A stretch of DNA of 64,000 nucleotides from Candidatus Omnitrophota bacterium (GTDB lineage: Bacteria > Omnitrophota > Gorgyraeia > Duberdicusellales > 4484-171). Made by a program: the position numbers and the translations under genes. Positions 1-64,000 of the stretch are shown here, in pieces. How positions within the stretch are numbered: position 1 is the first letter of the stretch; each line of letters starts with the position of its first letter. The stretch spans positions 192,001 to 256,000 of the forward strand of contig JAIPGM010000003.1 of the NCBI GenBank assembly GCA_021735655.1, read 5' to 3'. The notes under the pieces were generated by a model. It saw only the letters and a program-made list of their open reading frames with translations. It was not told the origin of the DNA and made no database searches.

Positions 1-1330
1 TATCGGCATGAAAAGTTTTCCTGGCGGAAGGCTGAATGAAGAGTCCAGTGATGGCTTATTTAATAGTATCAAAGGGCTAGGCTTTAAAACTAAGCATTTT
101 AAAACTGGGACTTGCGCTCGACTTGATTCTCGGACGATTAATTTTTCTAAAATGATCGAACAGGTTCCTGATTCTGACGCTGTGCCATTTTCATTTACTA
201 ATAAAAGGATATCCAAAGATGCCTTAAGTTGTTTTATCGCCCACACTAACAAAAAAACTCATAACATAATTAAAAGAAACTTAAAATATTCGCCGCTTTA
301 TTCAGGAAAAATAAAATCTCAAGGCGTGCGTTATTGTCCATCACTTGAAGACAAGGTGGTTAAGTTTTCTGATCGAGACCGTCATCAGGTTTTTATTGAG
401 CCTCAAAGTAGAAATTCTTATGAGGTTTACCCTAACGGAATCTCAACTTCCCTGCCCTATGAGGTTCAAATAAAGTTTATTCAAAGCATAGAAGGTCTAG
501 GAAAGGCTGAAGTTTTACGTCCTGGCTATGGTATCGAGCATGGTTTAATTGATGCCCGAGAGCTTGAACTAACCTTAGAAGCGAAAAAGATCAGCGGGCT
601 TTACTTTGCCGGTCAACTTAACGGAACTACTGGCTATGAAGAAGCAGCCGCTCAAGGTGCGATAGCTGGAATAAATGCTGCATTGTCAGTCAAGAAAAAG
701 AAGCCGTTTATTTTAGCTAGAAATCAAGCTTATATCGGGGTTTTAATTGATGATTTAACCATCAAGGGTACTAATGAGCCTTATCGAATGTTTACCTCGC
801 GTAGTGAGTTTCGTCTTTCTTTGCGTGAAATGAATGCTGATTTACGTCTTGGACCTTTAGCTTATAATTTAGGGCTATTAACTAGAGGTGAGTATAAGCT
901 GATCAGCGATAAGAGGCGGTCGATTGAGGACTGTTTAAAAGAAGCAAAATCTAAAAAGATTTTTTTTCAAGGAAAGCGTCTTTCGCTTCTTGAGATTGTA
1001 AGACGTCCGAAGATAAGTTTTAGTAAGGTGAACAAGCATTTCGATAAATCAGTTGATAACTTAGCGGTTCAGCGCGAAATAGAGGTGGCGGCTAAGTATG
1101 AGAGTTTTCTAATTAGAGAGCTGGCTCAGGCTAAAGAGATAGAAAGGTTTGATCGGGTAAAGTTACCTAAGATGGATTATGCTAAGATTTCATCAATTTC
1201 TAGAGAAATAGTTGAAAAGTTAAAGAAGTTTAAGCCTAAAACCTTAGGTGAGGCTTTGAGAATAAGCGGAGTTACTCCGGCGGCGATTTTAACTATTTAT
1301 AATGAGGTAAAAAAGAAGCAGAAAGTATAG
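1..1330 (+). CDS. mnmG: tRNA uridine 5-carboxymethylaminomethyl modification enzyme MnmG (GidA), C-terminal ~440 aa; the 5' end lies outside the window
   Basis: Motifs VRYCPSLEDKV, DRDRHQVFIEPQS, YPNGISTSLP and GQLNGTTGYEEAAAQG are typical of the MnmG FAD-binding and C-terminal domains. The frame is open to position 1. Confidence 0.85.
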   Translation, partial: IGMKSFPGGRLNEESSDGLFNSIKGLGFKTKHFKTGTCARLDSRTINFSKMIEQVPDSDAVPFSFTNKRISKDALSCFIAHTNKKTHNIIKRNLKYSPLYSGKIKSQGVRYCPSLEDKVVKFSDRDRHQVFIEPQSRNSYEVYPNGISTSLPYEVQIKFIQSIEGLGKAEVLRPGYGIEHGLIDARELELTLEAKKISGLYFAGQLNGTTGYEEAAAQGAIAGINAALSVKKKKPFILARNQAYIGVLIDDLTIKGTNEPYRMFTSRSEFRLSLREMNADLRLGPLAYNLGLLTRGEYKLISDKRRSIEDCLKEAKSKKIFFQGKRLSLLEIVRRPKISFSKVNKHFDKSVDNLAVQREIEVAAKYESFLIRELAQAKEIERFDRVKLPKMDYAKISSISREIVEKLKKFKPKTLGEALRISGVTPAAILTIYNEVKKKQKV

Positions 1331-1353
1331 TTCAGGTTGGTGCTATAAAAGTG

Positions 1354-2454
1354 CTAATTCAATTTTAAATATTTACCAATATACTCGGCAAATTTTTCGC
1401 TTGCTCCGTAAGGAGAGAGGGTTTCTTTTACTTTTTTTAGTTTTTCTTTTAATTGGTTGCATTTCTGATCGTTAGTTAAATAGCTAAAAGTAGCTTTAGC
1501 TATTTTGTTTGAGCTAGCTTCGTTTTGTAATAGTTCATCAACTATCTTTTCTTTTGATAGGATATTAACCATACCGATAAATTTAGTTTTCACTAATTTT
1601 TTTAAAATATGCCAGGTTAATGGATTAACCTTATAAATTATTAAATAAGGTACTTCAAGGATGGCTATCTCTACGGTTGCTGTACCTGAAGAGGCAATGA
1701 TAAATTTTGATTCAGCTAGTGCAAGGTATGAGTGATTAACTATGTCCATATCCGGTGAGAATTGTCGATAGAACTCTTGGCTTAAACTCTCAGGTTTTAT
1801 TATTTGGAATTGATACCCGGGGAGTTGTTTTTCGATAATTTTTTTAGCCTCACTCATAACTGGCAGATGTTTTTTTACTTCGTTTTTGCGTGAGCCAGGC
1901 ATAAATGAAATTATATTTTTTGTTTTTGAGTTTTCAGGTCTCTCAATAATTTCTAAAAGCGGGTGACCAAAGTAAAGAGCATCAATATTTTTAGTTTGAT
2001 AAAAATCTTTTTCAAACTTAAAGATTACTATTATTTGGTCGATAAACTTTTTAATTAAGTTTACCCTTTTTTCTCTCCAAGCCCAAACCTGAGGACTTAC
2101 GTAGTAAAAGACAGGGTATTTTTTATTAATTTTTTTAGCCAATCGAAGATTGAAGTCAGGAAAGTCAATCAATATTACTAAGTCTGGCTTTACTTTTTCT
2201 ATGTGCTCATAAGCTTGGTTAAAGATAGCAAAGATACCTTTCAGAGAAGAGATTACCTCAACCAGTCCGCTTACTGAATGCGCCAGAAGGTTAACTATTT
2301 GTTGAGAGTGTTCAGCAAGCGCCGGCCCACCGAAGGAATCGATTTCAAGGCTTGAGTACTTTTCTTTGAGTTTTTTAGCTAGGAGGCCTCCATAGAGGTC
2401 GCCTGAAGTGTCGCCGGCAATAATGACAATTTTTCTTGTTCCGTCGGGGTTCAT
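1354..2454 (-). CDS. lpxB: lipid-A-disaccharide synthase
   Basis: N-terminal IVIIAGDTSGDLYGG matches the LpxB glycosyltransferase family. At 366 aa the length is typical. It overlaps the upstream oxidoreductase gene by a few nt. Confidence 0.8.
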   Translation of the reverse strand: MNPDGTRKIVIIAGDTSGDLYGGLLAKKLKEKYSSLEIDSFGGPALAEHSQQIVNLLAHSVSGLVEVISSLKGIFAIFNQAYEHIEKVKPDLVILIDFPDFNLRLAKKINKKYPVFYYVSPQVWAWREKRVNLIKKFIDQIIVIFKFEKDFYQTKNIDALYFGHPLLEIIERPENSKTKNIISFMPGSRKNEVKKHLPVMSEAKKIIEKQLPGYQFQIIKPESLSQEFYRQFSPDMDIVNHSYLALAESKFIIASSGTATVEIAILEVPYLIIYKVNPLTWHILKKLVKTKFIGMVNILSKEKIVDELLQNEASSNKIAKATFSYLTNDQKCNQLKEKLKKVKETLSPYGASEKFAEYIGKYLKLN

Positions 2455-2457
2455 TAT

Positions 2458-3393
2458 TTACTTTGCAATGTTCCTTTGGATTTTTAAGGCAAGGCCGAGG
2501 GCATCTTTTGCTTTTTCGGCATATTCAGTTTTATATTTTTTAGCTTTCACTAATTTTATGAATTCAGAAATTTCTTTTTTTAACGGCTCTTCCTTATTAA
2601 TCCCCAGCGATTTCTTTACTATTTTTTCACCTAACTTTTGATAGATTTCAACTTCTTGATTGGCATAGTCTAAAGATACATAAAGGTTTGACATAAAAAT
2701 TCTGATTTTTCTTTCTCGCTTGGCTGATATTCTTGAAGAAGTGATATTAGCCACACAGCCTTTTTTAAACTCAAGACGCACATTGGCGATATCATCGGAG
2801 GCCGAGAGAACCTTTACTCCTTTGGCTTGAACTTTTTTTACTTCATCTCTTACCAAATCAAGAATTATGTCTAAATCATGAATCATTAGATCTAAAACTA
2901 CACTGATGTCCAGTGAGCGGTTGGGGTAAGGGTTTAGGCGATGACATTCGATAAATAAGGGATTTTTAATAAATTCTTTCACGGCTAGATAGGCGCTGTT
3001 GTACCGCTCAACATGGCCAACAAAAAGAAGAGTGCGCATTTTTCTCGATAGATTAACTAGCTCTTCGGCTTCTTTTAAATTTTGAGTTAGCGGTTTTTCA
3101 ACTAAGACTGGAATCCGATGATTTAAGAAGAACTTGGCGATTTCAAAGTGGCTGGTAGTGGGGGTAGCAATACTTACTAAGTCTACCTTGTCTTTTAGTT
3201 CTTTATAGTCTTTAAATGAGGGGCAATTGTTGTTATTTTTAAGCGTAGTTTCATTGGTGTCAACAAGGTAGATATTCGCTATCCCTTTGATTTCCTTATA
3301 TATACGCAGGTGGATACTGCCTAGTTTGCCTATTCCGATGACTCCTACCTTTAACATAGGACCTATCTTATCAAATCGCTTGTGAAAAGTCAA
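2458..3393 (-). CDS. Gfo/Idh/MocA-family NAD(P)-dependent oxidoreductase. The true start is probably the internal Met (MLKVGVIGIGKLGS, near 3360). It is co-operonic with lpxB.
   Basis: Rossmann motif VGVIGIGKLG lies near the N-terminus and the fold is Gfo/Idh/MocA-like. Its stop abuts the lpxB start. Confidence 0.7.
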   Translation of the reverse strand: MTFHKRFDKIGPMLKVGVIGIGKLGSIHLRIYKEIKGIANIYLVDTNETTLKNNNNCPSFKDYKELKDKVDLVSIATPTTSHFEIAKFFLNHRIPVLVEKPLTQNLKEAEELVNLSRKMRTLLFVGHVERYNSAYLAVKEFIKNPLFIECHRLNPYPNRSLDISVVLDLMIHDLDIILDLVRDEVKKVQAKGVKVLSASDDIANVRLEFKKGCVANITSSRISAKRERKIRIFMSNLYVSLDYANQEVEIYQKLGEKIVKKSLGINKEEPLKKEISEFIKLVKAKKYKTEYAEKAKDALGLALKIQRNIAK

Positions 3394-3409
3394 TTGATGT
3401 GATACAATT

Positions 3410-5209
3410 TTGGCTATGAAAAATTACTTAAAACTACTAAAATTCTTAAGACCACAGCTGGGAATTTTTTGTATTGCTTTGCTGGCGACTGCAATTTCTG
3501 CGGCCTTAAACGGAATAACCATTCTTTCAATTTTACCCTTAGTTGATATTGTTTTTACCGGTAAACAGATAATAATTCCTACTACTTTGCCGCCATTTCT
3601 CTCAGGTTTAGTGGATAAGCTAAATGCTGTTGATCCGGCCGTCTTATTTAAGGTCTTGGTTATCTCTATTGTGCCTTATTTCTTTGTTAAAGGAATATTT
3701 TTCTGGCTTCAAGGTTATTTAATGAATGCGGTGGCCTATCGTACGGTAAGAGAGGTAAGGAATAAGCTTTTTCAGAAACTTCAGGAACTTTCTTTGGCTT
3801 TTTACTCACGTCAGAGAACCGGAGAGCTAATGAGTCGGATTACTAATGACGTTGGATGTATTAATAATGCGATTTCTTTTGCTTTCAGAGATTTAATTCA
3901 TGAATCGTTTCGTTTCCTTATTTATGTCGGGTTTGCTTTTGCTATTGGCGGAAAGGTAGCCTTAATAACGGTTATTTTTCTACCGTTAATTGTTATGCCA
4001 ATAGCTAGAATTGGCAGGCGGCTTAAAAAAATATCAACTCAGACTCAGGAAAAAGTGGCTGATATAAGTTCATTGCTTTCTGAGACTATTTCTGGAGTGA
4101 GAATAGTTAAGGCTTTTTCAATGGAAGATTATGAGCTAGGCAGATTTAAAGCGCAGAATCAGCGTTATTTTAGCTACTTGATGAAGGCAACTAAAAGAAT
4201 GCTTTTGTCTACTCCGATTTCTGAGATGGCTGGAGCAATAGCCACAACGGTTATTCTAGCTATTTGGGGAAGGGAGGTAGCTCGGGGTAATATTTCCTTT
4301 GGTGGCTTTAGCGTGGTCATGGGTTCACTTATGTCTTTAATGCAGCCGCTAAAGAAGTTAACCGGAGTTCACTTTACTACTCAGCAGGGTTTAGCTGCTA
4401 ATAAGCGTATTTACGAGATACTTGATACTGAAGTTTTAGTTAAGGATTCAGTTGGTGCCATCGATATACCGATTTTAAAAGATAAGATTGTTTTTAAGGA
4501 TGTTTGGTTTAAATATGAGGGTTCTTCAGAAGATGTTCTAAGTGGCACTAACCTTGAGGTTAAAAGAGGCGAGATGATAGCTGTGGTTGGCCCTTCGGGG
4601 GCCGGAAAAACCACCATGATAAATCTAATTCCTCGTTTTTATGATCCTTATAAGGGGAGTATTTTGTTTGACGGGAAAAATATAAAGGATGCAAGTTTAA
4701 AATCTGTGCGCAATCTTGTCGGTATGGTTACTCAAGAGATGATTCTTTTTAACGATACAATAAGAGCTAATATTGCTTACGGAAATCAGGATACTACTAA
4801 TCAACAGATTGAAGAGGCAGCTAAAAAAGCCTCAGCCCATGAGTTTATCATGAACTTGCCGGAAAAATATGATACAGTTATCGGCGATAGAGGATTTAGG
4901 CTTTCTGGTGGTGAGAAGCAGAGAGTGGCAATTGCCCGGGCTATTCTAAAAGATGCGCCGATATTAATCTTAGACGAAGCCACTAGCAATCTTGATTCAG
5001 CCTCAGAACAGTTGGTAAAAGATGCCCTTTACACCTTAATGCAAGGGAAGACTTCTTTTGTTATTGCTCATCGACTTTCTACAGTCCAAAAGGCCGATAA
5101 AATCGTAGTTTTAGACAAGGGAAATATTGTCGGAATAGGAACGCACGCCCACCTTATCGAGACCAATTCCCTTTATAAAAAGCTGCATGATTTGCAGTTT
5201 AATGCCTAA
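3410..5209 (+). CDS. msbA: ABC transporter with fused permease and ATPase, a lipid A/LPS exporter of the MsbA type
   Basis: Six predicted N-terminal TM helices, Walker A GPSGAGKTT, ABC signature LSGGEKQRVAIARA and Walker B ILILDEAT. It neighbours lpxB. Confidence 0.8.
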   Translation: MAMKNYLKLLKFLRPQLGIFCIALLATAISAALNGITILSILPLVDIVFTGKQIIIPTTLPPFLSGLVDKLNAVDPAVLFKVLVISIVPYFFVKGIFFWLQGYLMNAVAYRTVREVRNKLFQKLQELSLAFYSRQRTGELMSRITNDVGCINNAISFAFRDLIHESFRFLIYVGFAFAIGGKVALITVIFLPLIVMPIARIGRRLKKISTQTQEKVADISSLLSETISGVRIVKAFSMEDYELGRFKAQNQRYFSYLMKATKRMLLSTPISEMAGAIATTVILAIWGREVARGNISFGGFSVVMGSLMSLMQPLKKLTGVHFTTQQGLAANKRIYEILDTEVLVKDSVGAIDIPILKDKIVFKDVWFKYEGSSEDVLSGTNLEVKRGEMIAVVGPSGAGKTTMINLIPRFYDPYKGSILFDGKNIKDASLKSVRNLVGMVTQEMILFNDTIRANIAYGNQDTTNQQIEEAAKKASAHEFIMNLPEKYDTVIGDRGFRLSGGEKQRVAIARAILKDAPILILDEATSNLDSASEQLVKDALYTLMQGKTSFVIAHRLSTVQKADKIVVLDKGNIVGIGTHAHLIETNSLYKKLHDLQFNA

Positions 5210-5377
5210 AGCTTTCGGGGCATAATATATATTGAATATATTAAGAAGTATGATATACTTTGAGTCAAGATTGCCAACGGTCAAGAGGAGGAAATTGGCT
5301 GTCTGGTAAGGTAAAATACTGCCCAATGAGGCAAAAAAGCTCACAAATATTAAGTTCAAGTAAGGAGGAAGAAACTA

Positions 5378-6196
5378 ATGGCGTTACCCGATCTTATTAA
5401 AAACTTACTAGAAAGTGGCGTTCACTTCGGCCATTTGAGTAAGCATTGGAATCCCAAGATGAAGCGATTTATTTTCGGGAAGAAGAAGAATGTCTATATT
5501 ATTGACTTAGAGAAAACAGCTCTAAAGTTACAGGAAGCAAAAGATTTTGCAAAAGAGAAGGCGAAGCTGAGCGAGAAAATTCTGTTCGTAGGGACTAAGA
5601 AGCAACTACGTGGAGAAATGAGGCAGCTAGCGACTTCTTGTAGCATGCCTTATGTGGTAGAGCGTTGGGTTGGTGGTTTGCTTACCAATTTTTCCACAGT
5701 AAGGACTAGGGTGAATAAGTATTTAGAACTTATTGAGAAAAGAGACACTGGTAAGTTTGAGACAATGATGAAAAAGGAAGTGGTACGCTTAAACCGGGAT
5801 ATAGAGAGAATGGAAAAGGTTTATAGTGGGGTTACCACAATGGATGGGCTACCGGGTTGTGTTTTCATCATTGATCCTAAAAAAGAGATGGCTTGTGTGA
5901 GAGAGGCCCGTAAGCTTTCCATACCGATTATTGCCTTGATTGACACTGATGCTGATCCGGAAATGATCGATTATCCGATACCGGGTAATGACGATTCAAT
6001 AAAATCGGTAAAGTATATAGTTTCTTGTTTGGTTGATGCGGTTAATGAGGGACAAAAGGCAGCAACCGATTTAACCAAACAGGTAAAAACTGAGGAATCT
6101 AAAAAAAGCCCAGCCAAAGAAAATAAGGCTTCTAGCGAAGGGTCCCAAGAGGAAAAGTTAGAAGAAGATCAGAAAAAAACCGAAAAAAAAGCATAG
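5378..6196 (+). CDS. rpsB: 30S ribosomal protein S2
   Basis: N-terminus LLESGVHFGHLSKHWNPKM is the S2 signature. The RBS AAGGAGG sits upstream. Confidence 0.93.
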   Translation: MALPDLIKNLLESGVHFGHLSKHWNPKMKRFIFGKKKNVYIIDLEKTALKLQEAKDFAKEKAKLSEKILFVGTKKQLRGEMRQLATSCSMPYVVERWVGGLLTNFSTVRTRVNKYLELIEKRDTGKFETMMKKEVVRLNRDIERMEKVYSGVTTMDGLPGCVFIIDPKKEMACVREARKLSIPIIALIDTDADPEMIDYPIPGNDDSIKSVKYIVSCLVDAVNEGQKAATDLTKQVKTEESKKSPAKENKASSEGSQEEKLEEDQKKTEKKA

Positions 6197-6238
6197 AGAT
6201 CCAGTTCGCGGATATCTACAACTTCAAGGAGGACGAGG

Positions 6239-6763
6239 ATGAGCCTAACCGATATTAAAAAATTAAGAGATATGACCTCTCTAGGTATTAATGATTGCAA
6301 AAAAGCCTTATCGGAATCAAAGGGTGACTTTAGTAAGGCTTTAGAGATTTTAAGGAATAAAGGTGTGCAAACTTTAAAAAATAAGAGTTCACGAAGTGCA
6401 ACCCAAGGTCGCATAGAGTCATATGTTCATTTTGGAGGCAATCTTGGCGTATTGGTTGAGATAAATTGCGAAACTGATTTTGTTGCTCGAACCGATGTAT
6501 TTAAGGCTTTTGTCAAAGATATCGCAATGCAAATTGCTGCTGCTAGTCCGGAGTACATAAAAAAAGAAGATATTCCTAAAGAAATTTTGGAACCAATTGA
6601 AGATAAAGATGCATATTGTAAACAGCATTGCCTTATCGATCAGTCCTTTATAAAGAATAGCAAGCTTTCAGTTGCTCAATATCTTCACGAGGTAGTATCA
6701 AAAACTGGAGAGAATGTTGTAATCAAAAGGTTTATTCGTTTTTCTTTAGGAGAAGAAGCTTAG
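6239..6763 (+). CDS. tsf: elongation factor Ts (short form)
   Basis: N-terminal UBA-like LRDMTSLGINDCKKAL. The rpsB-tsf-pyrH-frr order is conserved. Confidence 0.88.
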   Translation: MSLTDIKKLRDMTSLGINDCKKALSESKGDFSKALEILRNKGVQTLKNKSSRSATQGRIESYVHFGGNLGVLVEINCETDFVARTDVFKAFVKDIAMQIAAASPEYIKKEDIPKEILEPIEDKDAYCKQHCLIDQSFIKNSKLSVAQYLHEVVSKTGENVVIKRFIRFSLGEEA

Positions 6764-6779
6764 AGGTTTTTTAGGTTGA

Positions 6780-7496
6780 TTGATGAAGGCTAAATATAAA
6801 AGAATTCTTCTTAAACTAAGTGGAGAGGCGTTTCAAGGGAAATATTCACACGGAATCGATAGTTCAGTCTGCGCTCTTTTAGCTAAACAGATTAAAGAGA
6901 TAGTAGAATTAGGCACTGAGATAGCTTTGGTGGTTGGTGGTGGAAATATCTTTCGCGGGGTGCCGAAATCTACTGAGTTTCAAATGCAGCGAACCGTTGC
7001 CGATTATATGGGAATGTTGGCGACTGTCTTGAATGGTTTAGCTCTTCAGAATGCTTTAGAGAATCAAGGCATTACAACTAGAGTTATGACTTCGATTGGA
7101 ATGGAAAGAATTGCTGAGCCTTATATTCGCAGGCGCGCCGTTAGACACCTAGAGAAAAAGAGGGTAGTAATATTTGTTGCCGGCACTGGCAATCCTTATT
7201 TTACCACTGATACGGCAGCAGCTTTAAAGGGAGTTGAAATTGGCGTTGATGTATTGTTTAAGGCAACTAAGGTAGATGGCGTATATTCATCGGATCCTTT
7301 TAAAAACAAAAAAGCCAAAATGTTTAAGAACTTGAAATATATGGAAGTGATCAGTAAAGAGTTAAAAATAATGGACTCAACAGCAGTTACTTTATGTATG
7401 GAAAATAAGTTACCGATAATTGTTTTCAATTTTTTAAAGAAAGATAATTTAAAAAAAGTAGTTTGTGGTAGCGATTTAGGAACTCTAATTACTTAA
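6780..7496 (+). CDS. pyrH: UMP kinase
   Basis: KRILLKLSGEAF and the VVGGGNIFRG amino-acid kinase motifs. Confidence 0.92.
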   Translation: MMKAKYKRILLKLSGEAFQGKYSHGIDSSVCALLAKQIKEIVELGTEIALVVGGGNIFRGVPKSTEFQMQRTVADYMGMLATVLNGLALQNALENQGITTRVMTSIGMERIAEPYIRRRAVRHLEKKRVVIFVAGTGNPYFTTDTAAALKGVEIGVDVLFKATKVDGVYSSDPFKNKKAKMFKNLKYMEVISKELKIMDSTAVTLCMENKLPIIVFNFLKKDNLKKVVCGSDLGTLIT

Positions 7497-7508
7497 GCGG
7501 AGGCAGAT

Positions 7509-8069
7509 ATGATTGCAAAACAAGTTCTTAGTGAAATAGAGGCAACTATGAAGAAGGGGATTGAAGCAACTAAACGAGAGTTGTCTGAGCTCCGTTCAGG
7601 GCGGGCAAATCCGAAGATGGTCGAAGGGGTAAGGGTTAATTATTATGGAACGCCAACCTTACTAAAAGAAATAGCCACTATTGGTGTTCCTGAGGCCAGG
7701 ATGGTAGTTATACATGCTTATGACCCGACATCTTTGAAAGAGATTGAGAAAGCAATATTGCAATCAGAGTTAGGTATTACCCCGGTGAATGACGGAAAGA
7801 TTATCCGTTTAATTGTCCCCCCTCTAAGTGAAGAAAGGCGGGAGGAATTAATAAAGATAGTGAAGAAAGTTGTTGAGGAAGGTAAGGTGTCGATTAGAAC
7901 TGTGAGAAGAGATGGTAAAGAGAGGATAAAACAACTCGAAAAAGATAAAAAGATTTCTGAAGATGAACGATTTAAGTCTGAGGAAGACCTTCAGAAGCTG
8001 ACCGATAAATCGATAAAAGATTTAGAAGTTATTTTAGAAGAGAAAGAAAAAGAATTGAAAGAATTTTAA
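7509..8069 (+). CDS. frr: ribosome recycling factor
   Basis: 186 aa with RRF-family motifs (LSELRSGRANP, SIRTVRRD). Confidence 0.9.
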   Translation: MIAKQVLSEIEATMKKGIEATKRELSELRSGRANPKMVEGVRVNYYGTPTLLKEIATIGVPEARMVVIHAYDPTSLKEIEKAILQSELGITPVNDGKIIRLIVPPLSEERREELIKIVKKVVEEGKVSIRTVRRDGKERIKQLEKDKKISEDERFKSEEDLQKLTDKSIKDLEVILEEKEKELKEF

Positions 8070-8073
8070 CTAT

Positions 8074-8146
8074 GGGCCGCTAGCTCAGTTGGTAGAGCAC
8101 CGCCCTTTTAAGGCGGCTGTCCCCAGTTCGACCCTGGGGCGGCTCA
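8074..8146 (+). tRNA. tRNA-Lys (anticodon UUU)
   Basis: Hand-folded cloverleaf. Acceptor GGGCCGC/GCGGCUC, D-arm GCUC..GAGC, anticodon stem CCGCC/GGCGG with loop CUUUUAA, T-loop TTCGACC. No encoded CCA. Confidence 0.8.
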
Positions 8147-8154
8147 CTTGTTAC

Positions 8155-8236
8155 GCCGCGGTGGCGGAACTGGCAGACGCGCATGGCTTAGGACCATGTC
8201 TCGTAAGGGGTGGGAGTTCGACTCTCCCCCGCGGCA
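8155..8236 (+). tRNA. tRNA-Leu (anticodon UAG), class II with a long variable arm
   Basis: Acceptor GCCGCGG/CCGCGGC, anticodon stem CATGG/CCATG with loop CTTAGGA, long variable arm, T-loop GTTCGAC. No encoded CCA. Confidence 0.75.
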
Positions 8237-8249
8237 TTTGTAGTTTTTC

Positions 8250-8323
8250 GCGGGGGTAGCTCAATCGGCTAGAGCGTCACGTTGCCAACGTGAAGGTTGA
8301 GGGTTCGATTCCCTTCCTCCGCT
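8250..8323 (+). tRNA. tRNA-Gly (anticodon GCC)
   Basis: Acceptor GCGGGGG/CCTCCGC, anticodon stem TCACG/CGTGA with loop TTGCCAA, T-loop TTCGATT. It is followed by a T7 run. Confidence 0.8.
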
Positions 8324-8347
8324 GTTTTTTTAGTTTAAAATTCAATA

Positions 8348-8818
8348 ATGAACGTTTTAGATTATTTAGATTCAGAAAGCATTATTTTAGGTTTAAAAGC
8401 CAAAAATAAAAAGGCTGCTGTTTCGTCTATGCTTGATTATCTTGTTCAAAAAAAGAAGATAACCAAGGATGACAAAAAAACTATTGCCCGGGCCATATTT
8501 CGTCGAGAAGAAATGGGCTCTACCGCGATTGGAAACCACATAGCATTTCCCCACGCTCGAGTGAATTCGGTTAAAGATATTATCATCTGCGTAGGAGTAT
8601 CTAAAGAAGGGGTTGATTTTGATTCTTTAGACCAAGAACCAGTTAGCATTATTGCTTTACTTTTATCGAACCAGAGTGAAGCGGGTTTACATCTTAAAAT
8701 GTTGGCTTTCTTGGCACGAATGTTGCGGGATAAATATCTCGTTCAGAGATTGAAGAACGCAAAAAGTCAGACTGAAGTCATAGCGTTGTTGCGTCAGCAA
8801 CAGCAAGCGATTGGTTAG
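8348..8818 (+). CDS. ptsN: PTS EIIA-Ntr nitrogen regulatory protein (PtsN, EIIA type-2 fold)
   Basis: STAIGNHIAFPHARV contains the phospho-acceptor His motif of the EIIA fructose/Ntr family. Length is 156 aa. Confidence 0.8.
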   Translation: MNVLDYLDSESIILGLKAKNKKAAVSSMLDYLVQKKKITKDDKKTIARAIFRREEMGSTAIGNHIAFPHARVNSVKDIIICVGVSKEGVDFDSLDQEPVSIIALLLSNQSEAGLHLKMLAFLARMLRDKYLVQRLKNAKSQTEVIALLRQQQQAIG

Positions 8819-8845
8819 AGGAAAATCTTTTTAAAGTAAAAAAGT

Positions 8846-10108
8846 ATGAAAAAATTTATAAAAGTTATACGTTGGTTATACCCAGGCTTGCGGATAAAGC
8901 GGTGGGTAGGATTATTAGTTTTAAGTAGTTTTTTCGTGATTTTTTCTACGGTTCGTTTTATCTATGATGTTGATCCGGTTTTGCGAATATTCGATTTGGT
9001 TTTATTTGTATTTTCTTTCGCCGGTTTTATTGCTGGGGTAAAATCATTGATTGAGAGTTTTTTTGAAGCCATTTATCCTGGGAAGAATAAAGAACTGATT
9101 GATATAATTTACGAAAAACGATTTCTTTCCAAGGGACCAAAAATTGTAGCTATTGGTGGAGGAACTGGCTTGTCAACCATCCTTGAAGGCTTAAAGAAAT
9201 ACACCGCGAATATAACCGCAATCGTTACTGTGGCTGATGAAGGAGGGTCTTCGGGGCGATTGCGTGAAGAATTTGGAATATTGCCACCGGGTGATATACG
9301 TAACTGCCTTGTTTCCTTGGCTGAGGTTCCTCAGATGATGCGTGATTTGTTTCAATATCGTTTTGAGGAAGGAGATGGTATCAAAGGCCATAGCTTTGGT
9401 AATCTTTTCATCACGGCTATGACTCAGGTGACCGGAAGTTTTAAGGATGCTGTAGAAGAATCAAGCATTGTTTTAGCCATCCGGGGAAGGGTTTTGCCTT
9501 CGAGCCTTGATCGGATTCGTCTTAAGGCTGAATACGGTGATGGGACAACTAAAGAGGGAGAAGATAAGATTCCTGACGAGGGAAGATCAATAAAGAACAT
9601 TTGTCTTATTCCTGATGACCCTAAGCCAAATCCCGAAGCAATTGAAGCAATCCGCGAGGCTGAAATAATAGTTTTTGGTCCGGGAAGTCTATTCACTAGC
9701 GTTATTCCAAATCTTTTGATTGGTCAGATTAAAGATGAGATTTCGAAGCGCGATGTTATGAAGTTGTATATTTGTAATGTTATGACTCAAAATGGCGAAA
9801 CTGATGGTTTTACAGCTTTTGATCATTTCAATACAATTGTTTCACACACTAAGAAAAATGTGATTAATAGCTGTTTGGTGAATTCGGGACGTCTTGAACA
9901 TCGTCTTTTAGTTAAATATGCTCAGGAGAAGTCTTTTCCGGTTATCTTTGATCGTGAGCGTTTTAAAAAGAAAGGCGTGGGAATATTTGAGGCCAATGTT
10001 GTTAGTAGAAGCAATTATTTAAGGCATGATTCAGAAAGAGTGTCTAAGGAAATTATAAATATTTATAACTATCGGAAGCGACGATGGAAAGTTTGGAAAA
10101 GAAAATAA
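8846..10108 (+). CDS. YvcK/CofD-family gluconeogenesis-factor-like protein with an atypical ~95-aa N-terminal extension carrying two predicted TM helices
   Basis: The core IVAIGGGTGLSTILEGLK...GPGSLFTSVIPNLL matches YvcK/UPF0052. The N-terminus has two hydrophobic helices (GLLVLSSFFVIFSTV; LVLFVFSFAGFIAGV). Confidence 0.7.
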   Translation: MKKFIKVIRWLYPGLRIKRWVGLLVLSSFFVIFSTVRFIYDVDPVLRIFDLVLFVFSFAGFIAGVKSLIESFFEAIYPGKNKELIDIIYEKRFLSKGPKIVAIGGGTGLSTILEGLKKYTANITAIVTVADEGGSSGRLREEFGILPPGDIRNCLVSLAEVPQMMRDLFQYRFEEGDGIKGHSFGNLFITAMTQVTGSFKDAVEESSIVLAIRGRVLPSSLDRIRLKAEYGDGTTKEGEDKIPDEGRSIKNICLIPDDPKPNPEAIEAIREAEIIVFGPGSLFTSVIPNLLIGQIKDEISKRDVMKLYICNVMTQNGETDGFTAFDHFNTIVSHTKKNVINSCLVNSGRLEHRLLVKYAQEKSFPVIFDRERFKKKGVGIFEANVVSRSNYLRHDSERVSKEIINIYNYRKRRWKVWKRK

Positions 10109-10350
10109 TAGTAAATAAAGAGCATGGTTTACATGCACGGCCAGCAACTATTTTTGTCCAGTTAGCCAATAAGTTTAATTCTTCCGTTAAGGTTGTCAAG
10201 GATGGCGAAGCGGTAGACGGTAAGTCAATAATCGCTATTTTAAGTTTAGGGGTAAGCAAGGGGGCAGAAGTGGCTTTAGTTGTTGAGGGTGGTGATTCCC
10301 AAGAGGCTATGGACGAACTCAAAAAATTTTTAGAGGCTGAAAATGATTAA
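10084..10350 (+). CDS. ptsH: phosphocarrier protein HPr
   Basis: HGLHARPA active-site His15 motif, 88 aa. It overlaps the start of ptsI. Confidence 0.9.
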   Translation: MESLEKKIIVNKEHGLHARPATIFVQLANKFNSSVKVVKDGEAVDGKSIIAILSLGVSKGAEVALVVEGGDSQEAMDELKKFLEAEND

Positions 10351-12100
10351 ATTAAAAGGCATTGCTGTTAGTGGCGGAGTTGGGATCGGAACAGTTCTAA
10401 CCTTGAGAAAGGATGAGCTTTCGATTCCTAGGAGAAAAATTGCTCATGATGAGATTTCTCGCGAGATCTATCGTTTGGAAGAGGCTTTGATTGAAACTCG
10501 TCGGCAAATTTCGGACCTTCAAAAGAAGATTTCTCAAGACATTGGCTTTGATCACGGAAGGATATTCGAAGCTCATTTTTTGGTTCTTGAAGACAGGATG
10601 CTTATCGAAGATATTATTAAACAAATTAAAAATAATAAAGTTAACGTAGAGTACGCGTTTTCTCAAAGTGTAAAGAAGTATGTTGATACGCTTTTACATT
10701 TGAACGATGAATACTTAAGAGAAAGAGTTGTCGATATCGAAGATATTGCCCGCAGAGTTTTACGGACAATGTTGAAGGAAAAGGCAACTACTTTAAGTAA
10801 TTTAAAAGAAAAGGTAGTTGTTGTTGCTCATGATCTTGGCCCTTCTCAAACTGCGTCTTTGCCAAAAGAAAATGTTCTTGGGTTTGTTACTGATATCGGA
10901 GGTAGGACATCACATACTGCGATTATTGCTCGTACCTTAAGAATTCCGGCAGTCGTTGGTCTCGAAACAGCTACTGATAATATTAAGTCTGGAGATAAAA
11001 TTATAGTTGATGGGTCAACTGGCGAAGTTATAGTCAACCCGACTGATAAGGTTCTTAAAGAATATGAAAAAAAGTCAACCCTTTATGATAAAGAAATTAA
11101 AGCTATCCATATTCCCAAGGCTTTAAAGGCAACAACCAAGGATGGTAAAGAAGTTATTATTTCAGCTAATATTGAGTTACCTGAAGAATTATCTTTAGTT
11201 AAACAATACGGAGCAGAGGGTATTGGTCTTTATCGGACAGAGTATATTTTTCTGGGCCGGAGGGATTTACCTTCCGAGGAAGAGCAATATGAGGCTTATC
11301 GGTTAGTAGCTAAAAAGGTTAAGCCAAATACAGTAGTTTTTAGGACTATTGATATTGGTGGGGATAAGTTTCTTTCTCGACCAGAAGTTCCCCATGAGAT
11401 GAGTCCTTTTTTAGGTTGGCGGGCAATTAGGTTTTGTTTAGCCCGACCAGAAGTGTTTAAAGCTCAGCTACGGGCAATTTTGAGAGCTTCGGTTGAGAAA
11501 AACGTAAATGTAATGTTTCCGATGATTTCGGGGGTAGAGGAACTCAGGGCGGCCAAAGCTATTCTTAATGAGTGTAAAGGTGAACTACGTAAAGAAAACA
11601 AACATTTTGATGAAAAATTGGCAGTTGGCACGATGATTGAAGTTCCTTCGGCAGCTTTAACGGCTGATGCCTTAGCTAAAGAGAGTGATTTTTTTAGTAT
11701 TGGAACTAATGATTTGATTCAATATTCTTTAGCCGTTGATCGGGGAAACGAAAAGGTTGCTTATCTTTATGAACCGGGGCACCCGGCAGTATTGAAACTT
11801 ATAAAACAGGTTATCGATGCGGCTCATAAAAATAAGATTTGGGCAGGCATGTGCGGGGAAATGAGTGGTGAGCCTATTTTTTCATTTTTACTTTTAGGTT
11901 TAGGGCTTGATAAGTTTAGTATGTCTCCGCCTCAGATTCCTAAAATAAAAGAGTTAATCTCTAACGTTAAATTTTCTGACGCTCAAAAGATTGCCGTCAA
12001 GGCTTTAAATATTTTAACCGCCAAGGAAGTTGAAAAGTATTTTCAGGGCGAGCTAAAGAAGATTTTAAAAGATAAATTTAACCATATTTTAATGGTTTAA
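10343..12100 (+). CDS. ptsI: phosphoenolpyruvate-protein phosphotransferase (PTS Enzyme I)
   Basis: GGRTSHTAIIARTLRIPAVVG phospho-His motif and the C-terminal PEP-utilising TIM-barrel motifs. Confidence 0.9.
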   Translation: MIKLKGIAVSGGVGIGTVLTLRKDELSIPRRKIAHDEISREIYRLEEALIETRRQISDLQKKISQDIGFDHGRIFEAHFLVLEDRMLIEDIIKQIKNNKVNVEYAFSQSVKKYVDTLLHLNDEYLRERVVDIEDIARRVLRTMLKEKATTLSNLKEKVVVVAHDLGPSQTASLPKENVLGFVTDIGGRTSHTAIIARTLRIPAVVGLETATDNIKSGDKIIVDGSTGEVIVNPTDKVLKEYEKKSTLYDKEIKAIHIPKALKATTKDGKEVIISANIELPEELSLVKQYGAEGIGLYRTEYIFLGRRDLPSEEEQYEAYRLVAKKVKPNTVVFRTIDIGGDKFLSRPEVPHEMSPFLGWRAIRFCLARPEVFKAQLRAILRASVEKNVNVMFPMISGVEELRAAKAILNECKGELRKENKHFDEKLAVGTMIEVPSAALTADALAKESDFFSIGTNDLIQYSLAVDRGNEKVAYLYEPGHPAVLKLIKQVIDAAHKNKIWAGMCGEMSGEPIFSFLLLGLGLDKFSMSPPQIPKIKELISNVKFSDAQKIAVKALNILTAKEVEKYFQGELKKILKDKFNHILMV

Positions 12101-12103
12101 ACT

Positions 12104-12835
12104 ATGAAAGTAATAATTCTTGCCGCCGGTTATGGAACCAGACTTTATCCTTTAACTTATCATATTGCTAAACCGTTATTGCTGGTGAATAAAAAGCCGA
12201 TGCTTAATTTTTTGATTGATAAGATAGCTATTTTAAAAAAGAGCTTTCCGATTGATGAGGTACGAGTTGTAGTTAATGATAAGTTTTATAAAGATTTTTT
12301 AGCCTGGGAGAAAAGATATAAAATAAAAGTAAAGATTGTCAATGATGGTTCAACTAGCCCTGATGATCGTCTAGGTGCAATAAAAGATATGAGATTTGCA
12401 ATGGGTAAAGAAAAGTGTGATTGGTTGATACTTGGTGGAGATAATTTATTTGAGGATAGTTTGACCAGTTTCTTGGATTTTGCTTTAGATAAAGAATCTA
12501 ATCCATCAATTGGCCTTTACGATCTGAAATCAAAAAAAGAGGCAACCCGGTTTGGCATAGTTAGTTTAAACACCAAGTCACGAATTGTAAAATTTGCCGA
12601 GAAACCAAAGAAACCAGCCTCAACCCTTGCGGCATCATGTGTTTATTTTTTTCCTAAGAAATCCCTAGGGTTACTAAATACATTTGTTAAGGGTCATAGA
12701 AGTGTTGATGCTTCCGGGCGCTATATTGCTTGGCTTGTTAGGACGGCTAAGGTTTTCGGTTATATCTTAAAAGGCAAGTGGATTGATATTGGACATATTG
12801 ATTCTTTAAAGTTAGCCGAAAAAGCATTTAAATAA
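12104..12835 (+). CDS. sugar-phosphate nucleotidyltransferase (NTP-transferase family)
   Basis: N-terminal MKVIILAAGYGTRLYPLT is the G-x-G-T-R motif of sugar nucleotidyltransferases. Confidence 0.65.
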   Translation: MKVIILAAGYGTRLYPLTYHIAKPLLLVNKKPMLNFLIDKIAILKKSFPIDEVRVVVNDKFYKDFLAWEKRYKIKVKIVNDGSTSPDDRLGAIKDMRFAMGKEKCDWLILGGDNLFEDSLTSFLDFALDKESNPSIGLYDLKSKKEATRFGIVSLNTKSRIVKFAEKPKKPASTLAASCVYFFPKKSLGLLNTFVKGHRSVDASGRYIAWLVRTAKVFGYILKGKWIDIGHIDSLKLAEKAFK

Positions 12836-12859
12836 GATTTAGATTTATGGAGGATTAGT

Positions 12860-13918
12860 ATGCAGTTAAAACAGATGAGAGGAAAAATTGATAAGATAGA
12901 CAAAAGAATAGTCGAGTTGCTTAACCAGCGGGCTCAGGAAGTAATAAAAATAAGCCTTCTTAAGAAGAAAAAGAAATTATCTCTTTATTCTCCGGAAAGA
13001 GAGGCTAGCATGCTTGAGTCTCTTAAAAAGCTAAGCCAGGGGCCTTTGCGTGGAGAAGATATTGAAAATGTTTTTCGGGAAGTTTTATCAGCCTGTCGTT
13101 CTCAGAAGGCCAATTTGGAGATTGCCTACTTAGGGCCTCAAGGCACTTTTACTCATCTTGCGGCAATAAAGAAATTCGGCAAAAGACCGGACTATCTTCC
13201 GGTAGCAAGTATTAGTGATGTTTTTGATGCCGTCGACAGAGACCAAGCGCAATACGGAGTTGTTCCGGTTGAGAACTCTACCGAAGGGGTAATTAACTAT
13301 ACTTTGGATATGTTTTTTGGCTCATCGTTAAACATTTGCGCTGAGATAACTATGAATATTTCGCACGCCCTCTTAGCTAAAGGGTCTGAGAGTATAAAAC
13401 GGGTTTACTCTAATCCTGAAGTATTTGCTCAGTGTCGAAACTGGATAGCTGCTTCCTTAAAGGATGTTGAGTTAGTTCCAGTTTCATCGACGGCTAAAGC
13501 GGCTAAAGAAGCTAAAAAAGATAAAAATGGTGCTTGTATCGGGAATAAAATTTTGGCCAATCTTTATGGTTTGAGAATAATAGCTTCTTCAATTCAAGAC
13601 TCATCAAACAATTACACAAGATTTTTGGTAATTGCTAAAAATGATAGTCCACCTTCTGGTAAAGATAAGACCTCTATTTTGTTTTCAACTAAAGATAAAG
13701 TAGGGGCTTTGCATGATATTTTGTCATCGTTTAAGGCTTCGGGCTTAAATCTTACTAAAATAGAGTCTCGGCCTTCTAAGAAAAAAGCCTGGGAGTACTA
13801 TTTCTTTGTCGATTTTCAAGGACACAAGAGCTCTGCTTTGGTTAAGAAGTCTTTGAAGAAATTAGAGAAACAATGTTCCTTTGTTAAACTTCTTGGTTCT
13901 TACCCCTGTGAAAATTAG
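12860..13918 (+). CDS. pheA: bifunctional chorismate mutase / prephenate dehydratase (P-protein)
   Basis: An N-terminal chorismate mutase helix (LKQMRGKIDKIDKRIVELLNQR), a prephenate dehydratase core (IAYLGPQGTFTH) and a C-terminal ACT domain. Confidence 0.85.
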   Translation: MQLKQMRGKIDKIDKRIVELLNQRAQEVIKISLLKKKKKLSLYSPEREASMLESLKKLSQGPLRGEDIENVFREVLSACRSQKANLEIAYLGPQGTFTHLAAIKKFGKRPDYLPVASISDVFDAVDRDQAQYGVVPVENSTEGVINYTLDMFFGSSLNICAEITMNISHALLAKGSESIKRVYSNPEVFAQCRNWIAASLKDVELVPVSSTAKAAKEAKKDKNGACIGNKILANLYGLRIIASSIQDSSNNYTRFLVIAKNDSPPSGKDKTSILFSTKDKVGALHDILSSFKASGLNLTKIESRPSKKKAWEYYFFVDFQGHKSSALVKKSLKKLEKQCSFVKLLGSYPCEN

Positions 13919-14501
13919 CCTGTTAGTTGAGGCGTTAAAAAATATTAAGGAGATAAAAATCAAAAAAAGCTTTACTTTAATTGAATTAATTGTAGTCATC
14001 GCAATCATTGCCATTTTAGCGGCGATCATTGCACCGAATGCTTTTCGAGCAATTGAGAAAGCTAAAATATCTGCCACAGTTCAGGATTTTAAATCTTTTA
14101 AAACTGCGACTCAGGCTTATTATGCTGATGTTGGAAAGTGGCCTTGGGAGGGCGCAGTTTGGAATCCACCCAATTGGGACACCAGCAATGGCGAAGGGTA
14201 TATCAACAATGATGGTGCCTCAGGTTGGGATGGACCTTATTTGGAAGGTTGGCCAAAAGCCAATTGGGGTATGGATTTTGTTTGTTATTATTATTTGAGT
14301 GATTGGGATGCAGATGGGATAGCTGAAAGTCATTTTGTTTCAATTCGCAAGAATGCCTTCGTTACTCCTACAGGCAATTCTACAGCCTTGCCAGAACATG
14401 TTCGACAAAGGATAGATGAGATTCTTGATGACGGAGATTTGGATACCGGAAAACTTCAGATGGCTAGCGATTTGTATTTTGACTATCTACTAGTTAGATG
14501 A
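13881..14501 (+). CDS. prepilin-type N-terminal cleavage/methylation domain protein, a type IV pilin or pseudopilin and paralog of 48996..49652. The start is uncertain: the ATG at 13881 gives a 29-aa leader overlapping pheA, and an ATC at 13959 behind an AAGGAG is an alternative.
   Basis: Class III signal KKS|FTLIELIVVIAIIAILAAIIAP with Glu at +5. The C-terminus is rich in W/G/N and contains the GWDGPYLEGW motif. Confidence 0.75.
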   Translation: MLNFLVLTPVKISLLVEALKNIKEIKIKKSFTLIELIVVIAIIAILAAIIAPNAFRAIEKAKISATVQDFKSFKTATQAYYADVGKWPWEGAVWNPPNWDTSNGEGYINNDGASGWDGPYLEGWPKANWGMDFVCYYYLSDWDADGIAESHFVSIRKNAFVTPTGNSTALPEHVRQRIDEILDDGDLDTGKLQMASDLYFDYLLVR

Positions 14502-14529
14502 AGGCCATTAAAAGCCTAACTAAAACTTT

Positions 14530-15621
14530 ATGGGGACATATCGTAAAGAATTAAAAAAGATCGATAACTATAAGCCGGGAAAACCAATCGAAGAAGTAAA
14601 AAGAGCTTTGGGATTGGGTGAGGTCTATAAACTGGCTTCTAACGAGATTCCTTTTGAACCGACCTATATAAAAAAAGCTGTTTTGGCTGAGATTAAGAAC
14701 ATTAATCGTTATCCAGAAAGTGGTTCATTTTACCTGAGGCAAAAATTAGCTAAAAAACTAAAAGTTAACGAAGAACAGCTAGTTTTTGGTAACGGATCTG
14801 ACGAGTTGATTGTTCTGGCACTTAAGGCCTTTGTTGAAAAGGGTGACCAGGTTATAGTGTCTTATCCGACCTTTTTGATTTATGAAATTCAAGCAAAAAT
14901 AGCCGGTGCTAAAGTTATTAGAGTTCCTTCCAGCGGCTTGCGTTACGATTTAGAGGAAATAGCAAAGAAGGTAAATAAGAAGACAAAGATTATTTTTATT
15001 GCTAATCCTGATAATCCTACCGGAACCTATTTGACTCAGCGAGAAATTAATAATTTTTTAGCTAAAATTCCTAAGTCGATATTAGTTTTTTTTGATGAGG
15101 CTTACTTTGAATTTGCACCAAAGAATTTTCCTAAAAGTTTGGCTTTTTTAAAGAAAAGAGGCAATATCATTGTAACTAGAACATTTTCTAAGGCCTATGG
15201 CTTGGCTGGCTTGCGTATTGGTTATGGAGTTACTACTAAAGAGATAGCCGGTATTTTAAATAAAATTAGGGAGCCGTTTAATATTAATCGCTTTGCTCAA
15301 GTAGCGGCCGTTGCCGCTTTAGGAAACAACAGTTTTTTAAAAAAGGCAGTAAGCTATGTAAATAATGAAAAGAGCTATTTTTATCGAGAATTAAAAAAAT
15401 GCAAACTTTCATTCGTTGAGAGCGCGACTAATTTTGTAGTGGTTGATTTTAAGAAGAGCACTAAGGGGCTTTATGATTATTTGTTGAAAAATGGCGTTAT
15501 TGTTCGTGAACTTAAGGGTTGGGGCTTGTCGCGTTACTTTCGAGTGACTGTGGGCCTAGCTAAGGAAAATAGAAAATTTATAAGTTGTTTAAAGGCTTAT
15601 TTAGCCAAAATTAAAGGATAA
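14530..15621 (+). CDS. hisC: histidinol-phosphate/aromatic aminotransferase (class II PLP aminotransferase)
   Basis: KLASNEIPFEP near the N-terminus and the PLP-lysine region SKAYGLAGLRIGY. It lies in the aromatic amino acid cluster. Confidence 0.8.
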   Translation: MGTYRKELKKIDNYKPGKPIEEVKRALGLGEVYKLASNEIPFEPTYIKKAVLAEIKNINRYPESGSFYLRQKLAKKLKVNEEQLVFGNGSDELIVLALKAFVEKGDQVIVSYPTFLIYEIQAKIAGAKVIRVPSSGLRYDLEEIAKKVNKKTKIIFIANPDNPTGTYLTQREINNFLAKIPKSILVFFDEAYFEFAPKNFPKSLAFLKKRGNIIVTRTFSKAYGLAGLRIGYGVTTKEIAGILNKIREPFNINRFAQVAAVAALGNNSFLKKAVSYVNNEKSYFYRELKKCKLSFVESATNFVVVDFKKSTKGLYDYLLKNGVIVRELKGWGLSRYFRVTVGLAKENRKFISCLKAYLAKIKG

Positions 15622-15624
15622 ACT

Positions 15625-16641
15625 ATGATTATTGTATTTAAAAAAGGCGCAACTGAACAGGAAGTTTCAAATTTAATCAGCCGAATTGAAAAATTAGGAT
15701 TGAAGGCAATGATTTCCAAAGGTACTGAACGAACTATTGTCGGAGTCATCGGTCCGGAAGACATAATTCGTTTGCATCCTTTAGAGGTTTTTCCCGGTGT
15801 TGAAAAAGTAATGCCGGTCTTGGCGCCCTATAAGCTTGTATCTCGAGAGTTTAAAAAAGATGACACAGTAGTAAAAATTGCAAGAGGCGTTGAAGTTGGC
15901 GGTAAGAAAATAACAGTTATCGCTGGTCCTTGTTCCATAGAGAGTGAAGCTCAGCTTATGGAGGTTGCTAAGAAAGTCAAAAAATCCGGAGCTTCAATTT
16001 TAAGGGGAGGCGCTTTTAAGCCTAGAAGCTCTCCTTATACTTTTCAAGGTTTAGGCCAGGAAGGTTTAAAGATTCTAAAAGATGCATCGGATAAATTTTC
16101 AATAGCTACAGCTACTGAAGTTATGGACACCCGCGATGTCGAGCTAGTTGCAAGGTACAGTGATTGTTTGCAAATCGGGGCTCGCAATATGCAGAATTTT
16201 AATCTTTTAAAGGAAGTCGGCCAAACCAAGAAGCCGGTTATTTTAAAGCGCGGCCTGAATGCTACGATAAAAGAGCTTTTGATGAGTGCTGAATATATAT
16301 TAAGCGAAGGAAATTTTAATGTAATCCTTTGTGAGCGGGGGATACGCACCTTTGAAGATTTTACCCGTAATACTTTAGATATCAGCGCAGTCCCAGTAAT
16401 AAAGTTGCTATCACACCTACCAATTGTAGTTGATCCGTCTCATGCTGCCGGAAAGTGGGGGTTGGTTGGTCCGTTAAGTAAAGCTGCTATTGCAGCTGGT
16501 TGTGATGGTTTATTAATTGAGGTCCATCCTAATCCTCAAGAGGCTTTAAGCGATGGGCCACAGCAGTTATTGCCCGAGAACTTTGCAAGTTTGATGAATG
16601 AATTAAAGGATATAGCTAAAATAGTAAAAAGACAAATGTAG
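15625..16641 (+). CDS. aroF: 3-deoxy-7-phosphoheptulonate (DAHP) synthase, class I-beta, with an N-terminal ferredoxin-like regulatory domain
   Basis: Catalytic motifs KPRSSPYTFQGLG and GARNMQN of the DAHPS/KDO8PS family, plus an extra ~70-aa N-terminal domain as in Thermotoga-type DAHPS. Confidence 0.75.
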   Translation: MIIVFKKGATEQEVSNLISRIEKLGLKAMISKGTERTIVGVIGPEDIIRLHPLEVFPGVEKVMPVLAPYKLVSREFKKDDTVVKIARGVEVGGKKITVIAGPCSIESEAQLMEVAKKVKKSGASILRGGAFKPRSSPYTFQGLGQEGLKILKDASDKFSIATATEVMDTRDVELVARYSDCLQIGARNMQNFNLLKEVGQTKKPVILKRGLNATIKELLMSAEYILSEGNFNVILCERGIRTFEDFTRNTLDISAVPVIKLLSHLPIVVDPSHAAGKWGLVGPLSKAAIAAGCDGLLIEVHPNPQEALSDGPQQLLPENFASLMNELKDIAKIVKRQM

Positions 16642-16642
16642 G

Positions 16643-17491
16643 GTGAAGATGGATTTGAAAAGAGTTAAAAAAATAGCAATAATCGGTGTTGGATTTATGG
16701 GCGGATCTTTAGCTTTAGCTTTGAAGAAGAAGCTGCCTTATGCGAAGATTTGGGGGTTTGCCCGCAGTCAGAAGTCTTTTAATAAGCTTAAAAGGTTAAG
16801 TTTGCTGGATCGGGTTGAGAAAGATCTAGCTAAACTGGTGGTTGATTCAGATCTAGTAGTTTTTGCTTTACCGGTTAAGGTTATTTGTAGTTACTTTAAA
16901 AAAGTTTCTCCTTTTTTAAAAGAAGGGGCTACGGTTATCGATTTAGGAAGCACAAAACAGTTAGTCGAAAAATCGGCCAAAATGAATTTACCGCGTTCGA
17001 TCGATTTCATTGCTTGCCATCCTTTAGCCGGAAGTGAAAAGAGTGGCGCTGAATTTAGCCACGAAAATCTTTATCAAGGTTCAGTTTGCTTGATTACTTC
17101 TTCGCCCAAAGCCAAGGCAGCTAAATCAGTAAAGAATTTTTGGCAAAAGCTAGGCTGTCGGGTTGTTTTTATTAGCGCTAGTCAGCACGATAAAGTTCTT
17201 TCTGGTATATCTCACCTGCCGCATTTAATTTCTTTTTCGCTCAGTGAGCTTATTTCTGAAGATTATTTGAAGTTTTCTACTAACAGTTTTAAAGATTTAA
17301 CTCGCATAGCTAACTCGCCAGCTTTAGTTTGGGCAGATATTTTTATTTCTAATAGTGACAACATTGTAAGGGATTTGAAAGGCTATATTAAAATTTTAAA
17401 AAAATATCAAGCTTTGTTAAAAAAAGGCGATCGGGAGCTAATTGTTAAGTTAATCACCAAGGTAAATCACAAACAAAAAAAGATTATATGA
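16643..17491 (+). CDS. tyrA: prephenate/arogenate dehydrogenase
   Basis: Rossmann motif IAIIGVGFMGGSLALAL and the TyrA-family core. Confidence 0.75.
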   Translation: MKMDLKRVKKIAIIGVGFMGGSLALALKKKLPYAKIWGFARSQKSFNKLKRLSLLDRVEKDLAKLVVDSDLVVFALPVKVICSYFKKVSPFLKEGATVIDLGSTKQLVEKSAKMNLPRSIDFIACHPLAGSEKSGAEFSHENLYQGSVCLITSSPKAKAAKSVKNFWQKLGCRVVFISASQHDKVLSGISHLPHLISFSLSELISEDYLKFSTNSFKDLTRIANSPALVWADIFISNSDNIVRDLKGYIKILKKYQALLKKGDRELIVKLITKVNHKQKKII

Positions 17492-18132
17492 TTATTGCTA
17501 TTGATGGGCCAGCCGGATCAGGCAAAACTACTGTGGCTCGACTTTTGGCTAAAAGATTAGGTATTTCTTATCTTGATACCGGAGCCATTTATCGTGTTTT
17601 AACCTATCTTGCCTTAGAGCGTAAAATTGGCGCTTGGGACGAAGAGGCTTTAACCGAGCTGGCTAAAATTCTCAATTTGGATTTAAAGGGGAGCGAAGTT
17701 TATCTCGACGGTGTTGACCTTAGCGAGAAGATTAGGACCCCGCAAATAGATAAGTCTATCTCAGCGGTAGTTTCTCATCCCGAGGTACGAAAGGTAATCG
17801 TAGAGCTACAGAGAAAAATCGTTGAAAAAGGAGATTTTGTCGTAGAGGGTCGCGATATTACTACAGTTGTTTTTCCGGATACCGAATACAAGTTTTATCT
17901 TGATGCTGACCCGAACATTCGCGCTGAAAGGCGATCGAAAGAACTGCAAACTAAAGGAGTAAGCATTGAGCTTTCTGAGGTTCAGGAGGATTTAGAGAAA
18001 CGAGATTATGCTGATAAGAATAGAGAAGTTGGAGCTTTAAAAAAAGCTCCTGATGCCTTTTTTATTGATACCAGCAATTTAACTATCGAGCAATCCGTTG
18101 AGGAGATAGCAAAGCATATTCAAGTGAAGTAA
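17488..18132 (+). CDS. cmk: cytidylate kinase
   Basis: IIAIDGPAGSGKTTVAR P-loop, 214 aa. Confidence 0.88.
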   Translation: MIIAIDGPAGSGKTTVARLLAKRLGISYLDTGAIYRVLTYLALERKIGAWDEEALTELAKILNLDLKGSEVYLDGVDLSEKIRTPQIDKSISAVVSHPEVRKVIVELQRKIVEKGDFVVEGRDITTVVFPDTEYKFYLDADPNIRAERRSKELQTKGVSIELSEVQEDLEKRDYADKNREVGALKKAPDAFFIDTSNLTIEQSVEEIAKHIQVK

Positions 18133-18146
18133 CTTCTAAGGTTTAC

Positions 18147-19943
18147 GTGGAAGAAAAAAATAACATCCGCAATTTTTGTATTATTGCCCACATCGATCAT
18201 GGAAAGTCTACCCTTGCCGATAGATTTCTAGGTTTGTCCGGAGCTCTCGCAAGAAGCAAGACTAAAGAGCAGATGCTTGACAGTATGGAGCTTGAGCGAG
18301 AACGGGGAATTACTATAAAGGCAAAAGCGGTTAGATTGAATATAACTTGGCAAGGCAAAGAATATATTTTGAATCTTGTTGATACTCCTGGGCATGTTGA
18401 TTTTAGCTATGAGGTAGCTAAGTCGTTAAAAGGTTGTGAGGGGGCTATTATTTTGGTAGATGCTTCTCAGGGTATAGAAGCTCAGACTGTAGCCAATTTT
18501 CATCTAGCCTTAGAAAGTGACTTAAAAATTATGCCGGCTCTTAATAAAATAGATTTACCAAGCGCTGATCCTAAAAGGTGCATAAACCAACTTTTTGAAG
18601 TTTTTGGTTTTAAGGAGGAAGAAATTTCCTTAATTTCGGCTAAAGACGGAAAAGGTGTGGAAGAATTACTGGCTAGAGTTATCAATGAAATACCACCGCC
18701 CTTTGGTGATGTCAATAAGCCGCTTAAGGCTCTTCTGTTTGATTCAGCTTATGATTCTTATCGGGGGGTTATTCTTTTCCTAAGAATTTTTGACGGTAAA
18801 ATTTACCGCGGTGATTCAATCGTTCTTATGCACCAAAATAAAACTTACAAGGTTGAGGAGGTAGGGGTATTTTTACCTCAGGCTGAAAAAAGAGACAGTC
18901 TTTCTTGTGGTGAGGTTGGTTATATTTGTTGTAATATTAAAAATCCTCAGGAGATCGATGTCGGCGATACGGTAACTAGCGCTAAAAATCCTACAAAAGA
19001 AGCTTTCGCTGGTTACAAGAAGCTACCGCCAATGGTCTTTTCGGGAATTTTCCCTTCATCGCCTAAAGATTATCCGGCCTTACGTCGGGCAATGGAGAAG
19101 TTAAAGCTTTCTGATCCATCTTTTGTTTATGAGCCTGATAACTTGGGTAATCTCGGGCACGGTTTTAGATGTGGTTTTCTAGGCCTTCTTCATATGGAAA
19201 TAGTTCAGGAGCGCTTAGAGCGTGAGTATAATCTTGACTTGATACTTACTTCACCTAGCGTCCGCTATAGAATAAAGCGTAGAGGTGCCAAGGAGTTTGA
19301 GGATGTAGATATTCCTCATCAGTTTCCTGATCCGGGAGTTATTGAGGAAATGCAGGAGCCTTATGTTCGGGCTATAATAATCGCTCCTCCTGATAATATG
19401 GATGATTTATGCGAATTGGCAAAGAACCGGCGCGGTGAATTTGTTAAAATGGATTATATCGGTCGAGATCGAGTAAATATTATTTTTGATTTACCGTTAG
19501 GGGAAATAGTGATTGATTTTTATGATAACATAAAGTCTCTTACTAAGGGGTATGCTTCATTTGATTATGAGTTTGTTGGGTATCGAAAAACCGAAATCGT
19601 AAAATTAGATATTCTTTTTAATCAGAAAAAAGCTGAAGCCTTTTCTTTTTTAGTGCATAAACAAAAGTGTGACGTTAAAGCTCGCTCGGTAGCTGATCGC
19701 CTGAAGGATTTAATTCCTCGCCAGATGTATGAGGTGAAAGTTCAGGTAGCGATTGGGGCGAAAATAATTGCTTCCAGTCGAATATCAGCTTTAAAGAAGA
19801 ACGTTACCGCTAAGTGCTATGGAGGAGATATTAGCCGTAAGCGTAAACTTTGGGAAAAACAGAAAAAGGGTAAGAAAAAGATGAAACAGTTGGGTAATGT
19901 TACTTTTCCTAACGATGCCTTTTTAGAAGTATTAAAGATGTAG
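18147..19943 (+). CDS. lepA: elongation factor 4 (LepA)
   Basis: NFCIIAHIDHGKSTLADR G1 motif, DTPGHVDF, and the LepA-specific C-terminal domain. Confidence 0.92.
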   Translation: MEEKNNIRNFCIIAHIDHGKSTLADRFLGLSGALARSKTKEQMLDSMELERERGITIKAKAVRLNITWQGKEYILNLVDTPGHVDFSYEVAKSLKGCEGAIILVDASQGIEAQTVANFHLALESDLKIMPALNKIDLPSADPKRCINQLFEVFGFKEEEISLISAKDGKGVEELLARVINEIPPPFGDVNKPLKALLFDSAYDSYRGVILFLRIFDGKIYRGDSIVLMHQNKTYKVEEVGVFLPQAEKRDSLSCGEVGYICCNIKNPQEIDVGDTVTSAKNPTKEAFAGYKKLPPMVFSGIFPSSPKDYPALRRAMEKLKLSDPSFVYEPDNLGNLGHGFRCGFLGLLHMEIVQERLEREYNLDLILTSPSVRYRIKRRGAKEFEDVDIPHQFPDPGVIEEMQEPYVRAIIIAPPDNMDDLCELAKNRRGEFVKMDYIGRDRVNIIFDLPLGEIVIDFYDNIKSLTKGYASFDYEFVGYRKTEIVKLDILFNQKKAEAFSFLVHKQKCDVKARSVADRLKDLIPRQMYEVKVQVAIGAKIIASSRISALKKNVTAKCYGGDISRKRKLWEKQKKGKKKMKQLGNVTFPNDAFLEVLKM

Positions 19944-19944
19944 T

Positions 19945-20511
19945 ATGAATAAAAAAAGTCAGTTACGAGAGTGGATTGAAGCTTTGGTTGTTGCTGGGGC
20001 GATAGCTATATTTGCCAGGAGTTTTTTCTTTCAAATTTATAAGATCCCTACGACTTCTATGGTTCCAACCCTTATGCCTGGCGATAAGATTTTTGTGAGC
20101 AAATTAACCTATGGCCCTAAGGTACCATTTACGCCTTTTCGTATTAAAGGTTTTGCTAAACCGCAAAGGGGAGAAGTGGTAGTGTTTATACCTCCACATG
20201 ATCGAAAGAAAGCCTATATTAAAAGATTGATTGGGCTACCTGGGGATAAAGTAGTTATTAAGGGAGGGAATATCTATATTAACGAGAAGATGGTGGTTGA
20301 TTCGAAAATGACACATTATTATTATAATCAGGGAGAATATGCAAAAGAGGAAGAGCCTATAGTTGTTCCCGAAGACCAGTATTTTTTTCTCGGCGACAAT
20401 AGTATTTCATCATTGGATAGCCGATACTGGGGATTTGTTGATAAAAAAGATGTTGTTGGTAAGGCTATATTTATTTGGTGGCCGCCTAGGCGGATAACCA
20501 TGATTGAGTAA
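19945..20511 (+). CDS. lepB: signal peptidase I
   Basis: Catalytic Ser region PTTSMVPTL and the box E motif GDNSISSLDSRYWGFV. Confidence 0.88.
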   Translation: MNKKSQLREWIEALVVAGAIAIFARSFFFQIYKIPTTSMVPTLMPGDKIFVSKLTYGPKVPFTPFRIKGFAKPQRGEVVVFIPPHDRKKAYIKRLIGLPGDKVVIKGGNIYINEKMVVDSKMTHYYYNQGEYAKEEEPIVVPEDQYFFLGDNSISSLDSRYWGFVDKKDVVGKAIFIWWPPRRITMIE

Positions 20512-20526
20512 CTAAGGAGGTATCCT

Positions 20527-20832
20527 ATGAATTCAAAAGGGTTAGCTTTGGTATTGTTGTCAGTAGTTTTTGTTTTTACCGGATGCACAACAACTCAGAA
20601 AGGGGCAGCTACCGGGGCAGTCGTCGGTGGAGGTCTAGGGGCGATAATTGGGCATCAATCCGGTAAAACCGGTGCTGGTGCAGCAGTTGGCGCAGCAGTT
20701 GGGGGTATTGGCGGGGCTATAGTTGGAGAAAAATTAGATAATAAGTTTTGTCCTACTTGCGGTAGAAGGTTTGCTGGTTCGGTTCAGTATTGTCCTTATG
20801 ATGGGGCAACTTTAAAGAATATTGATAAGTAA
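20527..20832 (+). CDS. small lipoprotein with a glycine-zipper domain and a C-terminal Cys4 zinc-ribbon-like motif
   Basis: Lipobox VFTGC, the glycine zipper GAATGAVVGGGLGAIIGHQSGKTGAGAAVGAAVGGIGGAIVG, and CPTCGRRF...CPYDG. Confidence 0.6.
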   Translation: MNSKGLALVLLSVVFVFTGCTTTQKGAATGAVVGGGLGAIIGHQSGKTGAGAAVGAAVGGIGGAIVGEKLDNKFCPTCGRRFAGSVQYCPYDGATLKNIDK

Positions 20833-20848
20833 ACGGTAACCATAAACT

Positions 20849-21394
20849 ATGAGTTTAGCTGATAAAGTATCTACCATAAGAATTATCCTTATTCCGGTAT
20901 TTGTTTCTCTGCTTATTTACGCTCGTTACCATCCTTTTCTGCGATATCTAGCTATAGTGGTGTTTATCTTAGCGATTCTTAGCGATTTTTTTGATGGCTT
21001 GGTGGCGAGAATAAAGAAAGAGAAATCAGACTTAGGGCAGATTATTGATCCCTTAGCTGATAAGTTGTTACTTCTAACATCTTTCATTAGCCTTTACTTT
21101 CTTTCAAACTCTTTACAACTTAATGTGTATTTGTGGTTAGTTTTAGTGGTTATTAGCAGAGATTTTGTTATATTTTTAGGCTTTGCAATTTTACACTTCC
21201 TTAAGATTGAGGTGGTTATTGCGCCTTCAATTTGGGGAAAACTCACCACTTTCTTTCAGATGTTCACTATTCTTTGGATTTTGTTAGGAGCTCCTTATTA
21301 TTTTTTCGTTTCTTTGACAGCAGTAATTTTTACTTTGATTTCTGGTATTGATTACTTTATAAGAGGGGTAAGAGCCGCACAGTGCAACAATTAA
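20849..21394 (+). CDS. pgsA: CDP-diacylglycerol--glycerol-3-phosphate 3-phosphatidyltransferase (CDP-alcohol phosphatidyltransferase family)
   Basis: DFFDGLVARIKKEKSDLGQIIDPLADK matches D-G-x2-A-R...G-x3-D-x3-D. Confidence 0.8.
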   Translation: MSLADKVSTIRIILIPVFVSLLIYARYHPFLRYLAIVVFILAILSDFFDGLVARIKKEKSDLGQIIDPLADKLLLLTSFISLYFLSNSLQLNVYLWLVLVVISRDFVIFLGFAILHFLKIEVVIAPSIWGKLTTFFQMFTILWILLGAPYYFFVSLTAVIFTLISGIDYFIRGVRAAQCNN

Positions 21395-21996
21395 TTCTTT
21401 TAATAGTTAGCTACCTTGTGGGCAGCATACCTTTTGGGTTTGTAGCTGTTTACTTAGTTAAAAAAGTAGACATTCGAACTCTTGGCTCAGGTAATATTGG
21501 TGCGACTAATGTAACCAGAGTTTTAGGTAAACCTTGGGGTATAGCAGTTTTCATTTTAGATTTTTTAAAAGGGTTTATTTGTCCTTTAATTGTGACCCGG
21601 TTAGTTGACGACCCGAAGATTTTGCTTTTTATTTTTGCCGCTTTATTAGCAGTGTCCGGGCACAACTGGACTTGTTTTTTAAAGTTTAAAGGTGGAAAAG
21701 GGGTTGCTACCAGTATTGGTGCGATTTGCGGACTAGCAGTTAAATTCCCAGTGTTAATTCCGGTTTTAGTTATTTCAATTATTGTTTGGATTGTGGTATT
21801 TTTTGTTTCGAAGGTGGTATCTTTGGCCTCATTAGCCAGTGCTTTTTCATTTTTAATTTTTTCAATTATTTTTTATTTTACAATCGGATTACCTTGGGAG
21901 TTTTTGATTCTTTCGGTATTGCTTTTTTTGTTCATAGTTCTAAGGCACAGAAAGAATATAAAGAACATTTTAGCTAAAAAAGAGTTACATTTTTGA
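21382..21996 (+). CDS. plsY: glycerol-3-phosphate acyltransferase PlsY
   Basis: LGSGNIGATNVTRVLGK and a multi-TM topology. Confidence 0.85.
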   Translation: MQQLILLIVSYLVGSIPFGFVAVYLVKKVDIRTLGSGNIGATNVTRVLGKPWGIAVFILDFLKGFICPLIVTRLVDDPKILLFIFAALLAVSGHNWTCFLKFKGGKGVATSIGAICGLAVKFPVLIPVLVISIIVWIVVFFVSKVVSLASLASAFSFLIFSIIFYFTIGLPWEFLILSVLLFLFIVLRHRKNIKNILAKKELHF

Positions 21997-22002
21997 ATTT
22001 GT

Positions 22003-22031
22003 TTGACACTAAATATGGCAAAGAGTATAAT
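22003..22031 (+). promoter_or_regulatory. near-consensus sigma-70 promoter for recA: TTGACA, 17 nt, TATAAT
   Basis: TTGACA at 22003-22008 and TATAAT at 22026-22031. The RBS AAGGGAGGA and the ATG at 22066 follow. Confidence 0.55.
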
Positions 22032-22065
22032 TGAAATATTAATTATTATATAAAGGGAGGATGAT

Positions 22066-23070
22066 ATGGTTAAAGAGAAAGATAACTCTGCTAACAAAAA
22101 GAAAGCTTTAGAATTAGCTCTTGCTCAGATTGAGAAACAGTTTGGCAAGGGAGCTATAATGCGTATGGGCGAGGATACTCATCTTGATATTGAGTCTATT
22201 CCTTCGGGAATAATTTCTTTAGATAAGGCTTTTGGGGTAGGTGGCTTACCACGGGGGAGAGTGGTTGAAATATTCGGACCAGAATCTTCCGGTAAAACTA
22301 CCCTTACGCTAAGCATTATTGCCCAGGGCCAAGGCAATTCAGGTGTAGCAGCCTTTATCGATGCTGAGCATGCCTTTGATCCTGCCTATGCTCGTTTAAT
22401 CGGTGTAAAATTAGACGAGCTTCTAATTTCGCAGCCGGATACCGGAGAGCAGGCTTTGGAAATTGTCGAAACCTTAGTAAGATCTAATGCGGTTGATTTA
22501 ATCGTTGTTGATTCAGTAGCAGCCTTGGTACCTAAGGCCGAAATCGAAGGGCAGATGGGTCAATCGCAAGTTGCGCTTCAAGCCCGTCTTATGAGTCAGG
22601 CTTTAAGAAAACTAACCGCGGCGATAAGTAAGTCTAAATCTTGTGTTGTGTTTATTAACCAGTTGCGGGAGAAAATCGGAGTTATGTTTGGTTCTCCAGA
22701 AGTTACTCCGGGAGGCAGGGCCTTGAAGTTTTACTCTTCAATGCGGATTGATTTAAGAAGAATTGCGACTATTACTGGACCTTCGGGTGCGATGGGTATA
22801 AGGGTTCGGGCTAAAATAGTTAAGAATAAAGTAGCCGCACCTTTTAAGGAAGCAATTTTTGAAATTATGTATACCGAGGGAGTATCTAAGGCCGGAGCCT
22901 TAATTGATGCTGCTATTGATGGAGGATTGATTAAGAAAGCCGGAAGTTGGTTTTCTTATAAAGATAAAAATTTAGCTCAAGGTAAAGAGCAGTTGAGAGC
23001 CTTAGTAAAGGAAGATGAAAGCTTACGTCGCGAGCTAGAAGAAGCTTTAGGCACAACTGCTTCTAGTTAA
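22066..23070 (+). CDS. recA: recombinase RecA
   Basis: [10 protein letters not shown] Walker A and the L1/L2 loop motifs. Confidence 0.95.
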
Positions 23071-23095
23071 TTCAACCAATCCTGATTTTTATCAG

Positions 23096-24526
23096 GTGAA
23101 TATGGAGGCCAAAATGAAGAAGATAATCAGTTTAATAACTATCGCTATCGTTTTTAGCTTGTCTACATATGCTCAGAGTGTAGCGACTTTAGAGAAATTA
23201 ACCATTGATGTTGCTGCTAGTACTGGAAAATCAGTAGTTTCAATAAGTAGCGAGGTCAAAGAAAAAGTCAACGGAAGACGTTACTTTGAGTCTCCCTTTG
23301 GAGATTCTGAGGATGATCCTTTTAGGGGATTTTTTGAGGATTTTTTTGGAGCGTTGCCGGATAGAGAATTCCGTCGGATGGGTTTAGGCAGTGGAGTGAT
23401 TATTGATAAAGACGGTTACATTCTTACTAATGCTCATGTTGTTGCTGGTGCCACTAAGGTAAAAGTTAAGCTTTATGATGGAAGAGAATTTGATGCCGAA
23501 GTGAAAGGATCCGATGAAAGAAGTGATTTGGCGGTAGTAAAAATAAAAGCTAAAGATCTTCCGGTGGCTAAGCTTGGTGATTCAAGTGAGTTGAAGATCG
23601 GAAACTGGGTAGTTGCCATAGGTAATCCTTTTGGGTTTGCCATTGAGAATCCTGAACCGACAGTTACTGTCGGAGTTGTCAGTGCCCTGCATCGTTATTT
23701 ACCGGCTTTAGGTAACCGTCAAGGTAGTCTTGATGATTTGATTCAAACCGATGCTGCGATTAATCCTGGGAATAGCGGTGGTCCATTGGTAAATTTAAAG
23801 GGTGAAGTCATCGGCATAAATACAGCAATAATAACTACTTCCGGAGGTTATCAAGGGTTAGGTTTTGCCACTCCGATTGATAAAGCTAAGCGAATTCTTA
23901 ATAAACTACTTAAGGGTGAAAGTATTCTCTACGGGTGGCTCGGGGTTAGTATACAGAATCTAAATGAAGATTTGCGCAATTATTTTGATATTAAGGAGAA
24001 GAAGGGCGTTATTATTCTAAAAGTTTACAAGGATTCTCCGGCTGAAAAAAGCAACCTCAACGAAGGAGATCTAATTACTGAGTTTGACGGGAAAGTGGTT
24101 GAGACTACAAGAGATTTGTCGCGGATGGTTTCTTCTTCCGAGGTCGGTAAACTGGTGCCAATTAAAATAGTTCGCTCAGGAAGTAAAATTTCTTTAACTG
24201 TAAAGATTGGTAAGATTCCTGAGAATGTTGAAGAGGTAGAGCTTTCGACTGCGAGCAAGACCTCTTTTAGGGGTTTGTCGGTAGAAGATTTAGATTTACA
24301 AACTAAGCGAAAATTCAAAATAAAGCTTGATGAAGGCGTTGTTGTGGTAGCTATCGAGAATGATTCCTTAGCTGACCAAAGTGGTTTGATGATAGGTGAC
24401 GTTATTACTAAGATTGAAAACAAGAATATAAAAAATAAAGCTGAATTCCAAGAAGTGGTTTCCAAAATAAAGGGTAACTGTTTGGTTAAAACTAATCGTG
24501 GTTATTTTGTTCTTAAAAGTAAGTGA
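23096..24526 (+). CDS. htrA: periplasmic serine endoprotease DegP/HtrA with two PDZ domains. The likely start is the ATG at 23114 behind a GGAGG.
   Basis: Signal peptide, catalytic triad motifs (TNAHVV, D, GNSGGPLVN) and two PDZ domains. Confidence 0.88.
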   Translation: MNMEAKMKKIISLITIAIVFSLSTYAQSVATLEKLTIDVAASTGKSVVSISSEVKEKVNGRRYFESPFGDSEDDPFRGFFEDFFGALPDREFRRMGLGSGVIIDKDGYILTNAHVVAGATKVKVKLYDGREFDAEVKGSDERSDLAVVKIKAKDLPVAKLGDSSELKIGNWVVAIGNPFGFAIENPEPTVTVGVVSALHRYLPALGNRQGSLDDLIQTDAAINPGNSGGPLVNLKGEVIGINTAIITTSGGYQGLGFATPIDKAKRILNKLLKGESILYGWLGVSIQNLNEDLRNYFDIKEKKGVIILKVYKDSPAEKSNLNEGDLITEFDGKVVETTRDLSRMVSSSEVGKLVPIKIVRSGSKISLTVKIGKIPENVEEVELSTASKTSFRGLSVEDLDLQTKRKFKIKLDEGVVVVAIENDSLADQSGLMIGDVITKIENKNIKNKAEFQEVVSKIKGNCLVKTNRGYFVLKSK

Positions 24527-25002
24527 AGGATTTTAACCAAGCGCTCAGTTATTCATTTTTACTTCTTAAGTATCGAGCTCGTTCAAAGACCGAACTTGTC
24601 CGGCGACTTAAGGAGAAGAAGTATAGTGGATCAGTAGTCAAGCAGACGGTTCAGTATTTAGAGAAGAATAATTATATTGATGATAAAGAATTCGCAAGAT
24701 TGTTTATTTTGAGCGCAATCGAAAAAGGATGGGGTCCACGAAAAGTAGATTTTCGTCTTAAACAGTTAGGCGTTTCTTATGATTTGCGAAAGCCCACACC
24801 AACTTTAAACACTGCTTTCAATAATAAGTTAAGTCAAATAGTAGAGGAAAGAGTAACTTGTCTTAAGAAGCAAAAACCGCCACTTTCTTCGAAAAAAATA
24901 TCACAGAAAGTGATGCGGCTGGTTTTATCAAGAGGGTTTAATTATTCTGAGGTTAGCAGGATAATTGATGGTTTAGGAGTAACTAATTTTGAAAACTGTT
25001 GA
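24523..25002 (+). CDS. recX: recombination regulator RecX
   Basis: RecX-like three-repeat helical protein, 159 aa, in a recA...recX-alaS arrangement. Confidence 0.7.
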   Translation: MKDFNQALSYSFLLLKYRARSKTELVRRLKEKKYSGSVVKQTVQYLEKNNYIDDKEFARLFILSAIEKGWGPRKVDFRLKQLGVSYDLRKPTPTLNTAFNNKLSQIVEERVTCLKKQKPPLSSKKISQKVMRLVLSRGFNYSEVSRIIDGLGVTNFENC

Positions 25003-27544
25003 ATTAAGAAATGCATTTTTAGATTTTTTTAAAGCTAAGGGGCATAAGTTCTTTACATCTGATACTTTAGTTCCCGATGATCAGTCATTACTTTTTACTT
25101 CAGCCGGAATGAATCAGTTTAAGCCTTACTTTTTGGGTGAAAAGAAAGATATAAAAACAGCTACATCTTGTCAGAAGTGCTTGCGTACTGGTGACTTAGA
25201 GAATGTTGGTAAAACTGCCTATCACCATACTTTTTTTGAGATGCTTGGTAATTTTTCTTTCGGTGATTATTTCAAGAAAGAAGCTATAGTCTATGCTTGG
25301 GAGTTTATTACTAAAAAAGCAAAACTAAAGGAGAAAGATTTATGGGTTTCGGTATATAAAGATGATGTCGAGGCCTATAAGATTTGGAAGGATCAAATAG
25401 GGATTCCTAAAAACAAAATTGTTAAATTAGGAGAGGACAGCAACTTTTGGCCGGCAAATGCTCCTAGCCTAGGTCCTGATGGACCTTGCGGCCCGTGTTC
25501 AGAGATTTTTTTTGATCAAGGGGAAGAAGTTGGCTGTAGAAAAAAAGGCTGTAACCCCGATTGTAGTTGCGGCCGGTTTGTTGAAGTTTGGAATTTAGTT
25601 TTTACGCAGTTTAATCGAACAGGAAAAAATAAATTAGAACCTTTGCCTCAGAATAACATTGATACTGGTATGGGCCTTGAAAGGATGGCTTGCGTTTTGC
25701 AGGGTAAAAACTCTAACTTTGAAATTGATATTTTAGCGCCGATAGTTAGTCAAGCTAGACAGCTGATTGCTACAGAAAAGCAAGATAAGGCAACACTTGG
25801 GTTAATATACGCTATAGTTGATCATGTTCGAGCAGCAACCTTTTCTATTTCTGACGGAATATATCCTTCAAATGAAGATAGGGGATATGTAATTAGAAAA
25901 ATAATTCGTAAAGCTCTTTGGTCTGCACATCTTTTGGCTAAAAAAGAGCCTTTTCTTTATAGTTTGTCTGACTATGTTGTTGAGGTAATGAAAGATGTTT
26001 ATCCTGAACTAGATAAGAAAAGAGAAGCCATTGCTAAAGTTATCCGGGCCGAAGAGGAAAAATTTTTGGCAACTCTTAACGATGGACAGTATCAGATCTC
26101 GTTACTAGTTAAAGCTTTAAACAAAGAAAATAAAAAAACAATAAAATCCGAAGACCTATTTCGTTTTTATGATACTTATGGATTACCGCTTGAGCTTACT
26201 AAGGAGATAGCTAAGGAAGCCAGTTTGGGGGTAGATGAAAAAGGGTTTAATGATTTACTAAAGCAACAACAAGAACGTTCTCGGAAAAAGAGTATGTTTG
26301 ATGAAAATATATTTAAAAAAGGAAAGTTAAGCTTAACCGAGAAAACTAAGTTTGTTGGCTATGAACTTAATGAAATTAAAGTTTCAATAGAGAAGGTATT
26401 TTTAGGTGATGAGACCTTGGTTGTTTTAGATAAAACTCCTTTTTATCCTGAAGCTGGTGGCCAACTTTCAGACAAAGGTATTATTAAGTCAGATCAAGGT
26501 GAGTTTCAAGTAGAACAAGTTTTTAAAGTTAATGAAGCAATTGTCCATAAAGGTACAATCATTAAGGGGAACATAGAAAAAGGAGCTTGTTTGGCCGTTG
26601 TCGATACCAAAAGAAGAAAGGCTTTAGCTCGTTCGCATACGGCAACTCATCTTTTGCAGGCTGCTTTACGTAGAGTTTTGGGCGATCACGTTGTTCAGCA
26701 AGGCTCATTAGTTGATGAAGATAAATTTCGTTTTGATTTTACTCATTTTAATAAGTTAACTGAAGAAGAGAAGGCCAAGATTACCGCCTTAGTTAAAGAG
26801 TTTATCAAAGGCCGGGCTAAGGTTGAGAAGAAAGAACTTAGCTTTAAGCAGGCCAAAGAAGAAGGAGCCTTAGCTTTTTTTAAGGATAAGTATCAGGACA
26901 AGGTAAGGGTAGTTTCGATTTCTGATTATAGCAAAGAGCTTTGCGGCGGGACTCATGTTGATAACACTGCTGAAATAGAGGATTTTGAAATCGAGTCGGA
27001 GTCTTCAATCAGCAGCGGCATTAGAAGAATCAGGGCTTCAGTAGCTAAACAGGCTCAGCTAGTCATAGAGGTTCGTCAAAAAACAGAGGAAGAGCTAAAA
27101 AAGCGTTCTGAAGAGTCGAAGAAGCCGGATCGGGGAAAAATTACTCAAAAATTCAATCAAGGAAAGGAAGAACTTTTATTAAAGACTCCAGAAATTATAA
27201 AGGGAGTAAATCTTCTATATGTTTACAGTCAAGAGAGTCCCCTTACGATTAAGGAAGAGAAGGAAGTTATGCTTAAATTGTCAGATAGCTTAAAGAAAAA
27301 AATAAAATTGGCAGTTATATTCTTAGTTAGAAGAGTTGAGGGCAAGGATATTTTTATTTGCTCAGCTGGCGATGATCTAGTTAATAAGGGCTTTAGTTGC
27401 CGAAAACTAATTTCTGAGTTTGGAGAAAAATTATCCCTAAGAGGCGGTGGAAGTGATAAAATAGTCCAAGGATCAGTAGCTAACTGGAGTGATGGATTCT
27501 TAGACCAATTAAAAGAGGTTCTTAACCAATTTATAAAATTATGA
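24989..27544 (+). CDS. alaS: alanine--tRNA ligase
   Basis: FTSAGMNQFKPYF, the zinc-binding H-x-x-x-H...C-x-x-x-H editing-domain motifs (HTATHLL; CGGTH) and a C-terminal DHHA1 domain. Confidence 0.93.
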   Translation: MKTVELRNAFLDFFKAKGHKFFTSDTLVPDDQSLLFTSAGMNQFKPYFLGEKKDIKTATSCQKCLRTGDLENVGKTAYHHTFFEMLGNFSFGDYFKKEAIVYAWEFITKKAKLKEKDLWVSVYKDDVEAYKIWKDQIGIPKNKIVKLGEDSNFWPANAPSLGPDGPCGPCSEIFFDQGEEVGCRKKGCNPDCSCGRFVEVWNLVFTQFNRTGKNKLEPLPQNNIDTGMGLERMACVLQGKNSNFEIDILAPIVSQARQLIATEKQDKATLGLIYAIVDHVRAATFSISDGIYPSNEDRGYVIRKIIRKALWSAHLLAKKEPFLYSLSDYVVEVMKDVYPELDKKREAIAKVIRAEEEKFLATLNDGQYQISLLVKALNKENKKTIKSEDLFRFYDTYGLPLELTKEIAKEASLGVDEKGFNDLLKQQQERSRKKSMFDENIFKKGKLSLTEKTKFVGYELNEIKVSIEKVFLGDETLVVLDKTPFYPEAGGQLSDKGIIKSDQGEFQVEQVFKVNEAIVHKGTIIKGNIEKGACLAVVDTKRRKALARSHTATHLLQAALRRVLGDHVVQQGSLVDEDKFRFDFTHFNKLTEEEKAKITALVKEFIKGRAKVEKKELSFKQAKEEGALAFFKDKYQDKVRVVSISDYSKELCGGTHVDNTAEIEDFEIESESSISSGIRRIRASVAKQAQLVIEVRQKTEEELKKRSEESKKPDRGKITQKFNQGKEELLLKTPEIIKGVNLLYVYSQESPLTIKEEKEVMLKLSDSLKKKIKLAVIFLVRRVEGKDIFICSAGDDLVNKGFSCRKLISEFGEKLSLRGGGSDKIVQGSVANWSDGFLDQLKEVLNQFIKL

Positions 27545-28761
27545 GAGTAGTAAGAAATTTAGACAGTTTAGAAAAAATACTTAGCAAGAAAAGGCTAAGA
27601 AAAAACAAAATTAACGAGAAGGTTGCTAAGATTATAAAGAGCGTTAGCGATAGTGGTGATATTGCCTTAGTTGAATTTACCAAGAAGTTCGATAAGGTAA
27701 AGATATCTCATCGCGAACTCAGGATAAGCGAATCGGAGATAAGCGCAGCCTTTAATGAGTTAGATTCAAAACTTATCTCGGCTTTTAAGGTAGCCATAGA
27801 TAACGTAACTAAATTCTATAAACACCAGATTCCTAAAACAACCAGAGTAAGAAACGCAAACGGTAAAACGCTTACCAGCCGTTATGTGCCACTTGAACGT
27901 GTCGGCGTGTATGTTCCAGCCGGAACCGCTCCTTTAGTTTCATCGGTCTATATGGCAGTTATCCCAGCTATAGTTGCTGGAGTAAAAGAAATAGTCTTAG
28001 CCTCGCCACCAGGAAAAGATAAGAGCCTGAATCCTTTCATTCTGGCGATGGCATCTTTGCTTAAAATAAAGGAAATTTATCGTATTGGTGGCGCTCAAGC
28101 AGTAGGTGCCTTGGCTTACGGAACTAAAACAATTAAAAAGGTTGATAAAATTGTTGGTCCGGGTAATGAATTTGTGACTGAAGCTAAGCGTCAGGTTTTC
28201 GGCAAGGTCGGTATTGATATGTTGGCCGGTCCTTCGGAAGTAGTTATTTTAGCCTCTAAGGATGCCAATGTAGAATATATTATTGCTGATTTAGAGTCAC
28301 AAATTGAGCATTATAATGGATCAGGTATTTTAATTACTAATTCTAGGAGAATTATTCGTGAAGTTAGGAAAAGGAAAACTCCTGGCTTAGCTTTAAGAGT
28401 TAGGAACCTTGAAGCTGGTTGCCAAGTGGTTAATCGGATCGCTCCTGAACATTTAGAAATTTTAACTAAGAAGCCGGCAGCCCTATTGAAAAAAATTAAA
28501 AACGCCGGCGCAATATTTTTAGGAGATTATACTCCGGTGGCTTTAGGAGACTATACGGCTGGGCCAAGTCACGTTCTCCCCACCGGTGGAAGCGCGCGTT
28601 TTTTCTCTTGTCTTTCAGTGAAGGATTTTTTGAAAGAAGTCCATGTGATAAATTACACTAAAAAGGCCTTGCAGGAAGAGGTAGAAGTTTTAGAGAAAAT
28701 AGCCGGATTGGAGGGGATGAATAAACACATTGAAAGTGTTAAGAAGAGGCTTCAAGCATAA
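27541..28761 (+). CDS. hisD: histidinol dehydrogenase
   Basis: HisD family, 406 aa, in a hisDBHA arrangement. Confidence 0.85.
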   Translation: MRVVRNLDSLEKILSKKRLRKNKINEKVAKIIKSVSDSGDIALVEFTKKFDKVKISHRELRISESEISAAFNELDSKLISAFKVAIDNVTKFYKHQIPKTTRVRNANGKTLTSRYVPLERVGVYVPAGTAPLVSSVYMAVIPAIVAGVKEIVLASPPGKDKSLNPFILAMASLLKIKEIYRIGGAQAVGALAYGTKTIKKVDKIVGPGNEFVTEAKRQVFGKVGIDMLAGPSEVVILASKDANVEYIIADLESQIEHYNGSGILITNSRRIIREVRKRKTPGLALRVRNLEAGCQVVNRIAPEHLEILTKKPAALLKKIKNAGAIFLGDYTPVALGDYTAGPSHVLPTGGSARFFSCLSVKDFLKEVHVINYTKKALQEEVEVLEKIAGLEGMNKHIESVKKRLQA

Positions 28762-28770
28762 GGAGATCAG

Positions 28771-29388
28771 ATGAGAAAAGCCCAAATAAAAAGAAAGACT
28801 AATGAAGTGGACATAAAGGGTAATTTTGTTGTTGATGGGGAAGGCAAAACCAAGCTAAATACTAGTTTTGAGCCGCTCAATCATTTATTGACCCTTTTTG
28901 CCTTTCACGGTTTGTTTGATTTAGATTTAGCGGCTGAAGGCGATCTTCAGCATCATATAATTGAAGATATTGGCATAGCTTTAGGTAAGGCCTTCAAGGA
29001 AGCTTTGGGTGATAAAAGTGGTATCAATCGGTACGGTAGCTTTTCAGCAACCATGGATAAAGTGGTGGTTGAAGCTAATGTTGACATATCGGGTAGGCCA
29101 TCTTTACATAGAGAAATTACCGCGGCCAATAAAGTTGGTGTCGATACAATTTTAGATAGTGGGACCTTCGATGATACTAGCTTTACCGCTAAACATGCCG
29201 AAGAGTTTTTAGAAGCTTTTACTCAGCATGGGGGATTGAGCCTGGTCTATAACATAAAGTCAGGAGAAGGTGATCTTCATCACATTCTGGAAGCTCTTTT
29301 TAAAGCGATGGGCAAGGCTCTAGATCAAGCTACCCAGATTGATCCACGCCGCAAAGGCATTCCTTCGACAAAAGGAATAATTGATTAA
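28771..29388 (+). CDS. hisB: imidazoleglycerol-phosphate dehydratase (monofunctional)
   Basis: IGPD motifs (the HHIIEDIGIALG and GEGDLHHILEALFKAMG regions). Confidence 0.85.
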   Translation: MRKAQIKRKTNEVDIKGNFVVDGEGKTKLNTSFEPLNHLLTLFAFHGLFDLDLAAEGDLQHHIIEDIGIALGKAFKEALGDKSGINRYGSFSATMDKVVVEANVDISGRPSLHREITAANKVGVDTILDSGTFDDTSFTAKHAEEFLEAFTQHGGLSLVYNIKSGEGDLHHILEALFKAMGKALDQATQIDPRRKGIPSTKGIID

Positions 29389-29403
29389 TTAGTAATTAAA
29401 ATT

Positions 29404-30003
29404 ATGATAGTAGTTGTTGATTACGGAATGGGTAATTTAAAAAGCGTAGCTAACGCTTGTAGGCTTTTAGGAAAACCGGCTATAGTTACTGATTCTAAGG
29501 AAGTAATAGCTAAGGCTGAGAAGATAATTTTTCCTGGTGTTGGTCATTTTGCTCAGGCGATGAAAGAGCTTAAAAAGCGAGGTTTGATTTCGGTAATTAA
29601 GAAAAAGATAGCCGAAGGCGCTCCTTTTTTCGGTATCTGTTTAGGTATGCAGATATTATTTGAGGAAAGCCAGGAAGCCCCGGGACTAAAGGGTCTAGGA
29701 GTTATTAAAGGAAAGGTTAAGAAGTTTAAAGATAAGAGTTTGCGTATTCCTCATATGGGTTGGAATCAGATAAATATTAAAAAGCCAACTATGTTTAAAG
29801 GGGTTAAAGACAGAAGTTTTCTTTACTTTGTTCACTCCTACTATTGTGAACCAAAAGATAAGAAAATAGTTGCAACTACTACTGATTATGGGGTTGAATT
29901 TGTTTCAAGCATAAGTGTTGAAAATATCTGGGCAGTTCAATTCCACGCTGAGAAAAGTCAAAGATTAGGCCTTAAGCTTTTCGATAACTTTTTAAAACAA
30001 TGA
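29404..30003 (+). CDS. hisH: imidazole glycerol phosphate synthase, glutamine amidotransferase subunit
   Basis: Class I GATase catalytic Cys in GICLGMQ, and the His in VQFHAE. Confidence 0.88.
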   Translation: MIVVVDYGMGNLKSVANACRLLGKPAIVTDSKEVIAKAEKIIFPGVGHFAQAMKELKKRGLISVIKKKIAEGAPFFGICLGMQILFEESQEAPGLKGLGVIKGKVKKFKDKSLRIPHMGWNQINIKKPTMFKGVKDRSFLYFVHSYYCEPKDKKIVATTTDYGVEFVSSISVENIWAVQFHAEKSQRLGLKLFDNFLKQ

Positions 30004-30710
30004 TTGTAATACCGGCTATCGATTTATATCAAGGAAAGGTTGTCCGCCTTATAAAAGGGGATATAAAATATTCTAAGGTTTACAGCGATAATCCTGTAGA
30101 GATTGCCAAAAAATGGGAAGCTGAGGGTGCAGAGCTTCTTCACTTAGTTGATCTTTCGGCTGCTCTTGGTGAAGGTGATAACTTAGAGGTAATAAAGGAT
30201 ATCATTGCTGAAGTTGACATCGAGGTTCAGGTTGGTGGTGGCATACGTGATATTAAGAAGGCTAAACAGCTTTTGTCCTTAGGCGTTGAAAGGGTAATTA
30301 TTGGAACCAAAGCTTTAGACGAGGACTTTCTTAATGAGGTTTTAAAATCTTTAGGTAAAGAGAAGTTTGCTATTGGCGTAGATGTTTTTAATTCTTGTTT
30401 GGCAATTGATGGCTGGAAGGAAAAGACTGATTTCAGCGGTTTAGATTTTGTAGCTTACCTGCAGCTTAAAGGTATAAGCTGGGTCATTTATACCGATGTT
30501 TGTCGCGATGGAACTTTGGAAGGCCTTGACTTCGATCAGATAACTAAGCTAGATATGTTTAGCGATATGAAAATTATAGCTTCCGGAGGAGTAGCTTCTT
30601 TAGATGATTTAAGGTTGTTGAAGAAACGTGCCCCTTTCATTTGGGGGGTTATAGTTGGCAAGGCTCTCTATGAAGGTAAATTTACCCTGACTGAAGCCCT
30701 TGGTGAGTAA
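30000..30710 (+). CDS. hisA: ProFAR isomerase
   Basis: MIVIPAIDLYQGKVVRL N-terminus and the (beta/alpha)8 HisA/HisF family fold. Confidence 0.85.
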   Translation: MIVIPAIDLYQGKVVRLIKGDIKYSKVYSDNPVEIAKKWEAEGAELLHLVDLSAALGEGDNLEVIKDIIAEVDIEVQVGGGIRDIKKAKQLLSLGVERVIIGTKALDEDFLNEVLKSLGKEKFAIGVDVFNSCLAIDGWKEKTDFSGLDFVAYLQLKGISWVIYTDVCRDGTLEGLDFDQITKLDMFSDMKIIASGGVASLDDLRLLKKRAPFIWGVIVGKALYEGKFTLTEALGE

Positions 30711-30734
30711 TTCTGTCGGTTTGCAATTTAGCTG

Positions 30735-30762
30735 TTGACAATATTATCAAATATGATATAAA
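30735..30762 (+). promoter_or_regulatory. sigma-70-like promoter upstream of rplM-rpsI: TTGACA, 16 nt, TATAAA
   Basis: TTGACA at 30735-30740 and TATAAA at 30757-30762. Confidence 0.5.
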
Positions 30763-30788
30763 AGGCTCTTAAGAATTTCAAGAAAAAT

Positions 30789-31214
30789 ATGAAAAAGACT
30801 AAGTTTTTCAACCCTAAAGAGAGAAGGTGGGTAGTTATTGACGCCAAGGATAAGGTCTTAGGCCGTCTAGCTACGCGTATAGCCATAGTTTTGCAAGGTA
30901 AAAATAAGGCGACTTATACACCAAATTCTATTTGTGGTGATCGGGTCGTTGTGATTAACGCAAGGCATGCAAGACTTACTGCTAATAAGGCTGAAACTAA
31001 GAGCTATGATCGTTATTCAGGATATCCTAGTGGTCGCAAGGATTTAACTTTAAAAGAGTTAATGAAGAAAAATCCTACTCGGGTAATGTATCTGGCGGTA
31101 AAGGGCATGGTTCCCAAGAATAACCGTGGCAGAGAAATGATGAAATCTTTAAAAATATATGCTGAGGCTGAGCATAATCAGCAGGCTCAGAAACCGGAGT
31201 CAATTAATATTTAA
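30789..31214 (+). CDS. rplM: 50S ribosomal protein L13
   Basis: L13 family, 141 aa, in the rplM-rpsI pair. Confidence 0.9.
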   Translation: MKKTKFFNPKERRWVVIDAKDKVLGRLATRIAIVLQGKNKATYTPNSICGDRVVVINARHARLTANKAETKSYDRYSGYPSGRKDLTLKELMKKNPTRVMYLAVKGMVPKNNRGREMMKSLKIYAEAEHNQQAQKPESINI

Positions 31215-31216
31215 TT

Positions 31217-31627
31217 ATGAAAGCAAAAATAAAAGAAAAAGAAAATTTCGCTGCCACTGGCCGAAGGAAAAAAGCTATCGCTCGGGTACGTGTTTTTCCT
31301 CAAGGAAAAGGTAAATTAGTGATTAATGGTAGAGATTTTGAGGCTTACTTTTCTACAGTTGATAATAGAATGCAGGTTAGGAAAACATTAATTGTAACTG
31401 AGTCTGAAGGTAAAATGGATGTTTTCGCTAATGTTAGTGGGGGAGGCCTTAGCGGCCAGGCTGGAGCTGTAAGCTTAGGTATAGCTCGTTGTATGGTTGA
31501 ATGGAATCCAGAACTTCGTAGTTTATTGCGAAGGGAAGATCTTCTTACCCGTGATCCTCGCGCCAAAGAACGCAAGAAATACGGCCGTAAAGGCGCCCGC
31601 AAAAGATTTCAGTGGACGAAACGGTAA
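31217..31627 (+). CDS. rpsI: 30S ribosomal protein S9
   Basis: C-terminal RKKYGRKGARKRFQWTKR is the S9 signature. Confidence 0.92.
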   Translation: MKAKIKEKENFAATGRRKKAIARVRVFPQGKGKLVINGRDFEAYFSTVDNRMQVRKTLIVTESEGKMDVFANVSGGGLSGQAGAVSLGIARCMVEWNPELRSLLRREDLLTRDPRAKERKKYGRKGARKRFQWTKR

Positions 31628-31701
31628 CTTTTACAGTTACTTTCAAGTCTTAATTCCAGTAAAACTATTTGATTGGGTTAATTGTTTAGGCCTGAAATGC
31701 C

Positions 31702-31730
31702 TTGACAATTCTAGCTATTTGGGTTAATTT
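31702..31730 (+). promoter_or_regulatory. candidate sigma-70 promoter for ribBA: TTGACA, 17 nt, TAATTT
   Basis: TTGACA at 31702-31707 and TAATTT at 31725-31730. The ATG is at 31739. Confidence 0.4.
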
Positions 31731-31738
31731 ATTTTATT

Positions 31739-32926
31739 ATGTTTAGTTCAATTGAAGATATTTTAGCTGATATTTTAGTCGGAAAGCCAGTAATCGTAGT
31801 CGACGATGAGGCTCGAGAAAATGAGGGGGATTTAGTAGTTGCTGCTGAATTCGCTACTCCTGAGGCGATTAATTTTATGATTAAGGAGGCTCGGGGTTTA
31901 GTTTGCGTTCCGATGGAGCGTTCGCGAATCGAAGCTCTTGATTTAGAGCCAATGCATCATAAGCCTTCCCGAGATCCTTTCAAAACAGCTTGGCGAGTTT
32001 CAGTAGATGCTGCTACTGGAGTTACTACTGGTATTTCAGCCTTTGATCGTTCAAGGACTATTTCAGTTTTAATTAACCCTGAAAGTAAACCAAGCGATTT
32101 TACAAAACCAGGCCATCTATTTCCTCTAGAGGCTAAAGACGGTGGAGTACTGACAAGAACTGGGCATACTGAAGCTGCTGTAGATTTAGCTAAGTTGGCA
32201 GGGGTTTACCCGGCTGGAGTAATTTGTGAAATAATAAAGGAAGATGGTTCAATGGCTAGGCTTCCGGGTTTGATAAAGTTTGCCAAAAAGCACGGGTTAA
32301 AGATATGTACCATTGCTTCGTTAATTAAGTATCGCAGCAAGAAAGAAAAACTAGTAAAGTTAGTTACGGAAGTCAATTTGCCTACCGATTACGGACAGTT
32401 TAAACTTTTTCTTTACGAATCTTTACTTGATGGATCTGAGCACTTAGCTTTAGTTAAAGGAACGATAAGTGAAAAATCGGTTTTAGTACGTGTGCATTCA
32501 GAGTGTCTTACTGGAGATATTCTTACTTCGCACCGTTGTGATTGTGGTAATCAACTTCATCAGTCGATGAAAATGATTGCTGATTGCGGTGGGGTCCTTC
32601 TTTATATGCGTCAGGAAGGAAGAGGAATTGGTTTAAAAGCTAAGATGAAAGCTTACCATTTACAGGAGAAAGGCCTTGATACTGTCGAGGCAAATCAGAG
32701 CTTAGGCTTTGCTTCCGATCTTAGAGATTATGGAATCGGAGCCCAGATTTTGGTAGAATTAGGGGTTAGGAAAATAAAACTTTTAACTAATAATCCTAAG
32801 AAAATAATCGGTCTCCAGGGGTATGGTTTAGAAATTACTGAGCGGGTGCCGATAAAAAGTGTCGCACATCCAGAAAGTGAACGTTATCTTAAAACTAAGA
32901 AGAATAAATTGGACCATATATTGTAA
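31739..32926 (+). CDS. ribBA: bifunctional 3,4-dihydroxy-2-butanone-4-phosphate synthase / GTP cyclohydrolase II
   Basis: DHBP synthase N-domain ([12 protein letters not shown]) and GTP cyclohydrolase II C-domain with the Cys zinc motif ([15 protein letters not shown]). Confidence 0.9.
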
Positions 32927-32938
32927 GAGGAGGTAGCT

Positions 32939-33397
32939 ATGAAAGAAATAAGAGGCAGTTTCTCCGGTAAAGGAAAAAAAATCGCCATCATTGTTTCCCG
33001 ATTTAACGAATTTATCAGTAATCAGTTGCTTGCCGGATGTGTTGACGCTTTAAAGAAGTCAGGCGTAGCCGATGGCAGTATTTCGGTTATTTGGACACCG
33101 GGAGCTTTTGAGATACCACAGGTATTGAGCAAGTTGGAAACAAAGAAGTTTGATGCGGTTATTGCTTTGGGGGCGGTAATTAGAGGTGAAACTCCCCATT
33201 TTGATTATATTGCTTCTGAAGTTTCTAAAGGAGTTGCTCGTTTTGCTCAAGATAAAAAAGTTCCAGTAGTCTTCGGAGTAATCACCGCTGATACAGTTGA
33301 GCAGGCAGTTGAGCGCTCTGGCACTAAGCAAGGCAACAAAGGTCGCGATGCTGCCTTAAGTGCTCTAGAGATGGCAGACATTTATTTGCAAATTTAA
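32939..33397 (+). CDS. ribH: 6,7-dimethyl-8-ribityllumazine synthase
   Basis: Lumazine synthase family; IAIIVSRFNEFI and GAFEIP motifs. Confidence 0.9.
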   Translation: MKEIRGSFSGKGKKIAIIVSRFNEFISNQLLAGCVDALKKSGVADGSISVIWTPGAFEIPQVLSKLETKKFDAVIALGAVIRGETPHFDYIASEVSKGVARFAQDKKVPVVFGVITADTVEQAVERSGTKQGNKGRDAALSALEMADIYLQI

Positions 33398-33420
33398 TTT
33401 TCGATATTTGATTTTTTAAA

Positions 33421-33840
33421 ATGCGTTTACGAACAAAATCCCGGGAGATTGCCCTAAGTCTTCTCTACCAAATAGAGCTGTCAAAAATTTCCCCATCAGA
33501 CGCCCTCAAGAATTATTCAGAACAATATCCCCAAAAACAAGAAGTTATTGATTTTTTTTCTTTGTTGGTTGAAGGTGTGCATAAAAATATGGACCAAATT
33601 AATTTTTTGATAAAAAAGTATGTTAAGAACTGGGAAATTAGCAGAATGGCAGTTATTGATCGTAATATTTTGCGTTTAGCTTGTTTTGAATTATTGTTTT
33701 TAGACGATATTCCACCCAAGGTAACCATCAACGAGGCAATTGAGCTTGCCAAGCGTTTCGGTGATTTAGATTCGCCGCGATTTGTTAATGGCATGGTAGA
33801 TAAAATATATAAAGCCGAGGGCAAGAATGTTGATAAATAG
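33421..33840 (+). CDS. nusB: transcription antitermination factor NusB
   Basis: All-helical NusB family, 139 aa, located after ribH as in many bacteria. Confidence 0.8.
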   Translation: MRLRTKSREIALSLLYQIELSKISPSDALKNYSEQYPQKQEVIDFFSLLVEGVHKNMDQINFLIKKYVKNWEISRMAVIDRNILRLACFELLFLDDIPPKVTINEAIELAKRFGDLDSPRFVNGMVDKIYKAEGKNVDK

Positions 33841-34675
33841 AGTTAGCAATGATCGCTGCGATTTACATATTCATTCTAAGTTTTCTGATAGTGACTTAGA
33901 AGTAGAGGATATTTTTAAGCAGGCTAAAGAAAAAGGCCTTCGTTGCATTGCTATAACTGATCATGATACATGCGAAGGCATTCCTGAAGCTCGAATTAAT
34001 AGTAAGAAATATGACATTGAGCTGATTGAAGCTTTTGAGTTAAGCGCTCAACACAAAGATGTTGAGGTTCACATTCTAGGCTATTTTGTTGATTCTGATA
34101 ACTTAGAGTTTCGTAAAGAGTTGGATGAGGTTAAAATATCGCGGCGTAATCGACTCATTGAAATGACTGAGGTTTTAGCTTCCTTAGGCTTAAAGGTAGA
34201 CCCAAAAGAGTTAATGTCAATGGTTGGCGATATAGTACCAACTCGTTTGCATCTAGCATTATATCTTTTGAATAAAGGAATAGTTTCATCTTTGTATGAA
34301 GCTTTTCGAAAATATCTTTCGCCGGGCAAGCCAGCTTATCGGGCTCGCTTTAAGCATTCGGTAGCTGATGCAGTTAATCTAATTAAAAAGCATCAAGGAC
34401 TTTCCTTCTTGGCTCATCCGCATATAATAACTAGGCAGGATTGGGTTGAAGAGTTTCTTTCTTTAGGCATAGACGGCTTAGAGGTGGCTTATTCGAGCAT
34501 GTCTCCGGCTAAAAAATTGATGTACGGTAATTTGGTAAAGAAGCTTGGTCTTCTTAGGAGCGGTGGTTCTGACGCCCATGGCAGTTATAAGCAGTTTACC
34601 AAAATTGGCAAAATAACTATTCCTTATCAGTGGGTTGAAGAAATGAAGGCCCGTCGAGAAGCTTTAAAAACTTAA
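33827..34675 (+). CDS. PHP-domain metal-dependent phosphoesterase (TrpH/YciV-like; possibly a histidinol-phosphatase)
   Basis: CDLHIHSKFSDS N-terminal PHP His motif, and internal ITDHD, LAHP and GSDAHG metal-binding motifs. Confidence 0.7.
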   Translation: MLINRVSNDRCDLHIHSKFSDSDLEVEDIFKQAKEKGLRCIAITDHDTCEGIPEARINSKKYDIELIEAFELSAQHKDVEVHILGYFVDSDNLEFRKELDEVKISRRNRLIEMTEVLASLGLKVDPKELMSMVGDIVPTRLHLALYLLNKGIVSSLYEAFRKYLSPGKPAYRARFKHSVADAVNLIKKHQGLSFLAHPHIITRQDWVEEFLSLGIDGLEVAYSSMSPAKKLMYGNLVKKLGLLRSGGSDAHGSYKQFTKIGKITIPYQWVEEMKARREALKT

Positions 34676-34684
34676 AAAGATTCG

Positions 34685-35764
34685 ATGTTAGACAGCTACT
34701 ACATGGAGCGTGCGCTTTTGTTGGCTAAGCAGGGAGAAGGTTTTACTTCGCCTAATCCTTTGGTCGGGGCAGTTATTGTTAAGAAGGATAAGATAGTATC
34801 TCAAGGTTATCATAAAAAATCCGGCTTGGCCCATGCTGAAATCGAAGCAATAAATAAGATTAGTCTTTCGTCCTGCCGAGGGGCAACTCTTTATGTTAAT
34901 TTAGAGCCTTGTTCTCATTTTGGAAAAACTCCGCCTTGTGTTGATAGGATAATTAAAATGAAGTTTAGGAGAGTAGTTATCGCGACTAAGGATCCTACCC
35001 AAAAGGTTAATGGTAAGTCGATAAGAAAATTAAAAAAAGCCGGGGTTAAGACTTCGGTTGGGTTATTGAAGAGTCAAGCTTCTAAACTCAATGAGGTATT
35101 TTTTAAAAACAGTATAAAATCGATGCCTTTTGTGGTTGCAAAGGTTGCTCAGAGCCTGGACGGAAAAATTGCAACTAGAAAAGGTATTTCTAAATGGATT
35201 ACCGGTCAAGATTCACGCAAAATGTCTAAAGCTTTGCGGGATAAATACGATTCGGTTTTAGTCGGAGTTAATACGGTTTTGAAAGATAATCCTGTGTTAG
35301 CCGGATTAAAGAGGGTGCCATTTAGGGTGGTTATCGACCCTAGTTTAAAGATTAACCCGAAAGCCCACATTTTAAAACATAACCCAACTAAAACTATTAT
35401 TATTACTGCTTCAGGCGATAAAGTTAAGTTGAAAAAACTTCCTGGCCTGGTAACGGTTTTAACTATTAAGAGAGATAAAGCTGGGTTAATTCCAATTAAA
35501 AAGATTCTGAAATCACTATATAGCTTAGGGATAATGTCAGTTTTTGTTGAGGGCGGTTCAAGAACGATCGGTAACTTTTTTGATCATAAGTTAATTGATA
35601 AGGTATTTTTCTTTATTGCACCTAAGATAATTGGCGGTAAGGACGCACTCAGCTCAATTGGCGCTAAAGGTTTTGCTGCGCTTAAAGACGCCCCAGGCTT
35701 AAAAGATGTAAGGATAGAAAGGGTTAAGCAAGATATAATAATTTCAGGATATCCGAAATATTAG
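34685..35764 (+). CDS. ribD: bifunctional riboflavin biosynthesis deaminase/reductase
   Basis: CMP/dCMP deaminase zinc motif HAEIEAI...PCSHFGKTPPC, and a C-terminal RibD reductase domain. Confidence 0.88.
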   Translation: MLDSYYMERALLLAKQGEGFTSPNPLVGAVIVKKDKIVSQGYHKKSGLAHAEIEAINKISLSSCRGATLYVNLEPCSHFGKTPPCVDRIIKMKFRRVVIATKDPTQKVNGKSIRKLKKAGVKTSVGLLKSQASKLNEVFFKNSIKSMPFVVAKVAQSLDGKIATRKGISKWITGQDSRKMSKALRDKYDSVLVGVNTVLKDNPVLAGLKRVPFRVVIDPSLKINPKAHILKHNPTKTIIITASGDKVKLKKLPGLVTVLTIKRDKAGLIPIKKILKSLYSLGIMSVFVEGGSRTIGNFFDHKLIDKVFFFIAPKIIGGKDALSSIGAKGFAALKDAPGLKDVRIERVKQDIIISGYPKY

Positions 35765-36343
35765 ATGAAGAGTAAAGCCTTTCATGGTTTAATTATTAGC
35801 CGGCGCTCAACCAGACTTTTTAAGCAAAAGAAGGTTTCGCTTAAGATACTTAAGCAAGCAGTTAATGCCGGACGCTTGGCTCCTTCTGCGGCAAACCTGC
35901 AGTATTTAGAATATCTGGTTGTAACTGGCTCTAGAAATTTAGAAAAAGTGTTTCCGCATACTCGTTGGGCCGGATATTTGCATCCAAAAAGAATTCCACC
36001 TCAAGGTAAGCGACCAACCTGTTATATTTTTATCTTGGTTAATAAATTAAAGTCAAAGCAACCTGATTCCCGAGACGTGGGCGCAGCAGTTGAAAACATT
36101 ATTCTGTCTCTTCTTGCCGAGGGTATTGCTAGTTGTTGGATTGCTGCTCTTGATAGAGTGGCTTTGAGAAAAGCGTTAAAAATCCCTTTAAAATTTAAGA
36201 TAGACTCTCTAGTTGCCTGTGGCTATCCGGCAGAATACCCTAAATTGGAAACGGATGCAAAAAAAGTAAAATATTGGTTAGATAAAAAAGGTCGTCTGCA
36301 CGTTCCTAAACGCCCCCTTAAAGATATTATCTATTTTAATTAA
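35765..36343 (+). CDS. nitroreductase-family protein
   Basis: RRSTRLF FMN-binding motif of the nitroreductase fold, 192 aa. Confidence 0.65.
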   Translation: MKSKAFHGLIISRRSTRLFKQKKVSLKILKQAVNAGRLAPSAANLQYLEYLVVTGSRNLEKVFPHTRWAGYLHPKRIPPQGKRPTCYIFILVNKLKSKQPDSRDVGAAVENIILSLLAEGIASCWIAALDRVALRKALKIPLKFKIDSLVACGYPAEYPKLETDAKKVKYWLDKKGRLHVPKRPLKDIIYFN

Positions 36344-36348
36344 ATTTT

Positions 36349-37026
36349 ATGAAAGAGTTTGATCAACTTTTGAAAACAGTGCGAATTTTGCGTTCACCTA
36401 AAGGGTGTCCTTGGGATAGAGCTCAAAAAGTTAAAGATATGAAAGGCTATCTTTTAGAGGAGGTCTATGAACTTATTGACGGCATCGATCGAAATCAGGC
36501 TAAGACTGTTGAAGAAGAGTTAGGGGATATTTTTCTAATTTTGATTGTAATCACCGAGATGTTTCGTTACGATAACAATAAGTTTGATCTTAAGAAAGTA
36601 TTTAAGAAAATTAATAATAAATTAATTTCTCGCCATCCTCATGTTTTTAGCAGCAAGAGGCTAAATACGAAAGAGGAGGTCTTGGATCATTGGGTCAAGG
36701 CTAAGGCTAAGAAAAAAAAGCGAAAATCGATAAAAGACCGGTTGCCTCAAGCTGCGCCTTCTTTACTTTTAGCTAATATTTTTTTAAAAGAGTGTACTTA
36801 TTTAACTGGAAAGAAGTTAAATAAAAATCAGTTTCTAAAATTACATCTTAAGTTAAAAGATAAGGTCAAGGCTTTGAAAGGCAATAAGGCTTCAAAAGAT
36901 CTATTAAGCGATATTATTATTGATGTATCTAAAATTGCCTTTAGCCGTGGTATCAATTTGGAAACTCAGACCAGAAAGGTGATTTTGAGAGAAGCGAAGA
37001 AGACCCTTTATGATAATGGCGGCTGA
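36349..37026 (+). CDS. mazG: nucleoside triphosphate pyrophosphohydrolase MazG
   Basis: PKGCPWDRAQKVKDMKGYLLEEVYELIDGI MazG EEXX(E/D) motif. Confidence 0.8.
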   Translation: MKEFDQLLKTVRILRSPKGCPWDRAQKVKDMKGYLLEEVYELIDGIDRNQAKTVEEELGDIFLILIVITEMFRYDNNKFDLKKVFKKINNKLISRHPHVFSSKRLNTKEEVLDHWVKAKAKKKKRKSIKDRLPQAAPSLLLANIFLKECTYLTGKKLNKNQFLKLHLKLKDKVKALKGNKASKDLLSDIIIDVSKIAFSRGINLETQTRKVILREAKKTLYDNGG

Positions 37027-37084
37027 TTTTTATGTTATATGAAAATAAAATGAAAAAAATAAGAATTTAAGTTTTTTTGTTTTT

Positions 37085-37093
37085 TGCTATAAT
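37085..37093 (+). promoter_or_regulatory. extended -10 element (TGcTATAAT) upstream of the PilZ-domain gene
   Basis: TGCTATAAT at 37085-37093 with the ATG at 37102. There is no good -35. Confidence 0.35.
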
Positions 37094-37101
37094 GATTTTC
37101 T

Positions 37102-37452
37102 ATGGAAAATAAAAGACGCATTCTAAGGTTAAATGTTGGTGATTTTGTAGAGATTCGTCCACTTTCTGAGGTTGGCAAGGTCCATAAGGGCAAGGCTAAA
37201 GATATATCACCTATGGGGATATGCTTTTCTAGTGATACCGAGTGGAAGACAGGGCAAGTCTTGCTTATTGATTATTTTATCCCTGAAGAGCTTGATTCAA
37301 TCCAGCTTAAATTAGTGGTAGCTTGGTCAGAGTTTATCGATCCGGAAAGCGGGTATTTTTGCGGTGGAGAGTTAATAGACGTTGAACCCTCAAAAGAAAC
37401 AACATTCGCCACGTATTATTTTAAGAGATTGCAAGATCGGCCTTCTAGATAG
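37102..37452 (+). CDS. PilZ-domain protein (c-di-GMP-binding type)
   Basis: RRILRLNV (RxxxR) and DISPMGICF (D-x-S-x-x-G) match the two PilZ c-di-GMP-binding motifs. Length is 116 aa. Confidence 0.65.
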   Translation: MENKRRILRLNVGDFVEIRPLSEVGKVHKGKAKDISPMGICFSSDTEWKTGQVLLIDYFIPEELDSIQLKLVVAWSEFIDPESGYFCGGELIDVEPSKETTFATYYFKRLQDRPSR

Positions 37453-37491
37453 CTTTGATCAAACTTTCTTGTCTAAATAAATTCTAAATTA

Positions 37492-40400
37492 ATGAATTCG
37501 AAAAAGGATCTAGGCCTCGATAAATTCCCTCAGGTCGTAGTAGTTGAAGCCTCTGCCGGATCAGGCAAAACCTTTGCTTTAGCCAAAAGGTATCTCGAAC
37601 TTATCGCTAGCCCTAAGCTTATTAAAGAGCCTCTATCATTACGCTCGATTTTAGCTATTACTTTTACCAATAAAGCAACTATTGAGATGAAGGAACGAAT
37701 TCTTGATCTGCTTAAAAAAATAGCCCTAGATGGTTTTTTGAGTCAAGCCGAAAGAGAAGATATTCTAAACTTGTTAGGCTTAGATCAGGAAAAGGCTAAG
37801 CTGATCGCTCATGATATTGTTGATAGGATAGTTCGCCATTATAATTTTTTTCAAGTTAAAACTATTGATAGTTTTATCAATGCCCTTCTTTTAGGTTGCG
37901 CTTTAAACATTGACCGTTCAAGCTCCTTTAAGATTAAGCGTGATTACCGACATCATTTGGCCTTTTGTCTTGATTTAGTTATTGACCAAGCTTCAAGTAA
38001 TCGAGTAATCTTAAAGCTTCTTGAGGAGTTTTTAGATCACTATTTATTTGTTGAAAACCGAAAAGGTTGGTTTCCCAAGGAGGATATTCTAAGTTTAATG
38101 CATTCTTTGTTCACTTTAAGTAATAAGTTTGGTGGTCTTTTTCAGGTCTACAAGGGCAAAGGTTTGGATGTAATTAAAATGAAACGACATATTTATCAAA
38201 AGATTGTCGAGCTTTCACTTACCTTGCCGGAAGGCATCAATGCTAATGCGTTTAGGTCTATCGTTGGTTTTGTTGATAAGTCAGAAAATATATTTGATAT
38301 CGCTGACATTCCCCAAAGTTTAACTAAGTCTAATCCACTGATGAATAAGGAAAAAGTCGCTCCGGAAGACTTTATTAAAAGGTGGAGGAGTATCCATGGG
38401 CAGTTAGTTGAGCTCATCGAGCTTGACGCGACGGTTGCTTACAATCCTTACGTAGCTCTTTTTCATAAGCTATTAGAGTTTTTTCAGGTTATATCTAAAA
38501 AAGAAGACGTATTATTTTTAGAAGAGCTTAATCATAAGGCGCGTTTACTTTTTGATCAGGAGGGCTTAACTGTCGCCGAAGCTTATTATCGTTTAGCTAC
38601 TAGATTCAGACACTACCTGATTGATGAATTTCAGGATACCAGTATTTTGCAGTGGCGTAATCTAGAGCCGATGATTGATGAGGCTTTGTCAACTGGTGGT
38701 TCTTTATTTTATGTTGGGGATAAAAAGCAGGCTATCTATCGTTTTCGTGGTGGCGAGTCCGGTCTTTTTGATGAAATTAAAGGTAAATTTTCACGATATA
38801 ATGTTATCCCGACTCAACTTACCAACAATTGGCGCAGCCAAAAAGCAATCATTGATTTTAACAACAGGATATTTTCAAAGGATAACTTAGCTAAGGCTTT
38901 AGAGCTTTCTGGAATAAATGAGGCACTTTCTGGTGATTCCGGTGGTTGTAGCGAAATTGCAGATGTGTTTAAAGATGCCTTTCAGAAAGGTAGGGACAAA
39001 AATTGCATGGGTTATGTGTCTGTTGAGCATTTGGATGAGAAGAATCAATCCGAGCGAAATGAAATTATGCAGCCTAAGATTATAGGCTTACTTAAGAGCT
39101 TAAGCGAGCGTTTCCGCTATGAAGATATTGCAATACTTACCCGCAACAACTCTGAAGTAGAGCTAATAAGTTCTTGGTTACTTTCAGAAAAGATTCCAGT
39201 TGAGTCGGAAAAAACTCTTAACGTCATTGAGAATTCTTTAATCAAGGAAGTTATCTGTCTTTTAAAATTTCTGAATTCTCCGATTGACGATTTGAGTTTT
39301 GTCGGTTTTATTCTTGGAGAAATATTTATTAAAGCTAGTGGGGTATCCCGAGAGCAAATCAGCCAGTTTATTTTTGAGCTTCATTCTAAGCGGAAGGGAA
39401 GTGGAGGTATTTCTTTTTATCGTAAGTTTGCCAAGCAGTATCCGAAAATTTGGAAGCAGTACTTTGAAGATTTTTTTCAGAGTGTTGGGTTTATTTCAGT
39501 TTATGAGTTGCTTTCGAGTATTTATAATCGTTTTAGCCTGTTTGCTAATTTTTCTAAGCAGCAGGCTTTTTTTATGAAGTTTTTTGAGTTAGTTAAACAG
39601 AGAGAAGATGAATACGTTGGGATTGGGGAGTTTTTAGATTATTTAGAGAGTGCAGCTTCCGAAGATCTATATGTTACTATCACCCATAGCGATTCGGTTA
39701 AAGTTCTTACTGTTCATAAGTCCAAGGGGTTGGAATTCCCGGTAGTGATTATTCCTTTTTTTAGGATCGAGATAAGCCCAGAAACCGGCGCTAAAGGAAC
39801 GAATTCTTATGTTTTGCCTGGCAATGAGAATCAAGATTTAGGTTTAGTGAGAATTACAAAAACTCACCGTCTTTTTTCTAAGAAATTAAATAAGATTTAT
39901 GCTCAAAATTACAAGAAGGCCTGTATTGATGAGTTGAATAATATCTATGTAGCCTTAACTCGGCCTAAACATGAGTTATATATTTTTATTCCTAATAAGA
40001 GTGGCCCAAGCTCTAATAAGGCTTCGTTTTTTATTCCTAAGGATTTAACTAAGCTTGGCGTCCAGAAGGAATATTCGGATTTAAAAAAAGATATCACTCA
40101 GCCAATGATCGAGACTCAGGGCCAGGATTATCGAAATTGGATAGATGTTCTTGGTGAAAAAAAGACTCCTAAGTCAGAAGTTATTAATCGGGAGAAAATA
40201 TTGGAAGGAAAAGTAATCCACGCTTTGCTTGCCCAAATTAAAAATTACTCAGTTAGAGACAAAAGCTTAGCGGTTGATGAGGCTATTGCTATTGTCAAAA
40301 GAGATTATCCTAATATCGATAACTTTGCTCAATATAAGAATAAACTTATTAAATTGGTGGAAGATGAAAGATTTAAAGATATATTTTATTCTGGCGAAGC

Positions 40401-40644
40401 TAAGGTTTATTGTGAAAAAGAAGTGGTTAACAAGTATGGTGATTTAAAAAGAGTTGATCGGTTGATCATTGGTGAAAAAGATATCACCATCATTGACTAT
40501 AAGAGCACAAGCAGCCAAATGGATAAAGACAGAGAGCAGGTTAAGGAATATTTAGAGATATTTTCCGGTATCTATTCTAAAAAGAAACTTAAAGGGTTTA
40601 TCGTGTATTTAGACGATTTTTCTTTAGAAGAAGTAAAATTTTAA
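37492..40644 (+). CDS. addA: ATP-dependent helicase/nuclease subunit A (AddA/RecB-like UvrD-family helicase with a C-terminal PD-(D/E)XK nuclease)
   Basis: Walker A EASAGSGKTF, UvrD motifs (DEFQDTS; YVGDKKQAIYRFRGG) and the C-terminal nuclease motif DRLIIGEKDITIIDYKST. Confidence 0.8.
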   Translation: MNSKKDLGLDKFPQVVVVEASAGSGKTFALAKRYLELIASPKLIKEPLSLRSILAITFTNKATIEMKERILDLLKKIALDGFLSQAEREDILNLLGLDQEKAKLIAHDIVDRIVRHYNFFQVKTIDSFINALLLGCALNIDRSSSFKIKRDYRHHLAFCLDLVIDQASSNRVILKLLEEFLDHYLFVENRKGWFPKEDILSLMHSLFTLSNKFGGLFQVYKGKGLDVIKMKRHIYQKIVELSLTLPEGINANAFRSIVGFVDKSENIFDIADIPQSLTKSNPLMNKEKVAPEDFIKRWRSIHGQLVELIELDATVAYNPYVALFHKLLEFFQVISKKEDVLFLEELNHKARLLFDQEGLTVAEAYYRLATRFRHYLIDEFQDTSILQWRNLEPMIDEALSTGGSLFYVGDKKQAIYRFRGGESGLFDEIKGKFSRYNVIPTQLTNNWRSQKAIIDFNNRIFSKDNLAKALELSGINEALSGDSGGCSEIADVFKDAFQKGRDKNCMGYVSVEHLDEKNQSERNEIMQPKIIGLLKSLSERFRYEDIAILTRNNSEVELISSWLLSEKIPVESEKTLNVIENSLIKEVICLLKFLNSPIDDLSFVGFILGEIFIKASGVSREQISQFIFELHSKRKGSGGISFYRKFAKQYPKIWKQYFEDFFQSVGFISVYELLSSIYNRFSLFANFSKQQAFFMKFFELVKQREDEYVGIGEFLDYLESAASEDLYVTITHSDSVKVLTVHKSKGLEFPVVIIPFFRIEISPETGAKGTNSYVLPGNENQDLGLVRITKTHRLFSKKLNKIYAQNYKKACIDELNNIYVALTRPKHELYIFIPNKSGPSSNKASFFIPKDLTKLGVQKEYSDLKKDITQPMIETQGQDYRNWIDVLGEKKTPKSEVINREKILEGKVIHALLAQIKNYSVRDKSLAVDEAIAIVKRDYPNIDNFAQYKNKLIKLVEDERFKDIFYSGEAKVYCEKEVVNKYGDLKRVDRLIIGEKDITIIDYKSTSSQMDKDREQVKEYLEIFSGIYSKKKLKGFIVYLDDFSLEEVKF

Positions 40645-40657
40645 TTTAATAATAGTT

Positions 40658-43471
40658 ATGGAAAAAGTCGTAAGTTTAAATTTAAGTGATAATTTTATTG
40701 AAAGACTAGCCGATTTTATCCTTGATAATTTCAAGGATACCACTGATTTTAGCAATATTGCTTGTGTTTTTGGCGGCAAGCGGCCAAGTTTATTTTTGCG
40801 GCGGGCTCTTAGCGAGAAAATAAAAAAGCCTTTTTATCCACCGACTATTTTTACGATTGATGAGTTTGTGGAATATTCTTTGGGTGCATCAGCTAAGAGG
40901 CCGATCGGTGATCTTGAGGCGGCTTATTGTGTTTACAATATTGTTGCTAAGTATTCACCGAGCTTACTTAAGAAAAGAAAGGGTTTCGCTGAATTTTTAC
41001 CTTGGGCTAGAGAGATTAATTCTTTTATCGAACAACTTGATTTGGAAAATATTTCTAATCAGAAGCTTAAAGGGATAGCTAGCAGCGCTGAGATTGGATA
41101 TGATGTGCCAGCTAGCATCAATAAGCTTCTTGAAAACATCGCCCAAATACGTTATAGCTATCATAAAATTTTAGATGAGAATAAGTTTTATTCACGGGGA
41201 GGCATGTATTTAGAGGCATCTCTTCAGATAAAAAAGAAGCAATTAGAAGAGTTTAAAGCAGTAGTATTTTGTAACTTTTTTTATCTGCACAGTACTGAAA
41301 TGGAAATTATGAAGGAAGTTAAGGCTAGCGGCAAGGGTTTTTTTATTTTTCAAGGTTCAAGCCGTGAGTGGTCGGTATTAAATAAAACTGCAACTGAACT
41401 CGAAGTGACTATCGAGCCGAATTCTAAAGAGGTAAGCCGTCCGAATTTAAATTTTTATCAGGGTTTTGATATGCATTCAGAAGTAGTTCTTGCTCATCAT
41501 GCGTTTAAGAAAGTTAAGAACAAAGAAAATACAGTAATTGTTTTACCTAAAACTGAGACTTTGATTCCTTTACTTACTGAGGTCGCTCCTTCAATTGGTG
41601 CATGTAATGTTTCGATGGGGTATCCTCTGAAGCGTAGCTCGCTGTTTGTTTTGCTCCATCTTCTACGAAAAGTCCAAGAAAGTAAAAAAGACTCAAAAGT
41701 ATACACCCGAGATTACCTAAATTTAATTAGGCACCCGTTAGTTAAAAATTTGAAGATTTCTAGCGATCCAGTAATAACTCGGATTATTGTACATAAGTTA
41801 GAGGAGTTGTTGCAGGGTAGTGAAACTAGTACAATTGGTGGTAGTTTATTTTTATCTCTTTCAGATATAGAACATGAGGCAAAAATTTATTCCTTGGCTG
41901 TCCAGACGCTTAAAAGTATCAATATTAACGTTGAGGAGGCCGAATGTAGACGGGTGTTGCTTAAGCTTCATCAGTTATTTTTTTCAATTTGGAAAGAGAA
42001 TGGTACTTTTTTTGATTTTGCTGATAATTTTAAAAAGGTTTTAGGATTCCTTGTTGAAAATAGTGCGCTGGATAAATTTTCTTTAAACCTAAAGGTTATT
42101 GAAAAACTTCAAAATTTAATTGATGAGTTTAAAAGTCTGTCATTTAAAGATCAAATATTTTCTAGCAGCCAGATTTGGGAGATTTTTGAGCAAAAGCTTG
42201 AATATGAAAAGATATCATTTATTGGCTCTCCGTTAAAGGGAACCCAGGTGTTAGGCCTTTTTGAGACACGTTCTTTAAGTTTTGAAAATGTTATTGTTCT
42301 TGATCTTAATGAAGGGGTCTTACCTAAATTGAAGATTTATGAGCCTTTAATCCCGCGTGAAGTTATGCTTAATTTAGGTTTAAGTCGTCTCGAAAAGGAA
42401 GAAGAAATTCAAAGATATCAGTTTAGTTCGCTGATTGCTTCGGCCAAGGTTGCTGATTTGATATATGAAAAAAGTCAGGAAAAAGAAAAGAGTCGGTTTG
42501 TTGAAGAAATATTTTGGAGAATTCAAAAAGAAAAAGGAAATCTTTCGGCGGCAACCGTTTCCGGTGTTTCATTTTCTATTGCTACTAGCTTAAAACAGAC
42601 TGTGATTAAGAAAACAGTTCCGGTAATTGAATTTTTAAAAAAGGAGAAATATTCTGCTAGTCGGCTCAATACTTACCTTAGCTGTCCGTTAAAGTTTTAC
42701 TATCAATATGTTTTGGGCTTAAAAGAGCAGGAAGATGTGCTTGATGAGCCGCAGAGCTCTCACATTGGAACTTTTATTCATGAGCTTCTTGAGGAAACCT
42801 TTAAGAAGTTTAAGGGCCGCCAACCGTTGATTAATCAAAGCTTCAGAGATTACTTTTTTAAGAAGATGGATGTTAAGTTTGAAAATGAACTTGCGCCGCG
42901 CATGAAATCTGATTCTTTTTTACTTGCGCGAATAATTAAAAACCGCCTTGAGCGATTTCTTGACAATGAAAAGGAGCGTTCGGTTAAAAAGATTATTTGC
43001 TTAGAGGAGAGGCGGGTTGGGCGGTTGAGTTTAGATAACTACTCTTTAGAATTTAACTACACGGTAGATAGGATCGACCAGCTAGGAGATGATAGCCTGG
43101 TAATCATTGATTATAAGACTGGCGGAGCAGATTTTTCACCTAAGAAACTTAAAGTTCTTCAAAAGATGGAGATGAGTCGAGATTCGATAAAAGAGTGCAT
43201 AAGATCATTTCAGCTTCCGCTTTATTATTATTTTACTTTACAGGAATTTCCTAATAAAAGTATTAATGCTCAAATTTATAATTTGCGTAGTTTAGAGCGC
43301 AAAAGTTTTATTGCTGAAAGTGACTACTCACAGCGAGAGAGGGTATTAGAAATTTGCTTAAGGGCTTTAGCTACAGTATTCGATGAGCTGTTTGACTCTA
43401 AGATTGACTTTTTGCCTGAGAAGGAGGAAAGGAAATGTTCCTTTTGTCCTTTTAGATGGTTTTGCGTCTAG
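40658..43471 (+). CDS. addB: helicase/nuclease subunit B (AddB-like), with a degenerate ATPase region and a RecB-family nuclease carrying an Fe-S 'iron staple'
   Basis: C-terminal nuclease VIIDYKTG; one Cys upstream (YLSCPLKF) plus C-x2-C-x5-C at the extreme C-terminus (CSFCPFRWFC), as in AddB. Confidence 0.7.
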   Translation: MEKVVSLNLSDNFIERLADFILDNFKDTTDFSNIACVFGGKRPSLFLRRALSEKIKKPFYPPTIFTIDEFVEYSLGASAKRPIGDLEAAYCVYNIVAKYSPSLLKKRKGFAEFLPWAREINSFIEQLDLENISNQKLKGIASSAEIGYDVPASINKLLENIAQIRYSYHKILDENKFYSRGGMYLEASLQIKKKQLEEFKAVVFCNFFYLHSTEMEIMKEVKASGKGFFIFQGSSREWSVLNKTATELEVTIEPNSKEVSRPNLNFYQGFDMHSEVVLAHHAFKKVKNKENTVIVLPKTETLIPLLTEVAPSIGACNVSMGYPLKRSSLFVLLHLLRKVQESKKDSKVYTRDYLNLIRHPLVKNLKISSDPVITRIIVHKLEELLQGSETSTIGGSLFLSLSDIEHEAKIYSLAVQTLKSININVEEAECRRVLLKLHQLFFSIWKENGTFFDFADNFKKVLGFLVENSALDKFSLNLKVIEKLQNLIDEFKSLSFKDQIFSSSQIWEIFEQKLEYEKISFIGSPLKGTQVLGLFETRSLSFENVIVLDLNEGVLPKLKIYEPLIPREVMLNLGLSRLEKEEEIQRYQFSSLIASAKVADLIYEKSQEKEKSRFVEEIFWRIQKEKGNLSAATVSGVSFSIATSLKQTVIKKTVPVIEFLKKEKYSASRLNTYLSCPLKFYYQYVLGLKEQEDVLDEPQSSHIGTFIHELLEETFKKFKGRQPLINQSFRDYFFKKMDVKFENELAPRMKSDSFLLARIIKNRLERFLDNEKERSVKKIICLEERRVGRLSLDNYSLEFNYTVDRIDQLGDDSLVIIDYKTGGADFSPKKLKVLQKMEMSRDSIKECIRSFQLPLYYYFTLQEFPNKSINAQIYNLRSLERKSFIAESDYSQRERVLEICLRALATVFDELFDSKIDFLPEKEERKCSFCPFRWFCV

Positions 43472-43483
43472 GGCGAGGGGGGA

Positions 43484-43639
43484 TTATTTTTTCTTTTTTG
43501 TGCGTCGCTTTTGGGATGGTTTTATGAAATATTGTCGTTCTCGGAACTTCTTAACAATCCCTTCTTTTTTACATTGAGCCCGAAAACCGCGCAAAGCTCT
43601 TTCAAAATCTTCATTTTTGTTAATTTGTACTTCAGCCAT
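43484..43639 (-). CDS. rpsU: 30S ribosomal protein S21, 51 aa; missed by the ORF track because it is under 60 aa
   Basis: Hand translation of the minus strand gives MAEVQINKNEDFERALRGFRAQCKKEGIVKKFRERQYFIKPSQKRRTKKKK, which matches the S21 family pattern. An AGGAGG RBS lies 6 nt upstream of the ATG. Confidence 0.7.
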   Translation of the reverse strand: MAEVQINKNEDFERALRGFRAQCKKEGIVKKFRERQYFIKPSQKRRTKKKK

Positions 43640-43764
43640 TGATTCCTCCTGGTTTCGAATGTTATACCATAATTATCATATTTTTCAAAGAAAAAATATT
43701 GGGGTTAAAAAAGGGGCAATTTTGGCCTTTATCCTTAGGCTTAATTGTGGTATGATTTTTATCA

Positions 43765-45624
43765 ATGGTTAAAGATAAAAAGCTTAATTTAAAGGATATT
43801 TTCTGTATTGCTACCGGGGCGATGATCTCATCAGGCCTTTTTGTCCTACCAGCTATTGCCTATCGCTATAGTGGGCCTTCGATAATTTTAGCTTATCTTG
43901 TTGCCGGTCTTTTAATGATTCCTTCCATTTTTAGTAAATCTGAGCTTCTTACAGCTATGCCCAAGTCCGGAGGCACCTATTTTTTCATCGAGAGAAGCTT
44001 TGGCCCACTTTTAGGTATTTTCGGCGGGTTAGCCAGTTGGTTTTCACTTAGCTTGAAGAGTGCTTTTGCTCTAATCGGTATCGGTGTATTTTTAGAATAT
44101 TTTTTGCCTTCAGCGAGCAGTCCTCAACTTTACTTTTTCATTAAGCTGATTGCGGCTTCTTTCTGTATAGTTTTTGTTTTAGTAAATATATTCAGTGTGC
44201 GCTTGAGTGCACGGTTACAGAACGTTTTAGTTTTCTTTTTACTTACGATTTGCGTTTCTTATATAGTTTTTGGGATAAAAAACATAAATTATGATAACTT
44301 TCGTCCTTTTATGTCTAAAGGTGTTTGGCCGTTTTTTTCGGTAGTCGGTTTAGTTTTTGTTTCTTATGGAGGTCTTACTAAGGTAGCTTCAATTGCCGAG
44401 GAAACTAAAGATCCTTCGCGAACTATTCCGGTTGGTATGTTTTTATCTTTCTTGGTGGTTCAAGTGATCTATGTTTTATCTGTAGCAGTGACAATTGGCT
44501 TGCTTTCATCGGGAGAATTAACTTCAACTTTTACCCCCTTAACTCATGGGGCGATTAAAATTGGCGGAATAACCTTTGGTATAGTTATTTCTCTGGCTGC
44601 GCTGGCGGCCTTTATTACTACTGCTAATGCCGGTATTTTGTCTTCTGCTCGGGTGCCTTATGCCATGGCTAAAGACAGCTTGCTTCCTTCTAAATTTTCT
44701 TTAGTTTCAAAAAAGTTCAATACTCCTTATGTTTCGATAATTTTTACCGGCTTGTTTATGCTTTTTTTGATACTTTTTTTGGATTTAGAAAATTTAGTTA
44801 AGACTGCCTCAACTTTGATGATTATTCTTTTTATTTTTGATAATCTTTCGGTAATTATAATGCGTCAAAGTCGCTTGATAAACTATCGGCCTAATTTCCG
44901 TTCGCCGTTTTATCCCTGGATGCAAATATTTGCCATTTTTGCATACGGATTTTTAATTTTTAAAATGGGCATAATACCTTTGGCGATAAGTGCTGGTTTT
45001 ATCGGTGTGAGTTTAATTTGGTTTGGTTTTTCATCGCGAAAGATTAAGCGCCAATCTGCCCTGATGCATATTGTTGAGCGGGTAACTGCTAAGGAGTTCG
45101 TAGATATATCTTTGGAAGATGAGTTAAAAGAAATTCTTCATAAGCGGGATAATGTTATTAAGGATCGTTTTGATCATTTGATTGAGAAATGTTTAGTTCT
45201 AGACTTAGATAAAGATATAACTAGGGATGGTTTTCTTTCTTTGATTTCAGAGGCTTTGCATCAGAGATTAGATATCGATAAGAAAATCGTTAAAGATTTA
45301 CTTATTGAGCGAGAAGAACAGTCAACCACAGTAATTGAAAAGGGCTTGGCTTTGCCGCATATCGTTGTTGAGGGGAAGAATAAGTTTGAGATAGTTATTG
45401 TTCGTTCAAAAGAGGGCCTAGCTTTTTCACATGAGAAAGATCCGGTTCATATTGTATTTGTTTTGGCTGGTTCAAAGGATGAGCGAAATTTTCATCTTAG
45501 ATCACTTATGGCAATTGCTCAGATTGTTCAAGGACATAACTTTCATAAGGATTGGATGCGAATGAAAGATGGTGAATCGTTACGAATGTTAGTTTTATCT
45601 TCAACCCGCAAACGAGATATATGA
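43765..45624 (+). CDS. APC-family amino-acid permease fused to a C-terminal PTS EIIA(Ntr/Fru)-type regulatory domain
   Basis: About 12 TM helices of APC type over ~430 aa. The C-terminal ~150 aa contain GLALPHIVVEGKNKFEIVIVRSKEGLAF, which aligns with PtsN IAFPHARVNSVKDIIICVGVSKEGVDF and has the same phospho-His context. Confidence 0.75.
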   Translation: MVKDKKLNLKDIFCIATGAMISSGLFVLPAIAYRYSGPSIILAYLVAGLLMIPSIFSKSELLTAMPKSGGTYFFIERSFGPLLGIFGGLASWFSLSLKSAFALIGIGVFLEYFLPSASSPQLYFFIKLIAASFCIVFVLVNIFSVRLSARLQNVLVFFLLTICVSYIVFGIKNINYDNFRPFMSKGVWPFFSVVGLVFVSYGGLTKVASIAEETKDPSRTIPVGMFLSFLVVQVIYVLSVAVTIGLLSSGELTSTFTPLTHGAIKIGGITFGIVISLAALAAFITTANAGILSSARVPYAMAKDSLLPSKFSLVSKKFNTPYVSIIFTGLFMLFLILFLDLENLVKTASTLMIILFIFDNLSVIIMRQSRLINYRPNFRSPFYPWMQIFAIFAYGFLIFKMGIIPLAISAGFIGVSLIWFGFSSRKIKRQSALMHIVERVTAKEFVDISLEDELKEILHKRDNVIKDRFDHLIEKCLVLDLDKDITRDGFLSLISEALHQRLDIDKKIVKDLLIEREEQSTTVIEKGLALPHIVVEGKNKFEIVIVRSKEGLAFSHEKDPVHIVFVLAGSKDERNFHLRSLMAIAQIVQGHNFHKDWMRMKDGESLRMLVLSSTRKRDI

Positions 45625-46655
45625 TACCTAAAACAAAAATCATTGCTACCCTAGGCCCGGCGAGTAATACCGAGGCTGTTCTGAGAAAAATGTACCTGAG
45701 TGGTCTTGATATAGTACGGCTTAATTTTTCACACGGTAACCATCAAGAACATTTACAACGAGTGAAGATCGTCCGTATGCTTAATAAAAAATTGCATCGG
45801 GCAGTTAAGATAATGCAGGATTTAGAGGGTTATCGTCTGCGAGTCGGTAAGTTAAAAGAGCAATTTTATTTAAAAAAAGGTGAAAAACTTTACTTAACTC
45901 AGGAAGATATTCTGGGAGATAGAGGAGAAGTGTCTTTTGACTATAAAGGTTCGTTGAGACGCATTAAAAAAGGATTTTTAATCCATATTGATGATGGTCG
46001 GATAACTCTGAGAGTTTTGTCAGTTGAAAAAAAGTGCCTAAAAACTCGAGTAGTTACCGAAGGTCAATTAAGGGATTCAAAGGGGATAAATATCCCTGAG
46101 GCAAAATTAGAGTTTGAGGCGCTTACCGATAAAGATAAAAAGGATGTAAAAGTAGCCATAGCTCAGAAATTTGATTATATTGCTCAATCTTTTGTGAGTT
46201 CAGCTAAAGATTTAAAGTTACTTAAAAATATAGTTTTACCGAAGCATCCAAAATGTAAGTTTTATGCTAAGGTTGAAAGTAGAATTGCTTTGGTTAATTT
46301 AGATGAAATTATTAACGAAGCTGATGGAATAATCGTTGCTCGTGGCGATCTTGGTATTTGTGTTCCAATCTATAAAGTCCCCACCATTCAGAAAGAGATT
46401 GTTAAGAAGTGCCATTCTAAGAATAAGCCGGTAGTTGTGGCGACTCAAATGCTGGACAGTATGACTGACCAAGCGTTACCGACTCGGGCTGAGGTAAGTG
46501 ATGTAACTAATGCTATTCTTGATGGTGCGACTCATCTTCTTCTATCGGCTGAAACGGCAGTTGGCCGGCATCCTCAGAGAGTAGTAGATATGATGAATAA
46601 GGTAATTAAGAACACTGAGAGCTATCAGAGAAAGTTAAAGGATTTATTGAAATGA
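45621..46655 (+). CDS. pyk: pyruvate kinase-like protein with A and B domains only; the C-terminal allosteric domain is absent
   Basis: IIATLGPAS, RLNFSHG, the K-V-E-S signature region and MLDSM...PTRAEVSDVTNA. Length is 344 aa against about 470 typically. ATGA overlaps with the permease stop and the coaB start. Confidence 0.7.
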   Translation: MIPKTKIIATLGPASNTEAVLRKMYLSGLDIVRLNFSHGNHQEHLQRVKIVRMLNKKLHRAVKIMQDLEGYRLRVGKLKEQFYLKKGEKLYLTQEDILGDRGEVSFDYKGSLRRIKKGFLIHIDDGRITLRVLSVEKKCLKTRVVTEGQLRDSKGINIPEAKLEFEALTDKDKKDVKVAIAQKFDYIAQSFVSSAKDLKLLKNIVLPKHPKCKFYAKVESRIALVNLDEIINEADGIIVARGDLGICVPIYKVPTIQKEIVKKCHSKNKPVVVATQMLDSMTDQALPTRAEVSDVTNAILDGATHLLLSAETAVGRHPQRVVDMMNKVIKNTESYQRKLKDLLK

Positions 46656-47284
46656 GGATATTAATAACAGCCGGAGCAACCTGGGTTAAGGTTGATGAGG
46701 TGCGGATCTTTACGAATTGCTTTACTGGTAAGAGCGGGCTTTATTTAGCCCGAGAACTAAAGAAAAAAGGTCATTCAGTCACTCTTTTGATAAACCCTCA
46801 TTGTACCGGCAAGATAAGTGATATCACTTCAGTTTATTATCGTTATTTTGATGAATTTAAAAGTAAAGTTTATCAAATTTTACGAAAGAAAAATTATGAC
46901 GCTATAATTCACATGGCTGCAGTGAGTGATTATCAGTTAAGGGTCCCTAAAAAAGGCAAGATTCCATCGGGCAGGAGCAACCTAATATTAAAACTGGTGC
47001 CGGCTGAGAAGATCGTTAAGACAATTAGAAAACTAGCCAAGGAAGCACTATTAATCCAATTTAAATTAGAAGCCAATCGTAAAGGTTTAAAGGAGAAGGC
47101 CTATAAAAGTCTAAAAAGCAATAAAAGTGATTTTGTGGTTGCTAATAGTCTAACCGATATGGACTTAGGTTATAAGGCTTTCTTAATTAATGATAAGAAA
47201 AAAGTGATTAATATCGGATCTAAAAAAGCCCTTGCTGATACTTTGAATCGGATTATAATAAAACAATCATGGAAAAAGGTCTAA
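46652..47284 (+). CDS. coaB: phosphopantothenate--cysteine ligase (stand-alone CoaB)
   Basis: MRILITAGATWVKVDEVRIFTNCFTGKSG matches the CoaB/DFP C-terminal domain family. Confidence 0.75.
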   Translation: MRILITAGATWVKVDEVRIFTNCFTGKSGLYLARELKKKGHSVTLLINPHCTGKISDITSVYYRYFDEFKSKVYQILRKKNYDAIIHMAAVSDYQLRVPKKGKIPSGRSNLILKLVPAEKIVKTIRKLAKEALLIQFKLEANRKGLKEKAYKSLKSNKSDFVVANSLTDMDLGYKAFLINDKKKVINIGSKKALADTLNRIIIKQSWKKV

Positions 47285-47832
47285 AAAATAGCAATATTCT
47301 GATTGGTGTTTGCGGAGGGATATCATCTTATAAAACCTGTGAGCTGGTACGCCTTTTCATTAAGGGTGGTTTTTCAGTTAAGGTAATGATGACTAATTCG
47401 GCAACTAAATTTGTTACTCCATTGGTTTTTCAGGAGCTTTCCAGAAACTCGGTTTATATTGATATGTTTAATTTAACTAAAGAGGAGAATGTTAAACATA
47501 TAAGTCTTGCCCAATGGGCTGATATTTGTGTAGTTGCACCACTCTCAGCTAATACCCTTTCTAAAGTAGCTTGCGGTATTTGCGATAATCTTTTGACTAC
47601 GGTTATTTGCGCCTTACCTAAAGATGTAAAAGTTTTGCTGGCTCCGGCAATGAATGAATTTATGTGGAAGAATCCAATTATTCAGGATAACGTTGCCAAG
47701 CTTAAAGGTCTAAAAAAGTACATAGCTCTTGAGTCGGAGAGAGGCGAACTTGCCTGTGGCGCTTACGGAGAAGGCCGAATGCCTGAAGTGGTTGAAATCT
47801 ACAAGAAAACAAAATCTCTCCTTAGGAAATAG
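47269..47832 (+). CDS. coaC: phosphopantothenoylcysteine decarboxylase (stand-alone CoaC flavoprotein)
   Basis: ILIGVCGGISSYKTCELVR flavoprotein motif and the PAMN...M region. Confidence 0.75.
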   Translation: MEKGLKNSNILIGVCGGISSYKTCELVRLFIKGGFSVKVMMTNSATKFVTPLVFQELSRNSVYIDMFNLTKEENVKHISLAQWADICVVAPLSANTLSKVACGICDNLLTTVICALPKDVKVLLAPAMNEFMWKNPIIQDNVAKLKGLKKYIALESERGELACGAYGEGRMPEVVEIYKKTKSLLRK

Positions 47833-47839
47833 TTTGACG

Positions 47840-48856
47840 ATGTCAATTTACCTTCTTTTTACTATACTTGCCGTACTTGTAATAATTCTGATTATCCTTA
47901 TTTTTAAATTAGGTAAGGACAAGGAAGATATTCTTCTTCATGGCAAGTTAGACTCTTTGCGAGAGGAGCTTACTAAAAATATTATCCAGACCCAGGACAA
48001 TGCTCTTAGTTCTCATCGGGCGGTATCCGAAGAATTAACCAAGCTTTATGAAAAAATCGGCGGCTTAGACCGAGAGAGTCGAGAAATTCTTCAACTCACC
48101 AAGTCTTTTCATGATATCCTAAAGCCGACTAAAAGCCGTGGAGAATTGGGTGAAAGTATTTTAGAGAACTTGCTTCGCGACATTTTGCCTGGTGAGGTAG
48201 TGGTTGCTCAATATGGATTTAAAGACGGAAAGAAGGTTGATTTTGTAATTAAACTTCCTTCAAATCTTGTACCGATTGATGCTAAATTTTCGCTTGAGGC
48301 TTTTAAGAATTATCTAGATGCCGAAGAAGCTGATAAAAAGCGCCAGCGTAAGTCTTGTATCGATAGTATAAAAAAACGAATCAGCGAAACAGCAGGTTAT
48401 ATCTATCCTGACGAAGGAACAACTGACTTTGCTTTAATGTACGTACCTTCAGAGGCAGTTTATTATTTTATTGTTACCGAAACCCAACTTTTAGAGTTTG
48501 CTCATCAGAAGAAGGTGTTTGTGGTTGGTCCGAATACGCTTTATGCGTACCTAAAGACTATTTTTATTGGTTTTCAGGCAATGAAGATAGAAAAAAGAGC
48601 AAAGCAGATTTATGATAGTTTAAAGCGTTTAGATAAAGATGTTTCGAATTTTATAAGGGAGTACAACATTTTAGGGACGCATATCCGCAGCGCTTCCTTA
48701 AAATATGATGATGTAGCAAAGAAGGCAGAGAATATTTCTTCAAAGTTAAGTTTAATTGGGAGTGATTCTGATGAGAATAAAAGTGAGAGTGATTCCAAAA
48801 GCCAAGAAGACCAGGATCACCCAAGACAAAGAAGTCCTGAAAGTGTATCTCAATGA
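47840..48856 (+). CDS. rmuC: DNA recombination protein RmuC. The start is taken at the ATG at 47840; the track ORF begins upstream inside coaC.
   Basis: An N-terminal TM helix (LLFTILAVLVIILIILIF), a coiled-coil region and the conserved RmuC C-domain (FVVGPNTLYAYLKTI). Confidence 0.75.
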   Translation: MSIYLLFTILAVLVIILIILIFKLGKDKEDILLHGKLDSLREELTKNIIQTQDNALSSHRAVSEELTKLYEKIGGLDRESREILQLTKSFHDILKPTKSRGELGESILENLLRDILPGEVVVAQYGFKDGKKVDFVIKLPSNLVPIDAKFSLEAFKNYLDAEEADKKRQRKSCIDSIKKRISETAGYIYPDEGTTDFALMYVPSEAVYYFIVTETQLLEFAHQKKVFVVGPNTLYAYLKTIFIGFQAMKIEKRAKQIYDSLKRLDKDVSNFIREYNILGTHIRSASLKYDDVAKKAENISSKLSLIGSDSDENKSESDSKSQEDQDHPRQRSPESVSQ

Positions 48857-48989
48857 GCCGGCAATTGAAGGCAGGGCTAATAAAAAGTTGTTTGAACTTT
48901 TGGCTGAACATTTTCAAGTAAAGAAATATCAAATTTCTATAGTGAAGGGTCAGAAGCAAAGAGATAAGATAGTTGAGATTAATTTTTAA
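48771..48989 (+). CDS. DUF167/YggU-family small protein. The ATG at 48771 is the likely start; the track ORF starts at a TTG at 48756.
   Basis: MRIKVRVIPKAKKTRI...LKVYLNEPAIEGRANKKL matches the YggU (UPF0235) pattern. Confidence 0.6.
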   Translation: MRIKVRVIPKAKKTRITQDKEVLKVYLNEPAIEGRANKKLFELLAEHFQVKKYQISIVKGQKQRDKIVEINF

Positions 48990-48995
48990 AAAAGG

Positions 48996-49652
48996 TTGGC
49001 GATGAGGAAGAGTTTTACTTTAATCGAGTTGATTGTAGTCATTGCGATTATCGCAATTCTAGCAGCAATCATCGCCCCTAATGCTTTTAGAGCAATCCAA
49101 AAAGCCAAGGCGTCTAGAATAATAGCTGACTTCACTGCTATTAAGAGTGCAAGCATGAGCTTTTATGCTGATACCGGTAGTTGGCCGGTAAATATTGAAC
49201 CTAGGCCAGATCCCGGAGGTACTAATTCTTGGACTTGGATAAAAAGTGGCCAGCATCCTCTTATGGATAATCTTAATAATTGGATTGGTTGGGACGGACC
49301 TTATCTAGAAAGCTCTTTAGCTTCGCCTTCTCCGCCTACTGGTGTTCCGGGCTGCACAAGCCCCGGATACTATTATACCCAATGGTGGGGCAGCGGTTGG
49401 CATGCGGGAGGTTATGGCAAATTTGATTTGGATAAAAATCCAAGTACCGGCGGAGCTTGTTATATAGCTGCTACTGGCTGTGAAGTTAATAGCGCTTGGA
49501 GTATAAATATTTTTCCTATACCTGCGGACGTGATGAAAAGTATCAACCTGGCTTTAGATGGTGACGATTCTTTTGATGATATGCTCGGGCGAGTGCAGGT
49601 TTATAGCGGTTGCGATGGTTTAGTAAGTTTTTACGTTTCTCATCCGATATAG
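48996..49652 (+). CDS. prepilin-type N-terminal cleavage/methylation domain protein, a putative major pilin or pseudopilin and paralog of 13881..14501. The likely start is the ATG at 49002 (MRKS|FTLIEL).
   Basis: Class III signal MRKS|FTLIELIVVIAIIAILAAIIAPNAFRAIQKAKA with Glu+5, and a C-terminal GWDGPYLES motif shared with the 13881 protein. Confidence 0.8.
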   Translation: MAMRKSFTLIELIVVIAIIAILAAIIAPNAFRAIQKAKASRIIADFTAIKSASMSFYADTGSWPVNIEPRPDPGGTNSWTWIKSGQHPLMDNLNNWIGWDGPYLESSLASPSPPTGVPGCTSPGYYYTQWWGSGWHAGGYGKFDLDKNPSTGGACYIAATGCEVNSAWSINIFPIPADVMKSINLALDGDDSFDDMLGRVQVYSGCDGLVSFYVSHPI

Positions 49653-49667
49653 AACATACATTTAGAC

Positions 49668-50327
49668 GTGCGATTGGTTAATAAAGAGTACTGTTTTCTT
49701 ATTAAGGATGTTTTCTCATCTTTATCTTTGGTCGGATTTACTAAAAACAGTCTAGTTGGCAATCTTCCTCAAGATATCCAGACAGCCCTTTCTTTTTCTG
49801 ATCAACAGTTCAAAGTAGCCTATCTAAACCAGATCCATTCGGAAAAAGTCTTATCAGTTGACCAGGCTGGCTGCTACGAAGGTGATGGCTTGTTTACTAA
49901 AAATTCTGGTTTAGTTCTAGTTGTTAAAACTGCTGATTGCTTACCGCTTCTTTTCGAGAGTAAGGAGCTGGGGGTAATCGGGGCAGTGCATATGGGTTGG
50001 AAATCAGCTAAGGCCGGTATTTTGGATAATCTACCTTATGAATTGAGTTCTTTTAAAGTAGTTGCTGGTGTGGGTTTAAGAAAATCTTGTTATGAGGTCG
50101 GGGATGATTTTCTCAATCATCAGCCGTTTAAGCCTTTTATCGAAAAGACAGACGCTAGGTTCTATTTTAACCCGGTAGAGTTTGCTAGGAGTGAACTTAT
50201 TGCCAGGGGTTTAAAAGAAGACAATTTCATTGATTTAGATATTTGTAGCTTATGCAGTAAGAGCAATTTTTCTTCTTGTCGTCGCGGCGATACCTCATCA
50301 AGAACTTTATCTTTTATTTTAAGATAA
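49668..50327 (+). CDS. pgeF: peptidoglycan editing factor PgeF / YfiH (DUF152 laccase-domain purine nucleoside phosphorylase)
   Basis: NQIHSEKV, TADCLPLLF and AVHMGWKSAKAG are the three His/Cys metal-site motifs of YfiH. Confidence 0.8.
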   Translation: MRLVNKEYCFLIKDVFSSLSLVGFTKNSLVGNLPQDIQTALSFSDQQFKVAYLNQIHSEKVLSVDQAGCYEGDGLFTKNSGLVLVVKTADCLPLLFESKELGVIGAVHMGWKSAKAGILDNLPYELSSFKVVAGVGLRKSCYEVGDDFLNHQPFKPFIEKTDARFYFNPVEFARSELIARGLKEDNFIDLDICSLCSKSNFSSCRRGDTSSRTLSFILR

Positions 50328-50337
50328 TGACTAAAAA

Positions 50338-50366
50338 TTGTTATTACATTTATAAGATTATATGAT
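50338..50366 (+). promoter_or_regulatory. candidate sigma-70 promoter for the gcv operon: TTGTTA, 17 nt, TATGAT
   Basis: TTGTTA at 50338-50343 and TATGAT at 50361-50366. The ATG is at 50411. Confidence 0.4.
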
Positions 50367-50410
50367 AAAATTATAAACCAATCTTAACTAAATTTATTTA
50401 GAAGGTTAAT

Positions 50411-51520
50411 ATGGATCAAAAGAAGACACCACTTTACGAACAGCACATAAAACAAAATGGCCGAATGGTTAATTTTTCCGGTTGGGTTCTGCCTTTGGAA
50501 TATAGAAGTAGTCTTGAAGAGGCAAAGGCTGTCCGAAGCAGCTGTGGTATTTTCGATGCTTCACATATGGGCGAAATAGAGGTGACCGGAAAAGACGCCT
50601 TAGCGTTTTTGCAAAAACTTTTGAGCAACGACCTTTCTTTACTTAAGACCCAACAGATGCAGTACAATCTTATTCTTAATTCAGCCGGAGGTGTGGTTGA
50701 TGACTGTATGGTTTATTGTTTAGAGAATAAATTTCTCTGCGTAGTGAATGCTTCCAATAAAGATAAGGTTTTTAGCTGGTTTAATAAAAATAAGCAAGGC
50801 AATGTTGAAATCAAGGATAAAAGTGAGGAGTTAGCTCTAATTTCTCTCCAGGGACCGAAAGCCGTTGGAGTGATTGCGGAAGTTATTGGTATTAAGCCTG
50901 TTGAGTTAAATTATATGTCTTTCTTAGAAGCTGCAATCGATAACAAGTCTTTTTTAATTTCTCGTAGCGGTTATACCGGTGAAGATGGTTTCGAGCTTTA
51001 TGTTCCTTCTGGTGATGCTGAATTTTGGTGGAATAAACTTTTAGCGGCTGGTGAGGTTTTCGGAATTACGGTTTGTGGGCTAGGGTCTCGTGATATTTTA
51101 AGAATTGAGGCTGGTTACCCTTTGTATGGTCATGAGCTTGATGATATTATTAATCCTTATGAAGCGACTTTGGCTTGGGCCCTAAAGCTTAATAAAGATT
51201 TGATTGCTAAAGAAGAATTAATGCATATTCAGCAGGAGGGTTTAAAAAGAAAGAGAGTCGGTCTAGTTATGCAGGAACGGGCTGTTCCGCGTCAGGGTTA
51301 TTCGGTATACTTTAAAGATAAAGTTGTTGGAGAAGTTACTAGCGGTACTTATTCTCCTAATCTGGAACAGTTTATTGCTATGGCTTATTTAGATAAACAG
51401 TACACAGAAGTTGATTCAGAGGTTAAAATAAAGATTCGTGATAAGTTTTATCAAGCAAAAGTGGTAAAGTTTCCTTTTATAAGACCAAAAACAAAAAAGT
51501 TAGCAAGTAAGGGGGCTTAA
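50411..51520 (+). CDS. gcvT: glycine cleavage system aminomethyltransferase T
   Basis: TPLYEQH, the GWVLPLEY N-terminal motifs and the folate-binding fold. Confidence 0.9.
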   Translation: MDQKKTPLYEQHIKQNGRMVNFSGWVLPLEYRSSLEEAKAVRSSCGIFDASHMGEIEVTGKDALAFLQKLLSNDLSLLKTQQMQYNLILNSAGGVVDDCMVYCLENKFLCVVNASNKDKVFSWFNKNKQGNVEIKDKSEELALISLQGPKAVGVIAEVIGIKPVELNYMSFLEAAIDNKSFLISRSGYTGEDGFELYVPSGDAEFWWNKLLAAGEVFGITVCGLGSRDILRIEAGYPLYGHELDDIINPYEATLAWALKLNKDLIAKEELMHIQQEGLKRKRVGLVMQERAVPRQGYSVYFKDKVVGEVTSGTYSPNLEQFIAMAYLDKQYTEVDSEVKIKIRDKFYQAKVVKFPFIRPKTKKLASKGA

Positions 51521-51521
51521 A

Positions 51522-51902
51522 ATGTCAGAGTTTAAATTCACTAAATCTCATGAATGGGTGAAAGTAGAGCCAGATTCAGCAACTATCGGGATAACTGATT
51601 ATGCTCAATCTCAGCTAGGTGATGTTGTATTTGTCGAACTGCCTAAACCTGGAGGCGCAATTCAACAGACTAAGCAGTTTGGTACCATTGAATCAACCAA
51701 GGCTGCCAGCGAGCTTTATGCTCCGATCGATGGAGAGATCGTTGAAGCTAATAACAATGTAGTTTCGAATCCTCAACTAGTTAATCAGTCAGCTCAAGAT
51801 TTTGGCTGGTTACTTAAGGTAAAGATTTCTGATTTTTCTCAGCTTGATAGCTTGATGGATGAAGTAGCTTATCAAGAGTTTGTAGCTAAAGAAAGTAAAT
51901 AA
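51522..51902 (+). CDS. gcvH: glycine cleavage system H protein (lipoyl carrier)
   Basis: ESTKAASELYAPIDGEI contains the lipoyl-lysine motif. Length is 126 aa. Confidence 0.9.
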   Translation: MSEFKFTKSHEWVKVEPDSATIGITDYAQSQLGDVVFVELPKPGGAIQQTKQFGTIESTKAASELYAPIDGEIVEANNNVVSNPQLVNQSAQDFGWLLKVKISDFSQLDSLMDEVAYQEFVAKESK

Positions 51903-51917
51903 GCAGAAACTAATCAT

Positions 51918-53264
51918 ATGCCTTACATTTTAAATACCTACAAAGAAACTGAAGAGATGCTACGGGCAATTGGAGTAAGTTCGATTGAAGATCTTTACAG
52001 CCAAATACCTAAAGATTTAAGGCTCAAAGCAGCACTTAACATACCTAGTGGTTTGAGTGAGTTAGATACTAAAAGAACCGTTAAGGGGCTTGCTGAAAAA
52101 AATATTCCGATTGATGAGTTTAATTCATTTCTCGGTGCCGGATGCTATGATCATTACATACCGGCGGCTTTAGAGTTTATAGTTTCTCAATCTCAACTGC
52201 TTACCGCTTATACCCCTTATCAAGCTGAGTGCTCGCAAGGTATTTTGCAGGCAATTTATGAGTACCAAAGTTATATCTGTCTTTTAACTGGCATGGATGC
52301 TTCTAACGCTTCTTTGCTTGATGGGGCTTCGAGCTTAGCTGAGGCAGTCCTGATGTCTTTGAGAGTAACTAAACGCAATAAGATTGTTGTACCTTCTAAT
52401 CTTCATCCCGAATATCGTAAAACTCTCGAAACCTATTTAAGTGGTTTTGATTTTGTGGTTAAAGACCTAGAATTAGGAGATGATGGATTAGTAAATTTAG
52501 AGGGAGCTAAAGCGGTAATTGATCAAGATACAGCCTGTTGCATTATTCAGAGCCCTAACTTTTTTGGTTTGATTGAGAAGGTAGAGGATTTGGCAGCTTT
52601 AGCTAAAGAAAACGGGGCGATGACGATTATGGTGACCAACCCTTTATCGTTAGCAATATTTAAGGAGCCATCCAATTTAGGTGTTGATATTATTTGTGGT
52701 GATGGCCAACCTCTTGGGGGAAGCCTTAATTTCGGCGGGCCTTCATTTGGATTCTTAGCCACTAAGAATGAATATATTCGTCAGTTACCCGGACGGATTG
52801 TTGGAAAAACTAAAGATGCCCAGGGTGAGTGCGCATATTGTTTAACTTTGCAAACTCGCGAGCAGCACATCCGTCGCGAAAAAGCAACTAGCAATATTTG
52901 TTCTAATCAATCTTTGAATGCAATAGCTGCGGCAGTTTATCTTTCACTTGTCGGTCGAGATGGTCTCTATGATACTGCTCTTTATTCTTTTAGTAATACT
53001 CAATATCTTTATAAGCGCCTTAAGGAAGTAAGGGGAATTAATATTCCTTATTCGCAATCAGTGTTTAATGAGTTTGTTTGGGAAGTGGATAATTCAGAAA
53101 TTATATTAGCTAAACTTTATCATAAAGGAGTAATCGCCGGTTACCAAATTGGCAAGATATTTCCTCAACATAAAGACCGAATTTTAAGTTGCTGTACTGA
53201 AAAAAAGACCAAGGATGATATAGATCAATTTATTTATTTTTTAGCCGAGATACTGCATGGATAG
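51918..53264 (+). CDS. gcvPA: glycine dehydrogenase (decarboxylating) subunit 1
   Basis: GcvPA N-terminal subunit family, 448 aa, in a gcvT-H-PA-PB order. Confidence 0.88.
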   Translation: MPYILNTYKETEEMLRAIGVSSIEDLYSQIPKDLRLKAALNIPSGLSELDTKRTVKGLAEKNIPIDEFNSFLGAGCYDHYIPAALEFIVSQSQLLTAYTPYQAECSQGILQAIYEYQSYICLLTGMDASNASLLDGASSLAEAVLMSLRVTKRNKIVVPSNLHPEYRKTLETYLSGFDFVVKDLELGDDGLVNLEGAKAVIDQDTACCIIQSPNFFGLIEKVEDLAALAKENGAMTIMVTNPLSLAIFKEPSNLGVDIICGDGQPLGGSLNFGGPSFGFLATKNEYIRQLPGRIVGKTKDAQGECAYCLTLQTREQHIRREKATSNICSNQSLNAIAAAVYLSLVGRDGLYDTALYSFSNTQYLYKRLKEVRGINIPYSQSVFNEFVWEVDNSEIILAKLYHKGVIAGYQIGKIFPQHKDRILSCCTEKKTKDDIDQFIYFLAEILHG

Positions 53265-54708
53265 AAAATTAATATTTCAAAAAAATAGCGAGTTAAAATC
53301 AAGTGGTTATGTTGGGAAACCGAGTGTTTCCTTAATTGATCCTAGGGATGTTTTTCCTGATCAGTTTTTGCGTAGCGAGTTGCCCCTGCCTCAATTAGGT
53401 GAGCTTGAAGTAATTCGGCACTATAGTCAGTTAGCCGAGCTTAACTTTTCAGTCGATACCCATTTTTATCCTCTTGGTTCTTGTACTATGAAATATAATC
53501 CGAAGCTTAATGAGTCTTTGGCCAACCTAGAGGCTTTTAAAGGAATCCATCCTTATCAGGATCCAGAATCGGTGCAAGGGGCTCTTGAGCTTATCTATAA
53601 TTTGAATATGCTTTTATCTGAAATAACCGGAATGAAACAATTCACCTTTCAGCCCTCAAGCGGTGCTCAAGGTGAGCTTACTGGCTTGTTGATGATTCGT
53701 AAGTTTCATCAAGTTTCTGGAAATAGGAAGACTAAAGTTATTATTCCTGATTCAGCCCATGGCACAAACCCAGCCTCAGCTAGTATGTGCGGCTATGAGA
53801 CAGTGATAATTGAAAGTACTGAGGGAGGATTAATCGATATTGAAAAACTAAGAGCAGCGGTAGATCAGGATACAGCAGCGATAATGCTCACTAATCCTAA
53901 TACTTTGGGTTTGTTTGAAGAACAGATTCTGGAAGTGGCAGCAATAGTTCATCAGGCTGGAGGTTTGCTTTATTATGACGGAGCAAATTTTAACCCGCTT
54001 TTAGGCATTACTAACCCGGCGAAAATGGGTTTTGATGTTATTCATCTTAATTTGCATAAAACCTTTTCTACTCCCCATGGCTGCGGTGGTCCCGGAGCTG
54101 GTGTGGTTGGAGTTGCTAGCAAGTTAGTTGATTTTCTTCCTACACCAGTCGTAGCTAAAAAAGATGACGTTTATTATTTTGACTACTCGCTGGAAAATTC
54201 AATTGGCCGTTTACGTACCTTCTATGGTAATTTTGGCGTTTTAGTTAGAGCCTATAGTTATATTTTACGTTTAGGAAGGGAGGGCTTGTTGCGAGTCGCT
54301 CAAAATTCAGTAATTAATGCAAACTATATAAAGGAGAAGTTAAAGAATCATTATCATTTGGCTTACAATAAACCTTGTATGCATGAGGTAGTTTTTTCAG
54401 CTAAGCTTCAGAAAGAAAAAGGTGCCTCAGCTTTAGATATCGCTAAAAGACTTATTGACTACGGTATCCATCCGCCGACGATATATTTCCCTTTGATTGT
54501 TAAGGAGGCCTTGATGATTGAGCCTACTGAAACTGAGAGTAAAAAGACTCTCGATAAATTTATCCGGGTGATGATTAGCATCGATCGAGAGATAGCTGAG
54601 GAATTATACAAGGTTAAGAATGCTCCTTGTGAGGCACCGATTAAAAGGGCTGATGAGGTTCAGGCAGCACGCTTTCCGGAGGTAAGATGGAAAAAAGATG
54701 GCGCTTAA
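53257..54708 (+). CDS. gcvPB: glycine dehydrogenase (decarboxylating) subunit 2
   Basis: PLP-lysine region HLNLHKTFSTPHGCGGPGAG. Confidence 0.9.
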   Translation: MDRKLIFQKNSELKSSGYVGKPSVSLIDPRDVFPDQFLRSELPLPQLGELEVIRHYSQLAELNFSVDTHFYPLGSCTMKYNPKLNESLANLEAFKGIHPYQDPESVQGALELIYNLNMLLSEITGMKQFTFQPSSGAQGELTGLLMIRKFHQVSGNRKTKVIIPDSAHGTNPASASMCGYETVIIESTEGGLIDIEKLRAAVDQDTAAIMLTNPNTLGLFEEQILEVAAIVHQAGGLLYYDGANFNPLLGITNPAKMGFDVIHLNLHKTFSTPHGCGGPGAGVVGVASKLVDFLPTPVVAKKDDVYYFDYSLENSIGRLRTFYGNFGVLVRAYSYILRLGREGLLRVAQNSVINANYIKEKLKNHYHLAYNKPCMHEVVFSAKLQKEKGASALDIAKRLIDYGIHPPTIYFPLIVKEALMIEPTETESKKTLDKFIRVMISIDREIAEELYKVKNAPCEAPIKRADEVQAARFPEVRWKKDGA

Positions 54709-55454
54709 TCGTCGATAAGAAAAAAGACGGTTATTATAATATGGCTGTTGATGAGGCAATACTGCTTAACTATCAAACTCAGCGGGTTCCGACTTTGCGG
54801 ATTTATGGCTGGAGTGAGCCATTTATTACTTTAGGTTACAGCCAAGAACCTAACGAGGTGTTAGAATTAACCAATAAGTTACCTTTTTTAAAGAGAGTTA
54901 CTGGAGGTTCAGCTATTCTGCATGATCGTGAGCTTACTTATAGTATTACCTGCGTGTTGGAGGATTTAAGTTTGACTAGCTCGGTCAAAGAGTCCTATAA
55001 AACTATTTGTAGTTTTTTGATAAATTTCTACCAAAGTTTAGGAATTTCCGTTAAGTATGCTAAAGATACTGAAGAGACAAGCCTAGATGAGCAGACTCCT
55101 TTTTGTTTTTCCAGTTGGCAGAAATTAGATTTGGTTGCGGCTGATAAGAAAATCGGTGGTAATGCCCAAAGGCGTAAGCGAAACTTAATTTTTCAGCATG
55201 GTAGTATTCCTCAAGAATTGGATTTTTCGATAATTGATAAGGCGATTAAAACTCCTTTTGATGTTAGAAAGAGGGCAACTTCTTTGGAACAGTTGCTTGG
55301 CCATCATACCGACTTTTCTTCTTTGAGCCAATTATTAGCTAAAAGCTTCGAAAATACATTTGGGCTTGAACTTTACCGGGATGTGATTTCACCATCAGAA
55401 GAGCTGACAGTTAGTGATATCCTAAAAAAGAAACAGCAGATTCATCTTTTTTGA
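54687..55454 (+). CDS. octanoyl/lipoyl transferase of the BPL/LplA/LipB family (LipM/LplA-N-like). It probably lipoylates GcvH.
   Basis: KRVTGGSAILHDRELTYS and GGNAQRRKRN match LplA-family catalytic motifs. It lies immediately after gcvPB. Confidence 0.7.
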   Translation: MEKRWRLIVDKKKDGYYNMAVDEAILLNYQTQRVPTLRIYGWSEPFITLGYSQEPNEVLELTNKLPFLKRVTGGSAILHDRELTYSITCVLEDLSLTSSVKESYKTICSFLINFYQSLGISVKYAKDTEETSLDEQTPFCFSSWQKLDLVAADKKIGGNAQRRKRNLIFQHGSIPQELDFSIIDKAIKTPFDVRKRATSLEQLLGHHTDFSSLSQLLAKSFENTFGLELYRDVISPSEELTVSDILKKKQQIHLF

Positions 55455-55506
55455 TTTTATGGCTAATGAAAGCGTTTTCATTGTTTTCATAAAAACTCTT
55501 TATCCA

Positions 55507-55535
55507 TTGAATAATAGATATAAATATGGTATAAA
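55507..55535 (+). promoter_or_regulatory. candidate sigma-70 promoter for the pseudopilin/Cys-rich operon: TTGAAT, 17 nt, TATAAA
   Basis: TTGAAT at 55507-55512 and TATAAA at 55530-55535. A GGGGA RBS and the ATG at 55557 follow. Confidence 0.45.
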
Positions 55536-55556
55536 ATAATTAGATGGGGAACGATA

Positions 55557-55973
55557 ATGGGGAGGCGTTGTAAGAACAAAAATAAATCATTTTCGCTCGT
55601 TGAAATTATCACGGTGATAATCATATTGGGGATTTTAGCGGCAATTGCTTCTCCCTCATATCACAGGATGATTGAGAGAAGCAGGGGCAAACACGCTGAG
55701 TTTAATCTCATGGCTGTTTATAATGCTCAGAAACGACATCGCTTGGCTCAGAAGACCTACTATCAGTGTGTTAGTGCTCCTTGTGGTTCTCAAGAATTAG
55801 AAGATCACTTGGGAGTGTATATAAATGACCCTTATTTTAATTATGGAATAGTAGCTAACACGACTACTTTTACGGCAACAGCTACTAGGATAAATAGTAA
55901 TTTGTGTCTTGGCGCGACTATGAATGTGAGTGACAGTGGAAGTGAACCTATAAAAGGATGTGATCTTTGGTGA
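55557..55973 (+). CDS. minor pilin / pseudopilin (GspH/FimT-like), Ser at -1
   Basis: MGRRCKNKNKS|FSLVEIITVIIILGILAAIASP is a class III signal with Glu+5. Length is 138 aa. Its stop overlaps the next start (GTGA). Confidence 0.75.
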   Translation: MGRRCKNKNKSFSLVEIITVIIILGILAAIASPSYHRMIERSRGKHAEFNLMAVYNAQKRHRLAQKTYYQCVSAPCGSQELEDHLGVYINDPYFNYGIVANTTTFTATATRINSNLCLGATMNVSDSGSEPIKGCDLW

Positions 55974-57538
55974 AAAATAGATTGAATAAAAAGGCTCGAG
56001 GTAACCGGCGTATTTTTGGGGCTTTCGGAGTCTTGATTTTGGCGGCTCTTTTTCTTAGCTCAAGCTATTTCTTTGAATATTCATTTGCTCAAACACACCC
56101 TTTTCTAAAATATTTCCCAGCCAATGAAGAAATAATTACTTATTCTACCGATGGATTTAGCGGTTATCCTTTAGCTTTAACTGAAATAACAAACTGTACT
56201 CCGCCCAGTTTTGGCGGAGTAGATTTATTTAAGGCTCTAGCTGATTGTAATGCTTGTATGGGTTGGAAGGAGGGCTGCGCTGATTGTTGTATTAATCCAA
56301 CAACTCCGCCAGAGTACTTTTGTGCTCCCAGTGCAACGGATCCTGGGCCTAGTGGTGGATATAATCCAGTGCCTTTTAGTGAAAATTGCGACGGCTCAAC
56401 TCGAGTTTCCTGTACTACCTGTGGTCCTACCTTTTGTGGTCTTGATCCTGTGTTTGATAATTGTACTGGCTTTAATCCCTTGAATGTTGTTAGTGGCGAT
56501 ATTCCTAATTGTCAGCAGGCAGGATGTCCGATTTCAGATGATTATAGCTCTGTTGGTTGCGTTAGTGTTGGTTCCCCTCCTGAAACATATTGCATTGGAG
56601 ATAAAACTCCTCTTGATAAAGGTTGTGTTCCTGTAACTGAAGCCCAAGCAGTAGCAAGCTTGGGGTATAATCCGTTATTCCATACTTCAAGCACTGGGAG
56701 TGATTTTTATACAGTTACTACTCATCCAGCTGGGACTTTTAACGATACTGATGACGTTACAGTTGCCTTTGATAATGAAGGCATAACTTTTGATCCAGAC
56801 AATGATCCCTGCTTTCAGTATGGTCCAGGAGCCTTTTTAAATTATATTAATTCTTGTTCTGTTTATGCTGATGCTGCAGAGGTTGGATTTAAGGATAATC
56901 ACTGTTGTCAGTCTGGAGTATGTAGTGGTGCGGGCATGGGCGAGTGCGATACTAGCGGTGGCAATACAGCTACTATAGCCGATGACGGTGGTTGTACGAG
57001 CATAATGAATAATTGGGATAATCTTATACCTGTTTCTGCAGGGGTTAGTAAAAATTGCCATGCAGTTCAAGCTTTTGAATGTGTTGCTTTGCAAGAATTA
57101 GTAAATAACTGCATACAGAGTAATAACCAGTCTGAATGTAGTGCTTGTTTTGTTGAAATTGATTCAGATTTTCGCTATGAATTTGTGCCAAAAAGCGGAG
57201 AGTCTTTAGTTCTTGTTTGGCTTATTGAGGCGGTACCTGATATGCCAGCGGGCATGAACCCTAATTTTAATACCTATTTTTATAGCATGGTTAGGGTATT
57301 TGAACAGGGTGGAAGCGAACTCGGTCTTCCTACGAATATTGTACATCAGAAAAATTTTACTTCCGCCTTTAGTGTTTTTGGCGCAACATCAATAGATTCA
57401 TCATGGCTTACACCGGGTAAAAAATACGAAATAAGGGTATCTTATTTTATACCTAACGACTCTAATATTCCTCTTGGCGAACACTTAACGATGACCGTAA
57501 ACCGCATGGAACTGGATGTTTTCAGAGTGCGGGAGTAG
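55967..57538 (+). CDS. cysteine-rich secreted or membrane-anchored protein with no recognisable homology; a putative pilus-associated adhesin. The start is a TTG at 55967 or a GTG at 55970.
   Basis: N-terminal signal-anchor KKARGNRRIFGAFGVLILAALFL. About 30 Cys occur in residues 75-390, for example ADCNACMGWKEGCADCC and HCCQSGVCSGAGMGEC. The C-terminal ~130 aa are Cys-free and beta-rich. Lysine is almost absent, unlike the rest of the window. Confidence 0.6.
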   Translation: MVKNRLNKKARGNRRIFGAFGVLILAALFLSSSYFFEYSFAQTHPFLKYFPANEEIITYSTDGFSGYPLALTEITNCTPPSFGGVDLFKALADCNACMGWKEGCADCCINPTTPPEYFCAPSATDPGPSGGYNPVPFSENCDGSTRVSCTTCGPTFCGLDPVFDNCTGFNPLNVVSGDIPNCQQAGCPISDDYSSVGCVSVGSPPETYCIGDKTPLDKGCVPVTEAQAVASLGYNPLFHTSSTGSDFYTVTTHPAGTFNDTDDVTVAFDNEGITFDPDNDPCFQYGPGAFLNYINSCSVYADAAEVGFKDNHCCQSGVCSGAGMGECDTSGGNTATIADDGGCTSIMNNWDNLIPVSAGVSKNCHAVQAFECVALQELVNNCIQSNNQSECSACFVEIDSDFRYEFVPKSGESLVLVWLIEAVPDMPAGMNPNFNTYFYSMVRVFEQGGSELGLPTNIVHQKNFTSAFSVFGATSIDSSWLTPGKKYEIRVSYFIPNDSNIPLGEHLTMTVNRMELDVFRVRE

Positions 57539-57621
57539 GGATTATATAGACGCCATTGAGGGAAGAGATTAGTATAGATTAAGTATTAGGAAAAAGAAAG
57601 ATGAGTACAAGGAGGTACAAA

Positions 57622-58461
57622 ATGAAAAAGATAGCAATTTTGGCTATAGTTTCTATGTTGGTTCTGCCTCTGTTGGGTTTTGCTCAAGAAGGCCAGAATA
57701 TTGCAGTAGCACCTTTGGTGATTTCTGATGAAGGAAGCGGGACATTTACCTTAATTGAAACCCGTTGGCCTGACTTTTACAAGTACGTTCCAGCTGGGGG
57801 TTGTAGTGGATTGAGTAATTACAGTAAGAAGCGAAAGATTGAAGGAACTCCAACTTCACTTTATCCAATTTGTGGCAGTATGTTCTGCTATGTTACTGAC
57901 GCTATCGATCCATCAACCGGCACTCTTCACAGCTATCCGAATGCCGGGGCTCCAGCAGGTTATAACGTAGTTTATGAATATGCACCTAGTAATGCTGAGT
58001 ATGTTCCAATTTCTGACTTAGGAGCAACAGTTAACTTCGATGGCGACTGGGCTGAGTATCGTGATGTGGCTAGAATTTTGGTTACCTGGACAATTAGGCT
58101 TGAAGGTTATAAGAATATTATCCAGCCTAACCGAAAACATGATCCTTGGTTTAGTGGTGGTTGTGGTGGAACTACCTATCAATCTTTTCCCGAAGGTGAT
58201 GTTTATACGAAGTTGTTCGTTAATGGCTCACCTATAGGTAATCCGGCCATAATGACTATACCTTATGGCGGAAAGGGTTCAGCCTCAGGCGTAGTTGATC
58301 CAACCCATACCGGAAGCGTTGCGCTTACACCGGACATGTTCGGAGGATCTTTCCCAGCAACTTTGAATCTTGCAATTAAGGCTTACAATGACACTTGCAT
58401 GTCAGTTCAAAGTCCTAATGGCATGAGGAATTTAGTTGTTACAGTAACACCGATTAACTAG
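57622..58461 (+). CDS. secreted protein of unknown function (Sec signal peptide). The start is the ATG at 57622 behind an AAGGAGG; the track ORF starts at 57601.
   Basis: Signal MKKIAILAIVSMLVLPLLGFA|QEG and six Cys (CSG, ICGSMFC, GGCGG, DTC). No family recognised. Confidence 0.6.
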   Translation: MKKIAILAIVSMLVLPLLGFAQEGQNIAVAPLVISDEGSGTFTLIETRWPDFYKYVPAGGCSGLSNYSKKRKIEGTPTSLYPICGSMFCYVTDAIDPSTGTLHSYPNAGAPAGYNVVYEYAPSNAEYVPISDLGATVNFDGDWAEYRDVARILVTWTIRLEGYKNIIQPNRKHDPWFSGGCGGTTYQSFPEGDVYTKLFVNGSPIGNPAIMTIPYGGKGSASGVVDPTHTGSVALTPDMFGGSFPATLNLAIKAYNDTCMSVQSPNGMRNLVVTVTPIN

Positions 58462-58475
58462 AATTAAAGAAGACA

Positions 58476-58518
58476 AGACATAGAGGGCTAATTCCGGCCC
58501 TCTATGTCTATTTATTAT
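58476..58518 (+). terminator. rho-independent terminator after the secreted-protein gene
   Basis: A 13-bp perfect stem, AGACATAGAGGGC / GCCCTCTATGTCT, with an 8-nt loop and followed by ATTTATTAT. Confidence 0.55.
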
Positions 58519-58596
58519 AGGTAAAGTTTATCTTTCTTATTGGCCTTTCTGGCGTTATAATATTTATAGTTCGTTAAAATAAAAGTTGTTTTATAA

Positions 58597-59493
58597 ATGA
58601 AACATAAGGGATTAACCCTCATTGAGATAGTAGTTTCGGTAGTTTTAATCGGTATAGCTTTAATTGCTTTGGGAACAGCTTTAGTTACCGGAAAACACTT
58701 CATAAAAAGAGCTGAAAATGACGGCCGCGCTTTAAGCATAGCCTTGTCGCACAAAGAAGAACTTCTTAGTCGTTCTTATGACCATGCTGATTTATGTCCG
58801 GGTCTTTTTGGTTCCTCTTGTACGCAGAGTAATCCGGTTGGGTCGCCGGTAGATGGTTTTTTTAATTGGACCACGGTAGTAACTAATCGACGGGCTTGCA
58901 ACACCGGTAGCACTCGTTGTATTCCCTATAAAGAAATTATTGCTCAAGTTAATTATCCTGAAGAGGCAATCTCTGGCGCTAACAGTGGCATAACTAAAAG
59001 AGTTACCGTAAAGGATATAATTCCTTTTCCTAAGGTGCATCTTAGTGAGGCTAATACTGGGGTAGTTACCTGTGATGCTGCTGCTGGATGTGAAGTCCTT
59101 TTTGGCATTGGTAATGAAACAGTAGTTGGATCCGGTGGCGATTCCTTATCAATAGATCTTCCGGCTTACCCAGTAGAAAAAGATCTTTTAGTTATTTACA
59201 ATATTGCAATTAATATCGAATTAAACGGAGCAGGCATTCAAAATGCCGATAATATAGTAACTAGGTCCAGGATTATAAATAACGATAGCGGTGCTGTAAC
59301 CTGGAGTTCAATGGTGACAGTTACCCCGATTATGTCTCAGGCAGTAATTAATAGTGTTTCAAGAATTTCTATTCCTGCTGCCGGTGTTAATGATCCCCAT
59401 ACGATTGAGGTACGTTGGTATAAGCAACAAAATAGAGGTCAAATATCTGTTAAGCGATCTAGTTTGACAGTGCTTGCTTTTGAAAGGGATTAA
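58597..59493 (+). CDS. large pseudopilin-like protein (prepilin-type N-terminus, 298 aa; GspK/PilW/PilX-like size)
   Basis: MKHKG|LTLIEIVVSVVLIGIALIALGTAL with Gly-1 and Glu+5, and six Cys in the globular part. Confidence 0.7.
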   Translation: MKHKGLTLIEIVVSVVLIGIALIALGTALVTGKHFIKRAENDGRALSIALSHKEELLSRSYDHADLCPGLFGSSCTQSNPVGSPVDGFFNWTTVVTNRRACNTGSTRCIPYKEIIAQVNYPEEAISGANSGITKRVTVKDIIPFPKVHLSEANTGVVTCDAAAGCEVLFGIGNETVVGSGGDSLSIDLPAYPVEKDLLVIYNIAINIELNGAGIQNADNIVTRSRIINNDSGAVTWSSMVTVTPIMSQAVINSVSRISIPAAGVNDPHTIEVRWYKQQNRGQISVKRSSLTVLAFERD

Positions 59494-59498
59494 AAGCT

Positions 59499-60071
59499 AT
59501 GAATAGCAAAGGCTTTACTTTAATTGAGATGATTGTAGTTTTACTTGTTATTAGTTTTATAATGATTACCATTACTTCTATAGCAATTTTTTTTACCCGC
59601 CAAGTTAATTTAAGTAGGGAAAGAACGAATATGTGGAGTCAGCTAGAATATACCGTTAGTGATATGCGTACTCGTTGCGTTAGCGCTGTCACCACTATTA
59701 CCCCGCTTAGCCCTTGCGGAAGTATCACTATTAATGGTACTAGTGGTAGTAACTTTACCTTTAACGGTGAGGCAGATATATATAGTATTACTCCTGATAA
59801 TATTACTGATAATGTAAATTATACCTATAGCATACAGAATGACGGAGCCTTGATTTTACAGACTACTGGAGGCGTTACTGATGTTTTAATTGATGGAAAA
59901 TATAACCCCGAGCTAATCTTTGAACACCATTGCGAAGTCGTTGGCGGGGTGACTATTCCTGATGAGCCACATTTTATTAGGGTTAACCTTACACTTGAAA
60001 ACGTTAGCTTCGGTCTTAATGCTTCTCGGGAAGACGCAATACGTTTTTGGTTTTTGGATGTAGTACAATGA
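59499..60071 (+). CDS. minor pilin / pseudopilin (PilV/GspI-J-like)
   Basis: MNSKG|FTLIEMIVVLLVISFIMITI with a canonical Gly-1, Phe+1 and Glu+5. Length is 190 aa. Confidence 0.75.
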   Translation: MNSKGFTLIEMIVVLLVISFIMITITSIAIFFTRQVNLSRERTNMWSQLEYTVSDMRTRCVSAVTTITPLSPCGSITINGTSGSNFTFNGEADIYSITPDNITDNVNYTYSIQNDGALILQTTGGVTDVLIDGKYNPELIFEHHCEVVGGVTIPDEPHFIRVNLTLENVSFGLNASREDAIRFWFLDVVQ

Positions 60072-60460
60072 TAGCAATTGTAATTTCAATCACAGTTTCT
60101 CTTTCTATTCTCTTGAGTGCTTTTGTATCTTTTAGCCCGAGCTTTAAAGCTATAGTTGAAGGAGAGATTAAACGTAAAGCTCAAGAAAGCGCTTGGGTTT
60201 ATGCTTCGAAAAGCGGTCAACTTATTGAACGGGCTAATTCTGATGGTAACCCTCCGGATAACTTTACCTGTGTTACTGCGGCTAGTGCCTGGAATTGCAT
60301 GGGAACTGTTCCGATGCGAGAGGAAGAGTCAGGCGGCGTTTGGACTGACACTGAACATGTATGTATAGAAGTCAGTCGGTCGGCACCTGCTTTTCCGGAT
60401 TTACCTAAAATTACAGTAGAAAATGTTACTTCTAGTAGCCAAACTTGCCCCCATCACTAA
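60068..60460 (+). CDS. small membrane-anchored protein with a pilin-like hydrophobic N-terminus but no canonical cleavage motif (PilX-like?). The ATG at 60068 overlaps the preceding stop as ATGA.
   Basis: MIAIVISITVSLSILLSAFVSF N-terminal helix, Cys-containing C-terminus (FTCVTAASAWNCMG; HVCIEV; QTCPHH), and translational coupling. Confidence 0.5.
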   Translation: MIAIVISITVSLSILLSAFVSFSPSFKAIVEGEIKRKAQESAWVYASKSGQLIERANSDGNPPDNFTCVTAASAWNCMGTVPMREEESGGVWTDTEHVCIEVSRSAPAFPDLPKITVENVTSSSQTCPHH

Positions 60461-61341
60461 AGATAATGGTTTCAGGACAAACTTCAAGCCTATCTTGTTC
60501 TAAGCCGGCTTGGCTTAAAAAAAATATAAATTTGAGTTTGAATCATAAGCTAAAGACAAGGCTACGTAATCTTTCTTTAAATACGGTTTGTGAGGAATCT
60601 CGTTGTCCTAATATTTCTGAGTGTTTTTCTAAGCAGGTTGCAACTTTTTTAATTTTAGGTGATGTTTGTACTCGAGGTTGTAGTTTTTGCCTTATTGGTA
60701 AAGGTAAACCAGGCCAACTTGATTTTAATGAACCGCAGAGGATAGCGCAGGCAGCTAAACTTTTGAATTTAAATTATCTAGTTATTACTTCTCCTACTCG
60801 CGATGATCTTCTTGACGGAGGGGCAGCAATTTTTGTAGAAACCGTAAGAGAGATTCTAGCTTTAGATCCTAAAAAAAGAGTTGAGCTCTTGATACCTGAT
60901 TTTTTGGGGAAAAAAGACTCTATTGAAAAGGTAGTCGAATCAGGAGCAGAAACTATAGCTCACAATCTAGAAACTGTTCCTAAGTTATATAAGAAGGTAA
61001 GGAAAGGTGCCAGTTATCGGCGTTCCTTATTTGTTCTGGAGACTACAAAGAAGTTGAACCAGCGAATTTTTACTAAGACGGGTTTAATGTTCGGCTTGGG
61101 CGAAAAGGAAAAGGAGGTTAAGAGGGTCTTGGCTGATTTAAATTCTATAGGTTGTGATTTTTTAACTCTCGGTCAATATTTACCTCCTTCGCGAAATAAT
61201 TACCCTTTAAAAAGTTATGTTCATCCTGATACTTTTGATTATTTTAAAAATTATGCTTTAAAATTAGGTTTTAAGAATGTTATTAGTGGTCCCTACGTTC
61301 GTTCTTCATATATGGCTCATTTAATGAGTTCCGGCCTTTAA
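60445..61341 (+). CDS. lipA: lipoyl synthase
   Basis: N-terminal KPAWLKK, auxiliary cluster Cys (CEESRCPNISEC) and radical-SAM CTRGCSFC. Confidence 0.88.
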   Translation: MPPSLKIMVSGQTSSLSCSKPAWLKKNINLSLNHKLKTRLRNLSLNTVCEESRCPNISECFSKQVATFLILGDVCTRGCSFCLIGKGKPGQLDFNEPQRIAQAAKLLNLNYLVITSPTRDDLLDGGAAIFVETVREILALDPKKRVELLIPDFLGKKDSIEKVVESGAETIAHNLETVPKLYKKVRKGASYRRSLFVLETTKKLNQRIFTKTGLMFGLGEKEKEVKRVLADLNSIGCDFLTLGQYLPPSRNNYPLKSYVHPDTFDYFKNYALKLGFKNVISGPYVRSSYMAHLMSSGL

Positions 61342-61576
61342 TAGTATATATACTAAATACTTTCCTAAGTATTTACTTATCAATCAGAAAGACAGGGTAT
61401 TTTTTAGGATAAGTGAGCTTATTTCCTGATAATTTTAGAAGGGGGCTTTGTACACAATATCTAGTGGCATAGTCAAAAGCATACAATATATTGAAAATAG
61501 CGTTAAATCGTAGGAAATTATGCTTGACAGAGGTAAACAAAGATAATTTAATAGAGATATAACCATTTTATAACAA

Positions 61577-61762
61577 ATGATAAAGAGAAAGGCAGTTCCT
61601 CGGTTGATGAGTGTTGATGAGTTGGCAGATTATTTAGGTCTGCAGAAGCAGACTATTTATAATTGGCTACACTTAAAGAAGATTACCGGAATAAAAATCG
61701 GTAAAGTTTGGCGTTTTGATCGTAAGTATATTGATCAGTGGCTGAAAAAGTGTAGTGAGTGA
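61577..61762 (+). CDS. small helix-turn-helix DNA-binding protein (excisionase/AlpA-like HTH_17 family)
   Basis: LMSVDELADYLGLQKQTIYNWL...KIGKVWRF is the MerR-superfamily excisionase-type HTH. Length is 61 aa. Confidence 0.6.
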   Translation: MIKRKAVPRLMSVDELADYLGLQKQTIYNWLHLKKITGIKIGKVWRFDRKYIDQWLKKCSE

Positions 61763-61768
61763 TAAGTT

Positions 61769-63256
61769 ATGGCTAAAACAGTAGGATTATATTTGGGTGT
61801 AGATACTTTAGGGGTAGCAGTAGTCAGCGGCCGCAATCTCGTTAATTTTAATCAGTTTAACCTTTCTGTTGCCGAAGAGTCTAAACAGGGAGTGGTAAAT
61901 GAGGATGTCCGCTTAGAAGCTTCAATTAATAAAGCACTCAGAGAAGCGGGTGTTGTTAGTGAGAGCATATACCTTTCTTTAGCTGATCGAGATTTTATTT
62001 TTCGTTCTCTTGAAATGCCACTCATGCGTAAGGGCGAGATTGAGTCATCTTTGGTTTATGAAGTTGAGAAGTATATACCTTTTAAGATGACTGAGTTGGA
62101 GTGGACCTACGCCAGCGTGCGTTCAGCCAAAGAGAAAAAGATGAATATATCTTTTGTCGGCATCCGGGACAAAAATCTAGGGCGGATTAGAGATATCTTG
62201 GGTCGTTTGGATCTTGGTATTATTTTTATTGAGCCATCTTCTTTATCTCTATTTAGGGCACTTAAGACCTTGAAGCGGTTCTCAAAAATAAAGGATTTTG
62301 CCCTTTTGGACATTACAAAGACCGAATCCCATCTTACTTTTTTCCAGGATGAACTTCCGGTATTCAACCGTTATCTTACTATTCCTAAGAAGGAAGACTC
62401 TTTTGACACCGGTAAATTTTCCGAATCAGTAGATTTTTCTTTTCAGTACTTTAAACGTGAATTTCGTTCTTATAAACTTGATAAGTTTATCTTGGTCAGT
62501 GACATTGAGAGTAAAGAGTTAGCTTCTAGCCTTGAAGAAGGGCTACAGGTTTCAGTTGAGGCTGTTTCTTCTTCTGATATAGCCAATCGTAATGATGCCA
62601 GCGTTGAAAGCATGAAGGCTTTCGGGGCAGCAGTTCAAGATCAATTCCCTTCAGTTTTTAAATCAAGCTTCAGGAAGACCCAGATTTCTAAAGAAGGAGA
62701 GATGATTGAGATTGGCGTTGATGCTCCCGACTTAAGGATAGGTTTAATCGGAGCTCTTTTAGGTATAGGTTTGGTAGCTGCTTTTTTTACTTCTATTATT
62801 ATGGGCAATGAGGTTGTTGAAAAGAAAGCTTATGTAAATAGGCAAAGAGAGGAAGTTGTTGTTCCTAAAGGGCTTGAAAACTTTTCTTGGGATCAGTATC
62901 CGGAGGTTGTTAAGGATCTAGAGAAAAAGACCAAAGAGTTAAAAGATTCTCAAGAGTCATTTAGTAATCTTGCTAATATTTTTGAAGCTTTAAGTAGCCG
63001 CAGGGTTTTACCGGAAGGGTTGTGGCTTGAGAATTTTAGAATTACTCGTCAGAAGGGAACTAGTAATGGAAAGGTAACCGGATATCTGTTTCGTGACGAC
63101 GATCAAGATGAGCGTTCGGGCTTAGATGATTTTGTTTCCAGGCTTAAGGCCGAGCCCTCATTACAACAAGCTTTTCCGACCATTGAAATTGATTTTTCTA
63201 AGCGACAAACTAAAAAGGAATTTGAAGTTACCTATTTTTCTATAACTTTAAAGTAA
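61769..63256 (+). CDS. pilM: type IV pilus assembly PilM-PilN fusion protein (GspL-like architecture)
   Basis: Residues 1-320 are a PilM/FtsA-like actin-fold ATPase (MAKTVGLYLGVDTLGVAVVSG). A TM helix follows (LIGALLGIGLVAAFFTSIIMG), then a ~150-aa periplasmic PilN-like domain. Confidence 0.7.
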   Translation: MAKTVGLYLGVDTLGVAVVSGRNLVNFNQFNLSVAEESKQGVVNEDVRLEASINKALREAGVVSESIYLSLADRDFIFRSLEMPLMRKGEIESSLVYEVEKYIPFKMTELEWTYASVRSAKEKKMNISFVGIRDKNLGRIRDILGRLDLGIIFIEPSSLSLFRALKTLKRFSKIKDFALLDITKTESHLTFFQDELPVFNRYLTIPKKEDSFDTGKFSESVDFSFQYFKREFRSYKLDKFILVSDIESKELASSLEEGLQVSVEAVSSSDIANRNDASVESMKAFGAAVQDQFPSVFKSSFRKTQISKEGEMIEIGVDAPDLRIGLIGALLGIGLVAAFFTSIIMGNEVVEKKAYVNRQREEVVVPKGLENFSWDQYPEVVKDLEKKTKELKDSQESFSNLANIFEALSSRRVLPEGLWLENFRITRQKGTSNGKVTGYLFRDDDQDERSGLDDFVSRLKAEPSLQQAFPTIEIDFSKRQTKKEFEVTYFSITLK

Positions 63257-63257
63257 A

Positions 63258-63737
63258 ATGAAAGAATTAGCGCGTTATAAAAATATTGTTGTTAGTTTGT
63301 TTATTGTACTTATCGTTGCAATATCGCTACGCAGTATTTACTCTAACTATTCTCTAAAGCTCAAAAAATTATCAGAAGAGGAAGTACAGATAAAAGAGGC
63401 TAAGGATATTATATTTGAATGGATAAACCTTAACAGTAAACTTGAACAGCTTAGAAGCCAGTTTTTGGAAAAAGACACAATTCTTTTTAAGAAGCTTGTT
63501 GAAGAAAAAGCAAGGCTGGCTAAGATTGATCTTCCTTCCTTGCGACTTTCGCGTATTGATAAAGATTCTTATTGGGAGGTTAGGGTAAGGCTTAACACCA
63601 CTTGTCCTTATAGTAATTTTGTAGAGTTTGTTGATTCCCTCGCTGATAAAAATATAGAGGTAGTTACCGCAAGCTTGAGTGGTGATAGAGAAAAAGTAGC
63701 GGTTGATGCTGAGATAAAGGGGGTTGTTCTTAAATGA
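63258..63737 (+). CDS. pilO: type IV pilus assembly protein PilO-like (bitopic)
   Basis: N-terminal TM IVVSLFIVLIVAISL, a coiled-coil and a ferredoxin-like periplasmic domain. Position follows pilMN. Confidence 0.55.
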   Translation: MKELARYKNIVVSLFIVLIVAISLRSIYSNYSLKLKKLSEEEVQIKEAKDIIFEWINLNSKLEQLRSQFLEKDTILFKKLVEEKARLAKIDLPSLRLSRIDKDSYWEVRVRLNTTCPYSNFVEFVDSLADKNIEVVTASLSGDREKVAVDAEIKGVVLK

Positions 63738-64000
63738 GGCTTATAAAAGTGGCTTTTCTTTTATTGTTTTTGCTTTTGCCGATACTGCTTTATTCAGCTG
63801 AAAGCTATCGAAATCCTTTTGAATCATTACTTCCTAAGGAAGAGGTTGCCGGAGAGGCAGGGGTTCAAGAAGTTGTCAAGCCTTTAACGATCGTTGTTCA
63901 GGGGGTTTTGTGGGGAAGCTTAATGCCACAGACGATTATCGACGGTGAGGTTTATAAAGTTGGTGATCAACTTAAGAGCCTTGAGAATGCTTCAGTACTT
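63734..64000 (+). CDS. pilP: PilP-like periplasmic pilus assembly protein, N-terminal fragment that runs off the window
   Basis: Signal peptide MRLIKVAFLLLFLLLPILLYSA and an IDGEVYKVGDQL beta-strand motif typical of PilP/GspC HR domains. ATGA overlap with pilO. Confidence 0.45.
   Translation, partial: MRLIKVAFLLLFLLLPILLYSAESYRNPFESLLPKEEVAGEAGVQEVVKPLTIVVQGVLWGSLMPQTIIDGEVYKVGDQLKSLENASVL

Follow-up and report, generated by a model that had tools for sequence, protein, structure and literature searches.

A GspG-like pilin gene between pheA and hisC in an Omnitrophota genome, with an ATC codon at its ancestral start position

A pilin gene among aromatic amino acid genes

The window, i.e., the whole stretch of DNA that was analysed, comprises 64,000 nucleotides of a Candidatus Omnitrophota genome (GenBank assembly GCA_021735655.1, contig JAIPGM010000003.1, positions 192,001 to 256,000). 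An uninterrupted open reading frame (ORF) on its + strand, at 13881..14501, encodes a type IV pilin-like protein. This ORF, its neighbours and a paralogue are as follows.

12860..13918, + strand: pheA, bifunctional chorismate mutase/prephenate dehydratase with an ACT domain (Pfam CM_2, PDT, ACT), stop codon TAG at 13916-13918
13919..13958, + strand: pheA-pilin spacer, 30% GC, open in the pilin frame; the sister species has a spacer 28 nt shorter
13971..14501, + strand: mature pilin, 176 aa starting with FTLIEL plus a TGA stop, with a Trp-rich, GspG-like head domain
14530..15621, + strand: hisC-type (aromatic/histidinol-phosphate) aminotransferase (Pfam Aminotran_1_2), 28 nt past the pilin stop
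15625..18132, + strand: tightly packed ORFs for an aroF-type DAHP synthase, tyrA prephenate dehydrogenase and cmk (Pfam matches on the collinear orthologues of the sister species)
49002..49652, + strand: paralogous pilin with a canonical ATG and the leader MRKS/FTLIEL (the slash marks cleavage), flanked by RmuC and a Cu-oxidase_4/YfiH-type gene

ORFs and Pfam matches agree in placing the pilin gene between pheA and hisC-aroF-tyrA-cmk on one strand, as the original prediction, made from the letters alone, had proposed. Its statement that all gaps are of 30 nt or less holds for pilin-hisC and for the downstream distances (3 nt, 1 nt, then a 4-nt overlap), and fails between pheA and the pilin, which are 40 nt apart if ATC 13959 is the start. 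Also as predicted, the pilin gene lies inside a co-oriented string of amino acid biosynthesis genes; no terminator-like site was detected on the + strand between 8000 and 20600, promoter-like matches are at background level, and the pilin would be transcribed together with the pheA-hisC gene string. The pheA-pilin spacer has no Rfam match to a regulatory RNA and no significant fold (z-score 0.26). Its minimum free energy fold pairs the Shine-Dalgarno (SD) sequence with CUUCUU at 13889-13897, which is not above chance. Base composition gives no sign of foreign origin, the GC and GC3 of the pilin gene being like those of its neighbours. The upstream neighbour has a peculiarity of its own: the PheA C terminus, SYPCEN, is found nowhere else in the 120 closest PheA clusters, about 90 of which have K or R at the Cys position.

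The predicted recurrence of pilin-like genes among housekeeping genes was confirmed at 49002 and at 55557-60071, the latter between lipoate ligase and lipoyl synthase and following gcvT-H-PA-PB. There are at least five pilin paralogues in the window. The paralogue at 49002 is identical to the pilin at 13971 over the first 28 mature residues, with DNA that differs at synonymous sites. Incidentally, the genes at 55557-60071 resemble minor pilins, and a PilM-like gene is found at 61769. No Peptidase_A24 (prepilin peptidase) match was found among the ~45 window proteins scanned.

The gene at 13881-14501 truly belongs to the type IV pilin family and is GspG-like. It has a class III (prepilin) signal motif, KKS/FTLIEL, from which the mature protein starts at 13971, and it scores above the cutoffs of PF07963 (N_methyl; 29.0 bits, cutoff 21.2) and TIGR02532 (22.5 bits, cutoff 16.3). 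The match to Pfam T2SSG (PF08334) is borderline (21.8, cutoff 21), and the GspG equivalog TIGR01710 is the best NCBIfam match even though its 54.7 bits are below the cutoff of 88.85. The processing region, KKS/FTLIELIVVIAIIAILAAII, presents a small residue at -1, F+1 and E+5, followed by a stretch of about 20 hydrophobic residues that forms the N-terminal helix. Pilins of solved structure in the PDB align to it from residue F1, over residues 1-60. In an AF2 model (pLDDT 92) the helix spans residues 7-58, and a fold search of the PDB with this model returned only EpsG/GspG/PulG among its top ten hits, all of them weak (E 0.08-0.8, TM 0.41-0.48 by target length).

The pilin is a member of a large, Omnitrophota-specific, Trp-rich family, and it retains all of the family-invariant positions (23/23). 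Trp makes up 4.5% of its residues, against a background of 0.7%, and F, W and Y together account for 14%. Its C-terminal part contains a conserved acidic motif, D-D-G-[ND]-L-x-T-G, which may, judging by sequence likeness, correspond to the region in which GspG binds calcium. The pilin shares with GspG/EpsG/PulG of type II secretion systems (T2SS) the class III motif and a long N-terminal helix followed by a small β-sheet head. However, its head is ~40-50 aa larger and Trp-rich, its -1 residue is Ser, and it is an orphan flanked by pheA and hisC rather than part of a gsp operon. This locus does not represent a new class of system.

Candidate start codons

The original prediction had the only in-frame ATG at 13881, which would open a 29-aa type IVb-like leader. 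The codon at 13881-13883 is in fact TTG, and from the upstream stop (which ends at 13865) to the FTLIEL motif the frame contains no ATG. The one ATG nearby, at 13873, is out of the pilin frame and meets a stop after 4 codons. The in-frame possibilities are TTG 13881, TTG 13893, GTG 13908 and ATC 13959, to which ATT 13944 and ATA 13953 may be added. The relevant features are listed here, L011 being the second copy of the allele described below.

13881..13883, + strand: TTG, first canonical start of the open frame, TCG in L011; SD duplex -2.9 kcal/mol
13908..13910, + strand: GTG, the GenBank start of MCF7907970.1 (P0001), 197 aa, with the 21-aa leader MKISLLVEALKNIKEIKIKKS, overlapping pheA by 11 nt
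13947..13952, + strand: SD sequence AAGGAG, 6 nt upstream of ATC 13959, homologous to AAGGAGG in the sister species
13959..13961, + strand: ATC at the ancestral ATG position, aligned with the ATG of the sister species and of the 49002 paralogue
13959..13970, + strand: short class III leader (M/I)KKS, cleaved before Phe

The AAGGAG followed after 6 nt by an in-frame ATC, which had been noticed as an alternative start, is present as described. Its duplex with the 16S tail (-8.2 kcal/mol) is equalled by 7% of window positions, and the context of ATC 13959 scores +7.2 bits, a value reached by 0.27% of internal codons with a start-context matrix that is only partly specific, since it captures mostly A/T richness and some internal codons also score high. 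At GTG 13908, a codon that the original prediction did not mention and that competes 51 nt upstream of the ATC, there is no SD (-2.7 kcal/mol) and the context (-6.6 bits) is worse than that of 98% of true starts. TTG 13893 has an SD duplex of only -0.5 kcal/mol, and both TTG codons are in poor contexts. All canonical in-frame codons give leaders of 21-30 aa; none gives a short one.

A short leader is what the rest of the family has. Among 121 family members, 95 (79%) have leaders of 3-7 aa, usually 4-5 aa, and most of those annotated with long leaders have an internal Met at -4 or -5. The residue at -1 is S in 44, G in 44 and A in 27, and the family-wide leader pattern is M-x-K-[S/G/A], with ATC 13959 falling on the M position. 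Four relatives with 52-63% identity (P0003, P0004, P0010, P0011) were set aside as evidence on the start, being paralogues in unrelated contexts and hence uninformative; the long leader of P0010 was also searched for an SD plus near-cognate pattern, which was not found.

The sister species (L001) has the same ten-gene synteny, and its pilin starts with AAGGAGG, 5 nt and ATG, on which the AAGGAG, 6 nt and ATC of the window align exactly. A longer leader is impossible there because, shortly before the ATG, the pheA stop closes the pilin frame. With the short leaders of the family and the MRKS/FTLIEL start of the paralogue at 49002, this places the ancestral start at 13959. The alignment, together with the family leader pattern, makes the ATC a better supported alternative than the long leader with which it had been contrasted.

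The ATC is also found at this position in L011, an independent Logan assembly from run SRR28370467. Within the pilin, the two copies differ by 4 changes (3 non-synonymous, 1 synonymous), which are too few for dN/dS to show purifying selection, and the spacer has a single difference (GCG to GCA), synonymous in the pilin frame. ATC is thus known from one allele only, in two copies; with ATG in the sister species, a non-ATG start has not been conserved over the long term. Same-species variants were not found in JGI metagenomes, either with an exact pattern leaving the third codon base as N or with the variable C-terminal 123 aa as query, and neither the 206-aa ORF nor P0001 gave any contig on record in exact-protein look-ups.

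Patchy insertion and a near-identical copy

Insertion of the pilin at the pheA-hisC junction is confined to a narrow lineage: none of the ~85 other related lineages examined has it there. Its distribution is patchy and lineage-specific, unlike that of a conserved member of the operon. The copy in L011 is near-identical over one tract.

13890..14522, + strand: tract near-identical to L011, 6 differences in 633 nt (~99% identity)

Upstream of this tract, 60 of the 283 nt of the L011 pheA segment differ (21%), a contrast with a Fisher p of 4e-27 when computed with 5/633 differences, the listing showing 6. A near-identical cassette beside a pheA diverged by 21% suggests, as judged from one 940-bp contig, recent recombinational spread. 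When the 103-aa PheA fragment of L011 was used in a homologue search, only distant partial proteins were found and the L011 lineage was not recovered.

Exchange of pilin alleles by homologous recombination has been described in Pseudomonas and Neisseria. The present case resembles it in presence/absence at a fixed site and in a near-identical allele within a divergent background, and differs in that the site is inside an amino acid biosynthesis operon. The patchy cassette at a fixed junction and the near-identical copy next to a diverged pheA hint that orphan Omnitrophota pilins spread by homologous recombination, which would bear on the diversification of surface filaments in these putatively host-attached nanobacteria.

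Initiation of pilin synthesis

We infer expression of the gene and actual use of AUC as its start, ATC 13959 being most likely a near-cognate initiation codon. The reading as a whole, to which we give about an even chance, is that a pilin gene inserted in the operon had its native SD start at 13959 mutated from ATG, as found in the sister species and family-wide, to ATC, and that near-cognate initiation still supplies most of the protein. Initiator fMet-tRNA would act on AUC, helped by the intact AAGGAG at 6-nt spacing and by an A-rich context free of structure, and ribosomes that terminate at the pheA stop, 41 nt upstream, may be delivered to it. ATG would give a higher output. What is made would be (M)KKS/FTLIEL, a prepilin typical of the family, whose leader a prepilin peptidase would then remove.

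Unusual AUH starts have precedents in Escherichia coli, where infC and pcnB use the near-cognate AUU. The window gene resembles these: its AUH codon follows a good SD at a suitable distance. The unusual start of infC is conserved and has a regulatory role, whereas the ATC here arose recently in a single allele, the sister species has ATG, and nothing points to regulation. Two considerations count against AUC. Where measured, it initiates weakly: in E. coli reporters, Met initiation from AUC reaches 1-2% of that from AUG (bioRxiv 10.1101/063800), as compared to 10-100% for GUG. In addition, a GTG 11 nt inside pheA has a geometry that is common for coupled genes in the window.

The alternative that survives best, which we consider possible if on the unlikely side, is initiation at GTG 13908, coupled to pheA by termination-reinitiation, giving a basic, amphipathic 21-aa leader that is cleaved, the SD-ATC being a relic and the loss of ATG having been rescued by the open upstream frame. 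GTG is a canonical codon, it is present in both allele copies, and in E. coli initiation at GUG far exceeds that at AUC. The frame is open from 13866, and the sole spacer difference between the copies is synonymous in it. Overlapping starts (4-25 nt) are common in the window, and the missing SD is not disqualifying because strong SDs precede only about a quarter of the genes here. Moreover, with class III signal peptides the length of the leader matters little to the mature product. However, this GTG is within the pheA codons TGT GAA, so that pheA explains its conservation, and a GTG in the same register (CGT GAG) is found in L096, a relative without the pilin. For the same reason we rejected an Arg-to-Cys change at the PheA C terminus as the creator of GTG 13908. 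The start context is poor, as noted above, a 21-aa leader is atypical for the family and impossible in the sister species, a 17-codon open frame is expected by chance ~30% of the time (an estimate from base frequencies), and the SD at 13947-13952 is still intact.

It is unlikely, in our judgement, that the gene is instead a very recent start-codon-loss pseudogene, or effectively silent, with an ORF that is intact merely from too little time. The ancestral ATG is lost, the 3:1 ratio of non-synonymous to synonymous changes gives an estimated omega near 1, the other pilins in the window make the loss of one tolerable, and absence of the insertion from most relatives is consistent with dispensability. 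Against this, the ORF is intact, with every family-invariant residue and a confident AF2 model, and the SD and A-rich initiation region are preserved. Furthermore, the ATC allele persisted and spread after the mutation, because it occurs in two backgrounds with pheA 21% apart.

A bolder proposal, which we hold to be improbable, joins initiation and mobility: a recombination-mobile cassette would target the pheA-hisC junction and move between Omnitrophota species with the last ~10 pheA codons, and loss of the ATG would tie pilin synthesis to the ribosomes translating pheA, through either coupling at GTG 13908 or SD-AUC re-initiation. If so, the output of an unusually aromatic pilin would be tied to expression of the aromatic amino acid pathway.

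A long, type IVb-like leader from 13881 or TTG 13893 is very hard to credit. Type IVb pilins have leaders of 15-30 aa and a +1 residue that is usually not Phe. With GTG or TTG as the start, the window pilin would be like them in its 21-30 aa leader; the open frame has its first canonical start at 13881, and TTG 13893 is conserved in both copies. It differs from them in its mature N-terminal Phe and in having short-leader relatives and a short-leader sister orthologue, and it has no match to Tad/Flp or type IVb families. With F+1 and E+5, its mature protein is of the type IVa/T2SS-pseudopilin kind, as are its GspG-like relatives, and neither TTG has an SD. The TCG found in L011 largely refutes the 13881 start, as far as this one copy can tell, and the long leader, one of the two options of the original prediction, is not supported. 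The window pilin is closer to type IVa short-leader pilins (PilE, PilA, Geobacter PilA-N), with which it shares F+1, E+5 and a family leader of 4-5 aa, and from which it differs in a head unrelated in sequence and in lacking an ATG at the start of the leader. Last, although a single-base difference in a metagenome-assembled genome invites suspicion, an ATC that is an error for ATG is practically out of the question, because the same codon is present in two independent assemblies that differ from each other elsewhere.

Two other schemes were rejected: a PheA-pilin fusion by +1 frameshifting, for which there is no slippery or stimulatory feature and which would imply an implausible 352-aa "leader", and phase variation by way of the A7 run that follows the ATC, for which no upstream out-of-frame start is usable (ATG 13873 and TTG 13927 stop within 4 codons).

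Returning to near-cognate initiation at ATC 13959, any fraction initiated at GTG would give an identical mature pilin. Any in-frame start leads to the same mature pilin, so N-terminal proteomics of that protein cannot discriminate between starts. More generally, because class III signal peptides are cleaved, loss of a start codon can still yield an identical mature pilin from any in-frame upstream start, and the window locus is a natural example in which such buffering could be tested. The GTG start of MCF7907970.1 in GenBank is probably an artefact of gene callers limited to ATG, GTG and TTG. Over-extended leaders like this one concern ~20% of the family and affect the classification of pilins as type IVa or IVb by their leaders.

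Identity and open frame of the pilin

The ORF between pheA and hisC does encode a pilin, as originally predicted; its product has an N-terminal methylation motif scoring above curated cutoffs (PF07963, TIGR02532). Its T2SSG match is at threshold, and its best NCBIfam match is GspG, with a score below the equivalog cutoff. The AlphaFold model, which is confident (pLDDT 92, with 52 family sequences as input), exhibits pilin architecture—a 50-residue helix and a β-sheet head. Each of its ten top-ranked PDB hits is a T2SS major pseudopilin, though the similarity is weak (E 0.08, TM about 0.45). Homologues number more than 1,100, and every one with a named source is labelled Omnitrophota. Solved pilins (Geobacter PilA, gonococcal PilE and GspG) align from mature residue 1 onto the Phe encoded at 13971, which sets the cleavage site of the prepilin motif KKS|FTLIEL at this residue. 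This is an orphan GspG-like pilin, in which an ancestral ATG start is now ATC. Like its family as a whole, it is strongly Trp-rich (4.5%, compared with a mean of 3.9% in the 121-member family set P0001–P0121 and 0.7% in window proteins), with F, W and Y making up 14% of residues (13971-14498); its location in an aromatic amino-acid operon may be a coincidence.

The pilin frame is open from 13866 to a TGA at 14499-14501, with no in-frame ATG ahead of KKS|FTLIEL. The codon at 13881, previously read as ATG, is TTG, and a nearby ATG (13873) lies in a different frame that meets a stop after four codons. The in-frame candidate starts are as follows.

13881, + strand: TTG
13893, + strand: TTG
13908, + strand: GTG, the GenBank start
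13944, 13953 and 13959, + strand: near-cognate ATT, ATA and ATC, respectively

The long leader envisaged in the original prediction is undermined by the missing ATG and by L011, a second assembly of the window's allele, in which codon 13881 is TCG, removing this candidate start. The elements proposed for a short leader, AAGGAG at 13947-13952 and ATC 6 nt downstream, are both present. The GenBank entry for this gene, MCF7907970.1 (a 197-aa 'type II secretion system protein GspG'), starts at GTG 13908 and is probably wrong at its 5' end.

Ancestral and present start codons

Three independent comparisons—with a sister species, a window paralogue and the pilin family—place the ancestral start at 13959. 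First, in the sister species (mutually identical ENA/Logan population L001–L004, PheA 84% identical to that of the window), the gene order CofD-HPr-PtsI-NTP transferase-pheA-pilin-hisC-aroF-tyrA-cmk-lepA is the same, and the pilin start reads TAA-AAGGAGG-CAATC-ATG AGA AAA GGG TTT. The window sequence (AAGGAG-ATAAAA-ATC AAA AAA AGC TTT) aligns with it base for base, with ATC opposite ATG. Comparing orthologous loci, as had been advised, revealed a Shine-Dalgarno (SD)-ATG at the position of 13959 rather than a conserved ATG-initiated long leader; in L001 a longer leader is impossible because pheA ends four codons before this ATG with a stop in the pilin frame. Second, the paralogue at 49002 starts ATG-MRKS|FTLIEL and has the same first 28 mature residues, encoded by codons that differ at many synonymous sites, so the likeness is due to selection and not to recent conversion. 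Third, leaders of 3-7 aa are found in 95 of the 121 family members (mode M-x-K-[S/G/A]), with Ser as frequent as Gly at position -1. Most apparent long leaders in the family have an internal Met at -4 or -5 and have therefore been over-called. Two family members, P0010 (L008 5001-5591) and P0041, have 22-aa leaders in which the real G|FTLIEL is preceded by another, degenerate motif of pilin type (M..FTPLEKN..), which may be a remnant of a duplicated signal.

The ATC is real, since it recurs with the same SD and spacer in L011, which Logan assembled from another run (SRR28370467) and whose 197-aa product differs at three residues. The chances that translation now starts at this ATC are about even. 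Its use is supported by its homologous position and by an intact SD with ideal spacing (-8.2 kcal/mol, equaled at 7% of positions). In a start-context matrix trained on 43 unambiguous ATG starts of the window, which mostly reflects A/T richness, its score of +7.2 bits exceeds that of 90% of true starts and is reached by only 0.27% of internal codons. In E. coli, AUC does initiate with Met, giving 1-2% of what AUG gives (bioRxiv 10.1101/063800).

A start at GTG 13908 is a less likely alternative. GTG is a canonical codon, the resulting 11-nt overlap with the pheA stop would be ordinary in a window where overlaps of 4-25 nt are common, and a strong SD precedes only about one-quarter of window genes. 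However, this GTG lacks an SD (-2.7 kcal/mol), 98% of true starts have a better context than its -6.6 bits, its leader would be atypical for the family, and the pheA codons TGT GAA account for its conservation. It is unlikely that the gene is silent or decaying. The window and L011 differ by three non-synonymous changes and one synonymous change in the pilin and one change in the spacer, which is so few that selection is not measurable from two copies. Any other explanation is highly improbable. Prepilin peptidase removes the pilin leader, so every in-frame start yields an identical mature pilin. Selection on the start is thereby relaxed, and N-terminal proteomics of the mature protein cannot reveal which start was used. 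For class III signal peptides, the locus provides a test made by nature between near-cognate initiation and leader extension.

A patchy insertion and its probable mobility

The pilin insertion is lineage-specific and patchy. A pilin is missing behind pheA in all 80 GTDB species representatives compared, whose PheA is 47-78% identical, and in 73 of these hisC follows within about 250 nt. In the closest PheA relatives from a large protein collection—L095 (87%), L096 (83%) and L098 (81%)—pheA is followed directly by hisC. Among the loci examined, only the window, L011 and L001 have a pilin at this junction. In pilin-free L014, L016, L019 and L021, the pheA-hisC spacer is 100-250 nt long, with hairpin-plus-T-run or repeat-rich sequence; the junction is thus variable even without a pilin.

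L011 and the window differ at 60 of 283 nt (21%) in the pheA segment, mostly at synonymous sites, and at 6 of 633 nt (about 99% identity) in the following tract.

13890-14522, + strand: near-identical tract comprising the last 29 nt of pheA, spacer, pilin and 21 nt past the pilin stop

Fisher's exact test gave p = 4e-27 for this contrast (run with 5/633, the difference listing having 6). The L011 pheA segment is 72-79% identical to other sampled lineages, none closer than the window. The window and L011 share a PheA C terminus, SYPCEN (13904-13918), whose Cys is unique to this allele; of the 120 closest PheA clusters, about 90 have Lys or Arg there. The simplest reading of so sharp a breakpoint, seen in a single 940-bp contig, is that the cassette moved recently between species-level lineages by homologous recombination. 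As this contig is the breakpoint's entire support, an assembly chimera retains some probability, although it would still need the unusual pheA end in both genomes. The pheA-hisC junction appears to be a recombination-prone insertion site, and the locus to exemplify how pilin cassettes move in Omnitrophota. The 3'-terminal divergence of L011 was rejected as biology, since 917-940 is a Nextera adapter (CTGTCTCTTATACACATCTGACGC), not genomic DNA.

Operon placement and other pilins in the window

The predicted placement within the aromatic amino-acid operon holds, while co-transcription with pheA and hisC is a reasonable inference from the short spacers (40 nt from pheA to the ATC, 28 nt from pilin to hisC) and the absence of terminator-like sites on the + strand at 8000-20600, where promoter-like matches show no excess over shuffle expectation. 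Recurrence of pilins in housekeeping operons was also borne out, at 49002 and 55557-60460.

49002-49652, + strand: paralogous pilin, between RmuC and a Cu-oxidase_4 (YfiH/PgeF-type) gene
55557, 58597 and 59499: pilin-like genes, all with N_methyl motifs
55967, 57601 and 60047: ORFs in the same block without a Pfam match
61769: PilM-like gene downstream of the block

The three-pilin block is located between lipoate-protein ligase and lipoyl synthase (54687-61341), right after gcvT-gcvH-gcvPA-gcvPB. SD use in the window is mixed, with many starts preceded solely by A/T-rich sequence. Strand bias is extreme; long ORFs on the + strand take up about 89% of the 64 kb, and the - strand has only two or three, near 1350-3420.

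Follow-up and report, generated by a model that had tools for sequence, protein, structure and literature searches.

A PtsN-like EIIA domain fused to an amino-acid-permease-type carrier in Omnitrophota: a widespread candidate for direct PTS control of a transporter

A 64,000-nucleotide stretch of a Candidatus Omnitrophota genome (hereafter the window) contains a gene in which an APC-family permease appears to continue into a cytoplasmic EIIA domain, followed by a gene for a short pyruvate kinase (PK). The locus raises the question whether a secondary transporter can be a direct target of the PTS phosphorelay, and whether the kinase belongs to the same regulatory unit. The fusion itself is confirmed. 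The gene is a single open reading frame with no frameshift, and the Pfam search of its 619-aa product placed both domains above their gathering thresholds: AA_permease (PF00324) at residues 12-408 (E 5e-41, 141.2 bits against a cutoff of 24.6), AA_permease_2 (PF13520; E 2e-39, 136.2 bits against 27) and PTS_EIIA_2 (PF00359) at residues 488-609 (E 2e-20, 73.6 bits against 27). Both domains reside in one protein of ~615-630 aa in all 120 of the 120 best homologs. The protein is 100% identical to a Candidatus Omnitrophica MAG protein named 'amino acid permease'. The original prediction had proposed this fusion along with 4-base ATGA overlaps at the permease-PK and PK-coaB junctions; the reading frames lie exactly where it placed them, and both overlaps were read in the sequence (Table 1).

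Table 1. Positions of the fusion gene, its domains and the associated genes in the window
Feature	Position	Strand	Basis
ptsN, free-standing EIIA-Ntr type, 156 aa	8348..8818	+	PF00359, E 4e-35
HPr, 88 aa, with catalytic His17 (GLHARPA) and regulatory Ser48 (GKS)	10084..10350	+	PF00381, E 6.9e-29; residues checked
Enzyme I, 585 aa, PtsI type without a GAF domain	10343..12100	+	Pfam
Fusion gene: APC-family permease, linker and EIIA-2	43765..45624	+	Single ORF, 619 aa; Pfam
Membrane domain, residues 1-427, 12 TM helices, SLC7/APC (LeuT-type) fold	43765..45045	+	AF2, Foldseek, phmmer
Conserved cytoplasmic linker, residues 428-467, KRQSALMHIVERVTAKE...LEDELKEILHKRDNVIKD	45046..45165	+	Conservation; two helices predicted
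EIIA-2 (Mtl/Fru/Ntr-type) domain, residues 468-612	45166..45600	+	PF00359; structure relatives; AF2
Arg516 codon, matching Arg57 in the active-site triad of PtsN	45310..45312	+	Alignment; codon verified
His532 codon, predicted phospho-acceptor in A-L-P-H	45358..45360	+	Alignment to E. coli PtsN His73; codon verified
His577 codon, second active-site His in D-E-R-N-F-H-L-R, equivalent to PtsN His120	45493..45495	+	Alignment; codon verified
Short pyruvate kinase, 344 aa, with only the A and B domains; ATGA overlap with the permease stop	45621..46655	+	PF00224, TIGR01064
coaB-like phosphopantothenate-cysteine ligase (DFP), ATGA overlap with PK; syntenic neighbour only	46652..47284	+	PF04127, E 5.6e-34

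The Pfam matches, the predicted structure and the structural matches agree in assigning the membrane domain to the 12-TM APC-type permeases, as had been proposed. The AF2 model of the fusion protein (mean pLDDT 85, pTM 0.82) has 12 long helices within its first 426 residues. Its top Foldseek match is GkApcT (6f34_A; target-normalised TM-score 0.84, 23-24% identity), and the TM-scores to AdiC are 0.85-0.87. phmmer recovered GkApcT with an E-value of 2e-34, aligning GAMISSGLFVL to GAIIGTGIFVL in TM1. The 12-TM LeuT-type fold is common to the permease and to GkApcT (PDB 6f34/5oqt, a bacterial CAT/SLC7 homologue), AdiC, BasC and ApcT, and both the TM1 and TM6 motifs of GkApcT can be aligned with those of the permease, although TM6 reads S-Y-G-G-L-T-K in the permease and A-Y-I-G-F-D-A in GkApcT. 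These other carriers stop soon after TM12, whereas the permease described here adds a regulatory extension of 190 residues. From the topology of APC homologs we infer that its C-terminus is cytoplasmic.

The protein is most probably an amino-acid carrier. It scores far under the cutoffs of all substrate-specific NCBIfam models (168 against 690 for BcaP and 215 against 557 for TIGR00909), which would also fit a carrier of an inorganic ion or another solute, with the whole module taking part in PtsN-governed K+/ion homeostasis. The sister fusions described below include cation transporters (CPA+RCK and P-type ATPase), and Pfam AA_permease embraces the SLC12 cation-chloride carriers, which are among the weaker structural matches. 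However, GkApcT, AdiC, BasC and LAT1 are by far the nearest proteins in sequence and structure, with the GkApcT match comparing with ~1e-13 for SLC12, and the segments that align with TM1 and TM6 of GkApcT are those of the substrate site. We give the ion-carrier reading only a slim chance.

The extension aligns with the PtsN encoded in the same window (BLASTP E 6e-11, 32% identity over 78 aa), and the alignment includes the phospho-acceptor His, with ALPH opposite AFPH, as the original prediction had stated. Its nearest sequence relatives among solved structures are PtsN proteins (1a6j, 2a0j, 4gqx and 3urr), followed by EIIA-Mtl (1a3a), and AF2 modelled it as an alpha/beta fold with a pLDDT of 80-93. 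The tail resembles E. coli PtsN, whose sequence supplies the numbering Arg57/His73/His120, in its EIIA-2 fold, in the Arg/His/His triad of the active site and in the A-x-P-H motif that holds the phospho-site. In 81 homologs with 51-100% identity, Arg516, Pro531 and His532 show no variation, and conservation of His577 is at least 90%. By these alignments the tail is a PtsN-like EIIA domain that keeps the phospho-acceptor His. It lies under the PtsN equivalog cutoff (NCBIfam NF008145; 38.3 bits against 221) and scores slightly better on the NCBIfam fructose-IIA model than on the PtsN model; given this gap, its phosphoryl donor could be HPr, NPr or another partner. Free PtsN and the tail are both linked to transporter control, but free PtsN is a protein of ~160 aa, whereas the tail is covalently fused to a carrier and brings a linker and C-terminal motifs of its own.

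The linker between the two halves is itself conserved. Residues L450, E453, L454, R461 and D462 are invariant in the 81 sequences, and A432, H435, V437, E438, R439 and T441 are conserved at 90% or more. Helices are predicted at 432-441 and 449-461, where the AF2 model has its lowest confidence (pLDDT 61-73). The same linker motif accompanies the EIIA domain on fusions of CPA, P-type ATPase and ATP-synthase type.

The permease-EIIA fusion is a widespread family and not a local oddity: it occurs in at least 589 species-level genomes, all of them MAGs, from more than 12 phyla, and comprises 352 representative clusters. The JGI automatic annotation already marks homologs as a fusion; our literature search found no published description of an APC-EIIA fusion. 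No neighbouring gene is conserved across phyla at the fusion loci, as expected for a self-contained unit, and in 80 loci the genes for HPr or EI essentially never adjoin the fusion gene. A cassette of linker and EIIA domain with the phospho-acceptor His was also found on Na_H_Exchanger+TrkA_N and Na_H_Exchanger+TrkA_C proteins, on P-type ATPases and on an ATP-synt_ab protein. All of these CPA, P-type ATPase and ATP-synthase-type fusions retain the equivalent of His532; in one of the P-type ATPase fusions the second His is replaced by Tyr. The CPA+RCK fusions mirror the PtsN-YcgO and PtsN-TrkA pairs of E. coli. The CPA1 antiporter YcgO is silenced when PtsN binds to it in its unphosphorylated form (PMC11808508). 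In Rhizobium, ABC transporters are under post-translational control by PTS-Ntr (PMC3665714). By analogy, the cassette looks like a portable regulatory module that would act in cis as free PtsN does in trans on TrkA, KdpD and YcgO.

The genes for EI, HPr and PtsN lie 32-35 kb upstream of the fusion gene on the same strand. Their presence, and the absence of EIIB and EIIC, had been noted before and agree with the Pfam scan of window ORFs of at least 100 aa, which found no EIIB, EIIC, HprK or second PK; an EIIB shorter than this would escape the scan. The relay had been described as being of the PTS-Ntr type. The tail is PtsN-like but scores far under the PtsN cutoff, and in Enzyme I Pfam detects only PEP-utilisers_N, PEP-utilizers and PEP-utilizers_C, as in a plain PtsI type. 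In the classical PTS-Ntr (EI-Ntr/PtsP, NPr and PtsN), by contrast, Enzyme I carries a GAF sensor. The label is loosely apt, and since the Enzyme I of the window has no GAF domain, the glutamine/2-oxoglutarate sensing of the classical system is not implied.

It is reasonable to regard the tail as a direct target of HPr~P, and the conservation of the Arg/His/His triad in the 81 homologs strengthens this proposal. We consider it probable that the fusion protein is a self-contained secondary transporter under PTS regulation, in which HPr~P acting on His532 would switch transport. Enzyme I would autophosphorylate from PEP and hand the phosphoryl group to His17 of HPr, and HPr~P would then phosphorylate His532 of the tail in competition with free PtsN. 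Phosphorylation would alter the packing of the linker and the EIIA domain on the cytoplasmic face of the carrier and turn transport on or off; either direction would be compatible with the scheme. Because Enzyme I has no GAF domain, phosphorylation of the tail would mainly report the PEP:pyruvate ratio, and amino-acid uptake would track the carbon and energy state of the cell.

An EIIA-like domain can also work without phosphorylation. In the SLC4/Band 3 anion exchangers an EIIA-like cytoplasmic domain has turned into a non-phosphorylated regulator or scaffold, and the tail may likewise serve in ligand or partner binding or in dimerisation. Such a role would suit its position under the cutoffs of all curated PtsN and FruA IIA equivalogs, the motifs that are absent from free PtsN (DERNFHLRALxAIAQI, a C-terminal W...LR...RKR and a DRFD entry motif) and the Tyr in the P-type ATPase fusion mentioned above. 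However, the invariance of Arg516, Pro531 and His532 and the near-invariance of His577 in the 81 sequences, together with the retention of these residues on unrelated carriers, form the pattern expected if a phospho-acceptor site is under selection, and EI and HPr are encoded on the same genome segment. We regard an unphosphorylated tail as unlikely.

Information may also run in the opposite direction, with the protein as a transceptor in which substrate occupancy changes how accessible the tail is or how it is dephosphorylated; the tail would then draw HPr~P away from free PtsN and so signal the external amino-acid supply to the regulatory PTS. PtsN and a fused EIIA in one genome would share one donor, and the scan of the window showed neither a sugar EIIB nor an EIIC that could drain the relay, which would make the tail one of few phospho-acceptors. 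On the other hand, with no phosphoryl sink beyond the tail, titration would be limited to stoichiometric amounts, and the occurrence of the cassette on P-type ATPases and CPA antiporters suits the control of an output more naturally. This reading appears very improbable to us.

The switched-carrier reading that we favour has a parallel in LacS of Streptococcus thermophilus and S. salivarius, which, like the fusion, is a non-PTS secondary carrier with a C-terminal cytoplasmic IIA-type domain bearing a His. The IIA(Glc)-like domain fused in LacS is phosphorylated by HPr~P, which puts its transport directly under the PTS, and a review calls LacS the sole known bacterial transporter regulated by direct phosphorylation (PMC10710835). 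Both halves differ, however. The carrier half is GPH/MFS in LacS and APC/SLC7 here, where no GPH/MFS match was found, and the IIA half is EIIA-1/Glc (PF00358) in LacS and EIIA-2 (PF00359) here, with no match to PF00358. EIIA-1/Glc and EIIA-2 domains are different folds. LacS carries a sugar and is found in lactic acid bacteria, whereas the fusion is predicted to carry an amino acid and belongs to uncultured phyla. The fusion is an analogue of LacS and not a homologue, both halves being non-homologous.

The purpose of PtsN-type EIIA proteins has been debated for decades, and most of the targets known for them are K+ transporters and sensors, to which they bind in trans. In the fusion family a PtsN-like domain is welded to its presumed target, which offers a genetically simple system for EIIA-2 gating of a carrier. 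Direct phospho-control of bacterial transporters would extend past the single textbook case of LacS and would tie amino-acid uptake to PEP:pyruvate in abundant uncultured anaerobes (Omnitrophota, Cloacimonadota and Planctomycetota). More tentatively, it is possible that the cassette is a general PTS phospho-switch on at least four kinds of membrane energy and transport proteins in uncultured phyla, that PtsN was ancestrally a transporter gate and that the PK is co-expressed with the switch. If true, such proteins would join LacS as a second and much larger class of bacterial transporters that are regulated through direct phosphorylation of a His. They would also be a 'Rosetta stone' for the ancestral job of PtsN, namely the gating of transporters by the PEP:pyruvate ratio, and part of the Omnitrophota would co-express the switch with an effector-blind PK that sets this ratio. 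The four cassette bearers in the phospho-switch reading are APC carriers, CPA+RCK antiporters, P-type ATPases and an ATP-synthase-type subunit.

The coupling of the permease to the PK had been proposed on the basis of the ATGA overlap. Overlap and adjacency stand, but the functional link is weak. The short PK lies directly 3' of the permease (-3 to +140 bp, same strand) in nine distinct Omnitrophota loci, where the permease shares 53-100% identity with that of the window. Four close relatives have no PK beside the permease, namely L001, L003 and L007, with permeases 72-74% identical to that of the window, and L008, with 56%; nor do ~70 loci from other lineages or more distant ones. In L001, L003 and L007, coaB comes straight after the permease. 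The adjacency is a lineage-specific gene order, and a functional unit is not proven by it. The short PK would be co-transcribed with the permease in some Omnitrophota, but it is not an obligatory partner.

A stronger claim would make the permease-EIIA fusion and the short PK a dedicated module, in which the PK sets the local PEP:pyruvate ratio and ATGA coupling fixes the proportion of the two proteins. The permease-PK junction is uninterrupted in nine of nine loci, whereas the PK-coaB junction took insertions of SAM_HAT, ATP_bind_3 and acetyltransferase genes. The PK also adjoins the permease in L081 and L084, where the other flanking genes differ, and the ATGA overlap is seen again in L004 and L082. 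Against these observations stand the relatives and distant loci in which the PK is missing, and the spacers of 1-140 bp at other loci, by which the overlap is not conserved. Moreover, the block addA-addB-permease-PK-coaB-coaC-rmuC is syntenic as a whole and consists of functionally unrelated housekeeping genes, so the adjacency may be merely inherited gene order. The short form of the PK is also family-wide and not bound to the permease locus. A dedicated module is, in our view, improbable.

The PK has no C-domain, in agreement with the original prediction. Pfam matched only the PF00224 barrel (residues 3-321, E 8.5e-101) and not PK_C (PF02887), and the alignment to full-length PKs of 470-606 aa ends at their residue ~340, the A/C boundary. 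No adjoining PK_C ORF was found in the window, where the next gene is DFP/coaB, or in L004, L006 and L017. The C-domain is missing in all 120 of the 120 best PK homologs; the short form is the norm among the closest relatives and is therefore not an adaptation of the permease locus.

The protein nevertheless passes TIGR01064 (408 bits against a cutoff of 306.4), and R33, N35, S37, D67, R74, K154, K217, E219, D243, T275, S309 and E311 of the catalytic site are invariant in 17 members of the PK family. Their equivalents in rabbit PK are R73, N75, S77, D113, R120, K207, K270, E272, D296, T328, S362 and E364. Like canonical PKs (PykF and PykA), the window PK has an A domain, a B domain and the full set of catalytic residues, but it lacks their C (effector/tetramerisation) domain. 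K+-dependent PKs have the signature T113/K114/E117/T120, and K+-independent ones L113/Q114/K117/(L,I,V)120 (PMC8835810). At these positions the window PK has L68, E69, R72 and V75, which departs from the K+-dependent signature and resembles the K+-independent one, with Arg for Lys. The short PK looks active and is probably K+-independent. A whole lineage appears to run glycolysis on a PK without the classical allosteric site and probably without a need for K+.

The cation-site motif, which holds L68, E69, R72 and V75, reads D-L-E-G-Y-R-x-R-V in the window PK, against D-T-K-G-P-E-I-R-T in canonical PKs. In the PK family an invariant Cys stands where canonical PKs have the Glu of GDLG-I/V-E-I/V-P. 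A PK without a C-domain is already described by the 352-aa NCBIfam model NF005234/PRK06739, but the window PK falls outside this equivalog, with 281 bits against 564.

The 619-aa permease is encoded by a single ORF that joins an APC-type carrier to a C-terminal EIIA domain. Pfam assigns AA_permease to residues 12-408 (E 5e-41) and PTS_EIIA_2 to residues 488-609 (E 2e-20), the two domains named in the original prediction. An identical protein is recorded from a Candidatus Omnitrophica MAG, where it is called only 'amino acid permease'. The AlphaFold2 model of the full protein, built with 81 homologs as input, is confident (mean pLDDT 85, pTM 0.82) and contains twelve long transmembrane helices, the last ending at residue 426, followed by short helices at 432-441 and 449-461 and an alpha/beta domain from about 468 to 611. 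When superposed, the membrane part matches the SLC7/CAT homologue GkApcT (6f34, TM-score 0.84) and also AdiC, BasC and LAT1, and the substrate-site segments of TM1 and TM6 align residue by residue with those of GkApcT. These matches make 'amino-acid carrier' a fair call at the family level; no substrate-specific NCBIfam model came near its cutoff against the permease. A frameshift or mis-split gene was ruled out by the single ORF and by the same length and architecture, with both domains present, in all 120 best homologs.

The tail aligns with the PtsN encoded in the same window (E 6e-11), the histidines of the ALPH and AFPH motifs lining up, which bears out the resemblance first proposed. Its nearest solved relatives by sequence are all PtsN proteins (E. 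coli 1a6j, Neisseria 2a0j, Burkholderia 4gqx/3urr), with EIIA-Mtl ranking behind them. In the alignment Arg516, His532 and His577 correspond to PtsN Arg57, His73 (the phospho-acceptor) and His120. Among 81 homologs (51-100% identity to the window protein), no substitution occurs at Arg516, Pro531 or His532, and conservation of His577 is at least 90%; in the same set the linker contains a charged motif that is strongly conserved. The tail fails the PtsN equivalog model (38 bits against a cutoff of 221). Judged by sequence, it is PtsN-like, yet no PtsN.

The fusion is common. At least 589 species, each represented by a single genome in the scan, encode a relative, and the records span Omnitrophota, Planctomycetota (Phycisphaerae, Pirellulales), Cloacimonadota, Latescibacterota, Neomarinimicrobiota, Spirochaetota, Kiritimatiellia, Calditrichia, WOR-3, Armatimonadota, Desulfuromonadaceae and others; cluster look-ups add Elusimicrobiota and one bin labelled Thermoplasmatota. 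All fusion records are MAGs, as are the ten divergent members retrieved by cluster look-up, and no cultured carrier was found among the records. Database names are inconsistent ('amino acid permease', 'APA family antiporter', 'PTS sugar transporter subunit IIA'). A compound name used by JGI recognises both halves, and the architecture is visible to automatic annotation. Several MAGs titled 'uncultured Planctomycetia bacterium' (loci L001, L002, L007, L008 and others) have a permease and synteny that are clearly Omnitrophota-like, and one divergent member, P0364, belongs to a bin with the label Thermoplasmatota archaeon; the taxonomic labels of these records call for caution.

The linker and EIIA domain also occur as a cassette on other proteins. 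Using the tail alone (residues 427-619) as a query against 1.84 billion representative proteins, we recovered 352 clusters at E <= 1e-10, most of them the APC fusion or its fragments. A second length class of 730-840 aa carries the same tail C-terminally at roughly 36-47% identity. The partners are Na+/H+ exchangers with TrkA_N, one Na+/H+ exchanger with TrkA_C, a P-type cation ATPase and an ATP-synthase alpha/beta-type subunit. In the ATP-synthase-type protein the join may be genuine, or may reflect read-through in gene calling. The alignment shows that all partner carriers keep the DRFD entry motif, the arginine of R-E-x-x-S-T and A-x-P-H. They also keep DERNxHLR, with His replaced by Tyr in one case, and a C-terminal W...LR...R-K/R-R, and on several of them the V-E-R/K-V-T...E-L linker goes along with the EIIA domain. 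The DRFD, DERNxHLR, C-terminal and linker motifs distinguish the cassette from free PtsN. TrkA and the CPA1 antiporter YcgO are known to interact in trans with unphosphorylated PtsN (PMC11808508). The fusions of the cassette to a cation/proton antiporter with RCK domain mirror these interactions, and in that sense are 'Rosetta stone' fusions.

The window also holds the genes of a phosphorelay, as the original prediction had stated: ptsN and the genes for HPr and Enzyme I are present (see table), and a Pfam scan of all window ORFs of at least 100 aa gave no EIIB, EIIC, HprK or second PK. The window HPr keeps its regulatory Ser. The CofD/YvcK-family protein encoded in the same cluster has a hydrophobic N-terminal extension of ~95 residues that is missing from soluble YvcK proteins. 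The order ptsN-yvcK-ptsH-ptsI combines the arrangement of Gram-negatives (ptsN-rapZ-npr) with that of Firmicutes (yvcJ-yvcK-crh), and rapZ/yvcJ is absent.

Positions in the window of the genes and sites discussed
Feature	Position	Length	Remark
ptsN	8348-8818		
CofD/YvcK-family gene	8846-10108		between ptsN and ptsH
HPr gene	10084-10350		
Enzyme I gene	10343-12100		
rpsU-like ORF	43487-43639	50 aa	minus strand
Permease gene	43765-45624	619 aa	ORF
Linker and EIIA cassette (window tail)	45043-45621		other fusions: proteins P0280, P0281, P0308, P0317, P0348, P0353, P0369, P0385
PK gene	45621-46655	344 aa	ORF
Invariant motif of short PK family	45819-45845		PK residues 67-75
Cys247 of PK	46359-46361		
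coaB-like gene	46652-47284		ORF; coaC and rmuC come next
Glycine-cleavage cluster	50411-55454		gcvT, gcvH, gcvP1, gcvP2, lipoate-protein ligase
Lipoyl synthase gene	60445-61341		
Genes with type IV pilin-like N-terminal methylation motif (N_methyl), PilM-like gene	13881-14501, 48996-49652, 55557-55973, 58597-60071, 61769-63256		
Neighbouring ORFs with no Pfam match	55967-57538, 57601-58461, 60047-60460, 63258-63737		

Cis-regulation of the carrier by the PTS is the best-supported reading of the fusion. The observations behind it are the fused architecture, a conserved phospho-site triad, Enzyme I and HPr encoded in the same genome segment and a cassette that is portable; from these we infer phosphotransfer to the tail, its donor, effect and direction, and the substrate. 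Enzyme I would be phosphorylated by PEP and would in turn phosphorylate HPr at His17; HPr~P would phosphorylate the tail at His532, and the phosphorylation state of the tail would change how linker and EIIA domain act on the carrier's cytoplasmic face. Since the window Enzyme I has no GAF domain, such a relay would report the PEP:pyruvate ratio, not glutamine/2-oxoglutarate. A functional precedent for a IIA-fused, PTS-controlled secondary carrier is the lactose carrier LacS, whose fused IIA(Glc)-like domain is phosphorylated by HPr~P and which a 2023 review called the sole bacterial transporter regulated via direct phosphorylation (PMC10710835). The resemblance is one of analogy only, since neither the carrier nor the IIA fold of LacS is related to the corresponding half of the window protein. 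No description of the APC-EIIA fusion or of the cassette was found in the literature searched, and a mention in earlier comparative genomics may exist. Surveys by the Saier group reportedly list IIA-Ntr domain fusions. The real interest of the fusion lies in its breadth and in what could be learned from it about PtsN-type regulation.

The pyruvate kinase lacks a C-terminal domain, as predicted: Pfam finds only the barrel domain (residues 3-321 of 344), and the match to NCBIfam PK models of 470-590 residues stops at about position 340. All 120 best PK matches are 330-395 aa long with PF00224 only, and every catalytic residue is common to 17 members of the family. A truncated pseudogene was ruled out by this family-wide conservation of length (336-353 aa) and catalytic residues, which indicates a genuine gene under selection. 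An adjacent, separately encoded C-domain was ruled out as well; in the relatives examined a detached C-domain never follows PK, the next gene being coaB, as in the window, or an unrelated SAM hydroxide adenosyltransferase gene, as in loci L004, L017 and L082. The loss of the C-domain is therefore lineage-wide, not locus-specific. Another short PK is already modelled in NCBIfam (PRK06739, a 352-aa profile), and nothing on the Omnitrophota short PK was found in the literature searched. At the monovalent-cation site the window PK has D-L-E-G-Y-R-x-R-V in place of D-T-K-G-P-E-I-R-T. The signature of K+-independent PKs is L113/Q114/K117/(L,I,V)120 (PMC8835810); the window site is similar, but has Arg where these enzymes have Lys117. 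The 344-aa enzyme is expected to be active without K+ and non-allosteric, probably as a dimer. M-Q-D-L-E-G-Y-R-x-R is invariant in the short PK family, as is Cys247 in GDLGICVP, where canonical PKs have Glu.

The gene positions and the ATGA stop/start overlaps at the permease-PK and PK-coaB junctions, both read in the sequence, match the original prediction exactly, and the anatomy it described was confirmed in every detail. A first tally placed PK downstream of the permease in 5 of 80 genome loci; three more distant homologs extend the adjacency down to 53% permease identity. In the recount, nine distinct Omnitrophota loci, window included, have PK immediately after the permease (-3 to +140 bp), their permeases being 53-100% identical. 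It is missing beside the permease in the close loci L001, L003 and L007 (72-74% identity), where coaB directly follows the permease, in L008 (56%) and in about 70 loci of other or more distant lineages. The adjacency is thus conserved in a subset of Omnitrophota and absent elsewhere.

The pair belongs to a stretch of conserved gene order made up of housekeeping genes with no relation to one another (addA, addB, permease, PK, coaB, coaC, rmuC). Several Omnitrophota relatives have a gene for a SAM hydroxide adenosyltransferase (SAM_HAT_N/C, DUF62) between PK and coaB (L004 8876-9670, L017 8403-9197, L082 8881-9663), often together with a TilS-like ATP_bind_3 gene; the window has neither. Wherever PK is present, its junction with the permease is tight and uninterrupted, which is compatible with co-transcription. 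Inherited gene order can explain the pattern equally well, and we consider a dedicated functional module of the two proteins improbable. Of the proposed coupling, the adjacency and the ATGA overlap stand; the functional unit is the weakest part of the finding. No neighbour conserved across phyla, which might hint at a substrate or donor, was found among the loci compared; recurring neighbour clusters are lineage-specific, with at most six loci each outside the Omnitrophota block.

The spacer between addB and the permease contains a 50-aa ORF (MAEVQINKNEDFERALRGFRAQCKKEGIVKKFRERQYFIKPSQKRRTKKKK), divergent from the permease, that looks like ribosomal protein S21 (rpsU) and would leave only about 125 bp for a permease promoter. 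A sequence resembling an extended -10 element (TGgTATGAT) is found about 9 nt before the permease ATG, and no Shine-Dalgarno sequence is obvious; the transcript may therefore lack a leader or begin with a very short one. A promoter and terminator scan of 43.3-49.1 kb gave counts at shuffle level. A complete glycine-cleavage cluster and lipoyl synthase lie 5-15 kb downstream of the permease, and gcvT is found downstream of the permease in the syntenic locus L084 too. This neighbourhood might suggest that glycine or some other amino acid serves as a catabolic substrate. N_methyl genes are many and are scattered through the window.

Follow-up and report, generated by a model that had tools for sequence, protein, structure and literature searches.

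Omnitrophota GspG-like prepilins with serine or glycine at the -1 position

Two prepilin-type genes in a 64,000-nucleotide stretch of Candidatus Omnitrophota contig JAIPGM010000003.1 (positions 192,001 to 256,000, here called the window) are members of an extensive GspG-like family of type 4 pilins from Omnitrophota, and across this family the residue preceding the predicted cleavage site (-1) is Ser about as often as it is Gly. The proteins are probably major pilins or pseudopilins of a type 4 filament, and the phylum-wide family to which they belong is probably processed by one PilD accepting small residues at -1. On two related contigs, substrates with mixed -1 residues are linked to a single PilD.

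Prepilin genes in the window

The window contains five prepilin-type genes, all on the + strand and named here by their start coordinates, and their -1 residues divide as the initial annotation had read them, with Ser in three (49002, 13959, and 55557) and Gly in two (58597 and 59499). All five proteins begin with a short, basic, hydrophilic leader, after which come about 20 hydrophobic residues, and all five score above the gathering threshold of Pfam N_methyl (22.9-29 bits versus a cut-off of 21.2). The +1 residue is Phe in four and Leu in one, and Glu is present at +5 in each. The three Ser genes depart from the class III signal peptide definition (PF07963, TIGR02532, IPR012902), which specifies Gly or Ala at -1.

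Gene 49002 (49002..49652) starts at an ATG, with an upstream TTG at 48996 in the open reading frame (ORF) list, and codes for 216 aa plus a stop. Its four-residue leader MRKS (49002..49013) ends in a Ser codon, AGT at 49011-49013, and cleavage of MRKS/FTLIEL (the slash marks the predicted site) would occur before the Phe encoded from 49014. The family hallmark GWDGPYLE occupies aa 96-103 (49287..49310). The paralogous gene 13959 lies within ORF 13881..14501, for which the list gives a TTG start at 13881 that would overlap pheA, and there is no ATG, GTG, or TTG start near the motif. The most likely start is an ATC at 13959, preferred because an AAGGAG Shine-Dalgarno sequence lies 6 nt upstream and because the family-typical four-residue leader results; the predicted gene (13959..14501) then codes for 180 aa, with the leader (M)KKS ending in an AGC codon at 13968-13970 (KKS/FTLIEL) and the GWDGPYLE motif at aa 89-96 (14223..14246).

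The two proteins are 40% identical overall and share a block of 29 residues, SFTLIELIVVIAIIAILAAIIAPNAFRAI (49011..49097 in gene 49002), that spans the -1 residue and the hydrophobic alpha1N helix with its Glu at +5. The block is identical at 29/29 residues, although 17/29 codons differ synonymously, which rules out an origin of the identical N-termini by recent duplication or gene conversion and bears out the earlier description of an old pair sharing an N-terminus and the GWDGPYLE motif. The word pair is too narrow, because the contig carries at least four such paralogs at scattered positions. Both are single genes amid housekeeping genes, 49002 between rmuC-DUF167 and Cu-oxidase_4, and 13959 between pheA and hisC, and searches around both turned up neither a sigma-70-like promoter nor an intrinsic terminator.

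The remaining prepilins lie in a minor-pilin operon, which opens with a PilE/ComP_DUS-type prepilin (55557..55973) whose leader, MGRRCKNKNKS, ends in a TCA codon at 55587-55589 (NKNKS/FSLVEI). It is followed by a 523-aa Cys-rich protein with an N-terminal hydrophobic segment (55967..57538), which has no family match and for which a tip or adhesin role is possible, and by a 286-aa protein with a signal-peptide-like N-terminus (57601..58461), also without a family match. Next are a PilV-like minor prepilin, MKHKG/LTLIE (58597..59493; a weak TIGR02523 PilV match and 22.9 bits to N_methyl), and a minor prepilin, MNSKG/FTLIEM (59499..60071). A 130-aa protein with a hydrophobic N-terminus (60068..60460), which may have a PilX-like role, closes the operon. 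A type IVa pilus machinery operon then opens with a PilM-like protein of 495 aa (61769..63256) and continues past the window end with two small proteins, secretin PilQ, ATPase PilB, platform PilC, and two pilins, one with Gly at -1 (MRKG/F) and one with Ser (SRPS/F).

The GspG-like family and its -1 residue

The initial annotation could not place the paralogs in a pilin subfamily, but profile and structure comparisons now do so. An hhalign comparison of the family with PulG (probability 98%) aligns GWDGPYLE on PEGGYIRRLPQDPWG and the wider GWDGPYLE..PW on the GGYIRRLPQDPWG region, and the Trp, Gly, and Tyr of the motif are invariant in a 51-sequence family alignment (A1). An AF2 model (pLDDT 90.6) has the lollipop fold, in which a beta-sheet head packs against a long N-terminal helix, and matches pilins and pseudopilins. 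The 13959 protein scores 21.8 bits against Pfam T2SSG (PF08334; cut-off 21), the 49002 protein has no match to this model, and 26 of the 51 aligned members match it at E<0.01. TIGR01710 scores of the two paralogs are 41.3 and 54.7 bits, below the equivalog threshold of 88.85. The family comprises 224 clusters (50% identity) at E<=1e-30, and the names that the sources give to the listed members are all Candidatus Omnitrophica or Omnitrophota; NCBI or JGI annotates many homologs as GspG. It is multicopy elsewhere too, with arrays of up to about seven genes. Omnitrophota are regarded as ultra-small predators or parasites dependent on pili for attachment to their hosts, and recognition of this large and variable pilin repertoire thus matters for reading their biology.

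The residue at -1 varies throughout the family. Among 232 members it is Ser in 98 (42%), Gly in 86 (37%), Ala in 29 (12.5%), Thr in 10 (4%), and another residue in nine, with Lys or Arg at -2 in 78%. That set is more query biased than two other samples, one of about 150 representatives (Gly 66, Ser 56, Ala 18, Thr 6, other 3) and one of 114 family genes on independent metagenome contigs (Gly 48, Ser 38, Ala 15); Ser is the commonest residue among the 232 and comes second, behind Gly, in the other two samples. Leaders are most often four residues long (68/149 representatives), and MKKS is the modal leader. The cleavage sites originally proposed for the window genes, all found at their expected N-termini, conform to the family pattern, with Phe at +1 in 148/149 representatives and Glu at +5 invariant in A1; among the 232 members, too, both residues are essentially invariant.

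The excess of Ser is far beyond chance, with 38/114 Omnitrophota family genes having Ser at -1 versus 0/68 control prepilin-like genes of Patescibacteria, Planctomycetota, and Verrucomicrobiota from the same scan (Fisher p = 1.6e-9). When genome contigs were scanned with the full-length alignment, matches to the generic N-terminal pattern swamped the results; these came mostly from other PVC phyla and served as a control. Variation is also seen among near neighbors: close orthologs of the 49002 protein have T, G, A, S, A, T, G, and S at -1, and are thus not the uniformly Gly orthologs expected if the Ser were an artefact; orthologs of the 55557 prepilin have S, G, S, S, S, A, and A; and tandem arrays are mixed, with G,S,G,S,G,S,G,A in L099 and S,S,G,G,S in L125. 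What had been implied to be an oddity of one genome is therefore phylum-wide across Omnitrophota. The position is nonetheless constrained, as Gly, Ser, Ala, and Thr account for 96% of the -1 residues in the 232 members, and because these are all small, -1 acts like a protease S1 site and not like a free position. About 4% of the family have a bulky or odd residue (V, H, F, Y, N, or C), and either these proteins are unprocessed or the tolerance is wider than small residues.

The initial annotation regarded Ser at -1 as unusual, and reviews agree, giving bacterial leaders as "invariably" ending in Gly, or in Gly/Ala (PMC4471445, PMC10191384); no description of pilins with Ser at -1, or of the GxGDxD peptidase variant discussed below, was found in the open-access literature. 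With Ser about as common as Gly in a whole phylum, together with four-residue leaders, the Gly/Ala rule is lineage dependent.

Prepilin peptidases and the processing of Ser substrates

No A24 peptidase was found by regex, tblastn, or HMM searches among ORFs of >=100 aa in the window, its flanks, and the paralog contexts (L001, L002, L083-L085), and the contexts of three further proteins contain only housekeeping neighbors. One related contig, L086, comes from a close relative whose hisD has 90% aa identity to that of the window. After the N-terminal helix was left out of the alignment, a scan of metagenome contigs identified L102, which has the gene order aroE-PilD-aroC-secretin-GspE, followed by four family genes (G, S, C, and G at -1) and three minor pilins (A, A, and T); no GspF was seen in L102. 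In a further contig, L165, PilD precedes two family genes with Ser at -1. Together, L102 and L165 place one A24 peptidase beside substrates with five different -1 residues. The signal peptidase I encoded in the window (19945-20511) was considered as a processing enzyme and rejected, as its cut falls on the opposite face of the membrane, past the hydrophobic segment.

The L102 PilD has an A24_N_bact domain (E 9e-35) and a Peptidase_A24 domain (E 7.6e-12), with CxxC...CxxC, IDID, and GLGD motifs. The best 120 Omnitrophota PilD homologs have the same motifs and form one homogeneous clade (54-64% identity). The enzymes of L102 and L165 thus resemble PilD/XcpA, GspO, TcpJ, and BfpP (MEROPS A24A; PF06750 plus PF01478) in their two domains, four Cys, two catalytic Asp, and GxGD, but the Omnitrophota clade has three altered motifs flanking the catalytic aspartates. 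GLGDVDF is present in 119/120, with an Asp two positions after the GxGD aspartate, a position occupied in 16 control peptidases by Lys (13), Arg (2), or Ala (1), such that GxGDx[K/R] is present in 15/16 and the Omnitrophota sequence is a charge reversal two residues past the catalytic Asp. In addition, "AIPxY" replaces "LPD" after the first catalytic Asp, and "IPYLPY" replaces "PFGP." GLGDVDF, the lost Asp of "LPD," and "IPYLPY" may together widen PilD specificity and permit four-residue leaders. The motif changes might be the cause of the tolerance for Ser, but as the control set is small, with 16 sequences, and includes no other PVC phylum, they are at present only correlated with Ser usage, and they stand without structural context because the PDB holds no bacterial PilD sequence. 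The clade is nevertheless a natural experiment on prepilin peptidase specificity, which is poorly understood, and offers a defined, testable active-site variant.

A plausible mechanism would begin with proteins made with a class III signal peptide, in which a four-residue cytoplasmic leader, M-[K/R]-[K/R]-[S/G/A/T], precedes a hydrophobic helix with Phe at +1 and Glu at +5. The prepilin would insert into the inner membrane, and the leader would be removed directly before the Phe (X/F, the site predicted from the N-terminal sequences) by the single bifunctional PilD-type peptidase of the lineage, which would combine the A24 N-terminal zinc/methylase domain with the A24 peptidase domain. The subunits would then be polymerised by a T2SS/T4P-type machine with a secretin, a GspE/PilB ATPase, and minor pilins. 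In Omnitrophota, -1 would have shifted from Gly alone to small residues in general, including in unrelated pilin classes such as that of the 55557 gene, and Ser would therefore be neither a defect nor the sign of a second pathway.

The earlier suggestion of a peptidase with relaxed specificity, raised together with that of two peptidases, is favored by the variation at -1 among orthologs, by the mixture of G, S, A, T, and C beside one PilD, and by the altered PilD motifs. Were there two enzymes, a canonical one for Gly substrates and a second for those with Ser (and Ala or Thr), each of the S/G/A/T changes among the closest orthologs and array neighbors would need a switch of enzyme; the single peptidase in L102 and L165 and the homogeneity of the best 120 homologs also count against such a division. 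Tad pili in other bacteria have their own peptidase. Tad pili are reported in Omnitrophota (PMC10066038), and parallel substrate-specific class III peptidases do exist, as with FlaK and EppA in Methanococcus (PMC4307647), but we consider two peptidases quite improbable here. It is similarly doubtful that the proteins lacking Gly or Ala at -1 go unprocessed, either as inner-membrane-anchored pilin-like proteins or as non-polymerising decoys or regulators. Gly at -1 is described as "absolutely critical" for cleavage in model systems (PMC4471445), the family has rare members with V, H, F, or Y, and the essentially unconstrained -1 of Lentisphaerota prepilin-like proteins suggests that the PVC group may include pilin-like proteins that stay uncleaved. 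However, the preponderance of small residues in Omnitrophota implies selection by a protease pocket, and Ser, as the first or second commonest residue, is not a rare degenerate state. Moreover, Phe at +1, Glu at +5, and the alpha1N helix are as conserved in Ser members as in Gly members, and this counts against a lack of processing because there is no need for it unless a free N-terminal Phe is produced and packs into the filament.

Sequencing or assembly error, wrong starts, or a cleavage site displaced by one residue is barely conceivable as a source of the Ser residues. The ATC start proposed for gene 13959 lends such a reading a little substance, but Ser at -1 is present in hundreds of independent assemblies from NCBI, JGI, ENA, and Logan, five Ser codons from both codon families (TCN and AGY) are in use, and the register of Phe at +1 and Glu at +5 is fixed by the invariant FTLIE. 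An artefact is effectively refuted. A single PilD accepting small -1 residues is thus the reading that we prefer.

Comparison with other prepilin systems

Functionally, the Omnitrophota system is analogous to that of archaeal PibD, one broad-specificity enzyme that tolerates substitutions around the cleavage site and cuts leaders of 3-4 residues (PMC4307647); exceptions to Gly at -1 are common in archaea (PMC4471445). The Omnitrophota PilD is nevertheless of bacterial type, with the A24_N_bact zinc/methylase domain that archaeal enzymes lack, and its substrates retain the bacterial FTLIE consensus. Among type IV major pilins of solved structure, sequence similarity to Clostridioides difficile PilA1, ETEC CFA/III CofA, and Vibrio cholerae TcpA is confined to the N-terminal helix; the leaders of type IVb pilins are long and end in Gly, and PilA1, CofA, and TcpA all lack GWDGPYLE.

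Other PVC phyla have prepilin-like families with a near-identical helix (xFTLIEL[LI]VVIAIIAIL), large multigene families, and non-Gly residues at -1, but with C-terminal domains that differ from those of the Omnitrophota family. They include the Planctomycetota proteins, which we take to be DUF1559 proteins, and the "FTLIELLVVIAI" proteins of Victivallales. At -1, Verrucomicrobiota and Planctomycetota have only Gly or Ala, and Omnitrophota have Ser, Gly, Ala, or Thr, whereas Lentisphaerota have almost anything (K, N, S, C, T, and others, with Gly in 0/30). We tentatively entertain the further possibility, one that we would not yet favor, that the Omnitrophota peptidases constitute a distinct specificity class, with S1 and S2 sites remodelled by the clade-wide charge reversal (GxGDxK to GLGDVDF) and by loss of the "LPD" Asp and the "PFGP" Gly, which recognize a minimal M-K-K-x leader ending in Ser, Thr, Ala, Cys, or Gly, and that the Gly rule fails stepwise across the PVC group. 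If such a stepwise breakdown is real, then rules demanding Gly or Gly/Ala at -1 under-count the pilins of these phyla. PROSITE PS00409 and PilFind are pattern rules of this kind, and several non-Gly members of the Omnitrophota family already lack a Pfam N_methyl match.

The closest described relatives are GspG/PulG/EpsG (PF08334, TIGR01710), with which the family shares the class III signal peptide, Phe at +1, Glu at +5, and an alpha1 helix followed by an "aromatic-G-Y-L/I ... P-W-G" region, to which GWDGPYLE..PW aligns. In the related Omnitrophota of L102, family genes lie near a secretin, a GspE-type ATPase, and three minor pilin-like genes, as GspG genes do, whereas the window genes lie outside any gsp operon (GspD, GspE, GspF, GspH-K), as orphans. 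The Omnitrophota family also differs from GspG in being multicopy, in having S, G, A, or T at -1, and in its four-residue leader. GspG proteins are about 135-145 aa long, and the PulG chain is 134 aa, whereas the Omnitrophota proteins are 180-216 aa; their C-terminal head is larger, is variable, and contains much Cys, Trp, and Gly. A conserved acidic stretch, IDxxxDDGDLxxG, in which D186 and G196 are nearly invariant in A1, is at most suggestive of a calcium-binding loop in the head.

Prepilin-type genes of the window and a GspG-like family

The window (37.8% G+C) comes from a Candidatus Omnitrophota MAG, in which it lies on an NCBI contig of 278,835 bp; its DNA is also present in Logan assemblies of SRR12088349. 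The five prepilin-type N-termini described in the initial annotation were all found, each scoring above the Pfam N_methyl threshold: MRKS|FTLIEL (ATG at 49002; the bar marks the predicted cleavage site and -1 the last leader residue before it), KKS|FTLIEL (ORF 13881..14501), NKNKS|FSLVEI (55557), MKHKG|LTLIE (58597), and MNSKG|FTLIEM (59499). The start of ORF 13881 is unusual. The mechanically called TTG at 13881 would overlap pheA, no ATG, GTG, or TTG is present near the leader (13946-13961 region), and the sole start fitting the family is ATC at 13959, which gives the leader (M)KKS and has AAGGAG 6 nt upstream; this gene probably uses a non-canonical ATC start codon.

The 49002 and 13881 proteins share 40% identity overall, an identical 29-residue N-terminal block, and the motif GWDGPYLE (nt 49287-49310 and 14223-14246), in accord with the earlier description of a synonymously diverged pair. 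With synonymous differences at 17 of its 29 codons, the block is best read as a product of purifying selection, and recent duplication is ruled out as its source. Neither gene has a recognizable promoter or terminator of its own. The pair are two of at least four family paralogs on the contig, the others being P0105 (MIREG|F) and P0034 (MKKV|FTLIEL, with Val at -1). P0034 is followed, after ∼1 kb, by comEA-like and comEC-like genes (L002:3622-6980) and, after ∼9.5 kb, by a gene for a PilT-size T2SSE ATPase; it may be connected with DNA uptake.

A word-indexed search returned 968 relatives of the 49002 protein, and among the best 120 every source-given name is Candidatus Omnitrophica/Omnitrophota, many also reading 'type II secretion system protein GspG'. 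An exhaustive profile search gave 224 clusters (50% identity) at E ≤ 1e-30, with W[DNE]GPY present in 140 of the 150 best cluster representatives; the W, G, and Y of GWDGPYLE are invariant in a 51-sequence family alignment. The 13881 protein matches Pfam T2SSG (21.8 bits against a cut-off of 21), as do 26 of the 51 aligned members, and although scores fall below the TIGR01710 equivalog threshold, these matches identify the family as GspG-like type 4 pilins. The pair is thus ordinary in kind, belonging to an expanded Omnitrophota family, and the earlier view that it could not be placed in a described subfamily was mistaken. The Omnitrophota proteins differ from classical GspG in being longer and in having a variable C-terminal head. 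Within this head (aa 180-196 of the 49002 protein) is an acidic stretch, IDxxxDDG(D/N)LxxG, in which D186 and G196 are nearly invariant in the alignment and which is suggestive of a calcium-binding loop like that described in GspG.

In close relatives, family genes occupy differing sites of a syntenic housekeeping backbone. One relative (L086; 90% and 88% aa identity to the window in hisD and recA) carries a family gene that separates hisB from hisH, whereas in the window these two genes are neighbors (window 28771-30003; L086:9369-11152). Another relative has family genes downstream of mazG and of rpsU (L087:2165-2791 and 10001-10636). These varied insertion points suggest that individual pilin genes are rapidly gained, lost, or moved. 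Tandem arrays of four to seven family genes are present on metagenome contigs L088, L099, L125, and L102, including seven copies in 4.4 kb on L088, and one array can combine several different -1 residues.

Pilus operons in and beyond the window

The 55557 gene is the first of a minor-pilin operon (55557-60460) that also codes for a PilV-like pilin, a second minor pilin, a small hydrophobic protein, and two proteins matching nothing in Pfam or NCBIfam: a Cys-rich 523-aa protein with a hydrophobic N-terminus (55967-57538) and a 286-aa protein with a signal-peptide-like N-terminus (57601-58461). The last two may be pilus-tip or adhesin components. Between this operon and a pilM-like gene at 61769-63256 are lipA and a small HTH gene (window 60445-61341, 61769-63737), and just past the window end (L083:11490-17878) are genes for two small proteins, the secretin PilQ, PilB, PilC, and two pilins with the N-termini MRKG|F and SRPS|F, one with Gly and one with Ser at -1. 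No pilus machine other than this type IVa one is visible near the window; the GspG-like paralogs may be assembled by it or by a separate T2SS-type machine like that encoded on L102.

The -1 residue in Omnitrophota and other phyla

Ser at -1, as observed in the initial annotation, is a genuine and reproducible feature of the sequences and is more general than was supposed there. The two sequence patterns that the initial annotation named as refuting it did not appear. In the eight proteins closest to that of 49002 the position is occupied by T, G, A, S, A, T, G, and S, so orthologs are not uniformly Gly; past the predicted cleavage site, E+5 is invariant in the 51-sequence alignment and F+1 is present in 148 of 149 representatives. 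Among these representatives of 50% clusters (n = 149, one of the 150 having no recognizable site), there are 66 with G, 56 with S, 18 with A, 6 with T, and 3 with other residues, and the modal leader has four residues (68/149). All collected family members (n = 232) give G 86, S 98, A 29, T 10, and other 9, with K/R at -2 in 78% and at -3 in 71%, and an independent scan of JGI/ENA metagenome contigs (114 distinct family genes) gives G 48, S 38, A 15, T 3, and other 10. The Ser codons are TCA, TCT, TCC, TCG, and AGT at the metagenome loci and AGC (13968-13970) in the 13881 paralog. The -1 residue is small in 96% of the family, a restriction expected of a protease S1 constraint and one that speaks for cleavage of these proteins.

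The trait extends beyond the GspG-like family. In orthologs of the 55557 ComP_DUS-type pilin, which is unrelated to the family, the -1 residues are S, G, S, S, S, A, and A, and among the other prepilin-like genes of the metagenome contigs 14 have G, 11 A, 5 S, and 2 T.

Applying the same scan to genome contigs of other phyla (loci L008-L082) gave G 23 and A 1 in Patescibacteria, G 16 and A 6 in Planctomycetota, and A 12 and G 10 in Verrucomicrobiota; the excess of Ser in the Omnitrophota family over these three phyla is significant (Fisher p = 1.6e-9). Lentisphaerota/Victivallales prepilin-like genes (x|FTLIELLVVIAI...) have no Gly in 30, and the position is almost unconstrained (K 7, N 4, and S, C, and T 3 each, with E, L, I, Y, Q, D, R, F, P, and A also represented). 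These phylum-specific spectra suggest that the Gly -1 rule erodes to differing degrees across the PVC group. Reviews describe bacterial leaders as 'invariably' ending in Gly (PMC4471445) or in Gly/Ala (PMC10191384), with an 'absolutely critical' -1 residue and lengths of 6 to 26 residues, and judged by these the Omnitrophota pattern is outside the textbook description. No description of Ser -1 pilins, or of the peptidase variant described below, was found in the open-access literature, although this is not proof of novelty.

A candidate broad-specificity prepilin peptidase

Neither the window, nor the flanking sequence examined, nor the surroundings of P0034 encode an A24 peptidase. K02654 and PF01478 are among Omnitrophota genome annotations (source data, PMC10066038). 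A metagenome scan using the family alignment without the generic N-terminal helix identified contig L102, with the order aroE, PilD (275 aa; L102:1862-2689), aroC, and genes for a small protein, a secretin in two parts, and a GspE/PilB ATPase; these are followed by a tandem array of four family genes (-1 residues G, S, C, and G), an ABC transporter, and three minor pilin-like genes (A, A, and T). The PilD has an A24_N_bact domain (E 9e-35) and a Peptidase_A24 domain, and many of its 120 best homologs (54 to 64% identity) carry the name 'prepilin peptidase [Candidatus Omnitrophica/Omnitrophota]'. On contig L165, a PilD (L165:10001-10822; homolog P0290) is again located between aroE and aroC, an arrangement thus present in both contigs examined, and a pair of family genes, MRKSS|F and MKKS|F, comes after it. 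The variety of -1 residues could be served by two enzymes of differing preference or by one, and the presence of one peptidase gene beside substrates with five different -1 residues favors a single broad-specificity enzyme.

The Omnitrophota PilDs differ from 16 control A24 peptidases, a small set from Gamma-, Beta-, and Alphaproteobacteria, a Firmicute, and Patescibacteria, with no other PVC phylum. The controls include Neisseria gonorrhoeae PilD, a probable EtpN/GspO encoded next to T2SS genes on pO157, a probable Lng/Cof-type enzyme from an ETEC plasmid, and a probable BfpP encoded next to bfpF. In 119 of 120 Omnitrophota PilDs (P0259-P0378), the second catalytic Asp lies within GLGDVDF or a closely similar motif, such that the residue two positions past it is Asp, whereas the controls have K (13), R (2), or A (1), with GxGDxK/R in 15 of 16. 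Following the first catalytic Asp is 'AIPxY/H/N' in place of the 'LPD' of 13/16 controls, and 'IPYLPY' replaces 'PFGP' or its close variants. We infer that these changes could cause both Ser tolerance and recognition of short leaders. Archaeal PibD, a broad-specificity class III peptidase cutting 3-4-residue leaders (PMC4307647), provides a precedent for such an enzyme.
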